The position numbers and the translations under genes were made by a program. Positions 1 to 64,000 of a DNA stretch of 64,000 bases are shown piece after piece. Source of the stretch: a bacterium. Its GTDB lineage: Bacteria; Patescibacteriota; Minisyncoccia; Moranbacterales; UBA2206. The stretch is taken from positions 397-64,396 of the forward strand of contig JAURXY010000015.1 in NCBI GenBank assembly GCA_030654225.1, written 5' to 3'. The notes under the pieces were generated by a model. The model was not told the DNA's origin, searched no databases, and saw only the letters and a list, made by a program, of their open reading frames with translations. Each line of letters starts with the position of its first letter. Position 1 is the first letter of the stretch.

Positions 1-440
1 ATATAAATTCCCATATCAGAAATTCTAATCTTGGTTCCCATTGGAAATTGTGGAGGGCACGCGATAGTTTCTTTTTCTTTGACTTTGAGGCCTGAAGCTG
101 TAATTCCATCAGACTTACCACATTCATCAGCGGCGGCAGTATAAGCCGAAGCATTGATGGTGAATTTCCCTTTTGGGTAATTTGCTTTTTTTCTTTTTTC
201 GGCATATCTCTCCAGGGCTTTTTCTCTTTTTGACTCTTCTTCGGTTTTTTGCGGTTCTTTCTCTTTTTTGAATCCTTCAAACTTATTATCATTATAAGCT
301 AGAAAAATATTACTTTGAGAAAAAACAGCTAAGTTTGTTTTTGTTTCATTAGATTCTTCTCCTTCAGCTGCCACTGCCACATTTGAAAAAATGATGACAA
401 TAGCGATTAGAAGCACAAAAGATGCACTAATGATACGCAT
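1..440 (-). CDS. 3D-domain protein, partial (C-terminus beyond window start). Signal peptide, Lys/Glu-rich linker, then 3D / MltA-like domain (ITASGLKV...CPPQFPMGTKIRISDMGIY).
   Basis: My own reverse-complement translation from the ATG at 440..438 runs open to the window edge. The N-terminus is hydrophobic. The 3D-domain motif is recognisable by eye. Confidence 0.55.
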   Translation of the reverse strand, partial: MRIISASFVLLIAIVIIFSNVAVAAEGEESNETKTNLAVFSQSNIFLAYNDNKFEGFKKEKEPQKTEEESKREKALERYAEKRKKANYPKGKFTINASAYTAAADECGKSDGITASGLKVKEKETIACPPQFPMGTKIRISDMGIY

Positions 441-668
441 GTACGATATTTGAATTATTAAAAATCTACTCTAGGCCAACTAAAAAAGGCTTTTGAGACC
501 CTATTTAATTGACTTAGGAGTATAGCAAATTATGGCCAATTAGTCAATGGCCAGAAATGCACTTTTGGCTTATTTAAGCCATTTATATTTTTAACTAAAC
601 TTATTTTGGCTTATATAAAACAAAATAAGCCATTTAGGCTTATTTTTGTCTTTTGGCTTATATAAAAG

Positions 669-1859
669 CTATTTCCTCCCAGATAAAATAGAATTTATTA
701 TTCCCTCATCCTGACACTTATATTTATTACTAGCGCTATAGAAACCGCTCTTTGGACCAAAGCAACCCTCATTTTTTTTGTAAAGCGTTGCCATCATTGG
801 CATAAGAAATCCCATATCTTTAGATGAAAAATAATTATGCAAATATTTGAGCGTTTCGGCTCTTTTTTGCCTGTCCATCCTAGCAAAAATACTCATATCA
901 TCATATGGCAATCCACTCCAATCTAAATGCAAAAGGACATTATTAGCCTTTGAGGCATATTTTTCATGCCAAAGAAGCGCCCAACAACTTTCTTTTTGAC
1001 TCCAGCAGGGTCCATTTTCAATTTTTCCATCTTCTCCTATCCCCACCCCTCCTTCGATATAGTCAAACATTCGCAAATATTTTTCATCAGTAATATTACC
1101 CGTTTGCGCTCCAATTACAATTTCAATACCTTTTTCCTTAGCATAGCTTCGCATATCATCCAAAACCTTAAGCATTCTTTCTTTTGTCGGATCAGAATTG
1201 TCTTGCATATAAACTTGTCCAAAAAGAAAACTTTGGATTCCTATGTCTATGGCTTCGTGAGTTATTTGCCTTATATATTCTCGATATTCTTTAGAATTTA
1301 CCCCCGCTTTGCAAGTGTTTCCTCCCCAAATATCTTTTGTATCATCTTGACACATATCAGAAAAATCAAATTCCTTGCCATCTTTTTCAAAAGAACGGTC
1401 CCCTCGCTTAATAGCTTCTGAAATAAACATTCCATAAATTATTCCTGGTTTTTTTATCTGAGCCATAATCTCTGTGGCTTTTTTGAAATCAGGCGTGTCT
1501 GCCCAAGTTTCTAAGGCGCGATGAAGATAGGTGCAATTTGAACGATTAATCATTGCAACGGCACTTTTTGTATCATCACCATACTGCGAAAGAATTCCAT
1601 CTGCCACACAACCCTGATTTTTTATCTTATCCATTGAAATCGGCCCAGGAGTATAAACATATTTGTATTTTGGCTTTGGTAATTCTTCTTCCTTAATTTC
1701 AGTTTTTACGATTCTTTTCGGGATAACAACCAATGCGGGCTCAATTTTTGAAATTTGGTCCATTTTCTCAGAAACCAAAAGCAACAGCACTATCGCCGGA
1801 AACAACAGAATAATCATCCCTAAAAAAGTTTCGACTTTTCTAGTTTTAAGATATGACAA
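669..1859 (-). CDS. Membrane-anchored hypothetical protein, possibly a glycoside-hydrolase-like TIM-barrel.
   Basis: 396-aa ORF with an N-terminal TM anchor. Composition (W/G/D/E-rich blocks) suggests a hydrolase fold, but I recognise no diagnostic motif. Confidence 0.5.
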   Translation of the reverse strand: MSYLKTRKVETFLGMIILLFPAIVLLLLVSEKMDQISKIEPALVVIPKRIVKTEIKEEELPKPKYKYVYTPGPISMDKIKNQGCVADGILSQYGDDTKSAVAMINRSNCTYLHRALETWADTPDFKKATEIMAQIKKPGIIYGMFISEAIKRGDRSFEKDGKEFDFSDMCQDDTKDIWGGNTCKAGVNSKEYREYIRQITHEAIDIGIQSFLFGQVYMQDNSDPTKERMLKVLDDMRSYAKEKGIEIVIGAQTGNITDEKYLRMFDYIEGGVGIGEDGKIENGPCWSQKESCWALLWHEKYASKANNVLLHLDWSGLPYDDMSIFARMDRQKRAETLKYLHNYFSSKDMGFLMPMMATLYKKNEGCFGPKSGFYSASNKYKCQDEGIINSILSGRK

Positions 1860-2020
1860 AAAACGCTCCCTCCTAGTTGGAACATACCCTTAATTTTCAA
1901 ATTGATTTGGGCTTAAATACATAACACTATTCTATTTATATTATACAATACCACTTAGTTCTTTATTTTACCACAAAAGTTGCATTTAGTATTTTTTTGC
2001 TTCATACTATAATATATTAG

Positions 2021-2163
2021 GACTTACACATTTGATTGCGGAAAAGATATTAACGCAGTCGCCAGAAAAATAATTTGTGTAAATAATTCTTAATTACTGG
2101 CAAGTTATTGCATTTCATAATCGCTTTCGCGACAAGCATATCTTGACGCGAGCAAATGTGTAA
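2021..2163. repeat. About 143-bp element bounded by a 14-bp perfect inverted repeat (GGACTTACACATTTG / CAAATGTGTAAGTC), immediately upstream of nspC.
   Basis: The inverted repeat was read directly from the sequence. It shares the ACTTACAC core and an internal ACTGGCAA(G/T)TAT block with the element at 3424-3561. Confidence 0.5.
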
Positions 2164-2192
2164 GTCTTATATATACAATTAATCATAAAACT

Positions 2193-3365
2193 ATGGACAT
2201 ATTTTGGGCAAAACCAGAAGATTGGAAAAATTTAGACACTAAAAAAATTGCCACTCCCTGTTATCTAATTTCCGAAAAACTTCTAGAAAGGAATCTTAGA
2301 ATTTTAGATTCCGTACAAAGAAAAACTGGCGCCAAAATAATTTTGGCTCTCAAGAGTTTTTCTATGTTTAGTGTTTTTCCAATAATCGCAAAATATCTCA
2401 ATGGCACTACCGCCAGCTCCCTCTTTGAGGCCAAGCTTGGCCGAGAAGAATTTGGCAAAGAAGTACATATTTTTGCGCCGGCCTACAAGCCAGAAGAATT
2501 TGATGAGATTATGAAACTTAGTGATCATATTGTTTTCAATTCTTTCTCACAGTGGAAAATGTTTAGAAATAAAATTGCATCGTCCAGAAAAAAAATTCAT
2601 TGTTCTTTGCGAGTTAACCCACAGCATTCTGAAGTAGAAACTGCTCTCTATGATCCTTGTGACAAAAATTCCCGCCTTGGGATAAAATTAGAAGATTTCA
2701 AAAAATCAGAACTTTCTGGCATAACGGGATTGCATTTTCATAACCTGTGTGAATGCGGAGCGGATTCATTCAAAAGAACACTAGCTTTTTTTGAAAAAAA
2801 ATTTGGCAAGTTTCTTTTTGAGATGAAATTTGTTAATTTTGGCGGAGGCCATCACATTACTCGATCAGATTATGATGCCGCACTACTTTGCAAAACAATC
2901 AATGATTTCAAAAAGCGTTATCCGCACTTAGAAATTTATCTAGAACCGGGCGAGGCAGTGGTGCTAAATGCTGGAATTCTAATTTCATCTGTTCTAGATT
3001 TAATTGAAAGTAAATCAAAAATTGCCATCCTTGATGCTTCCGCTGCCACACATATGCCAGACACCTTGGAAATGCCCTATCGCGCAGAAATTGTTGGTGC
3101 CAAAGAACCCAAGAAATATCCGCACACCTATCGCCTCGGTGCACTAACTTGTCTAGCTGGTGATATTATGGGAGATTATTCTTTCAAAAAACCGCTAAAA
3201 ATTGGCGACAAATTAATTTTCCTAGATATGGCGCACTATACAATGGTGAAAAACAATACCTTCAACGGCATCAATCTTCCTTCAATTCTTATCCAAAAGA
3301 AAAATGGAAAAATAATCGTGCAAAAAAAATTCGGCTATTTGGATTTCAAAAATAGACTTTCCTGA
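2193..3365 (+). CDS. nspC: Carboxynorspermidine/carboxyspermidine decarboxylase-like PLP (fold type III) decarboxylase.
   Basis: 390 aa. Overall similarity pattern to NspC/diaminopimelate-decarboxylase-type enzymes (FGGGHHITR..., EPGEAVV, GxLTCLAGD). Confidence 0.75.
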   Translation: MDIFWAKPEDWKNLDTKKIATPCYLISEKLLERNLRILDSVQRKTGAKIILALKSFSMFSVFPIIAKYLNGTTASSLFEAKLGREEFGKEVHIFAPAYKPEEFDEIMKLSDHIVFNSFSQWKMFRNKIASSRKKIHCSLRVNPQHSEVETALYDPCDKNSRLGIKLEDFKKSELSGITGLHFHNLCECGADSFKRTLAFFEKKFGKFLFEMKFVNFGGGHHITRSDYDAALLCKTINDFKKRYPHLEIYLEPGEAVVLNAGILISSVLDLIESKSKIAILDASAATHMPDTLEMPYRAEIVGAKEPKKYPHTYRLGALTCLAGDIMGDYSFKKPLKIGDKLIFLDMAHYTMVKNNTFNGINLPSILIQKKNGKIIVQKKFGYLDFKNRLS

Positions 3366-3423
3366 AACAATTGCAGTTATTCTATTTTCGTGATAAAATT
3401 AATTTTGTTATCCTTAAATCATA

Positions 3424-3561
3424 CAGAACTTACACGCTTGATGAGAAATTACTCATAACTGGCAATTATTTACAAGTATTAGCTTTGAGTAAACCAGCAG
3501 GAATCTAATTTCTATGCGAAAATTACGCTTTAGTAATTTTGAATCGAGCGTGTAAGTTCTA
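3424..3561. repeat. About 138-bp element bounded by a 17-bp inverted repeat (AGAACTTACACGCTTGA / TCGAGCGTGTAAGTTCT, 1 mismatch), followed by an A-run. It is a relative of the 2021-2163 element.
   Basis: Inverted repeat and shared internal block seen in the sequence. It lies immediately downstream of nspC. Confidence 0.5.
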
Positions 3562-3573
3562 ATAAAAAAACAC

Positions 3574-3927
3574 ATGCGAGACATCCAAGAAATTTTCAAT
3601 GAAATTGAAACTCTAAAAATTGAACAAAAAGAAATCAGAAAAGATTACAAGGAAACATTAGAAGGCACAGATCACTATGAAGAAACAGTAGAAGAGGCCA
3701 AGGTTTTACGCGAAAAGAAAAAACAAATTGAAGCGACTGTCCAAGGTCAACTCGGCTTACGCTATCAAAGATTTGAAGAAATCAAAGGTAAAATTGATGA
3801 ACTGCAAGAAATGCTCACCGATGTCGCCATGACTACCCTTATGGACGGCAAAACTATTTCAATCAAAGATAGCAACCAAAACGAATACGAACCAGTCTAC
3901 AAAATTACTTTCAAAAAAAGGACTTAG
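3574..3927 (+). CDS. Small charged coiled-coil protein, hypothetical.
   Basis: 117-aa ORF, Glu/Lys-rich with heptad-like pattern. No overlapping better ORF. Confidence 0.45.
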   Translation: MRDIQEIFNEIETLKIEQKEIRKDYKETLEGTDHYEETVEEAKVLREKKKQIEATVQGQLGLRYQRFEEIKGKIDELQEMLTDVAMTTLMDGKTISIKDSNQNEYEPVYKITFKKRT

Positions 3928-4142
3928 TTACTTCTTTTATAAAACCACTACTTATTGAATTATCTAGTGGTTTTTAATTTGACTAATATTACTCAAGGGA
4001 GTATTATTTTTTATAGTTGTCAACCAATTAACCTTAACAAAGGAGGTGCCAACATCAGCAAAAAATAGTAGTTCTTTTAGAATTTAATAAAATTATAGTA
4101 TTAAAGAGTATTTTTAGTTTCTGTCAAGAAAGGATACCCATC

Positions 4143-4694
4143 ATGTCAAAAACAAAAGTAGCAGTACTTGTAGATTTAGCTAATATTAGTTGTGCGTTCG
4201 ATATCATAAAGACTACTTATAAGATGGACTATAGAACTAGAATTGATTACAATAAATTAATTTCCGCAGTTACTCTTGGAAGTGAGGTAATTTCAAAATC
4301 CGTTTATGTCGGAACCAAGAAAACTGCCGATGAAAAAGCACAAAAAAGTTTTCTAAATTATTTTTCTAAAAGCGGTTTCAAGGTTGTCACCAAAGAATGC
4401 AAAGTCATTCGCCTTGATGATGGCACAACTAAAAATAAAGCTAATTTCGATGTTGAAATTACGCTAGATACCTGTTGTCATATTTGGAAACGGGAATGTA
4501 GCGAAGTAATTTTGATTTCCGGCGATTCTGATTTTGCCTATCTCGTTGATACAGCAAAGGAATTGGATTTCAAAATAACCGTTGTTTCATCTAAGGCAAC
4601 AATTTCCACAGAGCTGCGTGAAAAAGCAGATCGTCTAATTCTACTAGATGATCTAGACCTAAAATATCTTGCTTTTAGTAAGAACGGCTCATAA
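4143..4694 (+). CDS. NYN / LabA-like domain protein (predicted RNase-like).
   Basis: VAVLVDLANI, DVEITLD and ILISGDSDF blocks are typical of the LabA/NYN (DUF88) family. Confidence 0.75.
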   Translation: MSKTKVAVLVDLANISCAFDIIKTTYKMDYRTRIDYNKLISAVTLGSEVISKSVYVGTKKTADEKAQKSFLNYFSKSGFKVVTKECKVIRLDDGTTKNKANFDVEITLDTCCHIWKRECSEVILISGDSDFAYLVDTAKELDFKITVVSSKATISTELREKADRLILLDDLDLKYLAFSKNGS

Positions 4695-4710
4695 ACTATA
4701 ATCTTATCAA

Positions 4711-4748
4711 AAAGTCCCCCTAGCTGAAACAGCTAGCGGGACTTTTTT
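4711..4748. terminator. Bidirectional intrinsic terminator hairpin between convergent genes.
   Basis: GTCCCCCTAGCTG-aaac-AGCTAGCGGGAC stem-loop followed by a T-run; A-rich on the other side. Confidence 0.5.
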
Positions 4749-4758
4749 ATTGCTATAA

Positions 4759-5529
4759 CTAAAGAATAGTTTTTTTAATTTGATTTTTTTCATCTGGACA
4801 AAAATCACCAATCTTTTCTAATAGTCTACCCCCGTCACTAAATTCAGTTTGCGCATTCATAAGACAACCGGAAATTGCGTTATGCCCTAGTCCAAGTTGA
4901 TGGCCAAATTCATGCAGTAGTAAACTTGACATATGCGTGTCGAGATTTATTTGAGTATCATTTCGCATACTATTGGAAAGTGAATTTTTAAATATTACTA
5001 TTCCATTTTCTAAAAGTGTTGACCCCAAATTTGCACTATCATCTTTTTTCTGGCTTGCGATAAAAACATAGATGATTGCTCCTTGTGAAGATGGGGAAGA
5101 ATTATTTTTCTCTAATTCTTTTTGCAAATCTCCCATATTTATCGAGGCCTCATATTTGATACCTGGTCGAAATAAATAGATTGTTTTTTTCCCAGTTATC
5201 TCTTCAACTTTTTTTGCAAAAATTTTGGCGGTTTCATCGCTAATTTCCAACCCATTCATAGCAACAATTTTTATGCTTATATTTTTATATCTGTCTCCCA
5301 GATAGTCCGCCTTTGCATCCCCATCAAAATGAAGCCCGAGAGCTTGGCGCATCATTGGATAACGCGCAAACTTGTATCGCAAATTATCATTGAAAAAATT
5401 GCTTCCAGTGTCCAGTGCTGAAAACCTAAAATACATAAAGATGGCTAGGCCAGAAATGGAAAGAAGTAAAATAATTACAAATAGAAATTTTACTATACGC
5501 ATATTGATTTTATATCTCAATCCTATCAC
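4759..5529 (-). CDS. Membrane-anchored metzincin-type zinc metalloprotease (HEFGHQLGLGHN).
   Basis: HExxHxxGxxH zinc-binding motif near the C-terminus; N-terminal TM helix. Confidence 0.75.
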   Translation of the reverse strand: MIGLRYKINMRIVKFLFVIILLLSISGLAIFMYFRFSALDTGSNFFNDNLRYKFARYPMMRQALGLHFDGDAKADYLGDRYKNISIKIVAMNGLEISDETAKIFAKKVEEITGKKTIYLFRPGIKYEASINMGDLQKELEKNNSSPSSQGAIIYVFIASQKKDDSANLGSTLLENGIVIFKNSLSNSMRNDTQINLDTHMSSLLLHEFGHQLGLGHNAISGCLMNAQTEFSDGGRLLEKIGDFCPDEKNQIKKTIL

Positions 5530-5561
5530 AAAAAGTTCGCGCTGTCTTTGTTAATACAAAA

Positions 5562-5592
5562 AATAATCCCGATTACTCGGGATCATTTTTCA
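5562..5592. terminator. Hairpin ATCCCGA-TTAC-TCGGGAT flanked by A-run and T-run, a putative bidirectional terminator.
   Basis: Perfect 7-bp stem with poly-T downstream on both strands. Confidence 0.4.
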
Positions 5593-5678
5593 CTGAGCTG
5601 GGAAGTTTACCCCGTAGTTATTTATATACTTCTGGGGTGCATATAGTTCGGACTGGGCTTGGGAAGAAGTGCTTTGTG

Positions 5679-6709
5679 GCTTAATTAAAAATATGGGAGG
5701 CTAAAATTATCAATTTGTGGCATACTAAAGCTACAAATCGACTAATAATTATGAAGCTCCGTAATATGTTTAAAAAAAATGCCCCCAATGCAATTTCAGG
5801 AAAGTAAAAAAGAATGGAAAACGAAGAGGATTACAAAGATACAAATGCCAAAAATGTGGATTACAATTTCAAAGCAAGGGACGTCCAAATAGGGAGAAGA
5901 ATAAATTATGGAATCAGTATGTCTGGGGCAAGCAAACACTAAAACAATTATCAATTACATTTAAGAAGTGTATTCCAGCTATTCAGAAAAAATTAGATAG
6001 TCATGTGTTAGAAAAAAATGAAGTATCTCCACAACCCTTAGTACTCATCGCAGATGTAACATTTTTTGGAAGAAGCTATGGAATATTAGTTTTCAGATCT
6101 CAGTTACTTAAAAGAAATATATATTACAGAGAAATTAAGCGAGAGAATCCAGAAGTTTACAGACAGGCAAAAATTGAGTTAGAAAACAAAGGATTTATCA
6201 TTACAGGCATTGTTTTAGACGGCAAAAGAGGCATACGCGAAGTATTTCCGAATATTCCGGCTCAGATGTGTCAGTTTCACCAAACAGCTATTTTGAAACG
6301 CTATTTGACCTCTAGACCGAAAACAAAAGCAGGACAAGAATTGCGAGCAATTGGATTGGCGCTAACAATTTTAACAGAAAAAGATTTTGAAACATTATTA
6401 AATGAATGGTACGAAAGATGGAAAGATTTTATTAAAGAAAAAACATTTGCCTCCGATGGAAAACATTGGAATTACACTCATCGCAGAATGCGATCCGCAT
6501 ACCGAAGTCTGAAAACAAACACTCCGTTTTTATTCACACATCAAAAATATCCGGAACTCAATATTCCAAACACTACAAATTCGCTGGATGGATTTTTTGG
6601 AAAAATAAAAACGCTCCTGCGTGTCCATAAAGGACTAACACAAGAGCGTAGGTACAAAATTATTCAAGAAATTTTGGAAAAATAGCCTCCCAATTATTTA
6701 ATTAAACCA
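5679..6709 (+). mobile_element. IS1-family-like insertion sequence of about 1.03 kb with imperfect 25-bp terminal inverted repeats (GCTTAATTAAAAATATGGGAGGCTA ... TAGCCTCCCAATTATTTAATTAAAC).
   Basis: Terminal inverted repeats identified by eye. They enclose a single transposase gene with an IS1 InsA-like zinc finger. Confidence 0.6.
5751..6685 (+). CDS. Transposase, IS1-like (InsA-type CPxC...QRYxCxxC zinc ribbon fused in frame to the catalytic body). Full-length reading needs a -1 shift within an A8 run at 5772-5779.
   Basis: Frame 0 reads MKLRNMFKKNAPNAISGK-stop. The -1 frame from the A-run reads KKCPQCNFRKVKKNGKRRGLQRYKCQKCGLQF... and runs uninterrupted into the tracked ORF 6005..6685. The zinc-finger pattern matches IS1 InsA. 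Confidence 0.6.
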
Positions 6710-6714
6710 GCTTT

Positions 6715-6906
6715 TCGAAAAGCCTAGGCTCCACCCCAAAGCTCAACTTTTTAGGACGCCTTCATTGAATTTTTTTCCCCGTTATTCCGCGTCAAGTCTG
6801 CGTAAGTCCGCGGTGTAAACACACTAATCTGCAGGCAAGAATCCGAACTAGGAGCTCAGAAAAAGAAACAACATCGAGGTACGACTCAGCCGAAACCAAA
6901 TCGCCC
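6715..6906 (-). ncRNA. GC-rich structured non-coding segment abutting the IS right end. It is a candidate ncRNA, possibly a disrupted tmRNA-like gene, but unassigned.
   Basis: No ORF here. GC is well above the local background. The minus-strand reading begins GGGCGAUUUGGUUUCGGCUGAG, reminiscent of the tmRNA 5' tRNA-like motif (GGGGnnGAUUnnGGAUUCGAC). Several local helices are present (CCGCG...CGCGG). A 14-nt perfect palindrome GCTTTTCGAAAAGC lies at the IS junction. Confidence 0.2.
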
Positions 6907-7062
6907 ATATCTTGAAAAATGTTTCTATATTGATGACAAAAGATAGAAGTCACCAATTGCCTGCAATTTACTGCTAATCATCTCAAAAACATTAAGTTTC
7001 AAGATGACTTTGGAGCATAGCATAAGTTGGAAATTTTGTCAAATGGGTGTACAATTGGAATT

Positions 7063-8067
7063 ATGATAACAACATCCAACGAACAACCTGAAGACCTAAC
7101 TTTCGATGTCACTCTTCGCCCACAAAATTTCAACGATTATGTGGGGCAAGTTAAGGTTAAGAAAAATTTGGACATTTTGATTCAAGCGGCCAAGCACAGA
7201 AAGGAGTCTATTGAACATGTTTTGCTTTATGGCCCAGCCGGCCTTGGCAAAACAACGCTGGCCAATATCATCGCCAAGGAAATGGGCGTCAACATCAAAA
7301 CTACTTCCGGCCCAGCTATTGAACGCGTGGGTGATTTTGGCTCAATTCTCACCAATCTTTCTGACGGAGACATTCTTTTCATCGATGAAATTCATCGCCT
7401 CAATAAATCCATCGAAGAAATTCTCTATCCAGCTATGGAAGATTATAAATTGGACATTATTATCGGCAAAGGTCCGTCAGCTCGAACTATTCAACTTGAT
7501 TTGCCAAAATTCACTTTGATTGGCGCGACCACCAAACTGGGTTCTATTTCCAATCCTCTCCGCAATCGTTTTGGCGCCATTCATCGTTTGGAATTTTATA
7601 CCAACCCAGAAATCAAAAAAATTCTTGAGCGCAGTGCCAAAATTTTGGGCGTAGTCGCTGACGAAACCGGTCTTTCAAAAATTTCCGAATGTGCTCGCTC
7701 TACTCCTCGCGTGGCGAACCGTCTTTTGAAACGCGTGCGCGATTTTTCTCAAATAAAAAATCATGCTATTATAAACGAAGCAGTAGCAATCGAAGCGCTG
7801 GAAATGATTGATGTTGATCCGCTTGGACTTGAACCCGCAGACAAACATATTCTGCGAGTCATCATCGAGAAATTTAATGGTGGTCCTGTGGGACTAGGCA
7901 CAATCGCCGCCGCTACTTCGGAAGAAATCAAAACCATTGAAGATGTTTATGAACCATACCTAATTCAAATTGGATTTTTAGCCAGAACTCCACGTGGAAG
8001 AATCGCTACTGAAAGCGCTTATGATCATCTAGGAATAAAATATAACGGGGAGAAAAAATTATTTTAA
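7063..8067 (+). CDS. ruvB: Holliday junction branch-migration ATPase RuvB.
   Basis: [36 protein letters not shown] and the C-terminal winged helix are a classic RuvB signature. The start was moved to the internal ATG (MITTSNEQ...). Confidence 0.93.
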
Positions 8068-8076
8068 AATAATCAA

Positions 8077-8160
8077 TGTCATTCCCGTGAAAACGGGAAT
8101 CTAGTCTCAGGACTTTTAGTTTCTACACTAGATCCCCGCATTCGCGAGGATGACAATAGC
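8077..8160. repeat. MITE-like palindromic element (TGTCATTCC-CGTGAAAACGGG-AATCTAGT...ACTAGAT...GGATGACA), copy A.
   Basis: Nested inverted repeats seen directly. A second, reverse-oriented and larger copy lies at 45245-45368. Confidence 0.55.
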
Positions 8161-8169
8161 AAAAAAAAT

Positions 8170-8397
8170 ATGTTTTACATTGTCCTCGCTCTTTATGCCA
8201 TCATCCTTATCACCTATCTTTTTCTATTCTTTTTTATCATCTATCATCTTTCTCGCTATTCCATAAATGCCAAAACTAACAGGATAATTTTGCCTATTTT
8301 TATCGTTGTTTCGGTTCTGCTTTTTCTTTCCAATATCATGCTATTTTTTTCGGTTGATTGGAACGCGCTAATTTTAAAACTAATTTTTCAATATTAA
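8170..8397 (+). CDS. Small hydrophobic protein (2 TM), hypothetical.
   Basis: 75-aa ORF just upstream of and co-oriented with the bPH-domain gene. Weak support. Confidence 0.3.
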   Translation: MFYIVLALYAIILITYLFLFFFIIYHLSRYSINAKTNRIILPIFIVVSVLLFLSNIMLFFSVDWNALILKLIFQY

Positions 8398-8401
8398 TTT
8401 T

Positions 8402-8992
8402 ATGCAACCAACCTTCACTCACTACCATTTTGAAGGACAAAAAAATGGTGAGGAGATTCTTATGGTAATCCATCGCCACTGGTTTAATATCCTTACCCAC
8501 TTTTCTGTGATTTTCTTTATGATACTTTTTCTTTTTGGCAGTTATTTTCTCACTGCTATTTTGTTTGATGAATTTAGCGAGCAACTACTCCTCAACCTCA
8601 CCGCCTTTATGCGTAGTCTTTTTTTCACTTTCCTCTGGTTACTTTTTTTTGCCATCTGGATTGACTACTATTTTGATGTCTGGATAGTCACCAGTGAAAG
8701 AATAATAAACATTGAACAAAAAGGGCTTTTCACTCGCGTCGTGAGCGAGTTGGAATTGGAAAAAATTCAAGATGTCACCACAGATGTTCGTGGAGTTATA
8801 CCAACTTTTCTCAATTATGGTCATATCCTCATTCAAACCGCCGGTGAAAGAGAACGCTTCATTTTCCGAAACGTTCCCGATCCTTATGCTATCAAAGACA
8901 CTATTATGAAACTGCAAAATGAATTGGAAAACAAAGAAGAAAATCAATTCGGAGAAATGCTACGAGAAAAAATTCATCACGAAAATACTTAA
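8402..8992 (+). CDS. Membrane protein with a bacterial PH (bPH_2 / YdbS-YdbT-like) domain.
   Basis: Two N-terminal TM helices followed by a domain with the bPH_2 pattern (WIVTSERIINIEQKGLF...TDVRGVIPTFLNYGHILIQTAG). Confidence 0.7.
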   Translation: MQPTFTHYHFEGQKNGEEILMVIHRHWFNILTHFSVIFFMILFLFGSYFLTAILFDEFSEQLLLNLTAFMRSLFFTFLWLLFFAIWIDYYFDVWIVTSERIINIEQKGLFTRVVSELELEKIQDVTTDVRGVIPTFLNYGHILIQTAGERERFIFRNVPDPYAIKDTIMKLQNELENKEENQFGEMLREKIHHENT

Positions 8993-8994
8993 TA

Positions 8995-9045
8995 GCCTCC
9001 AAGGCGGACAGTCCGCTAATCTTAGCGGACTGTCCGCTTGCTTTG
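8995..9045. terminator. Terminator-like long palindrome GCGGACAGTCCGC...GCGGACTGTCCGC.
   Basis: 13-bp inverted repeat pair immediately after the stop codon. Confidence 0.4.
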
Positions 9046-9050
9046 TTTAA

Positions 9051-10583
9051 ATGCAAGCAAAAAACAAAATAAAAATTTTTGTTTTTCTTTTTATCTTGCT
9101 TCTGGCAGGTTTTTTTAGTTTTAAAATAAATTGTAAAGCAGAAGAATTTCCACCGGAAGAAACGGAGGATTATTCAAAAATCAAAATCAATGAAATCTAT
9201 CCCGCTCCCAACACCAAAATTGGCGAGGAAGAATTTGTGGAGATAATAGATGAAAGCGAAGAAGAAATTGATTTTTCCAATTGGATAATCAAAGATTCCA
9301 AAGGAGCTAAAGGAAAAATTTCCAAAACCAAAAAGGATGGCGGTTTCGTTGTTTTTTATGGTTCTTTTTCACTTAACAATGATTCTAATGGCGACACAGT
9401 TTTTCTTTATGACAAAAAAGATGCCTTAATCACTAGTCAAAAATATTCCGCTGGGAAAACTGCCTATTCCTATTCCTTTGATGGATCAGCTTGGCGCTGG
9501 ACTTCTTTTGCCACCCCAGGAAAAGAAAATTCTTTTGACAAAATTTTGTCAGGAAAAATAATCCTGAGCGAAAAAATATATCCTAAGATTTATGCTTATT
9601 TTGACGTCAAAACTGACCGCGATGCCCAAAAATTCACTTGGAATTTTGGTGATGGCCACAAAAGTTATTTGAAATCCACCAAACATAAATATGAAAAAAC
9701 TGGAGAATATTCTGCTAGTCTCAAAATTACTGGAAACGGCGAAGACGCGCTTTATGATTTTGTCGTTAAGGTAGAAAAATATAGCGCACCAAAAATTAGT
9801 ATTGTGAATCTTTCTCCGAATCCCAAAGGCAGTGATACAAAAAAAGAATGGATTGAAATTAAAAATGAATCCAAGAAAAAAGTAAATCTCAAGGGTTGGT
9901 CAATTGCTACGGGATGGAAAAAACTCATCAATCATCCTATTCGCGAAAAATTTGAAATCAAGCCCGGCAAAACCAAAAAACTTCTGCGCGACATTTGCGC
10001 CTTTACTCTGGTCAACACCAAAGACAAAATTGAACTGCGTGATCCATCCGGCAAAACTGTGCAAAAAATAAAATATGATCACGGCAAAAAATCCGTTAGC
10101 GAAGACGGGACTTATTCAAAGATTAATGGTAGCTGGGAGTGGATAGAGACACAAAATGACACAGAATTAAAACAGAACAACACAGAAGCCATTGAAAATC
10201 CCCTTCTCCCTCTGGGAGAAGGTGCCCGAAGGGCGGATGAGGGGGCTAGTGCCACAACAGAGGAAGATATTCTTATTATCCCCGACTCCGAAATCCAAGC
10301 CAATCTCGGAAAATATACTACTTCACCAGATTGGCAAAAAAAGCAAAAAGACCGCCTAATTTTGGCTTATTCAAAGCACACCATAACTTTTACCGAAAAC
10401 TTACTCTCTCAAAATACTAGGGTTTTAGGTGTAATGACAGGTTTTAAACCTGTTTCTACGGAAAATTATTATTCTTTCACTACTCCATCAAACCAAAAGC
10501 ATTGGGCAACTTCGTTTTTTGATTCAATTTGGCTAAAGTTAAATTTTTCCATAAATTATATCCTCTTGAAAATTGCAATCTAA
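9051..10583 (+). CDS. Secreted multidomain protein: lamin-tail domain (LTD), PKD domain, second LTD.
   Basis: Signal/TM at the N-terminus. LTD pattern (INEIYPAPN...EFVEI...NWIIKD) appears twice. PKD pattern (WNFGDGHKS...YEKTGEYSASLKITG) lies between them. Confidence 0.7.
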   Translation: MQAKNKIKIFVFLFILLLAGFFSFKINCKAEEFPPEETEDYSKIKINEIYPAPNTKIGEEEFVEIIDESEEEIDFSNWIIKDSKGAKGKISKTKKDGGFVVFYGSFSLNNDSNGDTVFLYDKKDALITSQKYSAGKTAYSYSFDGSAWRWTSFATPGKENSFDKILSGKIILSEKIYPKIYAYFDVKTDRDAQKFTWNFGDGHKSYLKSTKHKYEKTGEYSASLKITGNGEDALYDFVVKVEKYSAPKISIVNLSPNPKGSDTKKEWIEIKNESKKKVNLKGWSIATGWKKLINHPIREKFEIKPGKTKKLLRDICAFTLVNTKDKIELRDPSGKTVQKIKYDHGKKSVSEDGTYSKINGSWEWIETQNDTELKQNNTEAIENPLLPLGEGARRADEGASATTEEDILIIPDSEIQANLGKYTTSPDWQKKQKDRLILAYSKHTITFTENLLSQNTRVLGVMTGFKPVSTENYYSFTTPSNQKHWATSFFDSIWLKLNFSINYILLKIAI

Positions 10584-10668
10584 ACTGCTAAGATTAAATT
10601 ATATAATATGCACTAACAATTTCGTACGGAACAATAATTATTGTTCCCTAGCGTAATTTCATGAATCT

Positions 10669-11388
10669 ATGTCAGGACACTCACATTGGGCGGGAATCAA
10701 ACAAAGAAAAGGGGTAAATGACGCTAAGCGCGCCAAGATTTTCACAAAGCTCGCCAAGCCAATTGTCATTGCCGCGCGTGAAGGTGGTGGCAACCCAGAC
10801 ACAAATTTCAAGCTTCGCATGGCTATGAAAAAAGCTCAGGAATTCAATATGCCTAAAGACAATATTGACAAAGCAGTCAAAAAAGGCACAGGTGAAATGA
10901 GTGGCGCAGAAATTGTTGAAATCATCTACGAAGCCAAAGGTCCTGGAAACATCATGATGCTTATCAAGACTTCCACCGACAACAAAAACCGTACAGTGAG
11001 CGAAATCAAAAGCATTCTCACTAAAGCTGGTGGGAAATTTGGTGAATCAGGCAGTTCCATGTGGAATTTTGAGCAAGTCGGTGAAATCACTATTGATCTA
11101 TCCGGCAAAGATGCTGACGAACTCGAAATGCTCGCCATCGAAGCTGGTGCCAAAGACACGAAAATTGATGGCAACTTGCTTTTTGTCTATACCGAAACCC
11201 AAGACCTGCAAAAAGTCCAAGAAAAATTAATGGCAAATAATATTGAAATTTCTGAATCAAATTTAACTTTCCTTCCAAAATCTACCGTCGAAATTGACTC
11301 CGCCACCCAAGAAAGCTACGACAAACTTCTCGAAACTCTTGATGATCAAGAAGATGTGGAGGAGATTTTTGATAATATCGCATCATAA
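10669..11388 (+). CDS. yebC: YebC/PmpR-family transcriptional regulator (TACO1 family).
   Basis: MSGHSHWAGIKQRKG...AKRAKIFTKLAK...REGGGNPDTNFKLR is the invariant YebC N-terminus. Confidence 0.95.
   Translation: MSGHSHWAGIKQRKGVNDAKRAKIFTKLAKPIVIAAREGGGNPDTNFKLRMAMKKAQEFNMPKDNIDKAVKKGTGEMSGAEIVEIIYEAKGPGNIMMLIKTSTDNKNRTVSEIKSILTKAGGKFGESGSSMWNFEQVGEITIDLSGKDADELEMLAIEAGAKDTKIDGNLLFVYTETQDLQKVQEKLMANNIEISESNLTFLPKSTVEIDSATQESYDKLLETLDDQEDVEEIFDNIAS
11342..11380. repeat. Direct repeat copy 1 (39 bp, the yebC 3' end: CTTGATGATCAAGAAGATGTGGAGGAGATTTTTGATAAT).
   Basis: A near-identical copy (2 mismatches) lies at 12598-12636. The two copies bracket the DUF4143 ATPase gene. Confidence 0.7.
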
Positions 11389-11453
11389 TCAGACTTGACA
11401 AATAACTATATTAGATTTAATATAGGGAATATAATACCTAAATTAAGCGTAAT

Positions 11454-12581
11454 ATGAAGAATAGAATCATCAAAAAAGCCCTACAAAAGCAGTTTTTTCA
11501 AGGAAAAGCGATTATTTTAGTTGGCGCAAGACAAGTAGGTAAAACTACCTTAACCCAAGATCTAATTAGTAAAAAAGACACTTTGTTTTTTAACTGCGAT
11601 AACCCAAGCGAGCGCGAATCTCTCAATGAAAAAGATTTGGATTATCTAGAAAAAATTATTGATTCAAAAAAAATAATTTTTATTGACGAAGGTCAAAAAG
11701 TAAAAAGTATTGGGCAAACCGTCAAACTTTTAGTGGATAGATTTAAAAAAGAAAAACAAATAATCATCACCGGCTCTTCCAGCATGAATCTGCTTGACCA
11801 GACAGCTGAGGCACTCACAGGAAGAAAAATTGTTTTTAACTTATTTCCGTTAAGTTTAGAAGAGCTTTTTCCTAAAAAAAATCCATTAGAAATTTCAAAA
11901 AATTTGGAAAGTTTGCTTATCTTTGGATCATATCCGGAAGTAATCAACCAAAAATCTTTTGACAAAAAAAGAAACATTTTGGAAGAATTATCTTCATCGA
12001 ATTTATATAAAGACATTTTAGAATTTCAACAAATAAGAAATTCCGCCGTGATTTTCAATCTTCTCAAAGCGCTGGCTTTTCAAGTCGGTTCAGAAGTTTC
12101 CTACAATGAGCTGTCCAATACTATTGGAATAGACAAGAAAACAGTTGAAAAATATATCGATTTGTTGGAAAAAAATTATATCCTCTTTCGTTTACCACCA
12201 TATTACAAAAACAAAAGAAAAGAAATTTCCCAATCTAAAAAAATTTATTTTTACGATCTGGGAATTAGAAATGCTATTATCAATAATTTTAATTTATTGG
12301 ATTTTCGCGATGATATTGGAGCACTTTGGGAAAATTTCATAATCAATGAACGCCTAAAATACCAATCCTATCATAAAATTTATTCCAACAACTATTTTTG
12401 GAGAACCTATACCGGCGTTGAAGTAGATTGGATAGAAGAGCATGATGGAAAACTTTTTGGCTTTGAATTCAAATTTAATCCTAAGAAAAAAATAAAAGCT
12501 CCCGCCTCTTGGCTAGAAACATATCCCGAATCTTCTTGGAAACTAATAAACAAAGAAAACTTCACAGATTTTATCGCATAA
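11454..12581 (+). CDS. AAA-family ATPase with a DUF4143 C-terminal domain.
   Basis: Walker A ILVGARQVGKTTL, Walker B IFIDEGQ, and the conserved C-terminal architecture of the AAA_14+DUF4143 family. Confidence 0.8.
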   Translation: MKNRIIKKALQKQFFQGKAIILVGARQVGKTTLTQDLISKKDTLFFNCDNPSERESLNEKDLDYLEKIIDSKKIIFIDEGQKVKSIGQTVKLLVDRFKKEKQIIITGSSSMNLLDQTAEALTGRKIVFNLFPLSLEELFPKKNPLEISKNLESLLIFGSYPEVINQKSFDKKRNILEELSSSNLYKDILEFQQIRNSAVIFNLLKALAFQVGSEVSYNELSNTIGIDKKTVEKYIDLLEKNYILFRLPPYYKNKRKEISQSKKIYFYDLGIRNAIINNFNLLDFRDDIGALWENFIINERLKYQSYHKIYSNNYFWRTYTGVEVDWIEEHDGKLFGFEFKFNPKKKIKAPASWLETYPESSWKLINKENFTDFIA

Positions 12582-12597
12582 TTATTTTTGAAATCCT

Positions 12598-12636
12598 TGA
12601 TGATCAAGAAGATGTGAAGGAAATTTTTGATAATTT
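12598..12636. repeat. Direct repeat copy 2, a displaced remnant of the yebC 3' end (encodes LDDQEDVKEIFDNL-stop).
   Basis: See 11342-11380. Confidence 0.7.
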
Positions 12637-13465
12637 ATAATTTCCCATTCTTTATCCTCGCTAATTCATCTCGAAGCATCATTAGCGTTTCTTGTTTCAA
12701 AATTTTTCGAATCATTTGAAAATTGTCATTTGACAAAAGCATATTCAAATCTTGATCGATAATTTCTTGGGTTATTTTATCTTCAACAAAAACCACCAAA
12801 TCCTCAAAGAATTTTTCTATTGAACATTTTCTTATGTCTTCTATAATTTTTGCATCATAGCGAAAACCATTCCAAAAAAAATAATGAACATCGTATACAT
12901 CGCGACCAGCAATACGGCCATTTTTTTCAAAGCGATTGATAAGTGCCACTAATTTATTCGCCACCATCGTTTCTCTCGTTTGGCAATTCACAATACGATC
13001 AATTTCCTCTAGCTGAGCGCTTTCATATTGATTAAATTGCGGGACAGGAAAGCATATATCTATTTTTAGCGTATTTCTTCCGCTCGCAGAAGTTGGATAT
13101 TTCAAAAAATATTGTGGGACATTACGACTCTTGTCTTTTATCTCCAAGCCAAGCTTTTGAAAAATTTCTTCCATTTTTTCTTGAACTTTTTTGATTTCTT
13201 CTTTTTCACTAATATAATCAAAATCCAAATCCACTGAAAATCGATCCAAAAATCCTCGCATAGCCGCGCAAGTTCCGCCTTTGAAATATAAAACTGTCGA
13301 CAAAAAGGCGTCGTCAAATAGTGCACTTAGAAGACGAAACATCCACGCTTTATGCTCGGCATCTTTTGCAGTTGGGGTAATCATTTTTTTTGTTTTTTTA
13401 ATTATTATTTTTATCGATTTTGTGGATAACCTATTTCTCTTTGAATGGCGCGCACTTTTTTCCAA
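12635..13465 (-). CDS. AbiEii/AbiGii-family nucleotidyltransferase toxin (type IV TA).
   Basis: YFKGGTCAAMRGFLDRFSVDLDFDY matches the DUF1814/AbiEii signature (FKGGTAL...RFSEDLDF). Confidence 0.78.
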   Translation of the reverse strand: MEKSARHSKRNRLSTKSIKIIIKKTKKMITPTAKDAEHKAWMFRLLSALFDDAFLSTVLYFKGGTCAAMRGFLDRFSVDLDFDYISEKEEIKKVQEKMEEIFQKLGLEIKDKSRNVPQYFLKYPTSASGRNTLKIDICFPVPQFNQYESAQLEEIDRIVNCQTRETMVANKLVALINRFEKNGRIAGRDVYDVHYFFWNGFRYDAKIIEDIRKCSIEKFFEDLVVFVEDKITQEIIDQDLNMLLSNDNFQMIRKILKQETLMMLRDELARIKNGKL

Positions 13466-13998
13466 TCAATCAAACGATCGCCGTCAAAATAACATCGGGG
13501 ATTGAAATATAAAATATCCGCCACCGCTCTTTCTGTTGACGCAACCTGCACCCCATTTTCCAAGACAATTCCAGCGTCATTATATAAATATTTATCCGCC
13601 AAACGACGACAACGATATTCTCGACCAGCAACAACAAAAGTTTTCGAAATAGAACTGATGATTGAAGTTTTTGGAATTTCTTGAAAAATTATTCCATTCC
13701 TAGCCAAAATTGTTTCGGTGCTAATATAAGCATAGCGATGCAATATTTTCACTCCCAAAAGAAAAGAATCGATTTTTTCCGCTGGCTGGAGAGAATAAAG
13801 ACCTCTTTGAATTCGCGTAATTAACCCCTCTTTAGCATATCGCTTGAGCGTAGTGTGTAGTGTATTGGGGTTTTTTATCTGCCATAAATTAGCCAAATCG
13901 TCGCAGTGAAAGACTAAAATGCCCATTTTAGCCAACTCAGCAAATCTTTGCTTATATGAGCCTTTATTTAATTTTACGGTATTTTTAACTGTACTCAT
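13411..13998 (-). CDS. AbiEi-family antitoxin / transcriptional regulator.
   Basis: Upstream of AbiEii and overlapping it by 55 nt; the size and N-terminal wHTH-like region fit. Confidence 0.7.
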   Translation of the reverse strand: MSTVKNTVKLNKGSYKQRFAELAKMGILVFHCDDLANLWQIKNPNTLHTTLKRYAKEGLITRIQRGLYSLQPAEKIDSFLLGVKILHRYAYISTETILARNGIIFQEIPKTSIISSISKTFVVAGREYRCRRLADKYLYNDAGIVLENGVQVASTERAVADILYFNPRCYFDGDRLIDWKKVRAIQREIGYPQNR

Positions 13999-14048
13999 AT
14001 GTACAGTATAGCAAACTTAGGATGTTTAGTCAACTACTTCCTGCGCGA

Positions 14049-14084
14049 ATCTTGCGCGAATCTTGCGTGAATGATTTATTTGTA
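14049..14084. promoter_or_regulatory. Three tandem 11-bp repeats (CTTGCGCGAAT) upstream of abiEi, a candidate operator.
   Basis: cctgcgcgaatcttgcgcgaatcttgcgtgaatga read directly. The AbiEi family is known to autoregulate through repeats in its promoter. Confidence 0.4.
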
Positions 14085-14175
14085 CTATATTTATCTCATA
14101 AATCAGCGACACCTGAATTATACTAAATGTTCACGTATAAACGAGATATTCAAAATATTATAAAAATTTAAAAAT

Positions 14176-14472
14176 ATGAACATCACTTTTGAAAAAATAG
14201 ACGAAATATTAAAAATTCTCAATATAGGGAAAAGTTTCCGTATTTTTGGTGGAATTGGGCTTTTAATATCTTTATGGACGACAAACGAACTAGCACTAAA
14301 AATATCTTTAATCACTTTCATTTTTGGAGCACTTTCTAGAATAGTAGAAATGATAAACAAAACTCAAAAAATAAAGGATAGTATCCTTTGGCAAATTACT
14401 TTTTGGATGATATTTTTAGTGCTATACACCGTATCAATTAATGTTCAACTAAATATTTTTAAATTTTTATAA
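14176..14472 (+). CDS. Small membrane protein, hypothetical.
   Basis: 98-aa ORF with 2-3 TM segments in an AT-rich accessory patch. Confidence 0.35.
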   Translation: MNITFEKIDEILKILNIGKSFRIFGGIGLLISLWTTNELALKISLITFIFGALSRIVEMINKTQKIKDSILWQITFWMIFLVLYTVSINVQLNIFKFL

Positions 14473-14529
14473 TACATCGCCTAACAAGAAATATTCGGTT
14501 CACAAAATTAATTAAATTATTTTAATCCT

Positions 14530-14745
14530 ATGAAGAAAAACTATGTCGTGCTCATCTTGGTTGCCCTTCTTATAGCTGGACTTGCTTTTTATCGATATGA
14601 TTATCGTCCATCTAAAATAAAGCGACAATGCTCCGCAGAAGCTAGATTCGCCTCAAGGGCGACTAATGAACCGAACGATGCAAAAAGACAAGAATACATA
14701 AATAGGTATTACGACGATTGCTTGATGCGATTCGGATTAAAATAA
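14530..14745 (+). CDS. Small exported or TM-anchored protein, hypothetical.
   Basis: 71 aa with an N-terminal hydrophobic helix. Followed by a 62-bp repeat that also follows the 15232 ORF. Confidence 0.35.
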   Translation: MKKNYVVLILVALLIAGLAFYRYDYRPSKIKRQCSAEARFASRATNEPNDAKRQEYINRYYDDCLMRFGLK

Positions 14746-14803
14746 TTTTATTTTTAACGCTTGCTCATCTAAATTTGTCTCCGCTACGCTACGCCAAACT
14801 TCG
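14742..14803. repeat. 62-bp direct repeat, copy 1 (TAATTTTATTTTTAACGCTTGCTCATCTAAATTTGTCTCCGCTACGCTACGCCAAACTTC).
   Basis: Identical copy at 15427-15490. Both sit immediately 3' of small ORFs. Confidence 0.6.
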
Positions 14804-14830
14804 GATATTCCTAGGCGTTAGCTGAAATAC

Positions 14831-15142
14831 ATGTTTTTTCAAGAATCTATATTTTTGATAATTAATAATCAAACGCATATGATAAACCCAGAAACAAAAA
14901 AAGAATTTACAGAAGCTGAATTATTGCATGTTATCATGGAAGATGTCGGGAGACTTGCAACAATAGAAAATACTCTTCGAGAAGAAGGTGAAAATTTACC
15001 TTTATACAACAGAGTCAGAGGCATTGAAATGCGCACCTATGAAACAGTGAATGTTTTGTTTGCAATAAAACGATTACTTACAGCTCTAACGTGTCTCGTA
15101 GCAGGAATTGCGCTATTATTATTTGCAAAATTCTTTTTTTGA
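14831..15142 (+). CDS. Small protein with a C-terminal TM helix, hypothetical.
   Basis: 103-aa ORF. Confidence 0.35.
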   Translation: MFFQESIFLIINNQTHMINPETKKEFTEAELLHVIMEDVGRLATIENTLREEGENLPLYNRVRGIEMRTYETVNVLFAIKRLLTALTCLVAGIALLLFAKFFF

Positions 15143-15231
15143 AGTTAAAAGTTTTAAAAACATGTACATCAGCTAACACGGCATAGCCGATTCGCTCACT
15201 AAACAAAATTATTTTTAAACTCTTTAAATTT

Positions 15232-15426
15232 ATGAAAGTATTTTTTGATCCAAGATCTTATAAAATTGCAAACGGCAAATGGGTGCCAAAATTCCATAAA
15301 ATCACTCGGGGGTATCCTACTAAGATACAAGAAAATGGTTTCGGCGATAAGCAATTTGACACCAAAGAAGAAGCAAATAAATATGTTATTGAATACTGTT
15401 TACAACAAGGCTATGTTCAGGTATAA
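15232..15426 (+). CDS. Small hypothetical protein.
   Basis: 64-aa ORF followed by the 62-bp repeat. Confidence 0.35.
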   Translation: MKVFFDPRSYKIANGKWVPKFHKITRGYPTKIQENGFGDKQFDTKEEANKYVIEYCLQQGYVQV

Positions 15427-15490
15427 AAAATAATTTTATTTTTAACGCTTGCTCATCTAAATTTGTCTCCGCTACGCTACGCCAAACTTC
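15427..15490. repeat. 62-bp direct repeat, copy 2.
   Basis: See 14742-14803. Confidence 0.6.
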
Positions 15491-15602
15491 TCGCATCACT
15501 AACGTTGTGTCGAAATGTCGCACGCTATAATTTTCATTAATAACCCTCCTGGGTTATTTTTTATCTCTAAAATAATTCACTGCCCTTTAAAAAAAATTCC
15601 TT

Positions 15603-16181
15603 TTGAGCTATAATATAGATATGAAAAATAAATCAAAAACTTCAAAATCAACTTTGCGAATCCTAGGTGTTGATCCTGGGACGGCCACCACTGGTTGGGC
15701 AATATTAGAAGAAAAAAGTGGCGAGATGAAACCCTTGGCCTATGGCCATATTAGCACCAGTCCCGAAAAATCAGATGACGAACGAATTTTGGAAATATCC
15801 AAAGATTTGAAAAATATTATTGAAAAATATCAACCTCAGGAAGCTGGCATTGAAGAAATTTTCTTCTTCAAAAATCAAAAAACCATCATTACTGTGGCTC
15901 AAGCTAGGGGAGCAATTCTATTGACATTAAGGCAAAATAATGTTAGAGTGTCCAATTACACTCCCCTCCAAGTCAAACAGGCGATCACGGGCTATGGGCG
16001 AGCGGATAAAAAACAAATGCAGACTATGACCAAGAGTATTTTGAATTTAGTAGAGTTGCCAAAGCCGGATGACACAGCCGATGCTATTGCGATTGCGCTT
16101 TGCCACATCAATAGTCGAAAAATTAATAACCTTAATCGCGATTCGAATCAACGAATGCATTCGAATCTACGAATAAACTAA
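15603..16181 (+). CDS. ruvC: Holliday junction resolvase RuvC. The C-terminal ~15 aa are encoded by the CGAAT repeat array and may be read-through.
   Basis: RILGVDPGTATTGWAIL, the catalytic Asp/Glu arrangement and ADAIAIALCH are a RuvC signature. Confidence 0.9.
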   Translation: MSYNIDMKNKSKTSKSTLRILGVDPGTATTGWAILEEKSGEMKPLAYGHISTSPEKSDDERILEISKDLKNIIEKYQPQEAGIEEIFFFKNQKTIITVAQARGAILLTLRQNNVRVSNYTPLQVKQAITGYGRADKKQMQTMTKSILNLVELPKPDDTADAIAIALCHINSRKINNLNRDSNQRMHSNLRIN

Positions 16182-16239
16182 ACAAAAATTCGTAGATTCG
16201 AGAATTCGCATATATTTGTAGATTCGAATCGGTATAATT
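16137..16239 (+). promoter_or_regulatory. Array of TTCG(A/T)AT / TTCGTAGATTCG repeats ending in TTCGTAGATTCGAATCGG-TATAAT-TATG, a promoter element for the 7TM gene.
   Basis: Read directly. The -10-like TATAAT lies 4 nt before the ATG. An almost identical element precedes the next gene (16897-16991). Confidence 0.5.
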
Positions 16240-16890
16240 ATGAATACTAGTCCAATAATTGATTTTTTTCTTGGCCAAGGAGTGCCATTCACCACAGTTA
16301 TTCTCATTCTAATGTTGCCAATAATTGCTACTTTCATCGCCTTCCTTCGCCAAGTAGTGGGCATTAAAGCTTTTGGAATTTATGCTCCATTGATCGTGAC
16401 TTTTGCCTTTCTGGCGACCAATGGCTTGAAATATGGTATCGCCATTTTTGTTACTGTCATTTTTTCTGGCATGCTGATGCGTTTTGTCTTGAAGCCTTTT
16501 CGTTTGCTCTACCTTCCTCGTGTGGCCATTATGCTCACGGCGGTGGCTATTTTGATTTTAGGAATTTTGGTTATTGGTGGAGAATTCAAAAGAACGGGGT
16601 TGGCGGCGGTTTCTATTTTCCCAATTCTAATTATGATAACGATTGTGGAAAAATTTGTAGCAGTGCAAATTGAAAAAGGTGACAAAGCGGCAATAGTTTT
16701 GGCTATTGAAACTTTGGTCATTTCTATTCTAGGTTTTTTTATCGCGAGCTCCAGTACCCTCATTCACTTTTTAGCCCTTTATCCTTGGGCAGTGCTTTTT
16801 ACTATTCCTATTAATATAATGCTCGGCAAATGGACGGGACTGCGCGTTAGCGAATATTTTCGCTTTCGCAAGATAATGAAGAATCTATGA
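16240..16890 (+). CDS. Seven-transmembrane protein, a 7TM_transglut-like module without the transglutaminase domain.
   Basis: Seven hydrophobic helices counted in 216 aa. It sits immediately upstream of the ATP-grasp/DUF785 gene, the conserved partner arrangement. Confidence 0.65.
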   Translation: MNTSPIIDFFLGQGVPFTTVILILMLPIIATFIAFLRQVVGIKAFGIYAPLIVTFAFLATNGLKYGIAIFVTVIFSGMLMRFVLKPFRLLYLPRVAIMLTAVAILILGILVIGGEFKRTGLAAVSIFPILIMITIVEKFVAVQIEKGDKAAIVLAIETLVISILGFFIASSSTLIHFLALYPWAVLFTIPINIMLGKWTGLRVSEYFRFRKIMKNL

Positions 16891-16896
16891 CCGACA

Positions 16897-16991
16897 CGAA
16901 ATTACGAAACAAGAACGAATCTACGAACAAAAATCAAAAAACATTTTCGTAGATTCGCATTAAATTCGTAGATTCGCATCGGACAATTATT
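16897..16991 (+). promoter_or_regulatory. Second copy of the repeat promoter element (...TTCGTAGATTCGCAT TAAA TTCGTAGATTCGCATCGGACAATTATTATG).
   Basis: Read directly; the last 30 nt are near-identical to the element at 16210-16239. Confidence 0.5.
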
Positions 16992-18401
16992 ATGTTTGAA
17001 TTTTTTAGATTAAGTCGACAAATTCTTGGCATGAATGCTCGGAACCTGAAATATATCAGGCCGTTTAATTTGTCGCGCGCCAAAAAATTAGCTGACAACA
17101 AACTGCTCAGCAAAAAAATTCTAGCTAAAAACAACATCTCTGTGCCAAAACTAATTGCCAAAATTCGCACCGTGGAAGAATTGGAAAATTTTGATTGGCA
17201 ATCTTTGCCAGAAGGTTTTGCTCTAAAACCTAATCGCGGTTTTGGTGGTGAAGGAATTTTGGTAGTTTATGGAAAGAAAAAGAATTCCGATAATATTTGG
17301 ATTAAAGCTGACCGATCAAGTGTCACCGTGGAAGATCTAAAAACACATGTTCGAAATATTTTGGACGGTTCCTTTTCTCTTTCTGGCACACCGGACATTG
17401 CTTTTTTTGAAGAGCGCTTGCAACTTTTGAAACTATTTAAGCCCTATTCATACAAAGGTATCCCTGATATCCGCGTGATTGTTTTCAATAAAGTTCCACT
17501 GATGGCCATGCTTCGCCTGCCAACCAAATCGTCTTCTGGTAAGGCTAACTTACAACAAGGTGCTATTGGCGTGGGAATCGACATTGCCACGGGCACAACT
17601 ACCACCGCCGTTCTGGGGAAAAACAAGATAATTGAATATGTTCCTGGGACAAGACTACTTTTGTCTGGAATCAAACTTCCCTATTGGAATGATATTTTGA
17701 AATTAGCTGTACGCGCACAAGAAATTTCTGGTCTTGGTTTTCTTGGTGCCGACATTGCCATAGACAAAGTCAATGGACCAACCATAATTGAACTCAATGC
17801 CCGCCCAGGACTTTCCATTCAAGTGGCCAACTTAGCCGGCCTCAAAGAGCGACTGGAAAAAGCTGCTGGGATAAAAATCAAAACCGCTGAAAAAGGCATC
17901 CGCGTTGGTAAAGATCTTTTTGGTGGAGAAATTGAAGAAGAATTGGAAGAAATTTCCGGGCGTAAAGTTATTGGCACTGTGGAAAAAGTAAAGCTTATTG
18001 GCAAAGATGGAAAGGAAATTGAAGTGGAAGCTAAGATTGACACGGGGGCATATTCAACTTCAATCGATACTGAGTTAGCTAAGGAATTAGGTTTTGAAAA
18101 AACATTAAATGATTTTGAAAATATATCCCTAACTGGTTATATTATAAATCCAGAAAATGAAAGTTTCATAAAAAAAGATATTTTGGAAAAACATAAAGAA
18201 TCTATACCGGATTTAGATGATATAGCTATAATTTTTTCAGCCAGTGGATCATCCATTCGACCCGTTGTAGCCCTAGAATTAATTTTGGATGAAACAAAAC
18301 TTTTTTCTAAAGTCAATGTAACAAAACGAAATGACTTAAAATATCCAATGATAATTGGAAAAAGAAGCCTGAGTAAATTTCTAATTGATGTTAATAAATA
18401 A
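16992..18401 (+). CDS. Fusion protein: RimK-like ATP-grasp amidoligase (N-terminus) plus retropepsin-like aspartyl protease domain (DUF785/RimB-like, KIDTGAYSTSID) (C-terminus).
   Basis: ATP-grasp blocks (ALKPNRGFGGEGI..., IIELNARPGLS). The C-terminal D-T-G motif lies in a DUF785-like context. Confidence 0.75.
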   Translation: MFEFFRLSRQILGMNARNLKYIRPFNLSRAKKLADNKLLSKKILAKNNISVPKLIAKIRTVEELENFDWQSLPEGFALKPNRGFGGEGILVVYGKKKNSDNIWIKADRSSVTVEDLKTHVRNILDGSFSLSGTPDIAFFEERLQLLKLFKPYSYKGIPDIRVIVFNKVPLMAMLRLPTKSSSGKANLQQGAIGVGIDIATGTTTTAVLGKNKIIEYVPGTRLLLSGIKLPYWNDILKLAVRAQEISGLGFLGADIAIDKVNGPTIIELNARPGLSIQVANLAGLKERLEKAAGIKIKTAEKGIRVGKDLFGGEIEEELEEISGRKVIGTVEKVKLIGKDGKEIEVEAKIDTGAYSTSIDTELAKELGFEKTLNDFENISLTGYIINPENESFIKKDILEKHKESIPDLDDIAIIFSASGSSIRPVVALELILDETKLFSKVNVTKRNDLKYPMIIGKRSLSKFLIDVNK

Positions 18402-18416
18402 ACTAACAAAAAGTCT

Positions 18417-19376
18417 ATGCGAATTTTAAAAAAAGAAGAGATAACTAATTTCAAAGCAGGAACACAATCAATTTTGAAGGCGGCTTTTGATAAGGGAGCT
18501 ACTGTTCATAAAGTCCTCGATGATGATCGTGTTTTTATTTTGGAAAAAAATGGAAAAAAGTTTTGGTTTAGAGGACCTCGTCTTTCAATTTCCAACCCTG
18601 TTTCATTATGGATAATAAGAGATAAATATTTAACCAAAAAAGTTTTAAAAGAAATTGGTGTTCCACACCCAGAAGGATATTGTGCAAAAACGATAGAAGA
18701 AGCTCAAGAAATTGCAAAAAAAATCGGTTTTCCATTAGTTATGAAACCTCGTTGCTATGAAGGCGGGTTGGGTGTATTTTTAAATGTAGATTCGCCTGAA
18801 AAAGTAGCTAGTTTTTTTGGAAAAAGCTCACAGTATGACAAGTATGTTCTTTTGGAAAAATATGTTGATGGAAAATATTATAGAATTACTATGGTCAATA
18901 ATAAAATATCTGGAATATTAGAAACAAAAGGCATAACGCTAACAGGAGATGGTAGCCAAACTGTTCTAGAATTAGTTTCTAAATACAATGCAAGCGCAGA
19001 AGAAGCTTATGAAATAACGGATAAAACAAAAGATATTTTACTTTTTCAAAACTTATCTCTTAAAAGTATTCCGTCTATAAATAATGAATTTATTTTAGGT
19101 TTTAGCGGAGCAGAAGGAGGAGATTGGATAGACCGAACGGATGATATATGCAAAGAAAATTCTGACTTACTGATTAAAATGACAAAATATTTAGACCTTC
19201 CTATGATTGGACTAGACCTAATAGCAAAAGATATTTCGCTACCTATTACAGCCACAGATTCCCCTGGATTTGTTTTAGAGATAAATGGTGCGCCAGATTT
19301 CTTGTTTCATTTAAACCCCACCGAAGGAAAACCAAGAAATATCGGGAAAGATATTGTTGATATGTTATTTAATTAA
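18417..19376 (+). CDS. ATP-grasp family ligase (glutathione-synthetase/RimK-like fold).
   Basis: VMKPRCYEGGLGVF, YVLLEKYVDGKYYRI and FVLEINGAPDF follow the ATP-grasp pattern. Confidence 0.65.
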   Translation: MRILKKEEITNFKAGTQSILKAAFDKGATVHKVLDDDRVFILEKNGKKFWFRGPRLSISNPVSLWIIRDKYLTKKVLKEIGVPHPEGYCAKTIEEAQEIAKKIGFPLVMKPRCYEGGLGVFLNVDSPEKVASFFGKSSQYDKYVLLEKYVDGKYYRITMVNNKISGILETKGITLTGDGSQTVLELVSKYNASAEEAYEITDKTKDILLFQNLSLKSIPSINNEFILGFSGAEGGDWIDRTDDICKENSDLLIKMTKYLDLPMIGLDLIAKDISLPITATDSPGFVLEINGAPDFLFHLNPTEGKPRNIGKDIVDMLFN

Positions 19377-19396
19377 TAATTTATAAATTTATTCTT

Positions 19397-20326
19397 ATGA
19401 AAATTTGTGTTATATGTGTTGAAAAAACAGACTATGCTCCAAAGAGAATAATGCAGGAAGGTAAAAAAAGAGGACATGAAATGTATATAACTTCTTGGTT
19501 GGATGTTGTAGTAAAGGTTGATAAAAATAAGATATATATTGGAGATAATAAAAAAGACTTTAAACAATTTGACGCTATCATTCCTCGAAGTCCCAGTTTC
19601 AGCCTAACAGAAAAATACAAAAAAAATATCAAAAAACTTGGCACTATTTTAAAGCTAATAATTGAGTATTCTAAAGATAACAATTTTATTGTTTTAAATG
19701 ATAAATATTTCACACACTACCAAAGCCTAGATAAGCTATCTCAACAATATTTTTTCTTTAAAAATAATCTTCCTGGGATTCCAACAAAATATTTTTCCAG
19801 ATTACCTGAAAAAATAAGCTTTCCTATTATCTCGAAAACTGCCCAAGGTAGTTTAGGTTCTGGCGTCTTTATGACAAAAAATCAAAATGACCTAAAGAAA
19901 ATAATTGAAGATTCGAATACTGTGGGGAAAAACTTTATTTATCAAAAATACTACCCTATCAGTTACGATTATCGCATTCTGGTAGTAGATAAAAAGGCGA
20001 TGGGTGTTATGAAAAGAATTTCTAGTGGAAACGAATGGCGAACAAATGTATCCTTGGGTGGAGAGGCTCATAAATTTGATGCACCGGAAGCAAAAAAAAT
20101 AAAATATTTAGCTGAAAAAGTTGCAAAAAAAATGCTTTTTGATTATGTTGGAGTTGACATATTGGAACACCAAGGAAACTACCATATAATTGAAGTTAAT
20201 TCACTGGCTCAGTTTGAAGGATTTGAAAAGGCCTATTCAAATATGAATGTCGCAGGAAAACTAATTGAATTTGTAGAGAAAAAAATGAAAAAAGAATATG
20301 AAGCAAAGACTAATAATAAACGCTGA
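19397..20326 (+). CDS. RimK-family alpha-L-glutamate ligase-like ATP-grasp protein.
   Basis: The RimK hallmark EWRTNVSLGG plus PIISKTAQGSLGSGVF and HIIEVNSLAQF. Confidence 0.78.
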   Translation: MKICVICVEKTDYAPKRIMQEGKKRGHEMYITSWLDVVVKVDKNKIYIGDNKKDFKQFDAIIPRSPSFSLTEKYKKNIKKLGTILKLIIEYSKDNNFIVLNDKYFTHYQSLDKLSQQYFFFKNNLPGIPTKYFSRLPEKISFPIISKTAQGSLGSGVFMTKNQNDLKKIIEDSNTVGKNFIYQKYYPISYDYRILVVDKKAMGVMKRISSGNEWRTNVSLGGEAHKFDAPEAKKIKYLAEKVAKKMLFDYVGVDILEHQGNYHIIEVNSLAQFEGFEKAYSNMNVAGKLIEFVEKKMKKEYEAKTNNKR

Positions 20327-20927
20327 TGATTATGGAATGTCTTCCCCTTGGAATAGGGGCATTTTAGAATTAGCCACAAAAAAGCTAATCACTAGTATAT
20401 CCGTGATGATAAAAAGGGATCATATAGAAATTTCTGATTTAATAAATCTAACAGATATATCACTCGGTCTTCATTTAGAATTGAAAAATAATAATCCAAA
20501 AAAAGAAATTATACATCAAATAACTCTCTTTGAAAAAAAATTTAAAAGATTGCCATCTCACTTGGATAGCCACCGCCATCTACATTTAAATGAAAGTATT
20601 CTAACTGAAGTTGCTACTGTCGCCAAAGATTATAATTTACCAGTGAGATCCCTTTTTGCCGAAAAAAGAAACCTTTTGAAAAAAAATAAAATAAAAACTC
20701 CAGATGATTATATTGATTGGCATCCTGATCAAAAAAATAAACTCTTTGAAAACCTAACCCAATCTACAAGCACTGTGATTGAACTTGTTTGCCACCCTGG
20801 ATATTTTGATAAAAACTGTGATTATATATATAATAAAAACCGAAAAAAAGAGTTAGAAATTTTAAAAAGTCAAACTTTTAAAAAAATAATCAATCGATTT
20901 AAACTTATTAATTATTCCCAAATATAA
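20298..20927 (+). CDS. YdjC/ChbG-family carbohydrate deacetylase-like protein.
   Basis: INADDYGMS, LGLHLEL, HLDSHRHLHL and VCHPGYFD match YdjC conserved motifs. Confidence 0.75.
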   Translation: MKQRLIINADDYGMSSPWNRGILELATKKLITSISVMIKRDHIEISDLINLTDISLGLHLELKNNNPKKEIIHQITLFEKKFKRLPSHLDSHRHLHLNESILTEVATVAKDYNLPVRSLFAEKRNLLKKNKIKTPDDYIDWHPDQKNKLFENLTQSTSTVIELVCHPGYFDKNCDYIYNKNRKKELEILKSQTFKKIINRFKLINYSQI

Positions 20928-21013
20928 CTACCTGCCTTCTTTTCTTTGCCTTGATAACCTTTCTCTTTTATAATATAATATAGAATGCTTTATAAATAAG
21001 CTAAATAAATTGT

Positions 21014-23578
21014 ATGTATATTTTCACACCAAAAAATTCTAATAATTCTTCTGGTAAAAAAAGATTCAGAATCAATTGGAAACTCTTGAGAAAATCAATC
21101 CTGATTTTTAGCGGTGCTGTACTGCTTTTTGTTATTGGTGTTTTTGCCTGGTTCGCCAAGGATTTGCCGAGTCCCGGAAATCTCAATGAGCGCTTTGTTA
21201 TTCAATCAACAAAAATTTATGATCGGACAGGAAGTCATATTCTTTATGAAGTTCACGGCGAAGAAAAAAGAACGGAAATCCCCTTTTCCCAAATGCCAGA
21301 AAGCCTGCGTTATGCCACTATTGCACTAGAAGATCAAAGTTTTTATAGCCACGTTGGCATTCAACCTAAAAGTATTTTGCGTGCTGTATTCAAGGATATT
21401 TTTAATTTTGGCGCTACTCAAGGTGGCTCAACCATTACTCAGCAACTAATTAAACAATCCCTTCTGACTTCGGAAAAAACTTTTACCCGAAAAATAAAGG
21501 AGGTTATTCTAGCTATTGAAATTGAGCAAAAATTTTCCAAGGATGAAATTATGGGGATGTATCTCAATGAAATTCCTTATGGCTCCAATGCTTATGGAGT
21601 TGAAGCAGCTGCTCAAACTTTTTTTGGAAAACACGCGAGTGAGCTTACGCTTGATGAATCAGCTATTCTCGCATCATTGCCTCAAGCTCCTTCTCGTTAT
21701 TCGCCTTATGGAACACACACCGAAAACCTCAAGGCTCGTCAAGAATACGCCCTCGATCAAATGGCGCGCCTAGGTTATATCACCGGAGAACAAGCCAATG
21801 AGGCTAAGCAAGTGGATATTTTTTCTAAGATAAAAACTTTTTCCGACAATATCAGCGCTCCGCATTTTGTGATGTATATTAAAGAATCTTTAGAAAAAAA
21901 ATATGGCGCTGAAGCAGTCGAACAAGGAGGATTAAAAGTTTATACTACACTCGATTGGGATAAACAAAAAATTGCCGAGGAAGCTATCAAAAATCATTCC
22001 GAAAAAGATGCTACGACTTACAAATCTAATAATCAAGCGCTGGTAGCAATGGATCCAAAAACTGGACAAATTTTGGCTATGGTAGGCTCCAAAGATTATT
22101 TTGGCAAAGCCACTCCGACAGGTTGTATTTCTGGAAAAAATTGTCAATTTGAAGGGAATTTTAATGTCGCCACAGCACTTCGTCAACCAGGGTCATCTTT
22201 CAAGCCTTATGTATATCTCACTGCATTTTCCAAAGGATATACACCAGAAACTAATCTTTGGGATGTGGACACTAATTTTTCTACTGACGATGGCAAGACA
22301 TATGATCCGAAAAATTATGATGGAAAAAATCGTGGACTACTTCAAATGAAAAATGCTCTAGCAATGTCGCTCAATGTGCCCGCAGTAAAAACGCTCTATT
22401 TGGCTGGAGTGCAGAATTCTATCGATACCGCTCATAAGATGGGGATCACCACTCTCAACAAAACTGCTGATTATGGACTGTCTTTGGTTCTTGGTGGAGG
22501 AGAAGTGAAGCTTCTGGATCATGTCAATGCTTTTTCGACTTTTGCTACTGGTGGAATTCATCACCCTACTGTGTCTATTCTTAAGGTAGAAAATGGCGAT
22601 GGAGAAGTGCTTGAGCAATATAAACAAAGTGAAGGACAGAGAGTAATTGAAGAAAAATATGTGGCTATGATAGATTATATTCTTTCCACCAACGAACTGC
22701 GCGCGCCAGTTTTTGGGGATAACAACCCTTTGCGTTTTGACAATCGCCCCGTAGCTGCTAAAACTGGCACCACCAATGAATGGCGTGACGGTTGGACCGT
22801 TGGCTATACTCCTTCACTTTCTGCTGGAGTCTGGGCAGGGAATAATGATAATTCTATAATGGCACAAGGAGCAGATGGATCATTTGTCGCAGCGCCAATT
22901 TGGCGAGAATTTATGGATAAAGCTTTGGCAAATTATAATGTCGATCAATTTCCTAAATATGAGAAAGAGGAAACAGGCAAAGATGTACTTGATGGAAAAC
23001 TAGAAGCCAAAAGAGAAGTCAAGGTTTGCAAGATTCCTGGTTCCAAAAATGATTATTGTTTAGCTAACGACAATTGCCCATCTTCCGAAGTGGAAAAAAA
23101 GAAATTTTCCGACGCTCATTCCATTCTATATTATGTCAAAAAAGATGACCCGCGCGGAGACGCGCCAGAAAAACCAAGTGATGATCCGCAGTTTAAAAAT
23201 TGGGAAAAAGCTATTGAGAAATGGCTAGATGATGAAAAAGGTTATTCTTCTAATTCAACTCCAACTGAAGAATGCCGATTAGATGACTTCAAAAAATTTG
23301 GACCGGAGGTAAGCATCTCCGCTCCTTCTGACGGAAGCTCTATTACTTCATCTTCTTTTACTATTAAGGTGAAAAGTGATGCGCCTTTTGGAGTTGAAAA
23401 AATAACTTTGTCTGTAGCAGGTGATGATGTCACCTCCTCTTCGGATTCTTCTTTTGAATATACCTACTCTGTTCCGGATTCAAAAAAGAATTCCAATATT
23501 TCTATCGAGGCTTCCGTCGAAGATAAAAAAGGCAACACTGATTCAGCTAGCATCTCCGTGCAAACAAATATTCCTTAA
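21014..23578 (+). CDS. Class A penicillin-binding protein (GT51 transglycosylase plus transpeptidase) with a C-terminal extension.
   Basis: EDQSFYSHVGI...GGSTITQQLIK (GT51) and the downstream SxxK/SxN/KTG-type transpeptidase region (KTGTTNE). Confidence 0.9.
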   Translation: MYIFTPKNSNNSSGKKRFRINWKLLRKSILIFSGAVLLFVIGVFAWFAKDLPSPGNLNERFVIQSTKIYDRTGSHILYEVHGEEKRTEIPFSQMPESLRYATIALEDQSFYSHVGIQPKSILRAVFKDIFNFGATQGGSTITQQLIKQSLLTSEKTFTRKIKEVILAIEIEQKFSKDEIMGMYLNEIPYGSNAYGVEAAAQTFFGKHASELTLDESAILASLPQAPSRYSPYGTHTENLKARQEYALDQMARLGYITGEQANEAKQVDIFSKIKTFSDNISAPHFVMYIKESLEKKYGAEAVEQGGLKVYTTLDWDKQKIAEEAIKNHSEKDATTYKSNNQALVAMDPKTGQILAMVGSKDYFGKATPTGCISGKNCQFEGNFNVATALRQPGSSFKPYVYLTAFSKGYTPETNLWDVDTNFSTDDGKTYDPKNYDGKNRGLLQMKNALAMSLNVPAVKTLYLAGVQNSIDTAHKMGITTLNKTADYGLSLVLGGGEVKLLDHVNAFSTFATGGIHHPTVSILKVENGDGEVLEQYKQSEGQRVIEEKYVAMIDYILSTNELRAPVFGDNNPLRFDNRPVAAKTGTTNEWRDGWTVGYTPSLSAGVWAGNNDNSIMAQGADGSFVAAPIWREFMDKALANYNVDQFPKYEKEETGKDVLDGKLEAKREVKVCKIPGSKNDYCLANDNCPSSEVEKKKFSDAHSILYYVKKDDPRGDAPEKPSDDPQFKNWEKAIEKWLDDEKGYSSNSTPTEECRLDDFKKFGPEVSISAPSDGSSITSSSFTIKVKSDAPFGVEKITLSVAGDDVTSSSDSSFEYTYSVPDSKKNSNISIEASVEDKKGNTDSASISVQTNIP

Positions 23579-23588
23579 GCTAAAAGTT

Positions 23589-24035
23589 TTACACTTCTTT
23601 TTTGATTGGCTTTTCAATGTTGCCAATTTGGTTTTTGCTGAAAAAATAGAAAAACGGGATGACTACAAGAAGTGAAACTAGATGCATCGAAGAAAAAATA
23701 TAATTCATCACACTACTTCCGTCAAAAAAGAGAATTCTAAAAACAACTAGAAACACACAAAGATATATTGTGGAAATCCTTACGATATTTATATTATTTT
23801 TTATGACAAAAGTTTTGTTTATAAATTTTGCCGAATAAATTATACTTGTCCAAACGAGAAAAAATTTCACCGCTTCACCAAGGATGGCCAACCAAACAAT
23901 CACTCCGAAATTATTGGCGATGCCTTTTACTATTTGTCCAAAAATTGCACTAAACAGAAATGGTGCAAAGATTCCAGCAAGCAACCAATGAACCAAAGCG
24001 ATTTGCCAATCTGAAATTTTCTTTTTCTTTTTCAT
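23589..24035 (-). CDS. Polytopic membrane protein, hypothetical.
   Basis: 148 aa with 4 predicted TM helices. Confidence 0.45.
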   Translation of the reverse strand: MKKKKKISDWQIALVHWLLAGIFAPFLFSAIFGQIVKGIANNFGVIVWLAILGEAVKFFLVWTSIIYSAKFINKTFVIKNNINIVRISTIYLCVFLVVFRILFFDGSSVMNYIFSSMHLVSLLVVIPFFYFFSKNQIGNIEKPIKKEV

Positions 24036-24096
24036 AATTATTTTTATCTTTTTTTATTATACAATATTTTTTCAAATTAACCAAACTAAGATTTTT

Positions 24097-24378
24097 TTAT
24101 TTTAATTTTATCTCTTTTATTATTCCTTCACCAAATTCTTTATTTAGCTTTTTCATAATCGTATTACGATTAGAAAAAAGCTCACTTGCCCAAGCTGAGC
24201 TATAACATTTAATGAAAATAGTTTTATTTTTGAAATAATCCGCTTTGAGTTTTGACGCCCCAACATTACCAAACTCTTCTTTGATAACTCGATTAAAAAT
24301 ATAAAAAATATCCTTGTCAGTTAGGGATATCTTGTGAATACTTTTTCTTTTATATAAAAGATTTTTTAGCGATTTCAT
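24097..24378 (-). CDS. DUF721 (DciA-like / YaaB-like) protein.
   Basis: The C-terminal pattern IFIKCYSSAWASELFSNRNTIMKKLNKEFGEGIIKEIKL matches DUF721 (VxVxSSxWxxEL...I..kLN...G...I..I.f). Confidence 0.55.
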   Translation of the reverse strand: MKSLKNLLYKRKSIHKISLTDKDIFYIFNRVIKEEFGNVGASKLKADYFKNKTIFIKCYSSAWASELFSNRNTIMKKLNKEFGEGIIKEIKLK

Positions 24379-24444
24379 AATACTTTATCCTCTAAAACTT
24401 TTTATCGTCTCCGGCAAATTCAAAATACATTTAACTTCCATTTT

Positions 24445-25056
24445 TTAGTTTTGAAAATTATTCAAATCATTTAAAGCAATTTCAAGCGCGCCCGATGAAA
24501 CGCCAAAGCGCAAAGATATATAGCCAGCTAAATAAGAATTTACTGTTTTTTCGTCAATATTTTCTATATTATGTTTTTTGTTTATTTCTTGCAAGACTTC
24601 GACTTTAATTTTAATAAGCGTTTCCCTTGGGATCAAAAAGTAATTGGCAAATTTATTAGCTTGAGTTTCTAAATTAGCATATTCCCTAGTATCGATTTCG
24701 CCAATAAATGCAAAGATATCAGCCAGTTCTTGAATTTTTAAGTGTTTATAAAAATCTTTATGTAATATAAAATGTCCGAGTTCATGGGCAAGTGAGAATC
24801 TAAAACGATTAGTATCATTTTCATAATTTTTTTGATCAACATAAATTGCTGAAAAATCAGAAGTAATTTGCGCATCCACTCCGCATTGTTCCATTAAGTT
24901 CGGTATCGGAATAATTTTTATTTTTAACTTTATTTCTATTATTTCTTCTATCTCAATCGGAATATCTTTTTTCCAAAATTCAAATCTGCATTTGTCCGCT
25001 TTGTTTTTTATCTCTCTATTGCCAATAAAAGCAATGTCTATGTTTTTGTATTTCAT
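24445..25056 (-). CDS. ImmA/IrrE-family (DUF955, M78) metallopeptidase.
   Basis: HELGHFILH HExxH motif in a DUF955 context. It is paired with an upstream XRE regulator. Confidence 0.75.
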   Translation of the reverse strand: MKYKNIDIAFIGNREIKNKADKCRFEFWKKDIPIEIEEIIEIKLKIKIIPIPNLMEQCGVDAQITSDFSAIYVDQKNYENDTNRFRFSLAHELGHFILHKDFYKHLKIQELADIFAFIGEIDTREYANLETQANKFANYFLIPRETLIKIKVEVLQEINKKHNIENIDEKTVNSYLAGYISLRFGVSSGALEIALNDLNNFQN

Positions 25057-25074
25057 TCTGTTTAATCTAAAAAG

Positions 25075-25458
25075 TTAGGCGTTTTTTACCATATTTATTA
25101 TTTTACTTATTTCTTCTTTGCTAGGCTTTTTATTTTTCAAAGTTCGAAAAAATGCCGGCAAAGCTGCCACCAATTCTTTTTCTTCCATAATTTCAAACGG
25201 AATTATCCCCTGGGCGATTTCCGCTTGATAGATAAATTCCTTGAATTCTTGGCTATCTTTTTTCAAACCTAATGTTTTTGCCCAAAGTTCCAACATTTTC
25301 TTGTCTGATGGAGGCGACATTTTTCCTCTTTCAATTTTACTCCAATTACTCGGATCAAAATTCACTCTCCGACACATCTCGCGAAGTGTTATTTCTTTTT
25401 TAATCCGGAGATCATATAGAAATTCTCCGAATTTTTTCAAGCTTTCATTTATTTTCAT
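25075..25458 (-). CDS. XRE-family helix-turn-helix transcriptional regulator.
   Basis: ITLREMCRRVNFDPSNWSKIERGKMSP is the HTH_XRE pattern. Confidence 0.75.
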   Translation of the reverse strand: MKINESLKKFGEFLYDLRIKKEITLREMCRRVNFDPSNWSKIERGKMSPPSDKKMLELWAKTLGLKKDSQEFKEFIYQAEIAQGIIPFEIMEEKELVAALPAFFRTLKNKKPSKEEISKIINMVKNA

Positions 25459-25799
25459 AGAGTTTTTATTAATATTTATCCCTGTGGTATAATATTACCA
25501 CACTAAATATTACTGTCAAGCACCTAAATTTATTTCGTAGTCTCCCCTTGAACATCAGCAAATCCTACAGCAATATGAATTTTGATAATAAGAATGTAGT
25601 TGCTGAAAAAATAGAAAAAGGGGAAAGAAGATAATGACCTAGATTATTAGGCGAAGCAATAAAAAAATTTGAGAAAATAAAAATCGGCAGGCACCACGAT
25701 GGACACCTGCTTTTTTTATGAAATTATTTTCCGAGAAAATAAAAAGGCCAAGTTTGTGTGATAACAAACTTGACCTGAATTTTTGTGGTTAGCGAGTTT

Positions 25800-26339
25800 T
25801 TACTTTATAGGCCGACTCGCTTTCGCCTTTATTTCCTCCAGGGTTTCTCGCGAAACCCCAAGTTTATTCATTGCATACCAATCACATATTCTTCTTCTTC
25901 TTTCCTTTTTAAATGACTCAACAATCAACTCCTCAATCACTCCACTCTCAACTCCACCTTTTTCTGCCACTTCCGCGGCATACTTAATTTCCCCCCTTTT
26001 AAGAAACCTCCTCACTAGATTATTTTTAAATTCGGGTGTAATTGGATAATATGTAAGTGTCATAAACTCGACACGTACCTCATCTCCTACGAAACACTCT
26101 TCAATTAGTGCCTCAACAATTTTTTCCGGATTAGGCACACTCAGTGCCCTTTTCATAACTCTTTCTTTTATATACAGAGAGACATCATCCCTCTGCATAT
26201 AAATAACAAAAGCTTCCCGGACAAGGGCGTAACCCCTATCCTCTTTGAGTTTGTGTGCAAATTCGAGAGCTTTTTCAAGCTCTCCAATTTTCAGATACTC
26301 ATTAATTAAGGACAATAATAATTCTTTTATTTTTTCCAT
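25800..26339 (-). CDS. Hypothetical protein encoded in a locally GC-elevated segment.
   Basis: 179-aa ORF. No recognisable motif. Its composition is distinct from the neighbours. Confidence 0.45.
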   Translation of the reverse strand: MEKIKELLLSLINEYLKIGELEKALEFAHKLKEDRGYALVREAFVIYMQRDDVSLYIKERVMKRALSVPNPEKIVEALIEECFVGDEVRVEFMTLTYYPITPEFKNNLVRRFLKRGEIKYAAEVAEKGGVESGVIEELIVESFKKERRRRICDWYAMNKLGVSRETLEEIKAKASRPIK

Positions 26340-26615
26340 TTTCCTCTCCTTTTTCGCCTAATTTTCATTAGGCTAAAATTTTTCCGCCAGTGTAGCTCCC
26401 GACCATCCCGATACTATATCGGGACCGGGCCTTGGCGATTATTTAGTTTTAAACGAGCTTGTTAAGATTTTTTCGCTTTTCATCTTAACAGCACAGTATA
26501 GCACTAAATTAGCCAGCTGTCAATATTATCAGTCTATTTTATGAATAAATATTGCTATTGACTTTATTTGAGCCATAATGTATACTATATTTGACGACTA
26601 ATTTATTCGACATTT

Positions 26616-27407
26616 ATGGAAGAAATAACCAAACAACTTGAAATTATTGGTATAAACGGCAAAGATGCTGATATCTATATTGAATTACTCAAAACCAAAG
26701 AAGCTACTGTGATTCAGTTGTCGCAAAAAACCGCTATCAAAAGAACTAGCGTCTATTATTGCCTAGATTCCCTCATAAAAAAGGGTGTTGTTGGTATGAC
26801 GATAAGAAATAACAAAAAATTATACTATATCGAAAATCCAAAAAGTAGTTTGAACAATATTATAGTTCAGCAACAATCGGCCATCACTGAATTGTTGCCT
26901 AAAATTCAAGATCTCTATGGGAAAGGCTCTAGCCTGCCGGAAATAAAGCTATACTATAACTTGGCCGGCATAAAAAATATTTTTGAAGATGTTTTGACTT
27001 GCAAGGAAAAAGTAGCGCGTTATTACATTGCCGATTCCAGTGTGGATGAAATGCTGGGAGAAGATTTTTTGAAAGCGTTTGTTAAAAAAAGAATTGCTCT
27101 AAAAATAAAAAGTCTATCACTTAGATCTGCTGGTTATGCCCCAGAAAGAGAAACCAACTATCAACTGCGTGAAATCAGGCAAATGCCCAAAGATTTATTT
27201 TTTTCTTCCTATATGTGCCTCTATGATAATAAATCCGTTGTAATTTTGGCAAAAGAAAAAATTGGGTTTATTATTGAATCTAATGAATACGCCCAAGCAC
27301 AAAAAACTATTTTCAATACGATTTGGAATATCAGCGCATCACAAAAAGATATTATCAATACAACCCAAGAAAAAGAAGACGATCTAGATTATTGGGCGAA
27401 GCAATAA
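26616..27407 (+). CDS. TrmB-family transcriptional regulator.
   Basis: N-terminal TrmB-type wHTH (ADIYIELLKTKEATVIQLSQKTAIKRTSVYYCLDSLIKKGVV) plus a C-terminal effector-like domain. Confidence 0.7.
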   Translation: MEEITKQLEIIGINGKDADIYIELLKTKEATVIQLSQKTAIKRTSVYYCLDSLIKKGVVGMTIRNNKKLYYIENPKSSLNNIIVQQQSAITELLPKIQDLYGKGSSLPEIKLYYNLAGIKNIFEDVLTCKEKVARYYIADSSVDEMLGEDFLKAFVKKRIALKIKSLSLRSAGYAPERETNYQLREIRQMPKDLFFSSYMCLYDNKSVVILAKEKIGFIIESNEYAQAQKTIFNTIWNISASQKDIINTTQEKEDDLDYWAKQ

Positions 27408-27412
27408 CAATT

Positions 27413-28360
27413 TCATTGTGCTTTATTTTTCTTCAAAAAATTATAAATTCCTCGTACGGCAATCGCCCCTTCAGAAGCGGCGGTGATAACTTGGCGAAAT
27501 TTGTCGGAGCCATCTGTGATGTCACCAGCTGAAAAAACTCCTGCCACATTTGTTGCGCCAGTTTTTTGAATTTTAATATAACCCGCTTCATCCAATTCAA
27601 TTCCTAGTTCACTAAAATATTCCACCGCTGGATCTGAACCCGCTTCAATAAAAAGACCGTCTAAATTTAATTCGTTGGAATTATTGTAAGCTTTGTCGAG
27701 TTTTACTTTTTCCAATTTTTGCTCACCCAAAATTTCCACCACATTAGTTTCATAAAGCACTTCTATTTTTTTATTATTCTTAATTAAATTTACCCAAAAA
27801 GGTTCAGCGCGCAATTCTTTTTTTCGATAAATCAAGTATACTTTCTCTGCTAAATCAGCTAAATATAAAGTCGCGGTCGCTGCGCTATCTGATCCACCAA
27901 TCACTCCCACGATTTTATTTTTATAAAAAAATCCATCACAAGTAGCACAATATGACACACCTTTTCCAAAAAATTCTTTTTCTCCAATAATATTTAATTT
28001 TCTTTTTTTTGTGCCAGTCGCCAAAAGAATTGTTTTTGAATATAAAATATTTTTATTCGCCAAGGTTATAGAAAAAATATTATTTTCTTTTTTTATGTTT
28101 TCAACTAAGTCCGGCAAAATTTCCACCCCATATTTTTTGGCGTGATTTCCCCATTTCTCCGAAAACTCAAATCCGCTCATATCTTCCATTCCGGGATAAT
28201 TGTCAATTTTATGCGTCTCACTAATTTGTCCACCTAAAAGCGCGCCCACAATTTTATGCTTAACTCCATAACGCGAAGCATAAATCGAAGCACTAAGCCC
28301 CGCCGGCCCCGCCCCAATAATTATTAAGTCGTGAATTTTCTCTCTTGTTTCATGTTTCAT
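27413..28360 (-). CDS. trxB: Thioredoxin-disulfide reductase.
   Basis: IIGAGPAG FAD motif, CATC redox centre, second GxGxxA NADPH motif. Confidence 0.9.
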   Translation of the reverse strand: MKHETREKIHDLIIIGAGPAGLSASIYASRYGVKHKIVGALLGGQISETHKIDNYPGMEDMSGFEFSEKWGNHAKKYGVEILPDLVENIKKENNIFSITLANKNILYSKTILLATGTKKRKLNIIGEKEFFGKGVSYCATCDGFFYKNKIVGVIGGSDSAATATLYLADLAEKVYLIYRKKELRAEPFWVNLIKNNKKIEVLYETNVVEILGEQKLEKVKLDKAYNNSNELNLDGLFIEAGSDPAVEYFSELGIELDEAGYIKIQKTGATNVAGVFSAGDITDGSDKFRQVITAASEGAIAVRGIYNFLKKNKAQ

Positions 28361-28378
28361 GCTATATGTTTTATGTTT

Positions 28379-29536
28379 TTAATTCTTTATCGGCATCACG
28401 ATATATGTGAAATTATCCAAAACTTCCCCAGATTTTTCATTAATTTCACGAACTGCTACGGGAGTAGCTTCACTATTTAGCAAGATTGCCACTTGAGAGG
28501 TAGTGGTAGCGTTAATTCCATCTAAAAGATACTTAGCGTTAAAAACAACTTCTTGAGATGGTCCTGTGATGTCAAATTTGAGCTCAGCTGAATTTTCTCC
28601 CACCTCAGCGCTAGAAGATAGAATAAAAATTTTTTCTTCCTCTTGGCTAATTTTGAGCGTTATCTCATTTGATCCCCCTGCAGAAAAAACACTCGCCATC
28701 TTAATAGCATTTTGCAAAACTTGTTTTTCCCCTACTATTCTCGTTTTATATTCCGCCGGCATTATATGTTTATATTCTGGATATTTTCCATTTATAAGCC
28801 TAGAGACTAACTTAATACCATCTATTTCAAAAAATATTTGCCCCTCTTCAATAGTTATTTTTACTCGATTGTCAATGTCAGGCGCCAGCATCCGATTTAA
28901 TTCCCCTAAAACATTAGCTGGGATAATCACATTTTCATTTTTTTCAATAAAAAGCTTATAAGTTTCCTTATTTATATTAATTTCTTCTATTTTTATTTGA
29001 CATTCTGAAAGACGAAAACTATCTGTGGCCGCAAAAATAAGCTCTTTTTCTTTTAATATAAGGTTTATTCCTGTAAGTTCTTGACGTGATTCATTAAACG
29101 CTACTGCTGGCATTACCTTTAAAATAGCGGTTTTTAACTCTAAACTAGAAAGATCTAATAAATATTCCGTTTTTCGTAGAGGTAGAAGAGGAAAATCTTC
29201 CGCGGAAATTCCTTTTATTATAGCTTTATTTATCCCACTTTTTATTTTCAGATTATTATCCACAAGTTCAAGGGAGATATTTTCTCCACTTGGAAGATTA
29301 GCCGAAAAATTACTAATAAGTTTAGCGGGGATTGTTATTCTACCCTCTTTTTCTATTTTTGCCCCTATTTTAGAAGAGACTCCAATTTCTAAATTAGTAG
29401 CAGATAGTTTTAATCCTCCTTTTTCTGTTTCAAAAAGAATATTATTTAGAATAGGTAGGGTGTTTTTCTTTGAAACTACTCTTTCACAATTAAAAATTGC
29501 TTTTTTAAAATTCACTTCCGTACAAATTAGTTTCAT
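28379..29536 (-). CDS. dnaN: DNA polymerase III beta sliding clamp.
   Basis: Position immediately downstream of dnaA; three-domain length and an N-terminus typical of DnaN. Confidence 0.9.
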   Translation of the reverse strand: MKLICTEVNFKKAIFNCERVVSKKNTLPILNNILFETEKGGLKLSATNLEIGVSSKIGAKIEKEGRITIPAKLISNFSANLPSGENISLELVDNNLKIKSGINKAIIKGISAEDFPLLPLRKTEYLLDLSSLELKTAILKVMPAVAFNESRQELTGINLILKEKELIFAATDSFRLSECQIKIEEININKETYKLFIEKNENVIIPANVLGELNRMLAPDIDNRVKITIEEGQIFFEIDGIKLVSRLINGKYPEYKHIMPAEYKTRIVGEKQVLQNAIKMASVFSAGGSNEITLKISQEEEKIFILSSSAEVGENSAELKFDITGPSQEVVFNAKYLLDGINATTTSQVAILLNSEATPVAVREINEKSGEVLDNFTYIVMPIKN

Positions 29537-29824
29537 ATTGTTTTATTTAGTATTTAATTATTCTTATTATTAGTATAAAGTTATTACTATTATTACATAA
29601 GGCGATAATGGGGTATAAGTGCTAATTTTGTTTTATATAAGCTAAAATATGTGTGGATAAGAATTGGATAAGTCTTTAGGTGGGGGTATTTTTTAAGTGG
29701 GATAATTTAGAGGGAAAAAATATATTTTAGAAATATTTCAACTTAGGAACAGGTCTTTTGATATTTTAAACACAGAGTTAATAGTGGGTTTTTAAGCTTC
29801 TTATCCACAAGATAAGCACTTTTA
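29537..29824. promoter_or_regulatory. dnaA-dnaN intergenic DnaA-box cluster with an AT-rich unwinding region (part of oriC).
   Basis: Perfect TTATCCACA boxes at 29652-29660 (minus orientation) and 29801-29809, plus 1-mismatch boxes at about 29666 and 29703. A highly AT-rich run lies at 29537-29640. Confidence 0.6.
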
Positions 29825-31204
29825 TTAGTTTATAGTATATAAAATATCGCGTAGGTGAGTAATTTCTTCGTCGAGTCTTTCGTCTAATTTGATTTCTTTG
29901 GAAATTTTTTCATAAGCATGCATAGCTGTAGTATGATCTCGTCCACCTAATTTATCGCCAATACCTGGGTAAGAGTAGGAAAGTTCACTACGCATAAGAA
30001 ACATAGCTATTTGACGGGGTTTTACCACTTCTTGCTTTCTGTTTTTTGCCACTAAATCAGCTGGAGATATTTCATAAAAATCAGAAACAGTCTTAATAAT
30101 ATGTTTATGATTAATGCCTTTTTTCTTGCCACTAGAGATAATATCAGATAATATTTGCTTTGTATAAGCTGAATCTAGTGATTTTTTAGTTAATTGGGCG
30201 CTCACAGATACGCGGTTTAGGGCACCTTCTAGCTCACGAATGTTGTTTTTAATATTAGTAGCGATAAATTCCAATGCCTCTTCGGTGATTTCCACTCCAT
30301 TTTGAAGGGCTTTTATCTTAAGAATAGCTAATCTAGTCTCAAGATCAGGCTTGGATACATCAGCAATCATCCCCCCTTCAAAGCGCGAACGCAGTCTTTC
30401 CTCGAGAATTTGGATAGCTTTAGGGGCTCGATCACTAGAAAGGACTATTTGCTTGTTGAGTTGGTAGAGATAATTGAAAATATGGAAAAATTCTTCTTGA
30501 GTTTTCTCTTTTCCTGAGATAAATTGAATATCATCAATGATAAGGAGGTCTATTTTTTGGTAATATTCCTTAAATTCTTGGATTTTCTGAGTTTTTATTG
30601 AATCTATTAGATCACTAGTGAATCTTTCTGAAGAAATGTATTTTATTCGAGTTTGGGGGTTTATTTTTAGTGCTTCATTGCCAATAGATTGAATAAGATG
30701 GGTTTTCCCTAAGCCCACTCCACCATAGATAAAAAGCGGATTATAAACGTTTCCAAGACTCTTTGAGACAGCATAGCAAGCAGCGCGAGCCAGCTCATTG
30801 CTTCCGCCGATAACAAAATTCTCAAAGGTATATTTTTGGTTTAAATTACTTTCTTGGCTTATTGGTGGCTTTTTTTCATAAAAAACAGGTGATTTTTTGG
30901 GAGCTTGAACAGCGTCGACAGTTATTTCTTTATTTGTTTGAGGAAAAGATTGAGTTGGACCGGAAGAAATCAGGCAAGAAACTGATTTTATATCGCCCTG
31001 AATATTTTTCAAGGCTCGTAGGATGTACAGATCATACTTATTTTCTAGCCATTCTTTAGCAAAGCCATTTGGAACACCAATAACTACATGGCCGTCCTTA
31101 AGGGAAAGAATAGAGGTGTTTTTAAACCAAGTGATAAAATTAGCCTTAGAAATAGAAAGCTCTATTTCCCCTAGGGCTGTTTGCCAAAGTTCCTCGTTGG
31201 TCAT
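29825..31204 (-). CDS. dnaA: Chromosomal replication initiator DnaA.
   Basis: AAA+ block GGVGLGKTHL, DnaA box-binding C-terminus. The start was set at the ATG giving MTNEELWQ; the longer tracked ORF begins with TTG. Confidence 0.9.
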   Translation of the reverse strand: MTNEELWQTALGEIELSISKANFITWFKNTSILSLKDGHVVIGVPNGFAKEWLENKYDLYILRALKNIQGDIKSVSCLISSGPTQSFPQTNKEITVDAVQAPKKSPVFYEKKPPISQESNLNQKYTFENFVIGGSNELARAACYAVSKSLGNVYNPLFIYGGVGLGKTHLIQSIGNEALKINPQTRIKYISSERFTSDLIDSIKTQKIQEFKEYYQKIDLLIIDDIQFISGKEKTQEEFFHIFNYLYQLNKQIVLSSDRAPKAIQILEERLRSRFEGGMIADVSKPDLETRLAILKIKALQNGVEITEEALEFIATNIKNNIRELEGALNRVSVSAQLTKKSLDSAYTKQILSDIISSGKKKGINHKHIIKTVSDFYEISPADLVAKNRKQEVVKPRQIAMFLMRSELSYSYPGIGDKLGGRDHTTAMHAYEKISKEIKLDERLDEEITHLRDILYTIN

Positions 31205-31255
31205 TTTATTGATTAAGTTAATAAAGAAAGTTTTACTAAAAAAAGTATAACACAA

Positions 31256-31377
31256 CTGAAAAATCTAGTCTAAGAAAAAGGGGGATAAAGGTGTGGACAA
31301 TGTGTGGAAAGAAATGTAAATTGACTTGTAGTCTATTAACTGGTAGAATTTTAAATGAATTAACTAATAATAATAAA
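31256..31377. promoter_or_regulatory. dnaA / rpmH divergent promoter region with degenerate DnaA boxes (TGTGGACAA, TGTGGAAAG).
   Basis: Read directly. Confidence 0.4.
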
Positions 31378-31512
31378 ATGAGCATAACTTACCAACCAAA
31401 AAGTGGAAAAAGAAAAAAAAGACACGGTTTTATCGAAAGAAACAGCACTAAAAACGGAAAAGCTGTCCTAAAAAGAAGAAGACAGGCCGGTCGAAAAAAA
31501 TTATCAGTATAA
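31378..31512 (+). CDS. rpmH: 50S ribosomal protein L34.
   Basis: [44 protein letters not shown] matches the L34 consensus. This is the internal start within the longer tracked ORF. Confidence 0.85.
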
Positions 31513-31522
31513 ATATAATTTT

Positions 31523-31864
31523 ATGCTTCCCCGCAAAAACAGGCTTTTAGCAACAAAGGACTTTGAGGCAATTAATCGTACAGGCAGTTTTTTTTCTTTT
31601 GGGGAGGTTTTTTTAAAAGTAAAGAGGAATAATAGCGAGGAAACCAGAATAGGTTTTTCTATCGGAATTAAGTTTTCTCCTAAGGCGGTGGAAAGGAATA
31701 GATTGAAAAGGCAACTGCGAGAAATATTTAGAAAATACATAAAAAAAATAGAAAAAGGACTGGACATAATGGTTTCTCTTAAAAAAGGTGGTAAAAAAGA
31801 ATTTTCGATTAATGAATTAGAGCGAGATGTTTTGGCAGTATTAAAAAAAGCAAAACTAATATAA
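31523..31864 (+). CDS. rnpA: RNase P protein component.
   Basis: Position after rpmH; KNRLKRQLRE motif. Confidence 0.85.
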   Translation: MLPRKNRLLATKDFEAINRTGSFFSFGEVFLKVKRNNSEETRIGFSIGIKFSPKAVERNRLKRQLREIFRKYIKKIEKGLDIMVSLKKGGKKEFSINELERDVLAVLKKAKLI

Positions 31865-31893
31865 ATAATTTTTAGTAAATTTTTAGAAAACAT

Positions 31894-32655
31894 ATGATAT
31901 CTTTTTTATTTGGAGAAACTGTTTATAGACCGATTTATAACTTTTTGATTTTTATTTACAATATTATCCCTCTACATGATTTTGGTGTAGCAATTATTGT
32001 GGTGACTTTAGTTTTGAAGTTTCTTTTGATTCCACTAAGTAAAAAACAAATTCAGTCGCAGAAGAAAATGCAAGAAATGCAGCCAAAAATCAAGGAAATT
32101 CAAGAAAAACACAAAAATGACAAGGAAAAGCAAAGTCGGGCGCTGATGGAATTTTATAAAACAAATAAAACCAACCCCTTTTCCGGCTGTCTGCCAACAA
32201 TTTTTCAGCTTATTTTTTTAATTGCAATTTATCAAGTGTTATTCAACATTTCAAAAGCGGGACTAGTGGTGGATCCAAAAGAACTATATTCATTTGTTCC
32301 AAATCCAGGACAAATTAATCAATATTTCTTTGGAATTATTGATCTTTCCAAAACAATCAATCTAAGTCAGTTGAATATCAAGGTTATTCCTCAGTTAATT
32401 TTGATTGTTTTAGCGGCACTGGCTCAATATGTGCAGATAAAAATGATGACACCTAAGACAAGCACGCAAGCTAAAGGAACAGAACCGGATATTTCGCAGA
32501 TAATGACGAAGCAAATGATGTATCTTGGGCCATTGCTAACACTTTTTATTGGAATAAAATTTCCTGCTGGGTTAGCTCTTTACTGGCTTGTTTCGACAGT
32601 TTTTGCTATAATTCAGCAGACGAAAGTTTTGAAAAAAGAAAAGATTAATAGTTAA
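31894..32655 (+). CDS. yidC: YidC/Oxa1-family membrane protein insertase (short form).
   Basis: Position in the rpmH-rnpA-yidC-jag operon; conserved GCLPTIFQLIFLIAIY helix. Confidence 0.85.
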   Translation: MISFLFGETVYRPIYNFLIFIYNIIPLHDFGVAIIVVTLVLKFLLIPLSKKQIQSQKKMQEMQPKIKEIQEKHKNDKEKQSRALMEFYKTNKTNPFSGCLPTIFQLIFLIAIYQVLFNISKAGLVVDPKELYSFVPNPGQINQYFFGIIDLSKTINLSQLNIKVIPQLILIVLAALAQYVQIKMMTPKTSTQAKGTEPDISQIMTKQMMYLGPLLTLFIGIKFPAGLALYWLVSTVFAIIQQTKVLKKEKINS

Positions 32656-32665
32656 TTTTAATAAT

Positions 32666-33154
32666 ATGGAAAACGAGAAAATAACGGCTGAAACAAAAGA
32701 AGAAATAAGAAAATCTATCGAAGAATTAGTTATGAAAATGGGATTTCAATGTCAAGTTGAAATTATAGAAACAAAAAACCAAGAGCAAGAGGAGTTAGTT
32801 TTTAACATTAAAACAGAAGAATCGAGCTATCTAATTGGACAATATGGAGTTAATCTTCAAGCCTTGCAACATATGGCCAGAATAATTTTTCGTGGAAAAA
32901 CGGAAAATAAAGCTAATTTTACCCTGGATGTTAATTCTTATCGACAAGAAAAAAATGAATCCGTCTTTGCTTTAGCAAAAAATATGGCCCAGACATCTCT
33001 TCGTGAAGGACGAGCAGTGGTAATGCGTCCAATGTCTCCATACGAAAGACGACTTGTGCATATGGAACTGGCTAAAAATGACCAAATTAAAACCGAAAGT
33101 ACTGGTGAGGGAGAAGATCGAAGAGTGGTTATCAAACCCGCTAGCTTAGCTTAA
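32666..33154 (+). CDS. jag: Jag-like KH plus R3H RNA-binding protein.
   Basis: C-terminal R3H pattern (MRPMSPYERRLVHMEL) and its position after yidC. Confidence 0.8.
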   Translation: MENEKITAETKEEIRKSIEELVMKMGFQCQVEIIETKNQEQEELVFNIKTEESSYLIGQYGVNLQALQHMARIIFRGKTENKANFTLDVNSYRQEKNESVFALAKNMAQTSLREGRAVVMRPMSPYERRLVHMELAKNDQIKTESTGEGEDRRVVIKPASLA

Positions 33155-33356
33155 AGTTTATTAAAGAATTATTTTTTTTTCGAAATTAACTCGAGCCCTA
33201 AAAATTATTACTAAAATTTTCCCTCAATCAACGGCGGTCATAGGAAAATTTTAGATAATTTTTGGACTCTCAAACAGAAATTTCTCAAAAAAGATAATTC
33301 TTTAATTATAATTTTGGCTTTTCGTAGTTTCGTTTATTTAGTAGTTCGTAAATTCT

Positions 33357-34778
33357 ATGGTTATAGCAAGAAAAATAGCTTATAATGTTCTAGTTAGCAG
33401 TTTTTCTAAAATTCTTTCAACTATCTTGGCTCTAGTTTCAATCGGGCTGATTACGAGGTATTTAGGGCAAGAAGGTTTTGGAAATTACGCCACTGTGTTG
33501 GCGTTTTTGTCTTTTTTCACTGCCATTGCTGATTTGGGGCTTTATTCTACTGTCACTCGAGAAATTTCTCGCGAAGGGGCGGATGAAGAAAAAATTGTGA
33601 GTAATATTTTCACTTTGCGAATAATAATTTCCTTAATTGTTCTAATTCTAGCCCCGGCAATTGTTTTTTTCTTTCCATATCCAGCAGAAGTCAAACAAGC
33701 AGTTATGATAGTAGCGCTATCCTTTCTTTTTTCTTCATCCTACCAAGTGTTAAATGGAGTGTTTCAGAAAAATTTAGCAATGGACAAGGTAGCCATCTCA
33801 GAATTAACTGGAAAAATTATCCAAGTAGTTTTTATTTTTTATGCTATAAAATTCCAGCTTAGTTTTCTTTGGATAATATCCTCACTTCTTTTAAATATGT
33901 CAGTTAGTTTTTTCTTAGTTTATTTTTGGTCTAAAAAATATATTTCTTTTTCATTTAAATTCGATTGGCCTTATTGGAAGAAATTTGTCAAAGAATCTTA
34001 TCCGCTAGGGATTGCCGCGGTCATTAGTTTTGTCTATTTCAAAATCGATACAATTCTTTTGTCTGTTTTGAAAACTAGTGCGGAAGTGGGAATATATAAT
34101 GTGGCTTATAAGGTGATTGAAAATATCACCTTTTTCCCAGCGATGATAGTGGGGTTGGTTTTTCCAATTATATCAAAAAATATTTTTTCTGATCGGGCGC
34201 GTTTTTGGGATATTTCTAACAAGACCTTTAAGGTTTTTTGGCTTTTTGTTATCCCGCTGATTATTGGCACTGTGTTTCTTTCAGATGGAATTGTTGAGTT
34301 AATTGGAGGAAAAGGATTTTTTGCTTCAAGTGTCATTCTTCGTATCCTAGTTTTTTCTTTGGGATGTATGTTTTTTAGCAACTTATTTAATGTTATTTTG
34401 ATTTCTGGCAACAAGCAAAAAAAATTAATGGTAATTATGGTGATAGCGGCCATTTTCAATGTGGGGGCTAATCTAATTTTTATCCCAATTTATTCCTATA
34501 TGGCGGCTGCAATAATTTCTGTGGCGACAGAATTTTTTGTGACCGTGGCTACGCTCTATGTCATAATTAGAGATTTGAAATATTTTCCTAAGGTGGAAAA
34601 GTTTTGGGCAATTGTTTTTTCTGGCATTATTATGGCCAGCTACTGTTTTATTTTTTCTGAAATTAATTTTTTTCTTTTGGCTTTTTCGGCTACAGCCGTT
34701 TATATCTTTTCAATTTGGTTATTTAGAGCGGTTAAAACAGAAGAAATTGCTAGTATAATTAGCAAAAATACAAAATGA
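33357..34778 (+). CDS. Wzx-type polysaccharide (O-unit) flippase.
   Basis: 12-14 TM helices; the N-terminal pattern is typical of Polysacc_synt flippases. Confidence 0.78.
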   Translation: MVIARKIAYNVLVSSFSKILSTILALVSIGLITRYLGQEGFGNYATVLAFLSFFTAIADLGLYSTVTREISREGADEEKIVSNIFTLRIIISLIVLILAPAIVFFFPYPAEVKQAVMIVALSFLFSSSYQVLNGVFQKNLAMDKVAISELTGKIIQVVFIFYAIKFQLSFLWIISSLLLNMSVSFFLVYFWSKKYISFSFKFDWPYWKKFVKESYPLGIAAVISFVYFKIDTILLSVLKTSAEVGIYNVAYKVIENITFFPAMIVGLVFPIISKNIFSDRARFWDISNKTFKVFWLFVIPLIIGTVFLSDGIVELIGGKGFFASSVILRILVFSLGCMFFSNLFNVILISGNKQKKLMVIMVIAAIFNVGANLIFIPIYSYMAAAIISVATEFFVTVATLYVIIRDLKYFPKVEKFWAIVFSGIIMASYCFIFSEINFFLLAFSATAVYIFSIWLFRAVKTEEIASIISKNTK

Positions 34779-35632
34779 GTACACCTAAGATTTTTATAAT
34801 AATCCTAAATTATAATGGGCAGGAAGTCTTAAAAAAAACACTCTCCAGTGTTTTCCAAGTGGATTATCCAAATTTTGAAATAGTTTTGGTGGATAACAAT
34901 TCCAAAGACGGTTCTTTTGAAGAGGCGCGCAGAATTTTTCCTAAGATAGCTTGTATAAAAAATAGTGAGAACCTTGGTTTTTCTGCCGGCAACAACATTG
35001 GGATTGAATATGCTTTGGAGCGCGGGGCGGATTATGTGTTGCTTTTGAATTATGATGCGGTAGTTAAAAAAGATTTCCTTTGGCCACTAATAGATCTGAT
35101 GGATAAAAATAAGAAAGTTGGCATTGCTAGCCCAGTGATTCTAAAAAATGAAACGTCAAATGTTTGGTTTTCAGGTGGAAAAATAAAGTGGCTCAAAATG
35201 AAAACAGAGCACCAAGAAAATAACTTGAAAGAAAATTATTTTCATTCAGACTACATCACTGGTTGCTCTATGATAATCAAAAAAGAGGTGTTTCGCAAAA
35301 TCGGACTTTTGGATGAAGACTATTTTTTATATTGGGAGGACGCTGACTTTAGTATTAGAGCCAAAAGGGCGGGGTATAAATTGGCAGTTTGTGCGGGCAG
35401 TCATGTTTGGCACTTGGAAAAAAGCCAAGAAAAAAAAGCTAATAAAATATATTGGCTGGTGCTTTCGGGACTCATTTTTTTTCGAAAAAACTCCCCAATG
35501 TATCTTCGACCATGGCTTTTTGTCTATGTTCTGCTACGCAAGATAAAAAATAGAAAAGACGTGAAGCGTCAAAAAACTCCTATTAATGAATCAGTGCAAA
35601 AAGCGTATAGAGATTTTAAAAAAGTAATTTAA
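34775..35632 (+). CDS. Family 2 glycosyltransferase.
   Basis: IIILNYNG...VLVDNNSKDGS and the DxD region. Confidence 0.8.
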   Translation: MSTPKIFIIILNYNGQEVLKKTLSSVFQVDYPNFEIVLVDNNSKDGSFEEARRIFPKIACIKNSENLGFSAGNNIGIEYALERGADYVLLLNYDAVVKKDFLWPLIDLMDKNKKVGIASPVILKNETSNVWFSGGKIKWLKMKTEHQENNLKENYFHSDYITGCSMIIKKEVFRKIGLLDEDYFLYWEDADFSIRAKRAGYKLAVCAGSHVWHLEKSQEKKANKIYWLVLSGLIFFRKNSPMYLRPWLFVYVLLRKIKNRKDVKRQKTPINESVQKAYRDFKKVI

Positions 35633-35638
35633 TTTCTG

Positions 35639-36391
35639 ATGGTATCAATAGTAATTGTCAATTATCGAAGTAAAATATATCTAGCTAAATGTTTATTTTC
35701 AATAAATAAATATTCTTTTAATGAAGAGTTGGAGATTATTGTGGTTAACAATGATCAGAAAGAAAAGTTGACCGAACTAGTTAATAAATATCCAAGAGTT
35801 AGATTGTATCAAAATAAAAAAAATACTGGATTTGGCGCTGCTTGTAATTTTGGAGCTCAAAAAGCTCAAGGAGAAAACATCCTCTTTCTAAATCCAGATA
35901 CTCAATTTCTGAATAACTATATAAAAGAAATTTTAATCAAAATACAGCGATATAAAGATAAAGTAATTATAATAGGTCCAAGACTAATAACTGATAAAGG
36001 GAAAACGCAAGAATGGGGCGCTGGCAAGGAAATTACTTTTACTCAAATAATAAAAAATAATCTCGGGATAATTGAAAGCCGTTCTTTATGGGAAAGTAAA
36101 CAAGACATTATGGTCGATTGGGTAAGTGGGGCGACATTGTTAATTAAAAAAAGTATTTTTGATAAATTGGGTGGCTTTGATGAAAATTTTTTTATGTATG
36201 CAGAAGATTTGGATTTATGTGTTCGAGCGAAAGACTTAAATTCAGAATTTCAAGTCTTGTATTCGCCAGAGCTAACCATTTTGCATAGCGGAGGGAAAAG
36301 TAGAGAAAGCTTAATTAAACAAAAAATTCAATTTTTTAAATCGTCTCTATATTATTTAATAAAAAGAAGAAAAAAACGAAATAAAAAATGA
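35639..36391 (+). CDS. Family 2 glycosyltransferase.
   Basis: SIVIVNYRS...IIVVNNDQ; YAEDLDLC. Confidence 0.75.
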   Translation: MVSIVIVNYRSKIYLAKCLFSINKYSFNEELEIIVVNNDQKEKLTELVNKYPRVRLYQNKKNTGFGAACNFGAQKAQGENILFLNPDTQFLNNYIKEILIKIQRYKDKVIIIGPRLITDKGKTQEWGAGKEITFTQIIKNNLGIIESRSLWESKQDIMVDWVSGATLLIKKSIFDKLGGFDENFFMYAEDLDLCVRAKDLNSEFQVLYSPELTILHSGGKSRESLIKQKIQFFKSSLYYLIKRRKKRNKK

Positions 36392-37638
36392 TATTTAATT
36401 TATTTTTATTCCTATGTTTATATCTGCCTTTTCAAATTGCGCTTAATCCGGCGGTGGGGATTGATTTGGCTTCGGTAAGAATTTTGATTCTGATTTTGTT
36501 TTTTGTTTGGGCATATGAGAAGATTAAAAATAAAAAAAAGTTAGTTTTGCTTGATACTCAATCGAAATTAGTTGTAATCTTTCTTTTGTTGGGCATTGCT
36601 TCTTTGTTTTTTGCTCAAAATTATGGCTGGGGGTTGAGGAAACTACTATATTTATTTTCTATTTTCCCACTTTATTTTATATCAAGGGATATTCTAAATA
36701 ATAGAGAGAAAGTGATAAAAACATTAAAGGCTTTAGTTTTGTCGGGTGCCTTGGTTTCGGTTGTTGGAATTATTCAATTTTGTGCTCAATTTTTTTGGAA
36801 TTATGAAAATATTTCAAAGGTATATTCCAATTATATCGGACCGATTTTTTGGGGAGAAAATTTGGCGCGGATGGTGTCGGATTATCCAAGCTGGTTAGTT
36901 GGTGTTTCGGGACAAAATTATTTTCGCGCAATTGGAACATTTCCTGATCCACATTCTTTCTCTTTGTTTTTGGGAATGATGTTGCCACTCTCGGTAACCT
37001 TGTTTTTTATTTCAAAAAAGAAAATTTTTTGGGCGCTTTCTACCGCAGTTATTTTTTTGGCGAATATTCTGACTTTTTCGCGTGGAGGATACGTGGCTAT
37101 TATAGTGGGGATAACAATTTTTGTCGGTGTTTTTTGGAATAAAACACAAGCAAGGCATAAATTAATGGCTGGCTTGGCAGTGATGATTCTTGCTTTGATG
37201 CTCACTGTTCCAGGGCCGGTTTCACAAAGGTTTGATTCAAGCTTTGATTTGCAAGAAGGATCAAATGCTGGGAGAATTGATATATGGCAAAAATCTTGGG
37301 AAACAATCAAAACAAAACCATTTCTTGGAACAGGAATCGGTAATTTTTCACTGGAAGTAGATAAGGAATTAGGCTATAGAAATCCGATTTATGCTCATAA
37401 TACTTATTTAGATATCGCTGTCGAAGAAGGTGTTTTAGCTAGCTTGGTATGGATGTTAATTTTATTTATAACGCTTATAAATTTTTGGATTTTTTCCAAA
37501 AAAGATATGATAAACTGCGGTTTTTTTATCAGTTTAATTATTTTTAGCGCTCATTCAATGGTAGAAACTGGTATTTATTCCCCTATGGTTTTGACACTTT
37601 TCCTCATTATCATCAGTCTGCAATATGAAAAAGAATAA
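36388..37638 (+). CDS. O-antigen ligase / Wzy-like polytopic membrane protein.
   Basis: Multiple TM helices with a Wzy_C-like central loop (TFSRGGYVAIIVG). Confidence 0.65.
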   Translation: MIFNLFLFLCLYLPFQIALNPAVGIDLASVRILILILFFVWAYEKIKNKKKLVLLDTQSKLVVIFLLLGIASLFFAQNYGWGLRKLLYLFSIFPLYFISRDILNNREKVIKTLKALVLSGALVSVVGIIQFCAQFFWNYENISKVYSNYIGPIFWGENLARMVSDYPSWLVGVSGQNYFRAIGTFPDPHSFSLFLGMMLPLSVTLFFISKKKIFWALSTAVIFLANILTFSRGGYVAIIVGITIFVGVFWNKTQARHKLMAGLAVMILALMLTVPGPVSQRFDSSFDLQEGSNAGRIDIWQKSWETIKTKPFLGTGIGNFSLEVDKELGYRNPIYAHNTYLDIAVEEGVLASLVWMLILFITLINFWIFSKKDMINCGFFISLIIFSAHSMVETGIYSPMVLTLFLIIISLQYEKE

Positions 37639-38779
37639 AATATTGGAAAATTTAATTTATTTGGCAGTGTTTTTTATTCCGCTTTATTTAGTGAGGATAA
37701 GAATAGGAAATTTTCCGACAAATGCTCTGGAAATAATGATCTTGGGAATTTTTTTTCTGTGGATTTTCACTGATAAGGAAAAAATAAAAGTTAGAGAGTT
37801 TTTTATTAAATATAAAAGGTATGTTATTTTTGGTACAATGATGTTTCTGGGTATTTTACTTTCAACTTTTTTTAGTGGAAACCAATTGCAATCGTGGGGC
37901 ATAATAAAAAGTTGGTTTTTGGTGCCATTGATTTTGTTTTTTCTCACTTGGAATATAATAGAAAAAGAAAAAATAAATCAAATTTTTCTAGTTTATTCTT
38001 TTTCTGCGTTTTTTGTGGCGCTAATTTCTTGTGGATATTATATTGCCAATTTTCTTACTTATGATAATCGATTAGCTGGAATATTTAACTCTCCAAATTA
38101 TCTGGCAATGTATTTGGCGCCGGCAATTATTATCTTAATTTTTCAAAAAAATAAACTCAAAATTGGCTATTTTTTGTTTTCGATTCCAATATTAGTGGCA
38201 TTATTTTTTACTTATTCTTACTCAGCTTGGTTTTCAGTCGTTGCATCGCTCATAGTGTTAGTTTTAATAAAGAATAAAAATATTTTCAAAAAAATAGCGA
38301 TAATAATAATTATTATTCTGGCACTTTTTCTTTCGCAGTTAAATAGCAAAAAATTAACAGATCTATTGTCGGCCAATCCCCGCTCATCACTGGCTTCTCG
38401 CAGGATGATTTGGCAAGCTTCAGGAAAAATGATTGAAAATAATTTTATTTTCGGTATCGGGCCGGGGAATTTTCAGCGCACATACTTAGAATATCAAAAA
38501 TTTTATCCACCCTATTTGGAATGGGCGGTACCGCATCCAAATAACTCGTATTTAACTTGGTGGCTTTATGGCGGAATGTTAGGTGCAGTTGGTTTTTTGG
38601 GCGTAGTATTTTTATTCTTGCGAGATGTCTCTATAAGGTCAAAAAAAGAGCCTAGACAGGTTCTTTTTGTAGCTTTGGGGATAATGCTAGTGATTCTAAT
38701 TCATGGAATTTTTGACACAACTTATTTCAAAAATGATTTAGCAATTATCTTTTGGTTGAATTTTTTAGTGTTGAAATAA
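37625..38779 (+). CDS. Second O-antigen ligase / polymerase-like polytopic membrane protein.
   Basis: Same architecture (YSYSAWFSVVASLIVL). Confidence 0.55.
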   Translation: MKKNKILENLIYLAVFFIPLYLVRIRIGNFPTNALEIMILGIFFLWIFTDKEKIKVREFFIKYKRYVIFGTMMFLGILLSTFFSGNQLQSWGIIKSWFLVPLILFFLTWNIIEKEKINQIFLVYSFSAFFVALISCGYYIANFLTYDNRLAGIFNSPNYLAMYLAPAIIILIFQKNKLKIGYFLFSIPILVALFFTYSYSAWFSVVASLIVLVLIKNKNIFKKIAIIIIIILALFLSQLNSKKLTDLLSANPRSSLASRRMIWQASGKMIENNFIFGIGPGNFQRTYLEYQKFYPPYLEWAVPHPNNSYLTWWLYGGMLGAVGFLGVVFLFLRDVSIRSKKEPRQVLFVALGIMLVILIHGIFDTTYFKNDLAIIFWLNFLVLK

Positions 38780-38782
38780 GTT

Positions 38783-38936
38783 TGGGGCTTGTACATTTGT
38801 CTATATCGAACGCGCTTCGGCACGAAAGTTTTTTTGTGAAATAAAATCCCGACAGTAATGCGGGATAGGCTATAGTTAATATTTTTTGCAATGCCTACGT
38901 ATGCTCTCGATATATCCAAACGTACAAGCCCCCTTA
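38783..38936. repeat. About 150-bp element bounded by an 11-bp perfect inverted repeat (GGGGCTTGTAC...GTACAAGCCCC) with an inner TATATCGA/TCGATATA pair and an internal ATCCCG...CGGGAT hairpin.
   Basis: Read directly; it lies between convergent genes. Confidence 0.5.
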
Positions 38937-38939
38937 AAA

Positions 38940-40091
38940 TTAGAGGATTATTTTGTATAATTTCTTATCTATCTTATTCACGAAGAAAAGCAAACTTTCG
39001 TCGGTATTGAGAAAAAAATCAGAAGCATCGAAGGTGCCTGAGATGTCGCTAGTTTCTACTAAGCGACTTTTTTCTCCTGTGGCTGTATCAATTTTCCAAA
39101 AAGTATCAGCAGTGGTGAATTTTCCAGTCTTATAATCATTAGGTAAAATAGAATTATCTGGAATATTTCCTGGAAGAGCGCAGAAAACTGTTTTATTGTC
39201 TTTTGACCAAACACATTTAGAAACAAATGTGGGCAAACCAAGATTTTTGTATTCTCCTCCATTATAATTCATAACGCCGAGCTGTATTTTTGTGCCACCT
39301 TTAACGTCTGTTTGACTAACTAAAACATGACTGCCTGAATTGTCCCAGAGATAATCGGCGCCAAAACTATCCTTATAGAGACTTTTAGTATCTTCACCAA
39401 GCAACGATACTGTTTGGAAAGCAGTTGGATAGTAGGCGTCGCCATTATTCCAAAAAGAAATCAGACCGGAGCGAGGAATTTGGGCAAAGGATATTTTATT
39501 ATGAGTCAAATCAAGAATTTTTTTCCAATTTTTTCCATCTGCATCAGAAACATTCAGGGAGCTTTTTTTGTTGGCAGAATCAAGATATTTATAGATTATT
39601 TTTGAAGACACTGCTTGCCAGGAAATTTCAGTGATGCTTTTGTTGAGCATAGTCAGTTGATCATTTTTAACATCAAAAAGCAAAAAATAACTTTCTATGG
39701 AATCTTTGTTGGTTTTCAGGAGGATTTTGGATTTATCTGGAGACCAAAATCCACTTATTAGGCTGATAATTTTTTTTTCGGTTAATTTTTTTGAAACGCT
39801 CCCGACAAGATCAGTTTCCTTTAGTTCTCCAGAAGCTCCAAAATACCAAATCTTATCACCAGTATTGGAAAGAGTTGGTGAAATAACTGGCTCATCTGAA
39901 GCGAGGGATATTTTTGCACTGGAAACAGCGGTAATTTTTGACAAATCTGGCGAGGCGGAATTGTTCAGTGGGATGATTGTTTTTTTAGGCAGTTCAGTTT
40001 TCTTGAAAGACAATGTATAAATACCCCAAAAAAGCAGGGACAAAAAAAGGATAAAAAGCGAAAAGAAAAATATTTTTTTGAGGGTGGACAT
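38940..40091 (-). CDS. Secreted or membrane-anchored hypothetical protein.
   Basis: N-terminal TM/signal; no recognisable motif. Confidence 0.5.
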   Translation of the reverse strand: MSTLKKIFFFSLFILFLSLLFWGIYTLSFKKTELPKKTIIPLNNSASPDLSKITAVSSAKISLASDEPVISPTLSNTGDKIWYFGASGELKETDLVGSVSKKLTEKKIISLISGFWSPDKSKILLKTNKDSIESYFLLFDVKNDQLTMLNKSITEISWQAVSSKIIYKYLDSANKKSSLNVSDADGKNWKKILDLTHNKISFAQIPRSGLISFWNNGDAYYPTAFQTVSLLGEDTKSLYKDSFGADYLWDNSGSHVLVSQTDVKGGTKIQLGVMNYNGGEYKNLGLPTFVSKCVWSKDNKTVFCALPGNIPDNSILPNDYKTGKFTTADTFWKIDTATGEKSRLVETSDISGTFDASDFFLNTDESLLFFVNKIDKKLYKIIL

Positions 40092-40105
40092 TTTTTAATA
40101 AATAA

Positions 40106-40747
40106 TTATGGCAATTTCTTATAATCATTATCATCAAATTTATAATGAGTGGCACCAGCTTGGTCGCAATTTTTTTTACAGGCATTTTCATCAATAACAT
40201 TTGTAGAATTTCCCACGGATGTATATTTAGAAGAAACAACTTCGAAATTGGCACAAGAGCAAGGCATGAGATCAGAGGGCTTATTAGCGGAGCTTTGGGT
40301 GGAACACTCGAATTTGTTCCAAGCTTTTCTTTCTATATTTGTAGCTTTGGGATCGGTTATAGATTCCGGATCAGCTGAAAGAATCCACATGACACTATTT
40401 ACTATAAACCAAGCCATTAGTGTGATGGTAAAGCCCATAAGACTAGTGGTGAGAAAGGCTTTGGCGTTTTTCATCATTTCTTCTGAACCGGAAGAAATGA
40501 TATACATCACTCCCGCAATGAAAATTCCCACTGCTGCGACAGTGATAAGCAGTTTCAAACCAAAAGAAACGATATTTTGTATCCCAACGATTAGATGACA
40601 AAGAGTACAGGCGCCAGTTTGGTCACCGGCTAAATCTGCATCATCTACGCTTAGTCCGCAAGGCACAATTCCAGCACTGGCCGAAAAAATTGGCAAAAAA
40701 ATTCCCACGAATAACAAAAAAACAGCGATTTTTATTTTAGTTTGCAT
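40106..40747 (-). CDS. VirB2/TrbC-like pilin-type protein with a Cys-rich C-terminal extension.
   Basis: Signal peptide, then two hydrophobic helices separated by a short charged loop, the VirB2/TrbC topology. Confidence 0.5.
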   Translation of the reverse strand: MQTKIKIAVFLLFVGIFLPIFSASAGIVPCGLSVDDADLAGDQTGACTLCHLIVGIQNIVSFGLKLLITVAAVGIFIAGVMYIISSGSEEMMKNAKAFLTTSLMGFTITLMAWFIVNSVMWILSADPESITDPKATNIERKAWNKFECSTQSSANKPSDLMPCSCANFEVVSSKYTSVGNSTNVIDENACKKNCDQAGATHYKFDDNDYKKLP

Positions 40748-40768
40748 AATAAAATTTAAATTATTTTT

Positions 40769-41776
40769 TTATTGGCTTTTATATATGCCATTGCCTTTCC
40801 ATGCATAATGGATTGATTCATCTAACTCTCCAGGTTTGAAACAGCATTGAAAAGCTAGTGCATTGTTGCAGTCATTACTTTTGGCTAAAGATGGTAGTTT
40901 TCCTTCTGGTGTTTTTGATGTCCCGTAGCCACTATTATAGCCAGCAAAAATTTTTACAGGATCATTTTTATGATTAGATGTGTTATCTTTTATGTATTTA
41001 GCAGCTAATTCTATGGATAATCTATCATTAGATATTAAATCTTGACATGATCTTTTCGCGGTAGATGGTTTAATTTGCATTATTCCACAGGCCTTGTCGT
41101 CATTAGATAAAACCTTAGCTTTTGGATTTGTGCCACAAGATGATTCTAGCTCGGCTACGGTTCTTAATATTTCTTTTGAGATACCGCCAACATCATCAGG
41201 AATTAAACTTTTGCAAACAGAACTAGCGCTCGTTGCTGGTGATTTAGAGAAATCAATTGGAGTTTTTGAGGTTGGATCTGGACAAGCTTGATTATAACCA
41301 GCATATTTACTTGGTCCTGTGGTTTTATCATCAGTTCCGGTTATTGCAGATGATGGTGTGGATGTGATGCCTTGCAATGGTTTGAATTGTACCAGTTCTG
41401 GATTGATTGTGTAGAGTAAAACATAAGAAACTAGAGCTAGAATTAGTCCGGCGATGGCGTCGGTGATGATTCCTTTGGCTTTTCCGGTTTGGGAGTTGTT
41501 GCCGGCAGAAGTGAGATACATATATCCGCCAATCATAATCATAAACATTGCGGAAGTGCCAATCGCCCAAAGTCCGAATTTGTATATACTCATCAGATAG
41601 GCTGGAAAATCAGCCGGATCTTCAAATCCCGGAATTTTTTCCATTGGAACATATGTATCTGCAGCCAAGCAAAAAACAGGAATCAAATTAACCAGTAATA
41701 AAAGCAGAAAGATTATTTTTGTTTTTGTTATTTTCATTTTGTTTTTTAAAAAATGGGTGAATCTAATCTTCTTCAC
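40769..41776 (-). CDS. VirB2/TrbC-like pilin module fused to a VirB1-like lytic transglycosylase (SLT) domain.
   Basis: N-terminus: signal plus two-helix pilin topology. C-terminus: the SLT motifs ES (AELESSCG), GIMQI and AGYNSGYG. Confidence 0.6.
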   Translation of the reverse strand: MKKIRFTHFLKNKMKITKTKIIFLLLLLVNLIPVFCLAADTYVPMEKIPGFEDPADFPAYLMSIYKFGLWAIGTSAMFMIMIGGYMYLTSAGNNSQTGKAKGIITDAIAGLILALVSYVLLYTINPELVQFKPLQGITSTPSSAITGTDDKTTGPSKYAGYNQACPDPTSKTPIDFSKSPATSASSVCKSLIPDDVGGISKEILRTVAELESSCGTNPKAKVLSNDDKACGIMQIKPSTAKRSCQDLISNDRLSIELAAKYIKDNTSNHKNDPVKIFAGYNSGYGTSKTPEGKLPSLAKSNDCNNALAFQCCFKPGELDESIHYAWKGNGIYKSQ

Positions 41777-44636
41777 GATAATTAATTTGTGGAGTAAACG
41801 AGAAAACTATTTTAGTGACAAATAGGATTAGGGAAATTGTGAGAACTATTCGAAGGAGAAATGCAAGGTATGCAGGAGTGGAAGAATAGATAGTGGCGAA
41901 TATTTTTTTTGGTTTTATGCTACCTTCTTTTGTTTCGGGAGGATCTTGCATAGTGATGATGGCATCATCAGAAACTGCTTTTTCATAAAATTGGTTATAG
42001 GTGACGCCCCAAATAGCACTCAGCGCTTTTTTGACTAAATTATTTTGCGTGTAGAGTGTGCCAACTGATATGTTATAACTTTCGCCTTGTTTTTCCTTGG
42101 ACTTTAAAGTCAAGATGCCAGCATCGTCAATCTTGAATCCATACACATTGGCATTGGCAGAATTTATCGAATCACCATCAATTTCCCAGTTCAAATTTTC
42201 CGGCGAAACGGGAAATCCATTCGTGGTAGCTTGTAATTTTATTTTGGAATTAGTGTAGGCCCAAAAATTAAGGAGGCTGTAGTCAGGGAATGATTCGCCA
42301 TTAACATCAAAATATTGCCCCAAAACTGTTTGCTTGCAAACTGTTTCATCGGCTGAGCGGATGGTAATTTCTGGATCGACTACTTGAAAATTTCTGCTAA
42401 TATTTATTTTTTTACCAGCTTTATTAGTGGCAATTAGGTTCACGGCATATTGTTCGCCAACTTCTTTGAGAATTGGAAAATAGGCAACATTAATTTGTTT
42501 GTTTAAATTTTCGTCTTCTTCTCCTTCTGATTTACACCCTTCGAAAAAACAATACTGATAGGTAAAAGGCTTGCCATCGATTGTCCAGAGAAAGTCAGGA
42601 TCGGTTTTATCTTCAAAATGATCTTTTGGGACGGATATTGCGATAATTTGATTTTTGGTCACAGGGCAAAGAGCTTTTTCTATCGGATTTTGGTCATCAT
42701 TGCAAATTTCATCTCCTAGTCCAAGCTCAATCCCAGAGGGATTATCAGTAAGAGAGGCAGTAGAAGCTACAGCAGAAGCAATATACGCACCTATTTTTTC
42801 CGTAGTAGAACTAATGGGAATAATTATATCCTGAGTGCTTTTGCGAGGATAGTCTTCACCGGTGTTTTCCGTGACAGTAAGAACAACTTTGAGATATTTA
42901 TTGGAATAGGTAGTTGCATCTGTATCATGAAGGCCTAATTTGAATTTGAAAGTGTCAATTCCGAGACCAACAGATTGGGTTGATTCTAATAAATCAGCTT
43001 TCAAAAGAGGCTCTCCCCAGATATCAGAACTAATATCTAGAGCAGTATAAACCTTCCAATTATATTGTAGGTAGTTAGTGTCTTTGGCATTAGGAATGGA
43101 AGCATGAATAGAAAGTAAGTCACCATCCCCATCGATTCCAGTCGGATCATTTATAGGATTATTTGGAGAATAGGAGAGAGTAATGTCGAGTTTATTGCTT
43201 CCGGGGGTATTTTCTTGGGGGGAAACTAGTGAATCATATAGAAAATTATCTAAATCTCGTGGTGTCTTGACTTGGTCACCATCAATATCAATTTCAAAAT
43301 CATCAAAGGAAAAAATTTCTGGGGAATAGGTGATGACTGGATTGGGGGCTTCTTCAGTTTCAGCTACATCGGTGTCGCTTATCTCATTATCATCAGCATC
43401 TTTCACGACATTATGCATTGTGATAGTGGTTTTGATACTACCAACGCCATTGACAACATCACCATCTATTTCTTGAAGGGTTGTTTTGGTGAGAGTAGTA
43501 GTGTAAGTTCCATCATTAGTAGTAGAAATAATTTCATTACTTGTTTTTGGATATTCATCATCAGTAAAATCAGTGTCAAAATCACCTATTTTTTCATTCA
43601 TTGCCCATGTGGTTTTATAAGAAGAATCATCTGTTGCAGGTGGTTCAGTAGAAACTCCTTCTACAGCTACACCAACCTTGTCGCCTTTTTGGTAGCTCCA
43701 GGTGAAGCTAGTGACTCCTAAACCGACCACATTAGCTTCATCGGGATGACCTAAATTAGCTGTGTCGTTACTATTAGGATCAGTGTGCCAAAATTTTTCT
43801 TCATCTTTGCCGAAATCTTCATCGCCAGTTTCTTTTTCTAAATTGATTGTGTCTCCCTTATTATCAACAAAATTTTTATATTTAGCGATAGGGAATAAGT
43901 GGCTATTTTTTGTGTCAGTACAATCTAGCTCATATTCTTTGCCAGATTCTGTATTACGAATATAACAATGAGGAATTTTTCCTTTTTGGTCATCACCGCC
44001 AGAAGGGGCTTCATATCCGTCATTATCAAAAGATGATTTGTAAATATCATCAGAGCTTATCATAAATCCTCCCTTAGCGATAATCCTCGTGGCTTTTATC
44101 TTATAATCATCTATGTCAACTTCGCCATCTTTATTCAAATCGCATTTCTCAAAATCATCACTTGCTTTGTATTCTGCTGTGTATTTTTTTTTATCTAATT
44201 TTTCATCAAAACAATAGCTATTTTTTAGAAACCAAGTGTAGAATAGATCATTAGGATCATTCATGAAATATGTTGGTGAAGCAGTGACGGTTATTTTTTC
44301 TCCTTCATCTGGATTGGCAGGAACGAAAAAAAGCGAAACTTGGGGTCCAGTTTTTTTCTGATCTTCAAAGTTGATAATCTGAGCTTGCTCCCTAACCTTG
44401 TTTTTGTCCACACCCAAATCACTAAAAATAGAATCCATAAAGCTAGAGGGATTGCTGGATCCCATAACGCTTCCAACGGATGTGGCTTGAGCTATCCCAG
44501 CTTGAGAGAAAAGTAACAACCCAATAAGAAGAAAATTAATGGCTGGATTTATTTTTTTGAACTTTTTATTTTTCATTTTAGATGATAAATTATAAAACTG
44601 TCTAAAATTACGAGTGAGAACAAAGCAACAATCCAA
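41763..44636 (-). CDS. Large (957 aa) secreted surface protein with a C-terminal TM anchor.
   Basis: Signal peptide, Asp/Thr-rich extracellular repeats, C-terminal hydrophobic anchor. Confidence 0.55.
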   Translation of the reverse strand: MDCCFVLTRNFRQFYNLSSKMKNKKFKKINPAINFLLIGLLLFSQAGIAQATSVGSVMGSSNPSSFMDSIFSDLGVDKNKVREQAQIINFEDQKKTGPQVSLFFVPANPDEGEKITVTASPTYFMNDPNDLFYTWFLKNSYCFDEKLDKKKYTAEYKASDDFEKCDLNKDGEVDIDDYKIKATRIIAKGGFMISSDDIYKSSFDNDGYEAPSGGDDQKGKIPHCYIRNTESGKEYELDCTDTKNSHLFPIAKYKNFVDNKGDTINLEKETGDEDFGKDEEKFWHTDPNSNDTANLGHPDEANVVGLGVTSFTWSYQKGDKVGVAVEGVSTEPPATDDSSYKTTWAMNEKIGDFDTDFTDDEYPKTSNEIISTTNDGTYTTTLTKTTLQEIDGDVVNGVGSIKTTITMHNVVKDADDNEISDTDVAETEEAPNPVITYSPEIFSFDDFEIDIDGDQVKTPRDLDNFLYDSLVSPQENTPGSNKLDITLSYSPNNPINDPTGIDGDGDLLSIHASIPNAKDTNYLQYNWKVYTALDISSDIWGEPLLKADLLESTQSVGLGIDTFKFKLGLHDTDATTYSNKYLKVVLTVTENTGEDYPRKSTQDIIIPISSTTEKIGAYIASAVASTASLTDNPSGIELGLGDEICNDDQNPIEKALCPVTKNQIIAISVPKDHFEDKTDPDFLWTIDGKPFTYQYCFFEGCKSEGEEDENLNKQINVAYFPILKEVGEQYAVNLIATNKAGKKINISRNFQVVDPEITIRSADETVCKQTVLGQYFDVNGESFPDYSLLNFWAYTNSKIKLQATTNGFPVSPENLNWEIDGDSINSANANVYGFKIDDAGILTLKSKEKQGESYNISVGTLYTQNNLVKKALSAIWGVTYNQFYEKAVSDDAIITMQDPPETKEGSIKPKKIFATIYSSTPAYLAFLLRIVLTISLILFVTKIVFSFTPQINYREED

Positions 44637-45241
44637 GAATAGAATATGGAGCGACTCTTATATACTATTATACCAGAAAACAGAGAAATTACGAGAGTGG
44701 GTGTCATTTGCCAAAAAGAATTTCCGGTTGGGATAAGAATTAGTACAAAAAGAAAAAATTGCAAAAAAATTGAGAGTAGACCTATTTTTTTGGAAAAATA
44801 AAGCAAAATAAATCCACGCCAGAAAAACTCTTGGATAAAAACAAAAAGATTAGCAAGGATAAGTTCATAAAGCAGAAAAATCCAGAAATTATGCACAACA
44901 TAGGACGAAAGTAAATAGTTTTTTCGGAAATCTGTATAAGTATAGAGCATAAAAAAAGTCAAAAGGGTGGCCAAAAACAGCAATATTCCCCAGAAAATGC
45001 CAGCTTGTTTGTTGCCTAAGGTCAATCCAAAAGTGGAAATATTTTTTTTGAGAATAAATTTATAATAAAGAATTGGAACGATAATTAGAAAGAAAATATT
45101 TCGAGTGAGAAGTTGGGCGGAGTTTTGCACTGGGAAAAAAAGAGACAACAACAAACAAAAAACAATCACAAGAGAAGTTGTTGCGATTTCTTTATTTTCA
45201 ATTAGGCGAGTGGATAGTTTTTTTTTGTGATAATAGCGCAT
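44573..45241 (-). CDS. CPBP-family (CAAX-protease-like) intramembrane protein, tentative.
   Basis: Polytopic, with EFFWRG (the EExxxR-like motif 1) and a distal His. Confidence 0.35.
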   Translation of the reverse strand: MRYYHKKKLSTRLIENKEIATTSLVIVFCLLLSLFFPVQNSAQLLTRNIFFLIIVPILYYKFILKKNISTFGLTLGNKQAGIFWGILLFLATLLTFFMLYTYTDFRKNYLLSSYVVHNFWIFLLYELILANLFVFIQEFFWRGFILLYFSKKIGLLSIFLQFFLFVLILIPTGNSFWQMTPTLVISLFSGIIVYKSRSIFYSWIVALFSLVILDSFIIYHLK

Positions 45242-45244
45242 TGG

Positions 45245-45368
45245 TTTTTATGATTGTCATTCCTGCCCGCTTCGCCAAAGCTTCAGCGAGGCGAGCGAAA
45301 GCAGGAATCCAGTCTCAAAGTTTTAAGTTTATACACTAGATTCTCGTTTTCACGGGAATGACAGAGAT
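45245..45368. repeat. MITE-like palindromic element copy B (GTCATTCC...GCAGGAATC...ACACTAGATTCTCGTTTTCACGGGAATGACA). It is reverse-oriented and longer than copy A at 8077.
   Basis: Alignment by eye of the reverse complement against 8077-8160 shows shared termini and the CGTGAAAACG(G/A)G core. Confidence 0.55.
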
Positions 45369-45369
45369 T

Positions 45370-45870
45370 TTACGCATAGCCTTGCTCAATTTTTTGAGCG
45401 TTCTGTTTTCTTTTTTTCAAGACTGTGAGATATATCATTGTCACAAGACCCATAGTTGCTGGCAAAAAACTTATCCCAGGGAGAATTTCCACCGCTGTTC
45501 CTCCGAAAAGCATTAGTAATATATTTATCCCTCCACCTCCACCCATAGAAACTCCAATCATTACCATAAATCCAATAAAGATAAAAATCAAAATAGTCAT
45601 TATGATTACCAAGGCATAACCTACTCCTGTCGCTTGGAAAAGATCTAATATGTCCTTTAGTCCTGCAGCAATGAAAGCAATGGCAAAAACCGGATCGGAT
45701 TTTTTGATTTGAGAAAACCGAGAAGTTTTCTTGGCGGGTTTTTGAGGGGCATTATCAACAGGTGGAACAGTTTTTTTGGCTTGTTCTTTTTCCTCAACTT
45801 TTTTTTGCTGGTCTTTTTGTTTAGCATCCTCTAATTCTTGTTGTTTTTGTGGGTCGTAATTCATAATCAA
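45370..45870 (-). CDS. Membrane protein with a Gly-rich loop, hypothetical (inside the T4SS-like island).
   Basis: 166-aa ORF with a charged N-terminus followed by TM helices. Confidence 0.45.
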   Translation of the reverse strand: MIMNYDPQKQQELEDAKQKDQQKKVEEKEQAKKTVPPVDNAPQKPAKKTSRFSQIKKSDPVFAIAFIAAGLKDILDLFQATGVGYALVIIMTILIFIFIGFMVMIGVSMGGGGGINILLMLFGGTAVEILPGISFLPATMGLVTMIYLTVLKKRKQNAQKIEQGYA

Positions 45871-45955
45871 TATTCAATAAACAATGAGCAAAGATCAATA
45901 ATACGAATAATTATCTAGCTTATTTATTGTTCATTGTTCATTGATCCTTGTTTTT

Positions 45956-47779
45956 TTATTCTTCATTAAATTCTTTCTTGGCTCTTTCAATTTCCAGCAT
46001 TTGCGCTGGATCAGTGGTGATTATCTGGTCTTCCGAATAGGAGGCTACCACTTTAATTGCCACATGATTGGTGCCGGCGAAAAAAATTCCTTCTCCAACA
46101 TTAGATTCAAGAAGCAGAAATTTTTCTTGATCAGTAAGATAGAATGTTTCACTGATAACATCCACGGCTGCAGGCGATTGTTTCAAAAGCAGTTGAATGG
46201 AGGAATTGGTGACAATAGCTTTGCCATAGCGGGAGCTCAAAAAGTCGTTGACATCCTGAGTGACGGTGGTGAGTCCCGTATAATATTTTCGACAACGCTT
46301 AGCAATTCCAAAAAGAAAAGAAGCGGCGTCATCATATTTCATCATCACCCAAGCTTCATCAGCCAGAACTAATCTTTTTTTGAGGTTAGTGCGCATTTCA
46401 TTCCAAATAAATTGCATCACCATATACATAGCAATTGGCCTGAGTTCTTCTTCCATATCGCGAATGTTGAAAACCATCATTGGATTGTCTACCACAACAT
46501 TGGTAATGTTATTTAGAAAACCGGAAAAAATTCCTTCAGTATATTTTTCCATTCTAATGGCTAAATTTTCTCCACCATCCATACTGCGCAAAATTTGGTA
46601 TAGATCAGACATAGTTGGATAGGCTTCTTTGGTGAGAGAGTTGAAATTAGTTTCGGCGGAAATATCTCGAACAGCATATGTTTCCTTGATGGCTCGTCCA
46701 AGAATTGAATCTTCTTCTGGTGTGATGTTGCCGAGCATGATGTGGAGTAGTCCAAGAAGATTGGCAATGTTATTGCGCAATACATCTTCTGGATCTTCAT
46801 CTTCTTTGATGTGCGGAAGGTCGAAAGGATTGATGTGATTGTTAGAGTTAAGAGAGATTTTTATGAAAGTTCCGCCCACTGTGTCACAAAGATGTTTATA
46901 TTCATTTTCTGGATCAATAATAATCACATCAGTTCCCATCATAAGAGATCGAAGCACTTCCAGTTTTATAGTATAACTTTTTCCAGCGCCAGACTTGGCA
47001 AAAACAACCATATTGGCATTTTCCATTTTGAAACGATCAAAAATGATCAAGCTATTGTTATGGCGATTTATTCCATAAAGAATTCCTTCGTTGGAAGACA
47101 GTGTGGAAGAAACAAAAGGAAAAGTCGTAGAAAGCGGAGCGCTGTTCATACTAGATCCTATGTCCAGTTCATCATTGGCCAATGGCAATGTTGAATTGAA
47201 ACCTTGTTCAGATTTGAAGATAGCAGGTTTCACATAGACTAGTTGAGCTTCCAAAATAGCTTCAATTGAACGAGTGATATCAGAAAGTTCTTTTTCGTTT
47301 TCGCCGTAAGCGGTGATATAGAGTCCAAAGCGGAAAAATTTTTCTGTGCCTTGTTGCAGATTGCTTCGTAGTTCATCAATGTCTTGAATGGCAGTTTCAA
47401 GAGCGGGATCACGAATCATACCTTTTTCTTGTTCGATATGAATTTGTGATTCAACTCGGGTGGCATTTTTTTTGAGATCTTTCAAAATATCATAAGTTTC
47501 AATCGGGTGGACAAACATTGAGATATCGATTGGCAAATCGATATTAATAATTGGAGAAAACCAATTGCTATTGAGAAAGCGTGGATAAGCCACCACAAAA
47601 ATAGTTTGTGCCAATGTTTCTCCGACACGAATGAATTTTGGCATTATTTTTATCGCAGCGGGAGCCAGAAGGTCATTGAGACGCGAAACGCCTTCTTGAT
47701 AGTATTTTTCACCCTCAAGAATCTCGTTGGTTTTAACGGGCGGTTTGGGGTTGGTATTTTTTTTGAATAGGTGGAACAT
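45956..47779 (-). CDS. VirB4/TrbE-family type IV secretion ATPase (ATPase domain).
   Basis: Walker A FAKSGAGKSYT and Walker B LVLADEAWVMM, with overall VirB4 C-terminal layout. Confidence 0.8.
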   Translation of the reverse strand: MFHLFKKNTNPKPPVKTNEILEGEKYYQEGVSRLNDLLAPAAIKIMPKFIRVGETLAQTIFVVAYPRFLNSNWFSPIINIDLPIDISMFVHPIETYDILKDLKKNATRVESQIHIEQEKGMIRDPALETAIQDIDELRSNLQQGTEKFFRFGLYITAYGENEKELSDITRSIEAILEAQLVYVKPAIFKSEQGFNSTLPLANDELDIGSSMNSAPLSTTFPFVSSTLSSNEGILYGINRHNNSLIIFDRFKMENANMVVFAKSGAGKSYTIKLEVLRSLMMGTDVIIIDPENEYKHLCDTVGGTFIKISLNSNNHINPFDLPHIKEDEDPEDVLRNNIANLLGLLHIMLGNITPEEDSILGRAIKETYAVRDISAETNFNSLTKEAYPTMSDLYQILRSMDGGENLAIRMEKYTEGIFSGFLNNITNVVVDNPMMVFNIRDMEEELRPIAMYMVMQFIWNEMRTNLKKRLVLADEAWVMMKYDDAASFLFGIAKRCRKYYTGLTTVTQDVNDFLSSRYGKAIVTNSSIQLLLKQSPAAVDVISETFYLTDQEKFLLLESNVGEGIFFAGTNHVAIKVVASYSEDQIITTDPAQMLEIERAKKEFNEE

Positions 47780-47783
47780 AGAC

Positions 47784-48485
47784 TTATTGTAATTCTAATT
47801 TTTCTACATTTTTTAACTCTGACGCGTTGAAAATTTCTGGGTTGTATGAATTGAAAAGCAGTTCAATGAGTTCTTCGGTTTTGAGTGGAGCGATGCGCAA
47901 ACCAATTCCAGAAAGAGCGGCGATGATGTGATCAACTCTTTGAAGAAGTTGATTTTTGTAGGTTTCAAAATTTTCATTTTTTTCGATGATATTTTTTTGC
48001 GGATTCATTAGACTGCCAATGTTTGAGAAAAATCCCTTTTCTTTATTTTCAATGGGAGAAAATGGAATGATAATATAAAAATTCTTTTCCATAATATTGG
48101 AACCACTCACGAGTTGTTCGATGAAACTTCTATATTCAGATAATTGCAAACGAAGAAGTTCACTCGGTTGGGTTTTTTCTTTGCTCACAATGAAATCGAA
48201 ATATTTTCGCATATCTAGTTTTCGCGAGCTCACAAGTATTTGTACTGGAAAATCTACAGAGTTCAAGAAGTTTTGATATTGATTGATGATTGCTTCTTGT
48301 TCTTGGGTTGATTTCAAATCAAAGTTAATTGCCGACACAGCCAAAACAGAGCGCATAGCGCCTGATTTCAAAATAACTGTGTCATCTTTGACTTCTGCCA
48401 CATCCAGATATTTTTGAGTTGGCGAAGAGGACGGTTCGGTAGAGAGTTTTTTTGAGTGTAAAAATTCCATAGTATCAATAATCAA
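47784..48485 (-). CDS. VirB4 N-terminal-domain-like protein. It ends 4 nt before the ATPase ORF starts, so VirB4 is either split or frameshifted.
   Basis: Adjacency and combined length (233+607 aa is about the size of full VirB4). Confidence 0.45.
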   Translation of the reverse strand: MIIDTMEFLHSKKLSTEPSSSPTQKYLDVAEVKDDTVILKSGAMRSVLAVSAINFDLKSTQEQEAIINQYQNFLNSVDFPVQILVSSRKLDMRKYFDFIVSKEKTQPSELLRLQLSEYRSFIEQLVSGSNIMEKNFYIIIPFSPIENKEKGFFSNIGSLMNPQKNIIEKNENFETYKNQLLQRVDHIIAALSGIGLRIAPLKTEELIELLFNSYNPEIFNASELKNVEKLELQ

Positions 48486-48540
48486 TAATCAAAGAACAAC
48501 AATCAATGATCAATAAATACAAAATAAAAAAATTCTGTCT

Positions 48541-48993
48541 TTATTGTTCATTGTTCATTGATCCTTGTTCTCTGTTTAATCTTTTTGTTAATTCTTCTAT
48601 TTTTTTATTATCTAAAACTTTTCTTTTGACAATAGTTTCTTCTTTAGGTTTTTGGATTTTCTTGTTTGCTTTCATATTATCATAATATCGTTTCCAAACA
48701 TAGACCTTAGGTTTCATAAAAAAGTTTACTCCGGACATTAGAAAGTTGAGAAGTGGTTGATTGTATGGTTTGTAGAAAGCTAGGGCGCCAAAAATTCCCA
48801 AAGTGATAATGGCTACGGGAAGAAAAGTAGAAAAAACCAAAGTACTCCAAAAAATCAAAAGCAAAACCCCGGCAATTCCAAGCCAGCCAAGTTGTTTGGC
48901 AGTGAGCGGACCGACGATCTTATCTTCGATGTCGATGAATTGTGGGACGTTAAACAACATAATCAATGAGCAATGAACAATGATCAATATCAC
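48541..48993 (-). CDS. VirB3-like small membrane protein.
   Basis: About 150 aa with two TM helices, located immediately upstream of VirB4. Confidence 0.45.
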   Translation of the reverse strand: MILIIVHCSLIMLFNVPQFIDIEDKIVGPLTAKQLGWLGIAGVLLLIFWSTLVFSTFLPVAIITLGIFGALAFYKPYNQPLLNFLMSGVNFFMKPKVYVWKRYYDNMKANKKIQKPKEETIVKRKVLDNKKIEELTKRLNREQGSMNNEQ

Positions 48994-49382
48994 GATTCAT
49001 TACTGGGTTTATTATTAATAGTGTTTATACTGGACCAAAGCATTTTGCTTACTTCTTCAGCATTATTATAAAAATCCATATAATCTTCTTTATTTATGTA
49101 ATTTCTCTTATACGCGAAATATATTTGGTATTTTGCTTCAGCACATGATCCGTAGGCAATTTCTAATTGATTTAGAAATACTTTGCTTCTGTTTCTAGAA
49201 TATCCCTCAATAATATTTGATGGGACTGAAATTAGGGCTCTTCTGACTTGAGAAGTTAGGCAATATAATTCTTCTTTTGGAAATTTATATGTCAGATCAT
49301 AACCCTTGTGCGCCAACGCATCAGCTTTTCTTTTTAGAATATCTTTATCTCTTATTGTATTTTTTGTGTCTATATTGTTCAT
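48990..49382 (-). CDS. Four-helix-bundle protein (the family often found in 23S rRNA intervening sequences).
   Basis: LTSQVRRALISVPSNIIEGYSR matches the family signature (LTSQ.RRA..SI..NIAEG). Confidence 0.7.
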   Translation of the reverse strand: MNNIDTKNTIRDKDILKRKADALAHKGYDLTYKFPKEELYCLTSQVRRALISVPSNIIEGYSRNRSKVFLNQLEIAYGSCAEAKYQIYFAYKRNYINKEDYMDFYNNAEEVSKMLWSSINTINNKPSNES

Positions 49383-49392
49383 TGCTCGTTGA

Positions 49393-50754
49393 TTATTGAT
49401 CCTTGAGGTTGACTATATTCCCCGGTGGAACGTTGCTGTTTCGCAGATTTTGTGAGGAAATGCGCATTGGTTGCGGACTCGGAACTGGTTTTTGGGGTTG
49501 TTGAATTGGCTGAGGTTGAATCGTTTGTTTTTCATATGGCAATTTTTGCGGAGAGCTGAAATTTATATTGCCTGCATTTCTATTTTCTGTGGCTAATCTT
49601 TCTTCTTTGAAAATATCATTCGGTTTTGTTTCTTGTTTTTGAAAATTATAAACTTCTTGGATATTTCTTTGCGGTGCTTGGAATTGCGGATTATTTATTA
49701 TTGTTCCTTGTTCATTGATTCTTGTTTCATGTTTCGGAAAAACAATTTGCTTAGTATTGACATTAACATCCACGAGTGAATTTTCATCATAAGCTTTCAA
49801 AAGAAAAGAAATTTTTTCGCGGTCAGTTGAATTTAGGACTTTGGCATTTTCATTGCGAAAAAGATATGTTCCGCGATCCATAGCGCTGTGTGATTCAAAT
49901 CCCAAACTAAATGTATAATCTGAAAGCCAATTGTTGATTGATGGTCGCACAGGTTCTGGAAAATTTTTGAGTTTGATGCGCATTGAGGTGATAAGTTGTT
50001 CGCCGAGTTCGGGAAATTTTTTGAGAGCGTCGGAAAGGGAAAGTTGTTCTATTCTTGATTGCTCTTGTTGATTATATGGATTGTATTCTTGCGGAATATA
50101 ATTATGTAGAGTTTGAGGTTGTGGAGATAAATTATTTTGTGATAACTCTGCTTCGGAAGGTGAAAAACTTAGAATTTCATCAAGAACTGGCCCAGTAGCT
50201 GGTAATGTAGTGATAAGTAAATAATCATAAGTATGAATCAATTCTTTTAGTTGGCTTTTTTCAATAGGATTTAGTGTCGTGGCATTTCGATTTGTGTTTA
50301 CAAAATCAACGCAAGCAGATAAATTTCTAGTTTTGACATTATAATTCTTTTCAAATTCAGTTAACCATTGTGAGACTGTAAGAAGCCCAAGTTTTTGTTG
50401 ATTTTCCATAAGTGCTCGCTTGAGTTTTTCTCGAAGTTCGTCACGAGGAATTTCTGGCACAGAAAAAAGTTTCACAGTTAATCTATTTTCCATATCAATT
50501 TCAATTCTATATGATTCCAAATAATAATTGCGAAATACATTAACCACTTCTTCATCAGACAATTGAGGAATAGCGACAATCTTTAGATGGATTAATAATC
50601 TTTGTAATTGTTGAAATAAAGGAGGATTATTTTTTTGAATATCTGGAGACATTAAAAAACTTTCTAATTCTTTGATTAGTTTTTTTGCTACTACATCATC
50701 ATAATGACGAATAGCATCTTGAGATTTTTCTAAAAATTGATTTGAAAAATTCAT
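49393..50754 (-). CDS. Gln/Pro-rich hypothetical protein (T4SS-like island).
   Basis: 453-aa ORF with a low-complexity P/Q-rich C-terminus. Confidence 0.5.
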   Translation of the reverse strand: MNFSNQFLEKSQDAIRHYDDVVAKKLIKELESFLMSPDIQKNNPPLFQQLQRLLIHLKIVAIPQLSDEEVVNVFRNYYLESYRIEIDMENRLTVKLFSVPEIPRDELREKLKRALMENQQKLGLLTVSQWLTEFEKNYNVKTRNLSACVDFVNTNRNATTLNPIEKSQLKELIHTYDYLLITTLPATGPVLDEILSFSPSEAELSQNNLSPQPQTLHNYIPQEYNPYNQQEQSRIEQLSLSDALKKFPELGEQLITSMRIKLKNFPEPVRPSINNWLSDYTFSLGFESHSAMDRGTYLFRNENAKVLNSTDREKISFLLKAYDENSLVDVNVNTKQIVFPKHETRINEQGTIINNPQFQAPQRNIQEVYNFQKQETKPNDIFKEERLATENRNAGNINFSSPQKLPYEKQTIQPQPIQQPQKPVPSPQPMRISSQNLRNSNVPPGNIVNLKDQ

Positions 50755-50772
50755 TTTATATTTGTATATAAA

Positions 50773-53055
50773 TTAGCCCTTTTTAATTCTATCCGCTTGT
50801 GCACGTACTGGATCCATTCCTTTTCTTTCTCTTACTCTATCGGCGAATTCTCTGATTATTTTAGCTTGTTCTGGATTCGCTTTTACTGCTGGTATTTCTG
50901 GAGTTGTTGCTGTTGCTGCTACTATGGGTGTGCCAGCTTCAATTTTGTTTGCATATATATCTATAGCTTCAACTTGAGTTATTAATCCGTCAAAAAAGTC
51001 ATCTCGTACTCGATTTAATTGATCAAGAACGGCCGTATTTAGTTGCTCTAATTGAATTTCTCCAAACCTATGAAGTTTGCCAGCATTACCATCAGTATCC
51101 TGTTGAAGAAATGAATTCCAATGCCATAAGTCAGTTTTTGTTTGCGCTTTAATGTTCTTTGCTTTTCCACGAGATAATTCTATTTGTTTATCATCAGATG
51201 TTTCGGCATAATTTCCTTTTGCATCGATTGCACTCATGCCATATAATTGATAATTTCCTTTTCCATAAGCGATTTCTCCCATATCTGCAATGTGTTTGCC
51301 AGCTTCTGATTCTTGCATTCCAACTTTCTTAAGTCTTTTAAATAATTCTCTTTTTAATTCAAATGGATCCATAACAAATCCTTCTTCCTTGGAAAAAGAA
51401 TTAAATTCATTGGTTTTGGCGATAATTCTAAGCATAGCTGCCATCTTTTCTTTGTCTTTGGCTTTTTCAGCCATTTTATATTCTCCATAGATATAAGCGA
51501 AATCAGTACTCACTGCTTCGGCATCTTTTTCATGCTGAGCAACCAATGATTGAATAGCTGCTTCGCCGTGTCTGGATTGGCGGTTCATCCATTTTTTTGG
51601 ATTTACTGTCCAAAATCTATTGAGAGTATCTCTCCAATTGCCAGTTGCCGGCCCAAAAGCTTTTTTGTCCAATTCTTCTTCTCTTTGTTTCCAAGCAGTC
51701 TTTAGTGCTGTTGGACTAAGATATTGCAATGGGCGAAAGATTTTATTTTTTGATCTTCCAGTGCTAGCCAATCCTCTATCTGCTTTATGACCAAGCCATT
51801 TTGCAGTTCCCTTCATAAACCCTTGCGCTTTGCCGACGACGGCGCTTCCGGCTGAGCCACTCATTTCTTTAGCAATGCCTAAACCTATCCAGAGGATTAT
51901 AATAGGAAGGAAAAAAAAGGCAAGCGTGGCAATGTACTCTGGATCGGAGGTACTCTTATTAGCTAAGGTTTCCATATCTAAAATTCCATTTTTTTGAATT
52001 TCATTCATAAGGGAAGATGCAATATACATCATAAAAAGCATAATCGGACCAAAAAAAGAATAATCAAAAAGTTTTTTCCACCAATCGCTAGAATGTTTAG
52101 CCAGTGGCGGAACGGCAGCACCTACAAAGGCTAATGAAGAAAAAATAATTAAAACTGCCAAGGCGAGAGTGCGGATGACAAAAAGAACGGAAATAGTCAA
52201 CATAGTCACCATAAAGATGAAGACAAAAACGACCGCTGCCAAAAGACTAGCCGTATCTTTTCCTACTGCTGGATGCATTATGCCTGGCAAATTAGAAATA
52301 CTGGCAAAGCTAACAAAAGTATCTACTTTATTAGAGCCTATTTCTAGGACAGTGACAAAGTAATACATCAGCATATTAGAAGTATCAATGATGAAACGAG
52401 AAATTGGAAAACTGAAATTAACTAGAAGTGCCATAAGGACAATCTTTAAAAGTGTATTTTTGTAGTTATATTTGTCAATTTGAAAAACAGTAGCAAAAGC
52501 AGAAAAAAGCAGGAACATAATGAAAGAAACATTAAGTGCATCGCGCACCAATGCCCAACCACCATAAATAGCCTCACTACTAAGAATAGAACTGATACTA
52601 TTGGGTTCCATTATCCATTTAAAAAGAGCGCCAGCTAAAATTGTTAGCCGTACAAAAAATTCTAAAAGAGTAAGGAGGGTGCAGTCTATAGGGTCAAATA
52701 CAAAAGAACAGGAGGTGGAATTTCCAGGGTCTTTAACTACTGTTTGAGTTTTTTGATCAGTAGTGTTAGTTTTTTGATTAACTGGATTCCATATCATATC
52801 TCCACCGCCATGATTTGATTGTGATATTGTGGCTGCAGCTATACAAGCACTTTTTGTCATAGTTCCTAAATTATCATCAACTGTTAACGGTAATCCTGAG
52901 GCTGCATCAAATTCTGTGTATCGATTATAACATAAGCCAAGAGTAGTATCATCTTCCTCCGCCTCCGCCTTCTCCCCTTTCCCAAACCCAAAACCAAGCA
53001 CTAGGCAAAAAATAATTACTAATATAAATTTGGTTGTTGTTGATTTTTGTTTCAT
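50773..53055 (-). CDS. VirB6/TrbL-like polytopic membrane protein with a large C-terminal cytoplasmic domain.
   Basis: Signal peptide, extracellular Cys-containing segment, at least 6 TM helices, then a roughly 300-aa soluble tail. Confidence 0.5.
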   Translation of the reverse strand: MKQKSTTTKFILVIIFCLVLGFGFGKGEKAEAEEDDTTLGLCYNRYTEFDAASGLPLTVDDNLGTMTKSACIAAATISQSNHGGGDMIWNPVNQKTNTTDQKTQTVVKDPGNSTSCSFVFDPIDCTLLTLLEFFVRLTILAGALFKWIMEPNSISSILSSEAIYGGWALVRDALNVSFIMFLLFSAFATVFQIDKYNYKNTLLKIVLMALLVNFSFPISRFIIDTSNMLMYYFVTVLEIGSNKVDTFVSFASISNLPGIMHPAVGKDTASLLAAVVFVFIFMVTMLTISVLFVIRTLALAVLIIFSSLAFVGAAVPPLAKHSSDWWKKLFDYSFFGPIMLFMMYIASSLMNEIQKNGILDMETLANKSTSDPEYIATLAFFFLPIIILWIGLGIAKEMSGSAGSAVVGKAQGFMKGTAKWLGHKADRGLASTGRSKNKIFRPLQYLSPTALKTAWKQREEELDKKAFGPATGNWRDTLNRFWTVNPKKWMNRQSRHGEAAIQSLVAQHEKDAEAVSTDFAYIYGEYKMAEKAKDKEKMAAMLRIIAKTNEFNSFSKEEGFVMDPFELKRELFKRLKKVGMQESEAGKHIADMGEIAYGKGNYQLYGMSAIDAKGNYAETSDDKQIELSRGKAKNIKAQTKTDLWHWNSFLQQDTDGNAGKLHRFGEIQLEQLNTAVLDQLNRVRDDFFDGLITQVEAIDIYANKIEAGTPIVAATATTPEIPAVKANPEQAKIIREFADRVRERKGMDPVRAQADRIKKG

Positions 53056-53157
53056 AGTAGCGATGCGAATAATGCGAATAACATGCGAATGATGCGAAAT
53101 TGATTAGCGATGCGAATGATGCGAACTGCATGCGAATACCGCGAATGGTTAGGATGA
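53050..53157. repeat. Array of about 8 ATGCGAAT-type repeats at 9-11-bp spacing.
   Basis: gcgATGCGAATaATGCGAATaacATGCGAATgATGCGAAattgattagcgATGCGAATgATGCGAActgcATGCGAATaccGCGAAT read directly. Confidence 0.7.
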
Positions 53158-53541
53158 TTAGACTTTACTGTTGATGACTCGTTTGGGTTTTAAATAGGAT
53201 TCTCTGAAATTAATAAGCAAACCTAATTTTAATTTTGATGAAACTAAATATCTTTGCATTTGTCCATAGTCTTCTTTGGTGATAAACTTTTTTGCCTTAA
53301 AATCAATTAATAATTTTTCTTCGATTATAAAATCTACTATATTACCATTGATATCATTATTTTCTAATTTATTTAGTGCAAATTCCCTTTTGTATTTTAT
53401 CTTTTTTTCTATCAACCATTTTTCAAATTCATCAGAGTATTGTTTTTCTTTGCAAAATCGTCCTAGTCTATCTTGAATCTTAAAACAAATCCCAACAATC
53501 TCATAACACAAATCTTTATAAATTATTTTCTCTGATTCCAT
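53158..53541 (-). CDS. GxxExxY-family protein.
   Basis: LGRF..E..Y near the N-terminus and KLGLLINF near the C-terminus fit the family. Confidence 0.65.
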   Translation of the reverse strand: MESEKIIYKDLCYEIVGICFKIQDRLGRFCKEKQYSDEFEKWLIEKKIKYKREFALNKLENNDINGNIVDFIIEEKLLIDFKAKKFITKEDYGQMQRYLVSSKLKLGLLINFRESYLKPKRVINSKV

Positions 53542-53598
53542 TTTTTTATTTTTTGTATTTTGTTCGTTGCATTCGCATGTGTTCGCATATTCGCATCG

Positions 53599-54522
53599 CT
53601 ATTGTTTGACAGCATTCACTCCAAACCTCGCGGCTGGTCCGTAGGTGGTCATAGCTTGATTGGTAGCATTGGTATATTTGGTCACGCCGGCGGTGGCCTT
53701 GGCGGTTTTGGAACGAACACTCACGAATCCTTGTGTGATAGATTGGTTGATCATTTGAGTGACCAAGGCAGTGGTTACTTCTGGGATGCTGGAGGCGGCC
53801 TGAAGAATTTTGTTGGGCATATCTTGGGCGTTAGCCATTAATTCTTTGGTCAAAATACCAGGACTTGTAGCTGTACCGGGGAAACCTTGATTGGCTATGG
53901 CTTTATTTTGAGCAGCAAATTTCTTATTTTCAAACACTCGTTGTTGTTCAGCTTGAACAGCAATCTTAAAGCTCCAAGGATTGTTGACGCCAGAAAGATA
54001 GAGCTCCATATTTTTGAAATTGCCGGTTTGAAGCATTTGCGAAGGATCACCTTCATAGGATAGTTCTGGATTCTTGGCTTTACCCAAAATTCCTGCTGCT
54101 TGTCCAAGTTGGGCACCATAGTTGGCAGGACCGGAAAATCCTTCAGTGGAATAGAGTGAAGAAGAATTTCTTCCGCGAGTCATTTGGCTGATGTAGTCAT
54201 TCATATAGAGATTGGTTTCATTCATCGGTTCATCAACAAGATATGTTTCCCAATTAATGATGAAAGTCGGCTCGCCATCGGCGCCACTTCCCGCCAGTAT
54301 ATCCACTTGCGAGTTCAACATTTTGACAGCCTGTTGCTTCAAGGTGCCAACGATAAGACCATTGACCATTTCTAGAATTTTTTGCAAACCAGATGTGATT
54401 CCGGGGTCAACTGCTGGCCAAAAAGCTGCTTGAGATTTTGGTATATTATAAAAACAAAAAACAAACAGCAAAAAACCGGATAGAACTGTTCTTTTTATAA
54501 TTTTATTTTTAGTTGAATTCAT
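53599..54522 (-). CDS. Secreted hypothetical protein (T4SS-like island).
   Basis: Signal peptide; Ala/Gln/Asn-rich. Confidence 0.5.
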   Translation of the reverse strand: MNSTKNKIIKRTVLSGFLLFVFCFYNIPKSQAAFWPAVDPGITSGLQKILEMVNGLIVGTLKQQAVKMLNSQVDILAGSGADGEPTFIINWETYLVDEPMNETNLYMNDYISQMTRGRNSSSLYSTEGFSGPANYGAQLGQAAGILGKAKNPELSYEGDPSQMLQTGNFKNMELYLSGVNNPWSFKIAVQAEQQRVFENKKFAAQNKAIANQGFPGTATSPGILTKELMANAQDMPNKILQAASSIPEVTTALVTQMINQSITQGFVSVRSKTAKATAGVTKYTNATNQAMTTYGPAARFGVNAVKQ

Positions 54523-54526
54523 AATT

Positions 54527-55582
54527 TTAGTTTCCGAAAATATCTGCGCTTATCCCTTTGTCTTCCAATTTGCTTTGCACTTCACCATAATCGACGCCGT
54601 AACTTTCCAGTTTGCTTTTTATGTTATCATAAAAACTATTCAAACTTCCCACAAAGGTTGAGATTTTGGAATAGTTGGACAAATTGGCTAATGGATCAGT
54701 TGGATCAAGTTTGATTAGATTTTTCAATTCCTGAGCATACAGTGCATATTGCAAAGCCTCTATTTGCGTATCGACCATATCCTCTGGTACGGGCACTTCT
54801 TTTAATTGTTCATAAATTTTCTTTCCGCTTTGACTCAAATCATTGAGAATATCTGGATTGCCGGAAGCAAAAGATAGTATAATTTTTTGAACAGTTTTAT
54901 CAATGATTGAAATGACATCCGTGGAAGATGTGAGGGGATCCGGTGAGTTGCTGGCAAAAATATAAAGAATGGCCACGGAGTAATTGACAGCATCTTCTCT
55001 CATTTTTTCTTGGGCTTTTTCTTTGCTCAAATTTCCATAATTTTGTTTCAAAATTTTTATCTCATCTTTGGAAATTTCTGGTAATTCACTTTTGAAATTT
55101 TCTCCATTCATAATAGAATCAAGCAGTGTTTGAATTTCTTCGGTGTCAATTTCTTGATTTTCGGCGTCACTTTGATTTGTTAGGGCGGATATTTTCTGCG
55201 CTGTTTCTTGGGTTAGGTTAGGTTTTTCTTTTAGGGTGTTTAGCGAAGCCGTGGTACTTTCTCCTTTGACGCTAGCTGTTGGTGAAACAGTTAGTTTGTC
55301 CCCAGGGGCTTTTTTTAGTGGGTCGTACCCTGCTTTGATTTCGGCGCCGTCAGAATATCCATCACCATCTGTATCTGTTTTTTTCGGATCAGTGCCATAA
55401 GTTTTTTCTTCCGCGTCGGTGAGGCCGTCTTGATCACTATCAAGAAAAATATTTTTTGTGCCATTGGAATTTTCTTGGGCAGTCACAAAAAAAGCCAAGC
55501 TCAAACACAATAAGCTCACCAAAACAATTAGGGTTGCGTTGATATTTTTTAGTTTCATAATTGCAAATAAATTATACCACAA
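54527..55582 (-). CDS. Secreted protein with thrombospondin-type-3-like calcium-binding Asp repeats.
   Basis: DSDQDGLTDAEE...DTDGDGYSDGAE repeats after a signal peptide. Confidence 0.55.
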   Translation of the reverse strand: MWYNLFAIMKLKNINATLIVLVSLLCLSLAFFVTAQENSNGTKNIFLDSDQDGLTDAEEKTYGTDPKKTDTDGDGYSDGAEIKAGYDPLKKAPGDKLTVSPTASVKGESTTASLNTLKEKPNLTQETAQKISALTNQSDAENQEIDTEEIQTLLDSIMNGENFKSELPEISKDEIKILKQNYGNLSKEKAQEKMREDAVNYSVAILYIFASNSPDPLTSSTDVISIIDKTVQKIILSFASGNPDILNDLSQSGKKIYEQLKEVPVPEDMVDTQIEALQYALYAQELKNLIKLDPTDPLANLSNYSKISTFVGSLNSFYDNIKSKLESYGVDYGEVQSKLEDKGISADIFGN

Positions 55583-55692
55583 AAAAGAAAAATTTAAAAC
55601 AAATTTTAGGGTGTGGATAAGTTTTTGTAAATATTATTGTTAATAGACTTTTTCAAAATTCTTTGCTAAATTAGGTATGTGAATACTGCCTT

Positions 55693-57330
55693 ATGAATAG
55701 ACTTAAAAAAATAGAAAATTGCCTCGTCAGTTTATTTGAAAAAAGAGCTAGTCTTTTGTCTTGGACAATGGCTTTTTTGGGTATTATTTTTATCAGAGGC
55801 TTTATCGAGCAGTTTATCGCTTTTTCCAAGCCTCTTTCTCCATATGAGTCAGTTTTGGAATATGTGCATAATTTTTATTTTTTTTCACTGGCAATTCTCT
55901 TGATTTGGCTTTTTCTAAGTGTTATTTTGAAAATTAATCCAAAAAAACTATCAGGAGTGCTTATTTTTGCTTCAATATTCGCTCTTTTCCCGCCGATTAT
56001 CGATATGATCAGAACTGGCGGAGAAGTTTATTGGAGCTTTTATCTTTTTAGCGCTCCGCGAGATTTATTTTGGCAATATATCACTATTTTTGGTCATTTA
56101 CCTAGTGCTATTGTCTATTTTGGCACTAAAATCGTCTTCGTTCTTGTTATTTTGCTAACGACTGCAGTTGTTTGGATAAAAAGTCGCAATATAGTAAGAA
56201 CAATCTTTTCATCGATAGCAGTTTATTCAATTCTGTTCTTTTTAGGAGCTTTTCCTTCCTTGTTTTTCTATGCTTTTTCTTTTGTAACGCGCCAAAATGA
56301 AATAATGCAGATTCAGCCCTATCAAATTGCTCAATTTTTTGGAGGAATAAGCCAAACAATGGGAATTGATTTTTCAGCTCTCCATTATGCGCTAGCTTTG
56401 GCTTATCGAATTGATTTTATTTATTTTTTCTTGTTAATTTTTTCACTTTCTATCTTGTTTTGGCTTATTGATCGCCAAAAATTTGTGGCTGTTTGGAAAA
56501 ATGCCCGTTTTCCTCAATTACTCTATCACAGCGGACTTTTTTTTATTGGAATAGCTATTGGATCGTTGAATTATAGAAATAATTTGCATCTGGATTTTTT
56601 TTCTATTCTTTCAGTTGGCGTGCTTCTTGTGAGTATTTGGCTGGCTTGGCTAGCATCAGTGGTGGTCAATGATCTCAATGATTTTGCGATAGATTCTGTT
56701 TCTAACCCGGAGCGGCCATTGCAAAAAAGAATTTTTATGCGAGAGGAATATGCTCATTTAGGCTGGGCTTTCTTCACTCTTTCGATCATTGGTACTCTTT
56801 CAATCGGCTTTTCTTTCACTGCACTGATTATCGTCTATCAGATAATTGCTTGGGTATATTCAGCCGAACCATTTCGTCTTAAAAAATTTCCTATAGTTGG
56901 GACATTTATAAGTTCTTTGGCGCTTCTGGTAATTTTATTTTTAGGTTATATTTTGATGTCTGATGGGCAAACTATTCATGCTCTGTCTAGCCGAATTATT
57001 TTCCTTATGCTTATTTCTGGCACAATTTGTCTCCCAATTAAGGATTTTAAGGATATTGCTGGAGATAAATATGATAATATTTGGACATTGCCAGTTATTT
57101 TTGGAGAAAAAAAAGCCCGCCTAATGGTGGCTGTGGGATTATTTGTTTCTTTTATGTTAAGCGTTTTTCTTTTGAATGAACTTGGTCTTTTCTATTGGGC
57201 AATCATTTTTGGTACGCTAGCTTTTTTGATAGTGGTCTCAGAAAAAATAAAACCGCGCCAAATATTCTGGCCGGTTTTGGGAATCCTCTTTATTTATGGG
57301 TTAGTGATGATAAAGATTTTATTCTTTTAG
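55693..57330 (+). CDS. UbiA-family prenyltransferase with a long N-terminal polytopic extension.
   Basis: First Asp-rich motif NDLNDFAID...ERPL and second DFKDIAGDKYD in the C-terminal half. Confidence 0.6.
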   Translation: MNRLKKIENCLVSLFEKRASLLSWTMAFLGIIFIRGFIEQFIAFSKPLSPYESVLEYVHNFYFFSLAILLIWLFLSVILKINPKKLSGVLIFASIFALFPPIIDMIRTGGEVYWSFYLFSAPRDLFWQYITIFGHLPSAIVYFGTKIVFVLVILLTTAVVWIKSRNIVRTIFSSIAVYSILFFLGAFPSLFFYAFSFVTRQNEIMQIQPYQIAQFFGGISQTMGIDFSALHYALALAYRIDFIYFFLLIFSLSILFWLIDRQKFVAVWKNARFPQLLYHSGLFFIGIAIGSLNYRNNLHLDFFSILSVGVLLVSIWLAWLASVVVNDLNDFAIDSVSNPERPLQKRIFMREEYAHLGWAFFTLSIIGTLSIGFSFTALIIVYQIIAWVYSAEPFRLKKFPIVGTFISSLALLVILFLGYILMSDGQTIHALSSRIIFLMLISGTICLPIKDFKDIAGDKYDNIWTLPVIFGEKKARLMVAVGLFVSFMLSVFLLNELGLFYWAIIFGTLAFLIVVSEKIKPRQIFWPVLGILFIYGLVMIKILFF

Positions 57331-57415
57331 TATCGATGCGAACAATGCGAATTTTATGCGAATGCCACGAATTTATTTGCATCATTCGCATGTCATTCGT
57401 AGATTAGCATCGCTA
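57330..57415. repeat. ATGCGAA / TTCGCAT repeat array in inverted arrangement between convergent genes.
   Basis: gATGCGAAcaATGCGAAttttATGCGAATgccacgaat ... cATTCGCATgtCATTCGTAGattagcatcgc read directly. Confidence 0.6.
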
Positions 57416-58217
57416 TCTTTTTCCAATCTTCCACACTCAATTCTTGTGCTCTTTGATTTGGGGTTATGCCAATTTTTTTCAGTTTTTCTTCCACTTCTTT
57501 TTTATCTAATTTGAGACTAGCGGATAAATTATTGACCAGTGTTTTTCTTTTGGCCGAAAATCCCGCCTTCACAATTCTGAAAAAATGTTTCACCTCTTCT
57601 TTGTTGTTTATTATTTGTTGATTGTTAATCTTTGATATTTTAATCACAGCACTATCCACTTCCGGCACTGGAAAAAAACTTTTTTTGTTGACATAAAATA
57701 ATAATTCCGGCTTAGCATAATATTGAACACTCACAGCCAGAATGCTCATCTGTCCCACTCGCGCGCAAATACGCTCTGCTACTTCTTTTTGCACCATCAA
57801 AATCATTTCAGTTGGTGGAAACTTAGTTTCTAGAAAAAGTTGAATGATGGGCGAAGTAATGTAATATGGAATATTAGCAACAACTTTGTAGTTAATTTTT
57901 TCTTCTGTAGAGACGAGGCAGTGCCTCGTCTCTACCTTAAGTATTTCTGGTAAATTGATATTTAAAATATCAGCATTTATTATTTCTATTTTTTTACTAT
58001 CTTTGTATTGTTTTTTTAATTTGTTAGCTAGCGCACTATCAAGCTCAATAGCCAAAACTTTGCCAGCATGCTTAAATAATTTTTCCGTGAGCACGCCTTC
58101 TCCTGGTCCAATCTCAATCACAAGATCGTCCGATTTTAAGTTGGCGGATTGAATAATTTTTTCTAAAACATCTGTATCTCTTAGAAAATTTTGTCCTAAC
58201 GATTTTTTTGGTTTCAT
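57393..58217 (-). CDS. rsmA: 16S rRNA (adenine1518/1519-N6)-dimethyltransferase.
   Basis: LGQNFL...VIEIGPGEG... is the KsgA/RsmA signature. Confidence 0.9.
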   Translation of the reverse strand: MKPKKSLGQNFLRDTDVLEKIIQSANLKSDDLVIEIGPGEGVLTEKLFKHAGKVLAIELDSALANKLKKQYKDSKKIEIINADILNINLPEILKVETRHCLVSTEEKINYKVVANIPYYITSPIIQLFLETKFPPTEMILMVQKEVAERICARVGQMSILAVSVQYYAKPELLFYVNKKSFFPVPEVDSAVIKISKINNQQIINNKEEVKHFFRIVKAGFSAKRKTLVNNLSASLKLDKKEVEEKLKKIGITPNQRAQELSVEDWKKIAMLIYE

Positions 58218-58274
58218 ATGTTTTTCCTAAAGCTCGGCTTTTAAAATTCCTAAAGCCGAGCTTTAGGAAAAAAG

Positions 58275-59222
58275 CTAATTTAGCACTTCCTCCACCTTCA
58301 CCCCAATTACTCCAGCGCCAAGACTTGCAATCTTAGCGAAAGCCACCTTGTCTAGATCTATTATACGCCCTTTTCCTTGTGGTCCATAATCATTGATTTG
58401 CACTACGATGGATTTGCCGTTGGCGGTGTTGGTTACCTTGGCATAGTTTCCCCGTGGAATCGTTGTGCTAGCGGCAAACATTCCACCTTTCCAAGCATAC
58501 CATGTTCCTTGTCCCTTGGCAGCTCCACCCAGTTTCATATAGGTTCCTTGGACTTCTATTTGAGTGACCGGTTCAGCTAATATTTTTTGAGAAAGTTTTA
58601 TCCGAGAAATTTCTTTGCCATTTTTATAGGTTATTTTGTAAACTATTTCTTTGACTCCTTTGACTCCAGCCGTTTCAATTTTTTTCTCCCGCCAACCAAG
58701 TTTGGAAGCAGTTTTTTGAGTTGTCTTGAAATCGATTTCTTCTTTTTCTGTTTTTTCTTCGATATTAATTCTTGTCACAATAATTTCCGAATTGTTTTCT
58801 ACTGGAAAATTTAGTCGTGGTTCAGTTTTGTCTAGGCGCGTGAGCGTAATGTTGTTTTCTTCCAATGCTTCGCCAATATTTTTCCCCAGCGCATAAGTTT
58901 CAATTGTTTTTCCATCGACCTCAATTTTTATCTTAGCTGCTCGTTGAATTTTAATTTTTGAACCGGAAAAAATCTTCGCATTAATTTCCGGAATAATCTG
59001 ATCATGTTCAGTTATTTTTATATTTTTATCTTTAAGAAAATCGGAAATTGAATTGGCGGAAGTTGAACTTTTAAAAACCAGCCCATTGTCATTCGTAGTA
59101 ATTATTTTTTTATAATTCTCAAAATTTAATTCTCGACTAGGGGTTTTAAGGAAAAAATAAAAAATACAGTAAAAAAATAAAAGTACGATAAGTATCAGCA
59201 AAATTCTTTTTTTAGGGGTCAT
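58275..59222 (-). CDS. G5 domain plus RlpA-like double-psi beta-barrel (3D) domain protein (YabE-like).
   Basis: G5 pattern (VTRINIEEKTEKEEI...) and the C-terminal QGTWYAWKGG...GRIIDL pattern. Confidence 0.7.
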   Translation of the reverse strand: MTPKKRILLILIVLLFFYCIFYFFLKTPSRELNFENYKKIITTNDNGLVFKSSTSANSISDFLKDKNIKITEHDQIIPEINAKIFSGSKIKIQRAAKIKIEVDGKTIETYALGKNIGEALEENNITLTRLDKTEPRLNFPVENNSEIIVTRINIEEKTEKEEIDFKTTQKTASKLGWREKKIETAGVKGVKEIVYKITYKNGKEISRIKLSQKILAEPVTQIEVQGTYMKLGGAAKGQGTWYAWKGGMFAASTTIPRGNYAKVTNTANGKSIVVQINDYGPQGKGRIIDLDKVAFAKIASLGAGVIGVKVEEVLN

Positions 59223-59239
59223 TTTTTATCAATTATTTT

Positions 59240-60769
59240 TTATTCCGCCTTAAATCGATATTGCAAAGCTTCGGCGATGTGGGCGGGGGAAATTTTTTCG
59301 GCAAGTCCGAGATCGGCGATAGTGCGGGCGACTTTGATGATGCGATAGTAGGCGCGGGCGCTCAGGTGAAAATTGGAAACAGCTGATTTCATAAGTTCCA
59401 ATGATTCAGGCGTAAGCCGGCAGAAATTTTTGATTTGTTCACTGCCCATTTCACTATTGGAAATAGTTGTTGAATTTTGAAATCTTTCTTTTTGAATAGC
59501 GCGAGCTTTTTCGACGCGAACTCGAATGTCGCAAGATTTTTCTCCAAGGACGGCATCTTCGGAAAGTTTTTCAAATTTAATGCGCGGGACTTCGACGTGG
59601 AGATCGATTCTGTCCATAATCGGTCCGGAAATTTTTCGTTGATATTTTATGATCGAAGCTGGATTGCAGACACAAGTTTTTTCTGGATCGGTGGCGTTGC
59701 CACAGGGGCAAGGATTCATAGCGGCGACCAAAGTAAACCTCGCTGGAAATTCCATTGTGCCTTGGGCGCGAGAAATTGTTATTATCCCATCTTCCAATGG
59801 TTGTCTCAAATTTTCCAAAACAGCGCGAGAAAATTCAGGAAATTCATCAAGAAAAAGAATTCCGCGATGAGAAAGGCTAATTTCTCCTGGGCGTGGAAAA
59901 GTTCCTCCGCCAACCAAAGAAACCGAAGAAGCACTGTGATGAGGCGAGCGAAATTGTCGTTTAGTGATGAGCGCGCTGGAACGCTTGAGCTGTCCCGCAA
60001 TGGAAAATATCTTTGTCACTTCCAAGGCTTCGGGAATAGTGAGTTTGGGCAAAATTGAAGGCATTGTTTTGGCCAAGAGTGTTTTGCCACTCCCAGGAGG
60101 GCCATTCAAAATCACATTGTGTCCTCCGGCAGCTGCAATTTCCAGCGCGCGCTTAGCATGTTCTTGTCCACGAACATGTGACATATCCACGAGATAATCA
60201 TCATAAGAAAAAAGTTCTTCCAAGTTTATTTTTTCAGCCGGAATAATTTTTTGTTCTCCGGAAAGATGATCGATAAGTTCGATGAGAGTGGACACGGGAA
60301 AAATTTCCACACCTTCTATGACAGATGCCTCAACGGCGTTGTCTTTGGGGATATATAGTTCTTTGATGTTTTTTTCTTTGGCCAAAAGCGCCATTGGAAG
60401 CACTCCTTTGACCCCGCGTACTTTTCCATCCAGCGACAATTCGCCTAAAAATATTTTGTCTTTGAAATCAAATGTCAATTGATCCGTGGCCAAAAGAAAA
60501 CCCAGCGCAATTGGCAAATCATAAATAGGACCTTCTTTTTTGAGATCCGCAGGAGCTAAATTGACCGTCACTCGTCCGGCGCGATGAGGTGGCAAGAATC
60601 CGGAATTTCGAATAGCTGCGCTTACGCGATCGCGAGATTCTTTGATGGCCGTGTCGGGCAGTCCAACGATATTAAATTGATGAAGGCCGGCAGAAACTGT
60701 GTCAGCTTCCACTTCTACAATTTCACTTTTGAGACCAACTGTCGCAGCCGAAAAAACTTTACTAGACAT
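59240..60769 (-). CDS. comM: YifB/ComM-family Mg-chelatase-like AAA+ protein.
   Basis: N-terminal Lon-like domain, Walker A ILNGPPGSGKT, C-terminal Mg-chelatase ChlI-like region. Confidence 0.9.
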   Translation of the reverse strand: MSSKVFSAATVGLKSEIVEVEADTVSAGLHQFNIVGLPDTAIKESRDRVSAAIRNSGFLPPHRAGRVTVNLAPADLKKEGPIYDLPIALGFLLATDQLTFDFKDKIFLGELSLDGKVRGVKGVLPMALLAKEKNIKELYIPKDNAVEASVIEGVEIFPVSTLIELIDHLSGEQKIIPAEKINLEELFSYDDYLVDMSHVRGQEHAKRALEIAAAGGHNVILNGPPGSGKTLLAKTMPSILPKLTIPEALEVTKIFSIAGQLKRSSALITKRQFRSPHHSASSVSLVGGGTFPRPGEISLSHRGILFLDEFPEFSRAVLENLRQPLEDGIITISRAQGTMEFPARFTLVAAMNPCPCGNATDPEKTCVCNPASIIKYQRKISGPIMDRIDLHVEVPRIKFEKLSEDAVLGEKSCDIRVRVEKARAIQKERFQNSTTISNSEMGSEQIKNFCRLTPESLELMKSAVSNFHLSARAYYRIIKVARTIADLGLAEKISPAHIAEALQYRFKAE

Positions 60770-60831
60770 AAATCAGTGATCAATAATCAATGATCAGCGA
60801 ACAATAAAAACGAAATAATTATATTTATTGA

Positions 60832-61314
60832 TCATTGATCTTTGGTCATTGTTACTATTAATATTGTTATCACTCCTATTGTAATATAAATATCCGCCAA
60901 ATTAAATACCGGCCAGAATTTTAGATCTATAAAATCAATGACACAACCAATACAAAGCCTGTCGATAATGTTTGATATTCCCCCAGATAAAATTAAAATA
61001 GTTGCTATTAAGTTAATCTTGTTTAAATTTCTAATTTCTAACCTGCCTCGCCGGCAGGCGGGTTTCCAATTTCTAATCAAATTTCCAATTTTAAATTTAA
61101 AATTATAGATAAATAAAAATAAAGTAATTAATAATATAGCCGAAATAATTATATACGGACTTAATCCGAATGCCAAATCTTTATTACAAATATAAAATCC
61201 GCCTTTGGTGCGGATGATATATTTTGAAATCTGATCAAGAAAAATCAGGAAAGAAAAAATAAAAAAATATATTGTTTTTTTATATTTATACATTCTTAGT
61301 GATATTATTCGCAT
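60832..61314 (-). CDS. lspA: Lipoprotein signal peptidase II.
   Basis: NKDLAFGL, GGISNIIDR, FNLADIYI conserved blocks. Confidence 0.85.
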   Translation of the reverse strand: MRIISLRMYKYKKTIYFFIFSFLIFLDQISKYIIRTKGGFYICNKDLAFGLSPYIIISAILLITLFLFIYNFKFKIGNLIRNWKPACRRGRLEIRNLNKINLIATILILSGGISNIIDRLCIGCVIDFIDLKFWPVFNLADIYITIGVITILIVTMTKDQ

Positions 61315-61343
61315 GGGCGCATTCGTAGCGCGCTATTCGCATG

Positions 61344-61697
61344 CTAACAGTCAAGACAAACTCGTGCACTTGGATTAACTCGAAGTCTTTCCAGCGGAAT
61401 ATCCTTGGCACAATTTTCGCATTTTCCATAAGTACCTTTTTCTTGTTTTTCCAAAGCTTCAAGCACATCTTGTAATTGTTTTTCTAGAGAAGTTTCCACT
61501 GATAAATTTTGAGAATATTGATCAACTTCTGTTGCATTGTCATCTTTGTCAGTTCCAAGCTCCTCAAAAGAAGTTTCATAATCGCCCTCTTTTTTGTTGA
61601 TCGGTTTTGCAATGCGCCCTAAATTTTTTTCTAATTCTTCTTTTTCTCGAAGAAGCATCACTCTCAGTTCACCTAATGTTTTTTGGTCGATGGCCAT
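61344..61697 (-). CDS. DksA/TraR-family C4-type zinc-finger protein.
   Basis: A coiled-coil followed by CENCAKDIP...ARVCLDC. Confidence 0.8.
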   Translation of the reverse strand: MAIDQKTLGELRVMLLREKEELEKNLGRIAKPINKKEGDYETSFEELGTDKDDNATEVDQYSQNLSVETSLEKQLQDVLEALEKQEKGTYGKCENCAKDIPLERLRVNPSARVCLDC

Positions 61698-61764
61698 AAA
61701 TTTATCTTAATCTAATTATTACTTATCTCAATACAATTTTAGCAGAGAAAAAGTTTGGTGTCTA

Positions 61765-62148
61765 TCAGAGGCTAGGAATATGTTTTATCTTAGATTCTCC
61801 TGTTTCATTACTAATCCAAACAGAAATAGCGTCAAAGCGATAGGGTGCATTATTTAGATTCTTAATTCGCAGGTAAACACTAGCAATTTTGTTGAGTTTT
61901 CGCAGTTTGGCGCTTGTGATATTCTCCTCCGGCAGGGTATCTTTATATTTTTCGTAGTCCCTGGTCTTTACTTCCACAAAAACAATTTCACTATTTCTCA
62001 ATTCTTTGGCGATAATATCAATTTCTCCCAATCTTCGGCCAAGATTATTTTGAAAATTACGGTCTAGGATTTTGTAGCCATTATCTCGTAGGAATTTTAC
62101 CGCCGCCTCTTCACCGAGAAAGCCTAGGTTTTGTTTGGGTGCTAACAT
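61765..62148 (-). CDS. yraN: YraN-family (UPF0102) endonuclease.
   Basis: GEEAAVKFL...GEIDIIA...VFVEVKTR pattern. Confidence 0.85.
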   Translation of the reverse strand: MLAPKQNLGFLGEEAAVKFLRDNGYKILDRNFQNNLGRRLGEIDIIAKELRNSEIVFVEVKTRDYEKYKDTLPEENITSAKLRKLNKIASVYLRIKNLNNAPYRFDAISVWISNETGESKIKHIPSL

Positions 62149-62329
62149 AAATTCTTTCTTTACTAATTACCCGCCTCGCGTCGACGAGCAATCGTCTTGC
62201 GAGTCGAGGCGGGCTAATCAAATACTAATATACTAATTTTGTTTATATTAGTATATTCGTACAAAATTCGTAATTCGTAAAGAGGTAACAAAAAACACCC
62301 CAATCTTAGGTGCTTCAAAATCAAAATAA

Positions 62330-62480
62330 TAAAATTCTCTAGCTTCACCCGCCCGATTACGCATAAGGCCTGCCCGTAATGCTACGCACAAGCGTTGCAG
62401 GCGGGTATGGTAACCAGGCGCTTCAAACGCCCGAAATAAAAATTATAGGCTGGAAGCGCCCGGTGTTTGTCATGTATTAA
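62330..62480. ncRNA. GC-rich, strongly base-paired non-coding segment. Candidate structured RNA, unassigned.
   Basis: Nested complementary runs (CCCGCCCG...CAGGCGGG; GGCGCTTC...GAAGCGCC; GCCTGCCCGTAATGC). The only ORF here is a short low-complexity one that I reject. Confidence 0.25.
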
Positions 62481-62764
62481 CATATAATACGGAAATTTTT
62501 TAGCCCGGGTGAGAGGCATCGAAATTATAATATATATGTATTTTATATACATGCCACTGTTTTTAAGCATTTCCTGACTTTTTTTAATGCTTCTTCTTCT
62601 ACCGTCCTCTGGCACAAGGCCTTTGGTTTTTATAAAGAACTTATTTTTTATTTTTTGTTTTTATTTTAATAAAAAATGTTTTTGTTTTTGTTTTGGGTCT
62701 CCAAGGTCAGAAATCTTGGAGCGATCTCGACGCGTTGGTCGGGATACTTGGACAGCAGAATAGT

Positions 62765-62822
62765 TTTCAATCGTAAATAGGGGGAAATTACGATTGAAAA
62801 CTATTCTGCCATACCGCTGCGC
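62765..62822. repeat. Perfect 22-bp-stem hairpin (CAGCAGAATAGTTTTCAATCGTAA - ATAGGGGGAAA - TTACGATTGAAAACTATTCTGC) preceded by a 7-bp hairpin CTCCAAG...CTTGGAG.
   Basis: Read directly. Confidence 0.5.
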
Positions 62823-63019
62823 AAGTTTTTAATGTTCAATATAACTATTATATCAAAAAAATTAGTAAAAGTCAATTATTCGCATGAATAATAGCTAAAA
62901 AAACCTTTATATGCGCTGTTAAGTGATATTTTTTGAATACTTTTTATTTTTTATTCTTAAAAAATAAAAAATATCTATTTTTTAAATAAAAATTCTTTGT
63001 TTTTTGAGTTATCCACAGG

Positions 63020-63991
63020 TTATTCAGACAATCGATCTAAACTTGAAAATAGGGTGGTTTTGGTGGTTCCAATGACTAATTTATTCCCAATAGTCGCATA
63101 ATCTATGGCATAATCATCAGCTGAAGTGATATTCGCATAGCGGACAGCATGATTTTTGTATGTAGTAGAAGAAAAAGTGCTTATAGCAGGCGCAGTTATA
63201 GTAGGATAAAGTGGGGATAAGCTAACTGGAAGATTTTTTTCTTCTTTTGCGAGGGCGGTTTTCATGAGATTGTCGTTTAGTGTCGTCAAAAGTAGTCCAA
63301 ATCTGGTTTTATCGCCATAATTGTAAATATAAAGACTAAAATCTTGGCCGATTTGAGCGGATATTGCGGATGTCAGCTTTAAGCCTAGGGTTTCAGCAAA
63401 GTCTTGAAAAGTGACAGGGGTATTAGTTTCATCAGTTATTAGGAATTCAAAAACCCCTATTTCATTCGTCGCTAAAACTTTGGTAGCATAATTACCTAGT
63501 GTTTGTTTAAGGTTTTCAGTAGTCGCTTGTGTCAGATCGATTTGTAGATAATTGGAGTTTTGGGAGGATAATACTGAGGTTGTTTCCGTTTTCTCTTCTG
63601 GTAAAATTGTTTCCGGCTCAGCTGTGATAATATTTTGTTCTGATGGAGTAGACAAACGAGTCATCCAAAAATAATATCCACCAGCGCTAGCAATTATAAT
63701 GACAAAAATTAAAAATGAAAATGATGCAATTTTGTGCAAATTAATATCTTCCGGAGAGTATTCTTTTTTTGGAGTGGAGTTAATTTTCTTATCAAAAGAA
63801 TCATTTGGTAAGATATTTTTATTTTGGGGTTCTTTTGAAATTAGATGTGGGGCTGTGTTTACGTTGAACATTTGATCTGGATAATTTTTTCTTTCGAGTG
63901 CTTCCGGAAATGCTTTGTTGTTTTTTGTGGCTACAGGCGCAACCTCGCTGTCTGTTTTTAGGAAGGAGAAAAAGCTGTTAGAATTTTTCAT
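63020..63991 (-). CDS. Membrane-anchored hypothetical protein (single TM, Thr/Ser-rich).
   Basis: 323-aa ORF; one TM helix near residue 95. Confidence 0.5.
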   Translation of the reverse strand: MKNSNSFFSFLKTDSEVAPVATKNNKAFPEALERKNYPDQMFNVNTAPHLISKEPQNKNILPNDSFDKKINSTPKKEYSPEDINLHKIASFSFLIFVIIIASAGGYYFWMTRLSTPSEQNIITAEPETILPEEKTETTSVLSSQNSNYLQIDLTQATTENLKQTLGNYATKVLATNEIGVFEFLITDETNTPVTFQDFAETLGLKLTSAISAQIGQDFSLYIYNYGDKTRFGLLLTTLNDNLMKTALAKEEKNLPVSLSPLYPTITAPAISTFSSTTYKNHAVRYANITSADDYAIDYATIGNKLVIGTTKTTLFSSLDRLSE

Positions 63992-64000
63992 GGATTGTTT

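Follow-up and report, generated by a model that had tools for sequence, protein, structure and literature searches.

Programmed recoding of transposase genes is established in the insertion sequences IS1, IS3, IS5 and IS630 and has been proposed for the ISMich2 group, and in all of these it joins two substantial open reading frames (PMC3711429, PMC6211511, PMC3942029, PMC4066793). In IS1 (insA/insAB'), low-level, transposase-limiting recoding takes place at an A-rich AAA AAY site (A_AAA_AAC) situated between a functional InsA repressor ORF and InsB', and the direction of the shift is fixed at -1. In IS630, IS3/IS1447 and IS5 elements the two transposase frames meet at a poly-A tract, with both +1 and -1 orthologues (PMC3711429; PMC6211511), and the two substantial ORFs joined there encode DNA-binding and catalytic domains. 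The ISMich2 group of prokaryotic Mutator-like transposases shows a conserved -1 frameshift that has been proposed as regulation (PMC3942029), placed between two ORFs that both code for parts of the transposase. The families listed as using transcriptional realignment do not include IS256 (PMC3711429; PMC6211511). A further case is prfB, the gene for release factor 2, in which recoding is obligatory after a short first ORF and nearly all of the functional protein lies in the second frame (PMC5009743); its shift, a fixed +1 at CUU UGA, is stimulated by a Shine-Dalgarno sequence and serves autoregulation.

We analyzed a 64-kb window, by which we mean the whole stretch of DNA under study, in which a preliminary description made from the sequence alone had placed a single-gene insertion sequence bounded by terminal inverted repeats. 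The element and its repeats were confirmed, with the start moved by one base, from 5679 to 5678 (Table 1). The terminal inverted repeats comprise 25 nt with 4 mismatches, the right arm being an imperfect reverse complement of GGCTTAATTAAAAATATGGGAGGCT; a repeat search on the window returned arms at 5677–5703 and 6683–6709 (27 nt, 85% complementary), and this length of 25–27 nt agrees with the ~20–30 bp of IS256-type terminal repeats. The left terminus is kept in relatives, a copy on an Aliarcobacter plasmid among them. A single gene does lie between the repeats, in the -1 frame, which is open from 5774 to its TAG over 303 codons. No second copy of the element or of its repeats was found within the 64-kb window. 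The 8-bp flanks of the window copy, TGCTTTGT and AGCTTTTC, are identical at 5/8 positions. This copy may be old, though its ORF is intact, and its own current activity is uncertain, with flanks that agree at only 5/8 positions and 4 mismatches between its repeats.

Table 1. Features of the insertion sequence and its immediate flanks, in window coordinates.
Feature	Position	Strand	Remarks
IS256-family insertion sequence, whole element	5678–6708		1031 bp, runs GG...CC; ends placed by homology
Left terminal inverted repeat, GGCTTAATTAAAAATATGGGAGGCT	5678–5702	+	Repeat search and homology
Right terminal inverted repeat	6684–6708	-	Transposase stop codon 6683–6685 overlaps its inner end
Left 8-bp flank, TGCTTTGT	5670–5677	.	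Possible decayed target-site duplication
Right 8-bp flank, AGCTTTTC	6709–6716	.	
Extended -10-like promoter (putative), TGgCATACT	5718–5726	+	Inferred by eye from alignment
Zero-frame leader ORF, MKLRNMFKKNAPNAISGK	5751–5807	+	Conserved start ATG 5766–5768; stop TAA 5805–5807
TAA shutting the transposase frame just upstream of the A8 run	5771–5773	+	
A8 recoding tract (putative)	5772–5779	+	Zero frame AAA AAA AAU; A8 or A7G in 31/31 close relatives
Transposase ORF, -1 frame	5774–6685	+	303 codons and TAG 6683–6685; no start codon before GTG 6005
Four-Cys zinc ribbon	5780–5857	+	CPQC 5780–5791, CQKC 5846–5857
Catalytic core	6053–6589	+	D94 6053–6055, D149 6218–6220, C166-x2-H169 6269–6280, D272 6587–6589

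For the window protein, NF048019 (IS256 family transposase, variant Zn-binding type) gives a score of 328.7 bits (cutoff 150; E 3e-98), with residues 13–310 aligned to model positions 2–300 of 304. In contrast, the IS1 model NF033558 (transpos_IS1) reaches 32.7 bits (cutoff 100) and covers the zinc ribbon only (residues 11–53), and no match to the Pfam IS1 DDE domain was found in the window protein; the earlier call of an IS1-like element is thus not supported. The IS1 InsA-type zinc ribbon that had also been named is present (NF050000, IS1/IS1595 zinc domain, IS1_IS1595_Zn, 39.6 bits against a cutoff of 28), but this domain is common to several families and does not mark the element as IS1. 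The IS256_N_4Cys domain was matched above its cutoff (38.5 bits). The Pfam search of the window protein returned sub-threshold matches only, to Zn_ribbon_InsA (14.4 bits) and MULE. Alignment of 23 family members shows that C3, C6, C25, C28, D94, D149, C166 and H169 are invariant and that position 272, within an NTTNSL[DE]G motif, is D or E, and the Mutator/IS256 catalytic signature (an Asp, a second Asp followed by C-x2-H, and an acidic residue in N-x-x-[DE]) is present. The 8-bp target duplications of relatives also agree with the habit of the IS256 family, whose duplications measure 8–9 bp. By its profile matches and catalytic residues, the window element is a member of the IS256 family, of the zinc-binding variant.

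Within this family, the closest described elements are those of the IS1249 group (IS1249 of Corynebacterium, and a Collinsella "IS1249 family transposase"), which share with the window element the Mutator/IS256 DDE core with C-x2-H after the second Asp, the N-terminal CxxC...CxxC zinc ribbon, terminal inverted repeats and, when relatives of the window element are considered, 8-bp target duplications. Identity is nevertheless only ~26–29%, and the window protein scores 137.7 bits against the IS1249 model cutoff of 300; the window element, at 1031 bp and 303 aa, is the shorter of the two, and its third acidic residue is D instead of E. Unlike the window element, IS1249 proper (the Collinsella copy) has no A tract, and its ATG is an ordinary one, in frame and four codons ahead of the first Cys. 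A family profile also matched the IS256-family ISCth4 "Mutator family transposase" (6xg8; other structures 6xgw and 6xgx) at E 3e-5, with the catalytic core aligned over both Asp residues and the CxxH. This similarity is distant and was reached by the profile only, a single-sequence PDB search with the window protein having returned nothing relevant; ISCth4 lacks the N-terminal four-Cys ribbon, and recoding has not been described for it.

The transposase ORF begins with KKCPQCNFRKVKKNGKRRGLQRYKCQKC and its product opens KKCPQC...QRYKCQKC, with two Lys codons only ahead of the first Cys in this frame. No ATG, GTG or TTG occurs in the transposase frame upstream of the GTG at 6005, 77 codons in, and reinitiation after the leader was ruled out on this ground. 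The ATGs at 5751 and 5766 share one frame, which is out of register with the ORF that opens at 5774, and it connects to the zinc-ribbon frame through a -1 shift or the addition of a single A; as had been proposed, the transposase is reachable via a -1 shift in the A8 run near the start. Whereas the ATG at 5751 is peculiar to the window copy, that at 5766, two codons before the A8 run, is conserved in relatives, and the leader peptide would have 13 residues from ATG 5766 or 18 from ATG 5751. The preliminary description had read the ATG frame as MKLRNMFKK followed by a stop. This reading was mistaken: the ATG frame continues as MKLRNMFKKNAPNAISGK and ends at the TAA at 5805–5807, and the stop that adjoins the A8 run (TAA 5771–5773) belongs to the zinc-ribbon frame and not to the ATG frame. 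In the zero frame of ATG 5766 there is a slippery heptamer of the X_XXY_YYZ type, A_AAA_AAU, at 5774–5780. The A8 run alone is unremarkable, because the window (65% A+T) holds 45 A/T runs of at least 8, and the weight of the tract as a sequence signal rests on comparison with relatives and not on the run itself. Upstream, a block near the left end (TTTGTGGCATACTAAAGC) is invariant in close relatives, and its CATACT aligns with TATAAT in two relatives (L009 and L010); we infer that it is an extended -10 promoter, ~40 nt upstream of the ATG. A promoter scan that depends on a -35 consensus did not report a promoter at the left end.

Relatives came from annotated plasmids and from collections of metagenomes and genomes. 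Those whose ORF, counted from the first Cys, runs for 290 codons or more without a stop were taken as intact, which gave 52 loci in 32 clusters at 90% identity. Identity to the window protein among these intact relatives is 29–86%. Upstream of the first CxxC, an in-frame ATG was found in 0/32 clusters (52 intact ORFs) and an in-frame TTG in 2/32; if the frames of the ATGs were random, the chance of 0/32 in frame would be (2/3)^32, or ~2e-6. The junction carries an A6–A8 run in 29/32 clusters, preceded at a distance of 2–5 codons by the nearest ATG, which is in a different frame. Initiation within the transposase frame is impossible in many loci, where just two codons separate the opening of that frame from the first Cys. 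A shift of -1 is needed in 18 clusters, where the tract is one base short (A8-T, A7-G or A7-C), and of +1 in 14 clusters, where it exceeds the in-frame length by one base (A7-T, A6-G or A6-C, with A8 in Emticicia), and the two classes are interspersed across the family. All ten close relatives from two collections (76–86% protein identity) read ATG, two codons, and then A8-TGY or A7G-TGY, requiring -1, and the same -1 layout with A8 or A7G recurs in 21 further loci reached via three homologous proteins. The preliminary description had held that other copies with A9 and an intact single ORF would point to a simple indel. No such copy was found among the 31 close relatives (10 and 21), each of which has A8 or A7G and is out of frame.

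The frame break is reflected in the way homologous proteins have been called, since 118 of the best 120 protein clusters from a large protein database start downstream of the first CxxC. Two clusters considered as full N-termini were rejected: in P0042 the gene caller had picked a TTG, and its ATG-GCT-TGC-A7-G is still out of frame, and P0108 depends on TGA being read as sense. The only copies with an in-frame ATG have A5 tracts (L064 and L065), and both contain premature stops. The frame break is kept, with an A8 tract, in an Emticicia plasmid relative of 29% identity. The clade of elements spans candidate-phyla-radiation bacteria, Bacteroidota, Campylobacterota and Gammaproteobacteria; an alternative genetic code in the hosts was ruled out, as the ORFs have no internal TGA.

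In seven close relatives, codons 1–77 show a dN/dS of 0.03–0.2, like the rest of the ORF, with synonymous sites near saturation (pS 0.5–0.8). Because C3 and C6 are invariant and dN/dS is this low, the pattern of substitution indicates that the start-less N-terminal 77 codons are translated and under purifying selection. Out-of-frame copies also bear the marks of transposition. A Flavobacteriales genome contains six copies of a 1227-bp relative, each with a different perfect 8-bp duplication; the copies form two subtypes, 99.8–100% identical within and 96% between, and all six read ATG AAC A7 CTGC. This element has 59% G+C and encodes Lys by AAG 14 times versus AAA 4 times, and the junction tract is its sole A run of at least 5. 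An A8-type relative (77% identical to the window protein) encodes an identical protein at at least four insertion sites, and its flanking 8-mers recur on opposite sides of different contigs. In most short metagenome contigs the left and right flanks appear to come from different copies, as judged from 8-mers recurring on opposite sides, so that the target duplication is unreadable; a perfect 8-bp duplication is nonetheless present at locus L010. Perfect duplications on out-of-frame copies imply that the out-of-frame form is the form that transposes.

These comparisons bear on three rival explanations of the frame break. A one-base deletion (A9 to A8) in a dead window copy would fit with its being the sole copy in the window, with 4 mismatches in its repeats and flanks matching at 5/8, but every relative has the same register, no A9 was seen, and the 303-codon ORF has no other lesion and retains every catalytic and zinc-binding residue. 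We therefore regard a dead element as very improbable, and the earlier suggestion of a freshly inactivated IS copy is rejected for the frame break, the out-of-frame register being kept family-wide. That the tract was undercalled during sequencing or assembly is scarcely credible: in its favor, the window lacks any A run >8 or T run >9, but the same layout recurs in assemblies made independently (JGI, ENA, Logan and NCBI) and in complete-sequence plasmid records of cultured Aliarcobacter and Emticicia strains, and no pattern of homopolymer-broken genes was seen elsewhere in the window, where three weak candidates at A7/T7 runs bear no resemblance to this case. Phase variation at the DNA level, with most copies OFF and rare A9 (ON) alleles generated by replication slippage supplying the transposase, is unlikely, even though homopolymers of 7–8 nt are indel-prone and run lengths vary within a genome (A5 vs A7 in MAG FK5.bin11, A5 vs A6 in Prevotella dentasini). 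Those A5 tracts may be length errors, one contig having ~2.5x coverage and the P. dentasini record being a draft assembly, and both in-frame A5 copies are otherwise broken. Moreover, no ON allele occurs in the 52 intact ORFs (32 clusters) or the 31 close relatives, eight near-identical Flavobacteriales copies are all A7, and recently moved copies, marked by perfect duplications, are without exception OFF.

We consider it highly probable that the frame break is programmed recoding, by the polymerase or by the ribosome. The earlier reading of the tract as an expression control is supported by the same out-of-frame register in all close relatives. The mechanism need not be ribosomal, +1 being required among relatives about as often as -1, and slippage of RNA polymerase is the reading we favor. 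Mixed +1 and -1 orthologues at a poly-A transposase junction are a sign of programmed transcriptional realignment, ribosomal sites keeping their direction (Antonov et al. 2013, PMC3711429). The family shows an A/T homopolymer at a conserved junction (29/32) and both directions (18 vs 14), and this mixture points to RNA-polymerase slippage. No stimulatory RNA structure was found around the tract (consensus fold -3.35 kcal/mol, no compensatory pairs), and a single-sequence fold of the same region gave z = +2.0, with no stable structure. Against this reading, the A6–A8 runs are shorter than the ~9-nt RNA:DNA hybrid, and the demonstration of efficient slippage by bacterial polymerase concerned runs of 9 (Atkins et al. 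2016, PMC5009743), so that slippage efficiency would be low, above all in A6 relatives. The purity of the tract in A+T-rich close relatives is weak evidence of selection, because codon bias often gives AAA AAA there (AAA makes up 83% of Lys codons, and 13/23 invariant Lys columns are all-AAA). In sum, we put the chances that recoding occurs specifically by polymerase slippage (A8 to A9) at about even. Programmed ribosomal frameshifting early in elongation is a quite possible, though less probable, route. Initiation would be at ATG 5766, with a -1 shift on A_AAA_AAU in which tRNA-Lys moves from AAA to AAA and tRNA-Asn from AAU to AAA; in +1-class relatives tRNA-Lys would move +1 or -2 on AAA AAA. 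The heptamer in the window's zero frame is canonical for such a shift, and IS1 uses the analogous A_AAA_AAC with no established stimulator (PMC4066793). The zero frame presents tandem AAA AAA in every relative, on which tRNA-Lys can re-pair either way, fitting all classes, and the AAA AAA TAG of the Aliarcobacter relative, which needs +1, recalls the stop-stimulated site of prfB. A strong Shine-Dalgarno sequence stands ~12 nt ahead of the tract in some relatives (GAGGAGGG in L052, TAGGAGG in L037). In dnaX, a Shine-Dalgarno sequence at ~12 nt spacing stimulates -1 shifts. However, the direction of the shift is not conserved among orthologues (18 vs 14 clusters; cf. PMC3711429), in most of the +1 class no slow or stop codon follows the tract, and there is no downstream stem-loop or pseudoknot, yet some known sites, including that of IS1, also do without stimulators. 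A broader form of ribosomal slippage, acting close to the start on bare AAA AAA(A), 2–5 codons after the leader AUG, in either direction and clade-wide, is conceivable but rather doubtful. In their first few rounds of elongation, while the Shine-Dalgarno contact persists and the nascent chain is very short, ribosomes would be intrinsically prone to lose frame on tandem Lys codons, a lability that would serve the element as a minimal bidirectional recoding signal.

If polymerase slippage is the mechanism, transcription would start at the putative extended -10 promoter within the left end, and translation would begin at one of the two ATGs that share a frame, the conserved one at 5766 or that at 5751. 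The unaltered mRNA would yield only the 13- or 18-residue leader peptide, terminated at 5805–5807. In a minority of transcripts, RNA polymerase would slip on the A8/T8 tract at 5772–5779 and add one A, the proposed level of slippage being transcription itself, and the added A would bring the ATG into frame with KKK-CPQC..., giving a transposase of 306/311 residues. Since no functional upstream protein would be made, recoding would act as a pure throttle that holds the transposase low.

Set against the described cases of recoding, the proposed mechanism shares individual elements with each. IS1 resembles the window element in its N-terminal zinc ribbon (NF050000), its A-rich AAA AAY site and its low-level recoding that limits the transposase, but it belongs to another catalytic family, and its layout, with a -1 shift between functional insA and insB', was rejected for the window element, in which the conserved ATG precedes the shift by 2 codons and what is encoded upstream is a leader of 13/18 residues; across the window family the shift lies 2–5 codons after the ATG, and the leader peptide is the only upstream product. 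The poly-A junctions of IS630, IS3/IS1447 and IS5, with their +1 and -1 orthologues, are similar in kind, although they join two substantial ORFs, and the window element is without an upstream hairpin stimulator of the Roseiflexus IS630 kind. The ISMich2 group is of the same superfamily, but its break is not at the start codon. By analogy of architecture, prfB is the nearest analogue, having a short first ORF and a functional product in the second frame; it differs in its fixed direction, its Shine-Dalgarno stimulator and its autoregulation, whereas the window family has a homopolymer, both directions and no evident sensor.

A full-text literature search found no report of recoding in IS256/IS1249-type elements, or of a transposase whose frame is entered at a tract within a few codons of the start. 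The window's own database record of the transposase is a truncated, 226-aa "hypothetical protein", and annotations of family members in cultured isolates are likewise truncated. The start-less layout defeats gene callers, and the family is consequently mis-annotated in a systematic way and under-counted. Judging from the GeneTack method (PMC3711429), frameshift finders that need two coding segments would miss a break this near the start.

Known recoding in IS1, IS3, IS5 and IS630 splits a regulator from the transposase, whereas in the window family recoding would stand at the very start of the gene and serve as a throttle only. The conserved frame break supports extending this reading of the tract as an expression control to a large, phylum-spanning clade. 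The family provides dozens of natural minimal slippery sites (A6, A7 and A8; +1 and -1) in very different hosts, a series suited to measuring slippage of RNA polymerase or of the early-elongation ribosome, including in uncultivated lineages via metatranscriptomes.

The element inserted between genes, and neither flanking gene is disrupted. Judged by eye from the translations, the product of one of these genes carries a zinc-metalloprotease-like motif (HEFGHQLGLGH), and that of the other, with the Walker A motif GPAGLGKTT, looks like RuvB. An inverted repeat that also scored as a terminator-like hairpin lies about 90 bp beyond the element's left end, between that end and the start of the minus-strand gene.

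Features around the element in the window and its plasmid-borne relatives
Feature	Location	Strand	Remarks
Flanking gene	4759-5529	-	
Inverted repeat, 14 nt	5559-5590		arms AAAAATAATCCCGA / TCGGGATCATTTTT, 93% complementarity
Hairpin within the same inverted repeat	5566-5583		scored as terminator-like
Second A6 run	5806-5811		conserved; formed by GTA AAA AAG; in frame
Flanking gene	7027-8067	+	
L069, relative	Aliarcobacter cibarius plasmid pACIB, 503-1567		
L070, relative	Klebsiella pneumoniae plasmid p90CM2-MCR-253k		

Within the element, the stop codon of the leader ORF (TAA, 5805-5807) overlaps transposase-frame codons that encode a conserved Val-Lys-Lys, and the second A run seems to be a by-product of these residues. 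The whole window holds 45 A/T runs of at least 8 nt (e.g., 772-779 and 33172-33180): 41 are 8 nt long, the 4 of 9 nt all consist of T, and none exceeds 9 nt. Counted by length, runs of A fall from 56 (A7) to 25 (A8) to 0 (A9), a drop-off that could stem either from the assembly or from selection disfavouring long homopolymers.

Several Logan contigs carrying relatives (L087, L089, and L094) match the element's length exactly (1033-1034 nt), which is what collapsed repeat unitigs should look like. On other contigs (L077-L083), the 8-bp flanks on the left versus the right come from different insertion sites. Since the 8-mers TGATTCTC, GGATTATA, TCAATTTC, and TGAAATCG were each found on both sides, on different contigs, the flanks of this insertion sequence on short contigs are chimeric.

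For L073 (91-114), a relative of the homologous protein cluster P0108, the prediction behind the database entry MLWCIKKCNFCGS treats TGA as a Trp codon; with the standard code, this stretch is ATG TTA TGA. Two further relatives, L014 and L015, show the same arrangement (ATG-ATA-TGA) in the transposase frame. These ORFs are otherwise free of TGA, so the host is unlikely to use an alternative genetic code.

Both plasmid-borne relatives from cultured isolates bear no annotation beyond 'hypothetical protein'. The window element and the Aliarcobacter copy have the terminus GGCTTAATTAAAAA in common; the annotated protein of the Aliarcobacter copy is truncated (208 aa), and the leader frame of that copy meets a TAG stop immediately 3' of the tract. 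The Klebsiella copy has an in-frame TTG, as do few other relatives, and a tract of only A5. Two intact relatives, L034 (420-440) and L037 (444-460), retain the out-of-frame ATG and have no long A run: the junction reads ACC AAA GAT in L034 and TTT AAAAGAAA in L037, where a strong TAGGAGG precedes it. These two copies either were recently disabled or shift frame on another signal.

Follow-up and report, generated by a model that had tools for sequence, protein, structure and literature searches.

PDC-S01, a PADLOC model that unites AAA_14 with DUF4143 (COG1373), has been described as an ATPase fused to a PD-(D/E)XK domain, and is reported to rank fourth in abundance among candidate defence systems of prokaryotes, its working and movement uncharacterised (PMC12988326). 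DUF4143 is counted among the PD-(D/E)XK families (PMC3424549). Published work handles PDC-S01 as an abundant, unvalidated defence candidate, and the PDC-S01 literature that we found mentions neither flanking duplications nor a mode of mobility.

Campbell-type (ends-in) integration and homology-facilitated illegitimate recombination have been described in transformable Acinetobacter, Streptococcus and Pseudomonas (cited in PMC5361080 and PMC3240628). The PDC-S01 cassette analysed here resembles these events in that one homologous stretch and host recombination would suffice, the element has no recombinase, and the stretch can flank both sides. Unlike them, mainly laboratory or rare events, its scar recurs naturally in many host genes, with arms that are seemingly reused. 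Displacement of effector-immunity modules in Rhs, CDI and T6SS loci (PMC5361080) is similar in that a module enters a conserved part, supplies a new 3′ end and leaves the old end orphaned downstream. There, however, a variable toxin domain and its immunity gene are displaced in one target family, whereas the cassette enters unrelated housekeeping genes and duplicates 30–219 nt. Free-standing homing endonuclease ORFs in fungal mitochondria (PMC6279837) likewise place a nuclease gene at the 3′ end of a host gene, which retains a functional C-terminus, with a partial duplicate of the C-terminus (atp6 or cob) beyond the nuclease gene. LAGLIDADG and GIY-YIG homing endonucleases have defined targets, but the cassette protein is a predicted AAA+/PD-(D/E)XK fusion whose targets vary by locus. 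Allomyces atp6 is reportedly a case of a homing endonuclease ORF with a downstream C-terminal duplication. Integrase-borne islands at the 3′ ends of tRNA, tmRNA and protein genes also preserve the gene and leave direct repeats of its 3′ end; the cassette does so without an integrase or a conserved att core, and its repeats are imperfect and of variable length.

The window, a 64,000-nt stretch of contig JAURXY010000015.1, comes from a Moranbacteria member of the Patescibacteria (candidate phyla radiation, CPR), bacteria with tiny genomes. In it, a PDC-S01 gene lies between two imperfect copies of the yebC 3′ end (Table 1).

A single-gene cassette downstream of yebC

Table 1. Features of the yebC–AbiE interval, in window coordinates.
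Feature	Position	Strand	Basis or remark
yebC (239 aa), complete	10669–11388	+	Pfam TACO1_YebC_N and Transcrip_reg
Direct repeat copy 1	11327–11376	+	within functional yebC, codons ...LLETLDDQEDVEEIFDN
39-nt repeat core, exact copy	11338–11376		CTTGATGATCAAGAAGATGTGGAGGAGATTTTTGATAAT
Junction filler ATCGCATCATAATC	11377–11390	+	source of new yebC tail IAS and stop
Cassette	11391–12582		promoter/leader and ATPase-nuclease gene
Conserved cassette leader	11391–11453	+	promoter scan; kept across independent insertions
Predicted −35 box TTGACA	11395–11400		promoter scan, sigma-70 type
Predicted −10 box TAATAT	11418–11423		promoter scan, sigma-70 type
AAA_14/DUF4143 ATPase-nuclease gene, 375 aa	11454–12581	+	PDC-S01 family
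Walker A GARQVGKTT	11523–11549		
Walker B IIFIDEGQ	11673–11696		
PD-(D/E)XK residues E299, D325, E338-x-K340	12348–12476		
Direct repeat copy 2	12585–12634	+	non-functional remnant of native yebC 3′ end, ..FEILDDQEDVKEIFDN
39-nt repeat core, second copy	12596–12634		2 mismatches
Native yebC end AAT TTA TAA (N L stop)	12632–12640	+	relatives' ends
Stop of copy 2, TAA	12638–12640		
Palindrome TTATAA	12635–12640		also AbiEii last sense codon and stop (minus strand)
AbiEii/AbiEi toxin-antitoxin pair	12635–13998	−	domain and defence profile matches; AbiEii 12635–13465, AbiEi 13411–13998

The cassette is a minimal single-gene unit of 1.2 kb, an intact ATPase-nuclease gene with its own promoter and leader. 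Downstream of the predicted −10 box, the leader carries a conserved motif, GGGAATATAAT..CTAAATTAAG. When independent insertions are compared pairwise, DNA similarity starts 60 to 63 nt before the ATG, at the −35 box, and ends at the stop codon. No inverted repeat joining the cassette ends was found. Between the repeat copies there is no substantial ORF besides the ATPase gene, so no recombinase lies inside the element; on both points the first-pass annotation, which had listed this gene as the sole one between the repeats and reported no integrase, was right.

The 375-aa product matches AAA_14 (E 2e-31) and DUF4143 (E 3e-41) in Pfam and fits the PDC-S01 model end to end (PADLOC profile PDLC04789, E 1.4e-151, residues 1–374 against profile positions 1–373 of 375). 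Across 42 homologues, the Walker residues G29, K30, T31, D78 and E79 are invariant, as are E299 and D325 of the nuclease site, and E338 is nearly so. A structure model has an alpha-beta-beta-beta-alpha-beta core at residues 288–365. The protein has no sequence match among solved structures, and its fold matches are generic AAA+ proteins (RuvB, RFC, Apaf-1, ORC). Viral contigs yielded no relatives. Judged by these sequence matches, the window gene is a candidate phage-defence gene.

The direct repeat is an insertion scar

The 39-nt core recurs at a spacing of 1258 nt, in agreement with the duplication of about 1.25 kb spacing reported at first pass, and ungapped extension lengthens it to 50 nt at 88% identity. 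Two matches to the 39-mer were reached in 0 of 100 dinucleotide-preserving shuffles; none is expected by chance. Copy 1 had been taken for the very end of yebC, which is wrong: three codons (ATC GCA TCA, encoding IAS) and a stop come after it, and its start had been placed 4 nt off. Copy 2 reads ...LDDQEDVKEIFDNL and then, as annotated, reaches a stop of its own. The insert does supply a replacement tail, the yebC product now ending ...EIFDN-IAS* where the native form ends ...EIFDNL*, and the native ...DNL* end persists downstream as a remnant.

The two copies differ at 6 positions, of which 4 fall in the left 11 nt and 2 in the 39-nt core, a distribution no more than suggestive of inner repeat parts linked to the insert; a single contig carries this cassette. 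All but one of the six differences are non-synonymous, among them unusual L→F and E→K changes in copy 2, and decay of a once-identical duplicate would fit them as well as a foreign origin would. We consider it almost impossible that a chance match, a common terminator motif or an assembly artefact accounts for the repeat, a reading that nothing supports and that was raised solely because the genome is AT-rich and metagenome-assembled. The shuffles, and the fact that the repeat is unique yebC coding sequence with no hairpin, rule out chance and a common motif. Six differences between the copies also exclude a collapsed or duplicated path in the assembly, and the same architecture is present in independent assemblies (L085 versus L086, and L130–137).

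Comparison with relatives identifies the structure as an insertion. Most of 80 loci from Moranbacteria and other Patescibacteria have yebC abutting ruvC directly, and none of the 80 has an ATPase downstream of yebC. In a distant relative (L006), yebC adjoins AbiEii of the same AbiEii/AbiEi pair with nothing between them and no ATPase. In the closest relative (L001; YebC 94% identical to that of the window), a Fic gene stands at the same point without a repeat, with the AbiEii/AbiEi pair behind it, and in L139–141 other, unknown DNA is inserted there. DNL* is the usual YebC end among relatives, and copy 2 ends GATAATTTATAA, identical to L002. The yebC–ruvC layout, L006, L001 and the native end of copy 2 thus establish an insertion in which copy 2 is original: the 50-nt repeat is an insertion scar, in which the end of yebC as the recipient first had it survives as the downstream copy. 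The cassette was horizontally acquired and now sits one codon before the native yebC stop. AbiEii/AbiEi adjoined yebC before the ATPase gene was inserted, and yebC and AbiEii then overlapped tail to tail in TTATAA. This comparison upholds two further proposals of the first-pass annotation: the insertion at the extreme 3′ end of yebC is real, and the interval is a mobile/defence hotspot, the yebC–ruvC interval being variable among relatives. The exact empty site, which would show ...TTTTTGATAATTTATAATTTCCC joined directly to the upstream yebC, was not found in a close relative; the closest ones hold other inserts. RNA families were not found in 11200–12800.

The closest relatives lack the junction filler, whose sequence is similar both to the natural DNIA* tail of the L138 yebC allele and to the 3′ end of the ATPase gene itself; GATAAT-ATCGCAT... 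in the window matches the natural allele end GATAATATCGCATAG in L138. A donor genome in which the cassette follows yebC(...DNIAS*) was not found. A donor-derived 3′ part of yebC was considered and rejected: sliding yebC identity against L001, L139, L002 and L138 has no clear discontinuity or drop toward the 3′ end that would mark donor DNA.

Similar scars recur at unrelated loci

A 30–219-nt duplication of neighbouring sequence, different each time, flanks the gene at 8 of 14 independent loci with close homologues of the cassette; a flanking repeat is absent at the other 6. Besides the window repeat, the duplications measure 57 nt at 89% identity (L081), 219 nt at 100% and 215 nt at 98.6% (L085/86, with L085 at 100%), 71 nt at 91.5% (L088), 30 nt at 96.7% (L089), 44 nt at 91% (L105), 87 nt at 94% (L120, second gene) and 87 nt at 90% (L130–137). 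Two borderline cases are shorter or ambiguous, the shortest listed length being 20 nt. Among control genes, 4 of 423 exceeded 40 bits, all of them through palindromic intergenic repeats (Fisher p = 5e-11). The proposal that DUF4143 genes are tied to an unrecognised integration process is supported in part, since comparable duplications flank close homologues elsewhere.

Segments were duplicated from yebC, a TrmB-like gene, a glycosyltransferase gene, a histidine kinase gene, the 5′ end of an ABC gene, and terminator or promoter DNA, in all at least eight different host sequences with no core common to the repeats. In the window, L085, L130 and L120, the repeat belongs to the adjacent resident gene, and host sequence continues unbroken in the outer flanks. 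No flanking repeats were found around the four plasmid copies examined (Treponema, Desulfosarcina, Trichlorobacter and Bacteroides) or at about ten metagenome loci with roughly 45% identity, so the scar does not characterise the protein family as a whole.

With targets and lengths so varied (20, 30, 44, 50, 57, 71, 87, 87 and 219 nt) and no shared core, an att site common to the loci is ruled out, as is a transposon target duplication of fixed length, and with them the site-specific insertion first proposed for this locus. As to transposons or insertion sequences, the element has neither a transposase nor terminal inverted repeats; as to integrase islands, no tyrosine or serine recombinase lies between the repeats, and the loci have no common att core or target gene. 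Islands classically leave direct repeats at the 3′ end of a gene and restore its reading frame, and this is what speaks for an integrase or recombinase acting in trans on the 39–50-bp repeat as attL and attR. We regard such an enzyme as very improbable. The repeats of other members are unrelated in sequence and span 20–219 nt, at several loci they are merely 88–94% identical, and other cargo at the yebC–ruvC hotspot has no duplication of the yebC end.

Exchange within the P0049 population

Eight contigs from different samples (L130–137, the P0049 population) carry a 1197-nt cassette with 0 differences, and the outer parts of their repeats differ. Between L130 and L132, identity is confined to −161 to +50 and the downstream DNA differs; the edges of the identical block fall on neighbouring coordinates of the duplicated segment, the pattern expected if each repeat's inner half moves together with the cassette. 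In this population, then, the inner repeat parts go with the insert and the outer parts with the host background, which points to spread by homologous recombination and not by a dedicated recombinase.

The L132 repeat also runs on, more diverged, to the stop of the host gene (p = 5e-4). Beyond the repeat core, homology reaches significance by the shuffle test in L132 only; L120 gives a weak signal, and L088, L085 and the window give none. Protein-level similarity beyond the L088 repeat was rejected, having failed the same kind of test.

Origin of the duplication

The explanation that we favour, with a probability of roughly 0.55, is insertion-duplication by homologous recombination, in which a fragment of the neighbouring gene travels with the cassette; we infer this mechanism from the scars. 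The cassette would arrive attached to part of a donor yebC 3′ end, and host homologous recombination would integrate it within that part, either by a Campbell-type, 'ends-in' single crossover of a circularised fragment, or through a one-sided homologous anchor and an illegitimate second join. By either route the homologous segment would necessarily be duplicated on both sides of the insert, and no integrase, transposase or att site would be required. The upstream copy would keep yebC intact and read into a 12-nt tail brought by the insert. Afterwards, the two repeats could serve as portable homology arms with which the cassette enters the same gene in related strains. Like scars in relatives, without integrase or transposase, suggest spread by ordinary homologous recombination. 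Homologous recombination accounts for spread between related genomes and not for first arrival at at least eight unrelated sites. Also weighing against this explanation are the failure to find a donor, the lack of a clear identity drop along yebC, the near-constant right edge of the insert, the six loci free of repeats, and the restriction of significant homology beyond the core to L132.

A true target-site duplication is possible but doubtful. Here, a staggered double-strand break, or copying by template switching in the course of replication or repair, with fill-in, would duplicate 20–219 nt; in a variant, the cassette's own ATP-dependent PD-(D/E)XK nuclease might break the DNA, making it a self-mobilising, homing-like gene. 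Such a duplication would agree with the repeats flanking the PDC-S01-type gene specifically and not other cargo, with the 100% identity of the L085 repeats, with the non-synonymous differences between the window copies, as for a decaying duplicate, and with the conservation of the catalytic E...D...ExK and Walker motifs across the homologues. Translocating ATPase-nucleases are known to cut at variable distances. The insert's right boundary nearly always lies within 0–40 nt of the ATPase stop codon, a near-constancy suggestive of a defined end. Four of the repeats finish at a host stop codon. For homing there is a single, indirect hint: strains of different background (L130–137) carry an identical cassette at one and the same site. 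However, the element has no terminal repeats or conserved ends past the promoter and ORF, 6 of the 14 close-homologue loci lack repeats, and so do the members not of the CPR type, on plasmids and in metagenomes. Nor does target duplication predict the natural-allele-like tail after copy 1 or the diverged extension in L132.

Local rearrangement with no new acquisition at this point is decidedly unlikely. A tandem duplication over the yebC 3′ end and an ATPase gene already resident downstream, followed by partial deletion, or the replacement of an earlier cassette, could in principle produce the repeat. At this very nucleotide, sister lineages do carry inserts of other kinds (Fic in L001, unknown DNA in L139–141), which indicates frequent turnover at the insertion point, and tandem or partial ATPase copies occur in L120 and L117. 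But the same repeat–cassette–repeat layout would take at least two events at each of at least eight independent loci, a second cassette fragment is absent from the window, and an identical cassette in different strain backgrounds is left unexplained.

As the loci compared make plain, a promoter-plus-gene unit can enter the last codons of housekeeping genes without disrupting them, at the price of a short duplication whose arms, under insertion-duplication, then allow its passage between strains through ordinary recombination. The flanking duplication is thus a recognisable signature of recent integrase-free gene gain and a means to date and trace such gains, and it gives a concrete test of whether the encoded nuclease has a part in its own spread. 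It is unlikely, in our estimate, that PDC-S01 genes of the CPR clade form a selfish ATPase-nuclease cassette that propagates itself, instead of or besides serving defence. Its product would make or exploit breaks at gene ends, so favouring insertion of the cassette with target duplications of great and variable length, and would then drive homing-like spread through populations via the arms; if true, the high rank of PDC-S01 among 'defence' candidates in prokaryotes would be easier to understand.

One further feature concerns the ends of the insert. Terminal redundancy, as might mark a more-than-unit-length copy of a circular form, was considered and set aside: the window alone has it, L089 shares perhaps 5 nt, and L081, L085 and L130 have none. 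In the window, ATCGCAT..TAA is present at both the left junction and the 3′ end of the ATPase gene.

A single-gene cassette between two copies of the yebC end

The source of the window is a Candidatus Moranbacteria bacterium, from a lineage within the candidate phyla radiation (CPR, Patescibacteria). The first-pass annotation had reported that a 39-nt stretch of the yebC end recurs with two mismatches beyond an AAA_14/DUF4143 ATPase gene, and a repeat search and shuffles confirm this: the second occurrence has two G-to-A differences, and two matches to the 39-mer occur in no shuffle of the window. The ungapped repeat is longer, with a spacing of 1258 nt, four differences in its left 11 nt and two in the other 39. 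Beyond the upstream copy (copy 1), yebC has three further codons (IAS) and then its stop, and the downstream copy (copy 2) reads ...FEILDDQEDVKEIFDNL, with a stop at 12638-12640. Five of the six differences are non-synonymous, including an unusual L-to-F and E-to-K in copy 2, which means that no selection acts on this copy. A 43-aa ORF (12509-12640), which starts inside the ATPase 3' end in another frame and crosses the yebC remnant as far as its stop codon, is unlikely to be a gene.

The limits of the cassette were set by pairwise DNA comparison of independent insertions, in which similarity runs from 60-63 nt before the ATG to the stop codon; between the window and the related Moranbacterium locus L081 it is 77.7% over 1204 nt (-60 to +1). 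The cassette (~11391-12582) consists of a promoter, a leader and one ORF, and has a G+C content of 30.8% versus 34.9% for the window. A conserved GGGAATATAATCACTAAATTAAG-like motif follows the -10 box of the leader. The cassette has no terminal inverted repeats and no Rfam match, and there is neither a recombinase nor a defined end in the insert.

Features of the window locus, and palindromic intergenic repeats at comparison loci
Feature	Position	Description
39-nt repeat	11338-11376 / 12596-12634	first / second occurrence
Ungapped repeat	11327-11376 / 12585-12634	copy 1 / copy 2
yebC	10669-11388	239 aa; both YebC Pfam domains
-35 box TTGACA	11395-11400	sigma-70-type promoter in common leader
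-10 box TAATAT	11418-11423	17-nt spacer after -35 box
ATPase gene	11454-12581	375 aa; AAA_14 + DUF4143; sole gene between copies
AbiEii	12635-13465	minus strand; next after copy 2
AbiEi	13411-13998	minus strand; after AbiEii
ruvC	15603-16181	
Palindromic repeat, L081	573-617 / 1653-1698	
Palindromic repeat, L019	4463-4565 / 5581-5682	
Palindromic repeat, L067	5901-5965 / 6753-6813	

The yebC stop before and after insertion

In most of 80 related loci (L001-L080, from Moranbacteria and other Patescibacteria) ruvC directly follows yebC, and in 14 of them the interval holds 1.7-5.8 kb of variable cargo (AbiE, Fic, small ORFs). Because cargo varies in these 14 where adjacency is normal, the yebC-ruvC interval is an integration hotspot. 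An ATPase lies downstream of yebC in none of the 80. The best relative, PCRW01000065 (L001; YebC 94% identical), has the same AbiE pair (90% DNA identity), a 393-aa Fic gene in the ATPase's place and no yebC-end repeat; at another related locus, L006, AbiEii adjoins yebC and there is no ATPase. YebC usually ends in ...EIFDNL*, and at related locus L002 the gene ends in GATAATTTATAA, an exact match to copy 2. TTATAA is a palindrome which, read on the minus strand, supplies the last codon and stop of AbiEii. From the relatives' arrangement, the native YebC end and this palindrome, it follows that yebC and AbiEii overlapped tail to tail before insertion. Copy 2 is the native yebC end, and copy 1 is part of the functional gene, whose present end is a 12-nt tail absent from its closest relatives. 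The insertion of this minimal promoter-plus-gene cassette at the yebC stop is real and has a polarity; a 50-nt duplication and a replacement tail come with it.

After copy 1, the tail sequence is GATAAT-ATCGCATCATAA. It resembles the natural yebC allele of another Moranbacterium (L138), which ends in GATAATATCGCATAG (DNIA*), and would fit a piece of a donor yebC that came in with the cassette. The ATPase gene ends in the same heptamer (ATCGCATAA). ATCGCAT with a stop is found in three places, the yebC tail (11377-11388), the ATPase ORF end (12573-12581) and the L138 yebC end (1015-1030), a double resemblance that could reflect chance, microhomology of a founding insertion, or a donor allele. 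No clear identity shift of yebC against its relatives was seen towards the 3' end.

In three sister lineages, the DNA inserted within 2 nt of one point at the yebC stop (after GATAAT and after GATAATTT) is different each time: the ATPase cassette in the window (11370-11390), Fic in L001 (6700-6740, 7915-7950), where the repeat is 5 nt at most, and unknown DNA in a population represented by L139-141. The contigs read from this population stop 0-85 nt past yebC (L139, 7700-7845), as if a repeat or strain-variable region began there. No yebC-end duplication accompanies other yebC-ruvC cargo; the sole match is an exact 16-nt intergenic direct repeat in L007 (6108-6123, just past the yebC stop, and 8597-8612, ~180 nt before ruvC) that brackets 2.5 kb of cargo and may be the boundary of another insertion. 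In L081 (4798-7625) a cassette of 84% identity sits on the upstream rather than the downstream side of yebC, between two TrmB-like 3'-end fragments, with a third, intact gene copy 700 nt further; it therefore has a different insertion history in the same neighbourhood. Palindromic intergenic repeats (REP- or terminator-like) flank a number of core genes such as ruvB and yebC at Patescibacteria and Planctomycetota loci.

Recurrence of the duplication

Direct repeats of host DNA surround each of the first three close homologues checked in other genomes. For a systematic test, the 400 nt on either side of each gene were compared and the best same-strand match was taken, with 423 control genes from these loci, each of 250 aa or more, and a cut-off of 40 bits. 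The duplication was present at 8 of 14 close-homologue loci, against 4 of the 423 controls that scored above the cut-off (Fisher p = 5e-11), these four all being palindromic intergenic repeats or a spurious ORF. The same architecture thus exists in this gene clade at unrelated host sites. The search for similar scars at other DUF4143 genes, proposed in the first-pass annotation, finds them only in part of the family: six of the 14 loci (L090, L116, L117, the first gene of L120, L122 and L125), about ten loci with ~45% identical proteins and four plasmid copies from other phyla have no flanking repeat. Borderline repeats occur in L083 (20 nt) and L092 (39 nt, with a repeated motif).

Direct repeats flanking the ATPase gene in the window and at comparison loci
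Locus	Repeat	Host DNA duplicated
Window	50 nt, 88%	yebC 3' end
L081	57 nt, 89%	TrmB-like gene 3' end; third copy at intact gene
L085 / L086	219 nt, 100% / 215 nt, 98.6%	glycosyltransferase 3' end, up to its stop
L088	71 nt, 91.5%	part of small ORF
L089	30 nt, 96.7%	terminator-like DNA
L105	44 nt, 91%	promoter-like region ahead of next gene downstream
L120, second paralogue of tandem pair	87 nt, 94%	5' end of downstream ABC gene
L130-137	87 nt, 90%	histidine kinase 3' end

Downstream repeats usually start 0-40 nt past the ATPase stop, and four upstream repeats end at a host stop codon or within a codon of one. Repeats at different loci share neither sequence nor length, so a common att site and a fixed transposon duplication are excluded. 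Of the site-specific insertion first proposed, the insertion itself, the replacement tail and the lack of a recombinase stand, but the site-specificity does not. An integrase island or transposon was rejected, since the features that define them were tested for and were absent.

The two paralogues of L120 (3001-5570) stand in tandem, and in L117 the first 22 nt or so of ATPase coding sequence recur as a 22-nt stretch (2792-2813; 2999-3020) located 207 nt ahead of the gene, which may be left over from an earlier copy.

Origin of the insertion

Contigs of eight different samples (L130-137) encode one protein, P0049. Their 1197-nt cassette has no differences, and they carry three upstream-repeat haplotypes and two downstream ones in four combinations. 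Between L130 and L132, identity is confined to -161 to +50 in gene coordinates, and their downstream DNA is unrelated past +88; in duplicated-segment coordinates, the block of identity begins (in the upstream copy) and ends (in the downstream copy) at points at most about 15 nt apart. In this one population, an identical cassette and inner repeat halves are common to different backgrounds. A single crossover or two abutting homologous arms within the segment would give such edges, the inner halves travelling with the cassette and the outer halves being the recipient's.

We infer, with a probability of about 0.55, that host homologous recombination integrated a cassette that had arrived attached to the 3' part of a donor yebC, and that this produced the window duplication. 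Integration would be of the Campbell (ends-in) type or would pair a homologous anchor with a second, illegitimate join; both processes have been described in transformable bacteria (PMC5361080, PMC3240628). The main rival is genuine duplication of the target at a staggered break or by template switching, with the cassette's own nuclease as a possible cause; it gains from the specificity of the scar to this gene within CPR loci, but family members outside the CPR-type clade lack repeats, which argues against a family-wide enzymatic property, and we consider this origin unlikely.

In L132 a more diverged stretch carries the repeat on as far as the host gene's stop codon (p = 5e-4); L120 shows weak signs of such an extension (p = 0.04), and in L088, L085 and the window none is detectable beyond the core. 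The two repeat copies of L085 are identical to each other yet each unlike both L086 copies, which suggests gene conversion between repeat copies. Many cassette contigs among L130-L137 are only 1.4-1.7 kb long and broken inside the flanking repeats, and several homologues from the protein search lie on 1.3-1.5 kb contigs, suggesting that assemblies often fragment at these cassettes.

The nearest parallels are insertion-duplication together with homology-facilitated illegitimate recombination, the C-terminal displacement seen at Rhs and T6SS loci (PMC5361080), and the free-standing homing endonuclease genes of fungal mitochondria, which leave partial C-terminal atp6/cob duplications (PMC6279837). 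The literature found on DUF4143, COG1373 and PDC-S01 makes no mention of flanking duplications or mobility.

The encoded ATPase-nuclease

The window protein is a member of PDC-S01, a PADLOC candidate defence family that it matches end to end (E 1.4e-151). PDC-S01, an ATPase fused to a PD-(D/E)XK domain, is reported to be the fourth most common prokaryotic defence candidate, and most such candidates still await validation (PMC12988326); DUF4143 (COG1373) is classed as a PD-(D/E)XK family of unknown function (PMC3424549). The Walker A and B residues, E299 and D325 are invariant in 42 homologues, and E338, followed by K340, is nearly so. An AlphaFold model (pLDDT 89.9) has an AAA+ domain, helical and winged-helix-like domains and a C-terminal alpha-beta-beta-beta-alpha-beta unit. 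The PDB holds no sequence match to the protein, and the fold matches of the model there are generic AAA+ proteins. Around and after the -10 box, the leader (11395-11453) has repeated or partly palindromic motifs, CTAAATTA and TAATTTAG, also present in the leaders of L081, L083, L085, L116, L117, L120, L122 and L130; they look like an operator, perhaps one for the protein's own winged-helix domain.

Follow-up and report, generated by a model that had tools for sequence, protein, structure and literature searches.

A Patescibacteria variant of the Rlo system with a 7TM and ligase-retropepsin core and an exchangeable cassette

Introduction

Five genes (g1 to g5, positions 16240-20927) encoded on the + strand of the window, i.e., the whole 64,000-nucleotide stretch of a contig from a tiny-genome Moranbacterales bacterium analysed here, form a variant of the Rlo system, which was named only lately. 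The new features of this variant are the invariant pairing of a 7TM protein with a ligase-retropepsin fusion, an exchangeable cassette of further enzymes, and natural fusions to YdjC, MATCAP, ATP-grasp and 7TM domains. Tentatively, and with slightly less than even confidence, we regard the locus as the form that an Rlo-type amidoligase system takes in Patescibacteria; this two-gene core and the cassette would make a nonribosomal acidic poly(amino acid).

The 7TM/ligase/retropepsin triad has sequence homologues, rloB/rloC/rloA, in Pseudomonas aeruginosa, where the Rlo system was described (mBio 2025; PMC12239564). In that study the structure of RloA was solved, and the protein was found to cut poly-Glu, in runs of at least 8 Glu; deletion of rloB/rloC suppressed the phenotype of the protease-null rloA1-3 deletion, and rlo mutants showed cell-shape, beta-lactam and osmotic phenotypes. 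Therefore, the description of the triad as biochemically uncharacterised, given in a first-pass annotation of this DNA, still applies to the ligase and the 7TM protein but no longer to RloA.

Organization of the locus

Domains were assigned with Pfam and NCBIfam profile searches, PDB matches, AF2 models and Foldseek. The upstream context, outside the system, is ruvC (15603-16181, + strand; Pfam RuvC, 2.5e-49), and the downstream context is a class A PBP gene of the PBP1A type (21014-23578, + strand; Pfam Transgly, 3.5e-62, and Transpeptidase, 1.5e-21). Between them lie g1 (16240-16890, 216 aa), g2 (16992-18401, 469 aa) and the three cassette genes g3 (18417-19376, 319 aa), g4 (19397-20326, 309 aa) and g5 (20298-20927, 209 aa), separated by 101 nt (g1/g2), 15 nt (g2/g3) and 20 nt (g3/g4), while the 3' end of g4 and the 5' end of g5 share 29 nt, an overlap that recurs with this length in locus L085. 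The first-pass annotation had described five co-oriented genes with short gaps or overlaps, and all its ORFs and domain calls were recovered when each ORF was searched against Pfam and NCBIfam. It placed the cluster at 16137-20927, of which the end is correct; position 16137, however, is still part of the ruvC 3' end, where a hairpin lies, and g1 begins at 16240.

This hairpin belongs to repeat element A (16139-16231), which covers the final ~43 nt of ruvC, occupies the ruvC-g1 spacer and is composed of TTCGTAGATTCG(A/C)AT units; the RNA fold of 16125-16240 has an energy of -38.7 kcal/mol (z -6.5). Element B (16888-16985), in the g1-g2 spacer, repeats the 15-mer units of element A and folds with -31.7 kcal/mol (z -8.2). 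Loci L088 and L089 lack element A at the corresponding site, and 16889-16984 has no counterpart in L087 and L088. On the other side, a conserved spacer 5' of the PBP gene (20944-21013, + strand) forms the right-hand border of the swapped segment, given that nucleotide homology to the nearest relatives restarts at 20944/20945. This spacer holds a promoter-like site at 20951-20979 (-35/-10, 11/12, as a consensus match only).

The core: a 7TM protein and a ligase-retropepsin fusion

The product of g1 matches Pfam 7TM_transglut (9.4e-31), and the NCBIfam RloB model covers it only over model positions 313-507 of 508, with a score under the family cut-off. From these matches, g1 is a homologue of the 7TM domain of RloB minus the transglutaminase domain, for which there is no space since ruvC and g1 are 58 nt apart; the absence of a transglutaminase had been noted previously. 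Homologues in Moranbacteria are 72-93% identical, and the invariant charged motifs map to predicted cytoplasmic loops and the tail (alignment A2); the C-terminus is basic, not acidic. The predicted topology places the N-terminus outside and the C-terminus inside, an orientation that is fixed by the signal peptide and PKD ectodomain located N-terminal to the 7TM region in other lineages. Structure comparison of the AF2 model (pLDDT 75) found no convincing solved relative and no transporter-like match, and the lack of such a relative counts against the reading favoured here.

In g2, an ATP-grasp domain (17040-17861, residues 17-290; Pfam ATPgrasp_ST, 4e-68) is followed by the acidic linker GGEIEEELEEISG (17922-17960, residues 311-323) and a retropepsin domain (17967-18395, residues 326-468; Pfam Zn_protease/DUF785, 4e-10), all on the + strand. 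NCBIfam matches were TIGR02291 (7e-84) and RloA3 (8e-11), the score for the RloC-like family being under its cut-off. The AF2 model (pLDDT 81.5) shows two confident domains, and its best Foldseek matches are ArgX/LysX, RimK, CphA1 and Ddl. The ligase-protease fusion proposed at first reading is real. At the conserved ATP-grasp loop and Mg-ligand positions, g2 aligns with K184/N186 and D254/E267/N269, residues that are invariant or K/R (alignments A1 and A3). The linker, modelled as disordered (pLDDT <50), is kept across diverse fusions (alignment A1) and is missing from stand-alone RloC-like ligases.

The predicted DTG motif of the protease was found at residues 350-352 (nt 18039-18047). Each of D350/T351/G352, R423 and R446 is shared by all of 50 Moranbacteria sequences and by at least 21 of 23 diverse fusions, K/R348 is also conserved, and the motifs AK.DTGA, RPV and T.R..YP are common to this domain and PDB 9g58, 9g59 and 2pma. 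By motif and spacing, the basic residues match the poly-Glu-binding residues of RloA. None of the proteins from g2 to g5 contains a hydrophobic segment, hence they are considered cytoplasmic. On sequence grounds, g2 is one cytoplasmic polypeptide in which an RloC-like ATP-grasp ligase and a RimB/RloA-like retropepsin are covalently joined. RloA of Pseudomonas, in contrast, is secreted, so the Pseudomonas logic of synthesis inside and cleavage outside is not directly transferable, which likewise counts against the favoured reading. RimB, which trims Glu tails, interacts physically with RimK (PMC12239564).

The cassette genes

Pfam detected only generic ATP-grasp families in g3, which the first-pass annotation called a second ATP-grasp; more precisely, it is homologous to the G domain of cyanophycin synthetase and stands alone (NCBIfam, 9e-60, model positions 160-473), with PDB matches to CphA1 (7wac, 8e-35; 7wac and 7lg5 both ~1e-34) and a resemblance to the GshAB C-terminal ligase and NAGGN synthetase (NCBIfam). 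Approximately 30 orthologues share 57-89% identity with g3. Its orthologues always lie between the fusion and a RimK gene, g4 always being next after them. The canonical R...N loop is present in CphA1 and most other cassette homologues; g3 has instead a substrate loop peculiar to its subfamily, LGFSGAEGG (nt 19095-19121), conserved together with the ATP/Mg residues (alignment A4). Its chemistry may therefore differ, a further point against the favoured reading.

The g4 protein is a RimK-family ligase that resembles alpha-L-glutamate ligases (Pfam RimK, 1.3e-28, and Rimk_N, 2e-10; PDB RimK matches 7qys and 5zct, ~1e-20) that carries the reported EWRTNVSLGG at residues 213-222 (nt 20033-20062). 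With TIGR00768 it gave 1.4e-37 and 129.6 bits, slightly under the 143.4-bit cut-off; that g1, g2 and g4 all fall under their NCBIfam cut-offs counts against the favoured reading. The g5 protein belongs to YdjC (Pfam, 1e-36; PDB matches 2i5i and 7vi8), a family known as sugar deacetylases, with the motifs NADDYG, GLHLEL, HLDSHRHLH and CHPG, and is 42% identical to the YdjC portion of the fusion protein P0123. No glycosyltransferase occurs in the cassette of this window, another point against the favoured reading.

Conservation and exchange among relatives

The 7TM gene lies directly 5' of the fusion gene in 81 of 81 related Patescibacteria loci, which places the clustering of this pair far beyond chance. 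The pair is mostly flanked by ruvC and the class A PBP gene: RuvC is found at most three genes upstream of the fusion in 57 of 79 loci, and a PBP homologue at most seven genes downstream in 41 of the 55 with enough flank. Thus, the position after ruvC, from which importance to the organism had been argued, is indeed conserved; more telling are a core that never varies and the downstream class A PBP gene.

The segment from the fusion to the PBP gene, on the other hand, shows 38 architectures in 51 loci and is a swappable, hypervariable cassette. In the nearest relatives the flanks are 77-95% identical, yet the ligases are non-orthologous, a split cyanophycin synthetase among them; in L088 this is co-linear with CphA positions 153-471 and 481-860. 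Other cassettes contain many ATP-grasp types, Mur-type ligases, MATCAP, YdjC and glycosyltransferases, most of them lacking YdjC and glycosyltransferases, and the g3-g4-g5 set recurs in more distant relatives. Consequently, the two ligases and the deacetylase, described at first as appended to the triad, are present as such, not as a fixed appendage but as one allele of the cassette.

Natural fusions join the components in several combinations: TGase-7TM-ATPgrasp_ST (P0258), ligase-retropepsin-YdjC (P0123), ligase-retropepsin-MATCAP (P0122, P0130 and P0134) and ligase-retropepsin-ATP-grasp (P0152); many relatives have a MATCAP-type carboxypeptidase either as a fusion or next door. BacA, FemAB and LytR also occur nearby in relatives. 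Together with the synteny conserved across Patescibacteria, these fusions uphold the view of the cluster as one functional unit.

Proposed function and alternatives

In the scheme that we favour, a membrane-associated machine would build and trim an acidic nonribosomal poly(amino acid) with a make-up that depends on the cassette. The ATP-grasp ligases would activate carboxylates, either terminal ones or those of side chains, by converting them to acyl-phosphates, and would assemble amino-acid oligomers or polymers of the poly-alpha-glutamate or cyanophycin type. The core ligase would dock at the 7TM protein, whose cytoplasmic face is conserved, and make or prime the chain; the cassette ligases would determine which residues it contains or how it branches, a role that the G and M domains have in cyanophycin synthetase. 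The built-in retropepsin, with its catalytic Asp and RloA-like basic residues, would act as the antagonist of the ligase and cut or limit the chain, and YdjC could remove an acetyl group from an amino sugar or from an N-acetylated primer or cap to give a free amine. The domain identities and the homology to Rlo, with the genetics and biochemistry of the latter and the RimB-RimK interaction (PMC12239564), speak for this scheme, as do the conserved catalytic and substrate-binding residues, the cytoplasmic g2 to g5 proteins and the predicted 7TM topology, the invariant pairing, the natural fusions, the cassette contents of relatives, the constant place of g3 orthologues and the downstream PBP gene. 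A multistep pathway at the membrane for ligating nonribosomal peptides or amino sugars had been suggested from this DNA before; it fits the Mur-type ligases, glycosyltransferases and split cyanophycin synthetase that relatives carry in the cassette slot, the product, the acceptor, export and the role of YdjC being what we infer.

It is unlikely that the ligases serve to tag proteins reversibly, adding Glu or other residues to C-termini or acidic side chains (of S6, the 7TM protein, the PBP or the acidic linker of g2) for removal by the retropepsin and, in relatives, also by MATCAP. RimK and RimB modify ribosomal protein S6, and TTL/TTLL enzymes with MATCAP modify tubulin; g4 resembles the S6-modifying RimK and LysX/ArgX, MATCAP accompanies many related systems, and the conserved linker is specific to fusions. 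The cytoplasmic g2 also mirrors the Glu-trimming RimB-RimK complex (PMC12239564). Nevertheless, no ORF of the window has an acidic C-terminal tail, that of the 7TM protein being basic; hypervariable ligases fit poorly with a fixed protein target, the targets tested (7TM protein and PBP) being conserved; the linker lacks the at least 8 consecutive Glu that RloA requires; and split cyanophycin synthetase and Mur-type ligases at the cassette position suggest free polymer chemistry. It is quite unlikely that the product is a cytoplasmic reserve or osmo-buffer, either a cyanophycin- or poly-Glu-like store or a NAGGN- or glutathione-type peptide osmolyte, remobilised by the retropepsin while the 7TM protein acts as a membrane sensor or regulator (e.g., of turgor) rather than an exporter. 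The affinities of g3, the split CphA of relatives, the cytoplasmic location of every enzyme including the hydrolases, the 7TM fold with no transporter-like match and the osmotic phenotypes of rlo mutants (PMC12239564) all agree with it; however, the invariable pairing, sometimes fusion, of the ligase with the 7TM protein and the extracellular PKD ectodomains of other lineages suggest an envelope role, exchange of cassettes typifies surface structures more than storage compounds, and the cognate protease of Pseudomonas works outside the cytoplasm.

Tailoring of peptidoglycan or a wall glycopolymer, where the ligases would add amino acids to a lipid- or nucleotide-linked precursor, as a stem-peptide branch or on an amino sugar whose free amine is supplied by YdjC, is very unlikely. 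In mycothiol and bacillithiol synthesis a deacetylase likewise acts first and a ligase follows. The conserved PBP neighbour, the nearby BacA, FemAB and LytR, the union of YdjC with a ligase in P0123, the glycosyltransferases and Mur-type ligases of other cassettes, and the cell-shape and beta-lactam phenotypes (PMC12239564) speak for such tailoring; against it, YdjC and glycosyltransferases are missing from most cassettes, FemAB-type bridge enzymes occur separately, the conserved basic residues of the retropepsin suit a poly-anionic peptide better than a muropeptide, and a homologous system is present in Gram-negatives without peptide bridges. That unrelated housekeeping genes adjoin by chance in a compact genome is scarcely credible: in Patescibacteria, genes are densely packed and spacers short throughout the genome, and a promoter-like site lies before the PBP gene, but the 81/81 adjacency, the fusions that link all component types, the conserved g4/g5 overlap and the recurrence of the g3-g4(-g5) module in distant lineages contradict it.

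A last point against the favoured reading is that the PBP adjacency could reflect inherited gene order rather than functional coupling, the PBP gene being preceded by a promoter-like site. Under the favoured poly(amino acid) reading, the 7TM protein would pass or anchor the product at the envelope and thereby affect cell-wall homeostasis, which would explain why a class A PBP gene is a conserved neighbour and why rlo mutants show envelope phenotypes.

Organization of the locus

The genes found between ruvC (15603–16181) and a class A PBP gene (21014–23578), all on the plus strand like these two flanks, very probably constitute an amidoligase system of the Rlo type, the type of RloA/RloB/RloC from Pseudomonas aeruginosa, equipped with a variable cassette. 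The core is formed by g1 (16240–16890), encoding a 7TM protein of 216 aa, and g2 (16992–18401), encoding a 469-aa fusion of an ATP-grasp ligase and a retropepsin. The cassette comprises g3 (18417–19376, 319 aa), a CphA-G-like ligase; g4 (19397–20326, 309 aa), a RimK-family ligase; and g5 (20298–20927, 209 aa), a YdjC deacetylase. The gaps g1-g2, g2-g3 and g3-g4 are 101, 15 and 20 nt long, and g4 and g5 overlap by 29 nt; this overlap is real, since the YdjC catalytic motif NADDYG (nt 20319–20336) starts within it. The five-gene amidoligase cluster described in the first-pass annotation is borne out, given that the Pfam domains and all the quoted motifs were found, DTG at residues 350–352 of g2 and EWRTNVSLGG at residues 213–222 of g4. 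The genes included in its span were correct, but the start set at 16137 is loose, and falls in the 3′ end of ruvC.

No further copies of the cluster components were found elsewhere in the window, g1 to g5 gave no match to the PADLOC defence-system models at E ≤ 1e-3, and no Rfam family was detected in the window at gathering thresholds. In scans for consensus matches only, nothing resembling a terminator was seen within the cluster, and a promoter-like site precedes the PBP gene; the putative operon structure is based on spacing alone, and these scans do not settle it.

Two related hairpin-forming elements of approx. 95 nt flank the 7TM gene on either side, the first at 16139–16231 (fold −38.7 kcal/mol, z −6.5) and the second at 16888–16985 (−31.7 kcal/mol, z −8.2). 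They are built of the 15-mer TTCGTAGATTCG(A/C)AT and its complement, with seven matches (up to two mismatches) versus 0.12 expected. The first element overlaps the last ~43 nt of ruvC and therefore encodes a C-terminal extension of RuvC. For each of them, some of the closest relatives have no copy at the corresponding position; they resemble small mobile insertions of the REP/MITE kind, or could possibly be mRNA processing or stability elements.

In relatives, YebC is located directly before RuvC, whereas the window has approx. 4.2 kb inserted between them (11454–15426). This insert includes an AAA_14/DUF4143 ATPase (11454–12581), an AbiEii/AbiEi pair (type IV toxin-antitoxin; 12635–13998, minus strand), and several small, partly hydrophobic ORFs (14176–15426). 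Downstream of the PBP gene, an M78/IrrE-type peptidase (24445–25056) and an adjoining XRE-type HTH protein (25075–25458), both on the minus strand, form an ImmA/IrrE-like regulator pair, and a TrmB-family regulator is present at 26616–27407.

The core proteins

The g1 product matches the Pfam family 7TM_transglut (PF14402) with 107.6 bits (9e-31; cut-off 25), and the NCBIfam model of RloB with 80 bits against a cut-off of 900, aligning only with positions 313–507/508, i.e., the 7TM part. The transglutaminase ectodomain is missing from this protein of 216 residues, and the end of ruvC lies just 58 nt upstream. It is polytopic, while g2 to g5 have no hydrophobic segment. Homologues from Moranbacteria are 72–93% identical, and their invariant charged motifs, which include R37-Q38, LLYLPR, EKF..QIEKG and GKWTGLR..EY.RF of g1, map to the predicted cytoplasmic loops and tail (alignment A2). 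An AlphaFold2 model (pLDDT 75) had no convincing relative among solved structures.

The 7TM protein of other lineages of Patescibacteria is longer (516–553 aa), and carries a signal peptide, a PKD domain and approx. 170 residues that are unassigned; examples are found in the related loci L057 (1392–2948), L060 (8437–10044), L063 (1870–3420), L066 (8359–10020) and L074 (8395–9987). The PKD domain and the ~170-aa region occupy the place of the RloB transglutaminase domain, and no Transglut_core was detected in these proteins. The signal peptide together with the PKD domain fixes an N-out/C-in topology. A PKD domain is also present, along with a lamin-tail domain (LTD), in a large secreted-type protein (9051–10583 in the window) conserved just upstream of YebC, with counterparts in L001 (2432–4327), L084, L086 and L088.

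The ligase domain of g2 (residues 17–290) matches Pfam ATPgrasp_ST with 230 bits (4e-68; cut-off 31), and its best model by far is TIGR02291, "alpha-L-glutamate ligase-like protein" (6.8e-84, 281.6 bits versus a cut-off of 314.2). Residues 326–468 correspond to Zn_protease/DUF785 (4e-10), matches to retroviral-type aspartyl proteases being weak; the nearest NCBIfam models of this domain are the retropepsins RloA3, RloA2 and RloA. All Rlo-family scores of g1 and g2 in NCBIfam are below the curated cut-offs. In the AlphaFold2 model of g2 (pLDDT 81.5), two domains are modelled confidently, whereas the acidic linker between them is disordered (<50), and Foldseek matched the ligase domain to ArgX/LysX, RimK, CphA1 and Ddl. 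Residues K184, N186, D254, E267 and N269 are conserved and align with the ATP-grasp loop and Mg-ligand positions. In the protease domain the conserved residues are D350, T351, G352, K/R348, R423 and R446, and the motifs AK.DTGA, RPV and T.R..YP are shared with the solved structures 9g58, 9g59 and 2pma. From motif and spacing we infer that these protease residues are the equivalents of K46/D48/R114/R137 of RloA, a set that includes its reported poly-Glu-binding residues. The retropepsin is the C-terminal part of a ligase with neither signal peptide nor hydrophobic segment, and is therefore cytoplasmic.

The acidic linker, GGEIEEELEEISG, is conserved across diverse fusions and absent from stand-alone RloC-like proteins. 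Self-cleavage of g2 at this site was considered, given that the linker is conserved, fusion-specific and disordered; nevertheless, RloA requires at least eight consecutive Glu, and the idea is retained only as a low-probability one. An extra stand-alone retropepsin is present directly after the fusion in L057 (4332–4805) and L067 (a 161-aa ORF); the one in L057 has no signal peptide and is followed by GT4 glycosyltransferases.

The cassette genes

In Pfam, g3 is matched by generic ATP-grasp families. The cyanophycin synthetase model NF010623 aligns through positions 160–473 (8.9e-60, 202.8 bits versus a cut-off of 877), and by sequence the protein matches the CphA1 structures 7wac and 7lg5 at approx. 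1e-34. Its 319 residues correspond to the G (ATP-grasp) domain only, the N domain and the Mur-ligase-like M domain being absent. The canonical loop L-R-x-x-x-N-x-S-x-G-G is replaced by LGFSG--AEGG (19095–19121, residues 227–235), which is strictly conserved in the g3 subfamily of about 30 Moranbacteria proteins; CphA1 and the majority of the other cassette homologues retain the R...N loop, and the homologue of L027 shows a similar loss. On the other hand, K110, E147, D267, E288 and N290, which in the alignment fall on residues that bind ATP and Mg in ATP-grasp enzymes, are invariant. A replaced loop combined with invariant positions of this kind suggests that g3 is an active enzyme with altered substrate handling.

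The assignment of g4 to the RimK family relies on two Pfam hits that exceed their cut-offs, RimK (1e-28, 100.3 bits) and Rimk_N (41.4 bits), and on a full-length match to a RimK structure (7qys, 2e-20); its score against TIGR00768, 129.6 bits, is below the curated cut-off of 143.4. Neither an S6 gene nor an ORF with an acidic C-terminal tail that could be the acceptor was found in the window. The g5 product matches Pfam YdjC with 127.6 bits (1e-36; cut-off 29.7) and the structures 2i5i and 7vi8; it has the motifs NADDYG, GLHLEL, HLDSHRHLH and CHPG, and is approx. 40 residues shorter than the solved homologues. The GC content of g3, g4 and g5 is 32.2, 30.1 and 28.1%, respectively (GC3 20–24%), versus 37–40% in the core and flanking core genes, and that of g5 is below 99% of the 900-nt windows of the contig.

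Distribution of the core and exchange of the cassette

More than 100 homologues of g2 are 67–84% identical to it, and those that are named belong almost entirely to Candidatus Moranbacteria/Moraniibacteriota. Among 50%-identity representatives there are 1945 relatives, 432 of them below 1e-30. In the species-representative genomes scanned, 80 fusion loci were found, in Moranbacteria and other Patescibacteria, among them Paceibacteria, Kerfeldbacteria, Dojkabacteria/WS6, Anderseniibacteriota and MAGs with a Saccharibacteria label; several MAGs bear obviously wrong placeholder names, and the taxon labels of many are unreliable. In particular, many of the MAGs of loci L006–L054 are titled "uncultured Bdellovibrionales", "Gammaproteobacteria", "Pacearchaeota" or "Fimivivens"; these titles are very probably wrong, since their fusions are 60–72% identical and the synteny is shared.

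The neighbourhood conservation across Patescibacteria proposed as a check in the first-pass annotation was confirmed: in a gene-order table obtained with crude ORF calling and phmmer seeds, and with a tblastn check of the ten loci in which the gene was masked by an antisense ORF, the 7TM gene is directly upstream of the fusion in all 81 loci with enough upstream sequence, RuvC is at most three genes upstream in 57 of 79, and a class A PBP gene at most seven genes downstream in 41 of 55. In some relatives RuvA and a FemAB-family gene follow the PBP gene or the fusion (L086, 10611–12917, which additionally has LytR_C; L066, 11430–13038, where FemAB was assigned by eye), and this places the amidoligase-PBP block in a ruvC...ruvA neighbourhood with cell-wall bridge enzymes.

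The interval between the fusion and the PBP gene holds zero to five genes per locus. Its repertoire comprises ATP-grasp enzymes of eight or more types along with Mur-type ligases, YdjC, MATCAP-type metallopeptidases, GT2, GT4 and GT8 glycosyltransferases, DUF3541 and unknowns, arranged in 38 different architectures among 51 complete intervals. The cassette does not follow the relationships of the genes that flank it. In the nearest loci (L087, L088 and L089) the identity to the window is 81–82% for RuvC, 92–95% for the 7TM protein, 77–82% for the fusion and 81–85% for the PBP; nevertheless, their cassette genes are only 25–32% identical to g3 and g4, and YdjC is absent. L084 and L085, which are more distant, with flanks of 59–72% identity, have orthologues of g3 (57–60%), g4 (47–50%) and g5 (50%); L085 has exactly the gene order of the window, including the 29-nt RimK/YdjC overlap, plus a MATCAP gene. 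Nucleotide homology to the near relatives ends within 18103–18401, either towards the 3′ end of g2 or where the gene stops, and restarts at 20944, 20945 or 21003, at least 17 nt past the stop codon of g5.

Orthologues of g3 are always placed between the fusion and a RimK gene. The cassette of L088 consists of two genes co-linear with positions 153–471 (5e-74) and 481–860 (7e-56) of cyanophycin synthetase, and by this alignment it is a predicted split G+M cyanophycin synthetase without the N domain. A separate M-like gene is present in L088 and L089, and not in the window, and L087 has a CphA-G-like gene and two RimK-family genes. Thus, g3 and g4 make up a set of G-like ligase plus second ligase, in which a RimK-type enzyme stands in the place of the M domain of relatives. 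The various types of component are connected by fusions that occur naturally: TGase-7TM-ATPgrasp_ST (P0258); ligase-retropepsin-YdjC (P0123, with 42% identity between its YdjC part and g5); ligase-retropepsin-MATCAP (P0122, P0130 and P0134, further representatives being probable by their length of approx. 800 aa alone); and ligase-retropepsin-ATP-grasp (P0152).

Comparison with known systems

Amidoligase systems of this kind were reportedly predicted by Iyer et al. in 2009. The name Rlo was given to the kind in 2025 (PMC12239564). The RloA proteases are secreted retropepsins that cut runs of at least eight glutamates (Lormand et al., mBio 2025, PMC12239564). A triple protease mutant of P. aeruginosa dies in hypo-osmotic medium and shows defects in cell shape, biofilm formation and β-lactam tolerance, and these defects are suppressed by the deletion of either rloB, which encodes an inactive transglutaminase with a 7TM domain, or rloC, which encodes a cytoplasmic ATP-grasp; the related RimB is cytoplasmic, binds RimK and trims poly-Glu tails (PMC12239564). 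In the light of this work, the view that the ligase/7TM/protease triad has not been characterized biochemically is outdated for the protease, and still holds for the ligase and the membrane protein (PMC12239564). New here are a protease that is both fused and cytoplasmic, the missing transglutaminase domain, the conservation throughout Patescibacteria, the exchange of cassettes with sharp boundaries, the split-cyanophycin-synthetase allele and the synteny with the PBP gene. Literature searches on Patescibacteria with ATP-grasp/RimK and on MATCAP/DUF1704 with ATP-grasp found no publication, and no paper was found on any of these new features.

As in RloABC, an RloC-like ATP-grasp, an RloB-type 7TM domain and a DTG retropepsin (K..D/R/R) are co-located at one locus, and a link to the envelope is suggested in both systems. 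However, the inactive transglutaminase ectodomain of RloB is missing here, with PKD instead in other Patescibacteria; the retropepsin is fused to the ligase and cytoplasmic, whereas RloA is secreted; the locus is extended by a variable cassette with further ligases and hydrolases; and the host is a monoderm-type Patescibacterium. With RimK/RimB (RimABK, S6 glutamylation) the locus shares a cytoplasmic RimK-family ligase, g4, and a cytoplasmic retropepsin, and g2 resembles a covalent version of the pair that RimB forms by physically binding RimK. In contrast, the fused ligase is of the RloC/ATPgrasp_ST type and not RimK, a membrane partner is obligatory, and g4 is cassette-borne and replaceable. 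CphA1 has three domains, N, G and M; its G domain (positions about 157–471) is the part to which g3 aligns, and the combination of a backbone ligase and a second ligase is repeated, the slot of L088 having co-linear G-like and M-like genes; the window differs in the lack of the N domain, a RimK-type ligase in place of M, and the replaced R...N loop of g3.

A looser likeness is that with the tubulin-tail enzymes, where ATP-grasp amino-acid ligases (TTL/TTLL) act together with a metallopeptidase of the MATCAP family; many relatives, e.g., L085, have MATCAP fused to their core ligase or encoded beside it, but the window has none, and the likeness is one of logic only. In mycothiol and bacillithiol biosynthesis a sugar N-deacetylase is followed by an amide-forming ligase; the deacetylases are LmbE-type, and MshC and BshC are not ATP-grasp enzymes. 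A similar pairing, of YdjC and a ligase, is seen here, and the deacetylase-then-ligase logic would explain this coupling; nevertheless, the enzyme families are different and the cassette of the window has no glycosyltransferase. Finally, as in O-antigen and capsule loci, the flanks are highly conserved while the central enzymes are non-orthologous in close relatives and shared with distant ones, and the central cassette has a lower GC content. Unlike those loci, it encodes amide-bond ligases and peptidases rather than mainly glycosyltransferases.

Possible function of the system

The model that we favour, to which we give somewhat less than an even chance, is that an acidic oligo- or poly(amino acid), made without ribosomes, is synthesised and trimmed at the membrane, its composition or branching being set by the cassette. 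It is based on ligases that are RimK/CphA-like, on a membrane partner that is obligatory and whose cytoplasmic face is conserved, on the finding that the cassette can be a split CphA, and on hydrolases whose characterised relatives cut poly-Glu (retropepsin) or acidic C-terminal tails (MATCAP). According to this model, ligases of the RimK and CphA kinds would activate carboxylates and build the acidic chain at the membrane, the cassette ligases would determine its composition or branching, the retropepsin would trim it, and the 7TM protein would pass on or anchor the product at the envelope. In the least supported step, YdjC might free an amine on an amino-sugar or on an N-acetylated primer or cap. 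A link to the cell wall is suggested by two independent hints, the conserved class A PBP neighbour and the cell-shape and β-lactam phenotypes of rlo in Pseudomonas.

The same enzymes could instead modify the tails of proteins, as do RimK/RimB or the enzymes of the tubulin code, and g4, the cytoplasmic protease and MATCAP would fit such a role; we consider it unlikely, given that no acidic-tailed ORF was found in the window and that the variability of the cassette fits a fixed target poorly. Since all the enzymes are cytoplasmic and the ligases CphA-like, the product could also be a storage or osmolyte polymer of the cytoplasm, with the 7TM protein as a sensor; this seems rather improbable, because the ligase is invariably paired or fused with a membrane protein, and this protein carries ectodomains in other lineages. 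The context of PBP, BacA, FemAB and LytR, and the occurrence of YdjC and glycosyltransferases in cassettes, would fit a tailoring of peptidoglycan or of a wall glycopolymer, but the sugar enzymes are missing from most cassettes and we hold the probability of this function to be quite low. That the genes are adjacent by chance is scarcely credible, as it is contradicted by the synteny and the natural fusions.

A broader proposal, which we also consider unlikely, is that the locus of Patescibacteria represents a class of envelope polymer loci not recognised before, in which the invariant core of membrane protein, ligase and protease would assemble and export a non-ribosomal product, either an anionic poly(amino acid) or a glycopeptide, and the horizontal exchange of ATP-grasp/Mur-type ligase cassettes would diversify its composition.

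Biological significance

Rlo affects osmotic tolerance, cell shape, biofilm formation and β-lactam sensitivity in Pseudomonas, and its version in Patescibacteria offers natural experiments that constrain the mechanism: the ligase and the protease form one polypeptide located in the cytoplasm, the system can do without the transglutaminase ectodomain, and the core is linked by fusion to a deacetylase, a carboxypeptidase and further ligases. The split cyanophycin synthetase in the neighbouring slot points to poly(amino acid) chemistry, and the PBP neighbour independently echoes the cell-wall phenotypes of rlo mutants. Given that the proteins are small and, except for g1, soluble, these ideas can be tested directly in vitro. 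For genes of amide ligases, so precise an exchange of cassettes within conserved flanks is unusual, and it marks a variable trait in organisms of very little biosynthetic capacity. If the locus does direct a diversified envelope polymer, it would be the peptide counterpart of the serotype switching seen in O-antigen or capsule, located beside the main peptidoglycan synthase, and may shape host attachment or phage recognition in these episymbionts.
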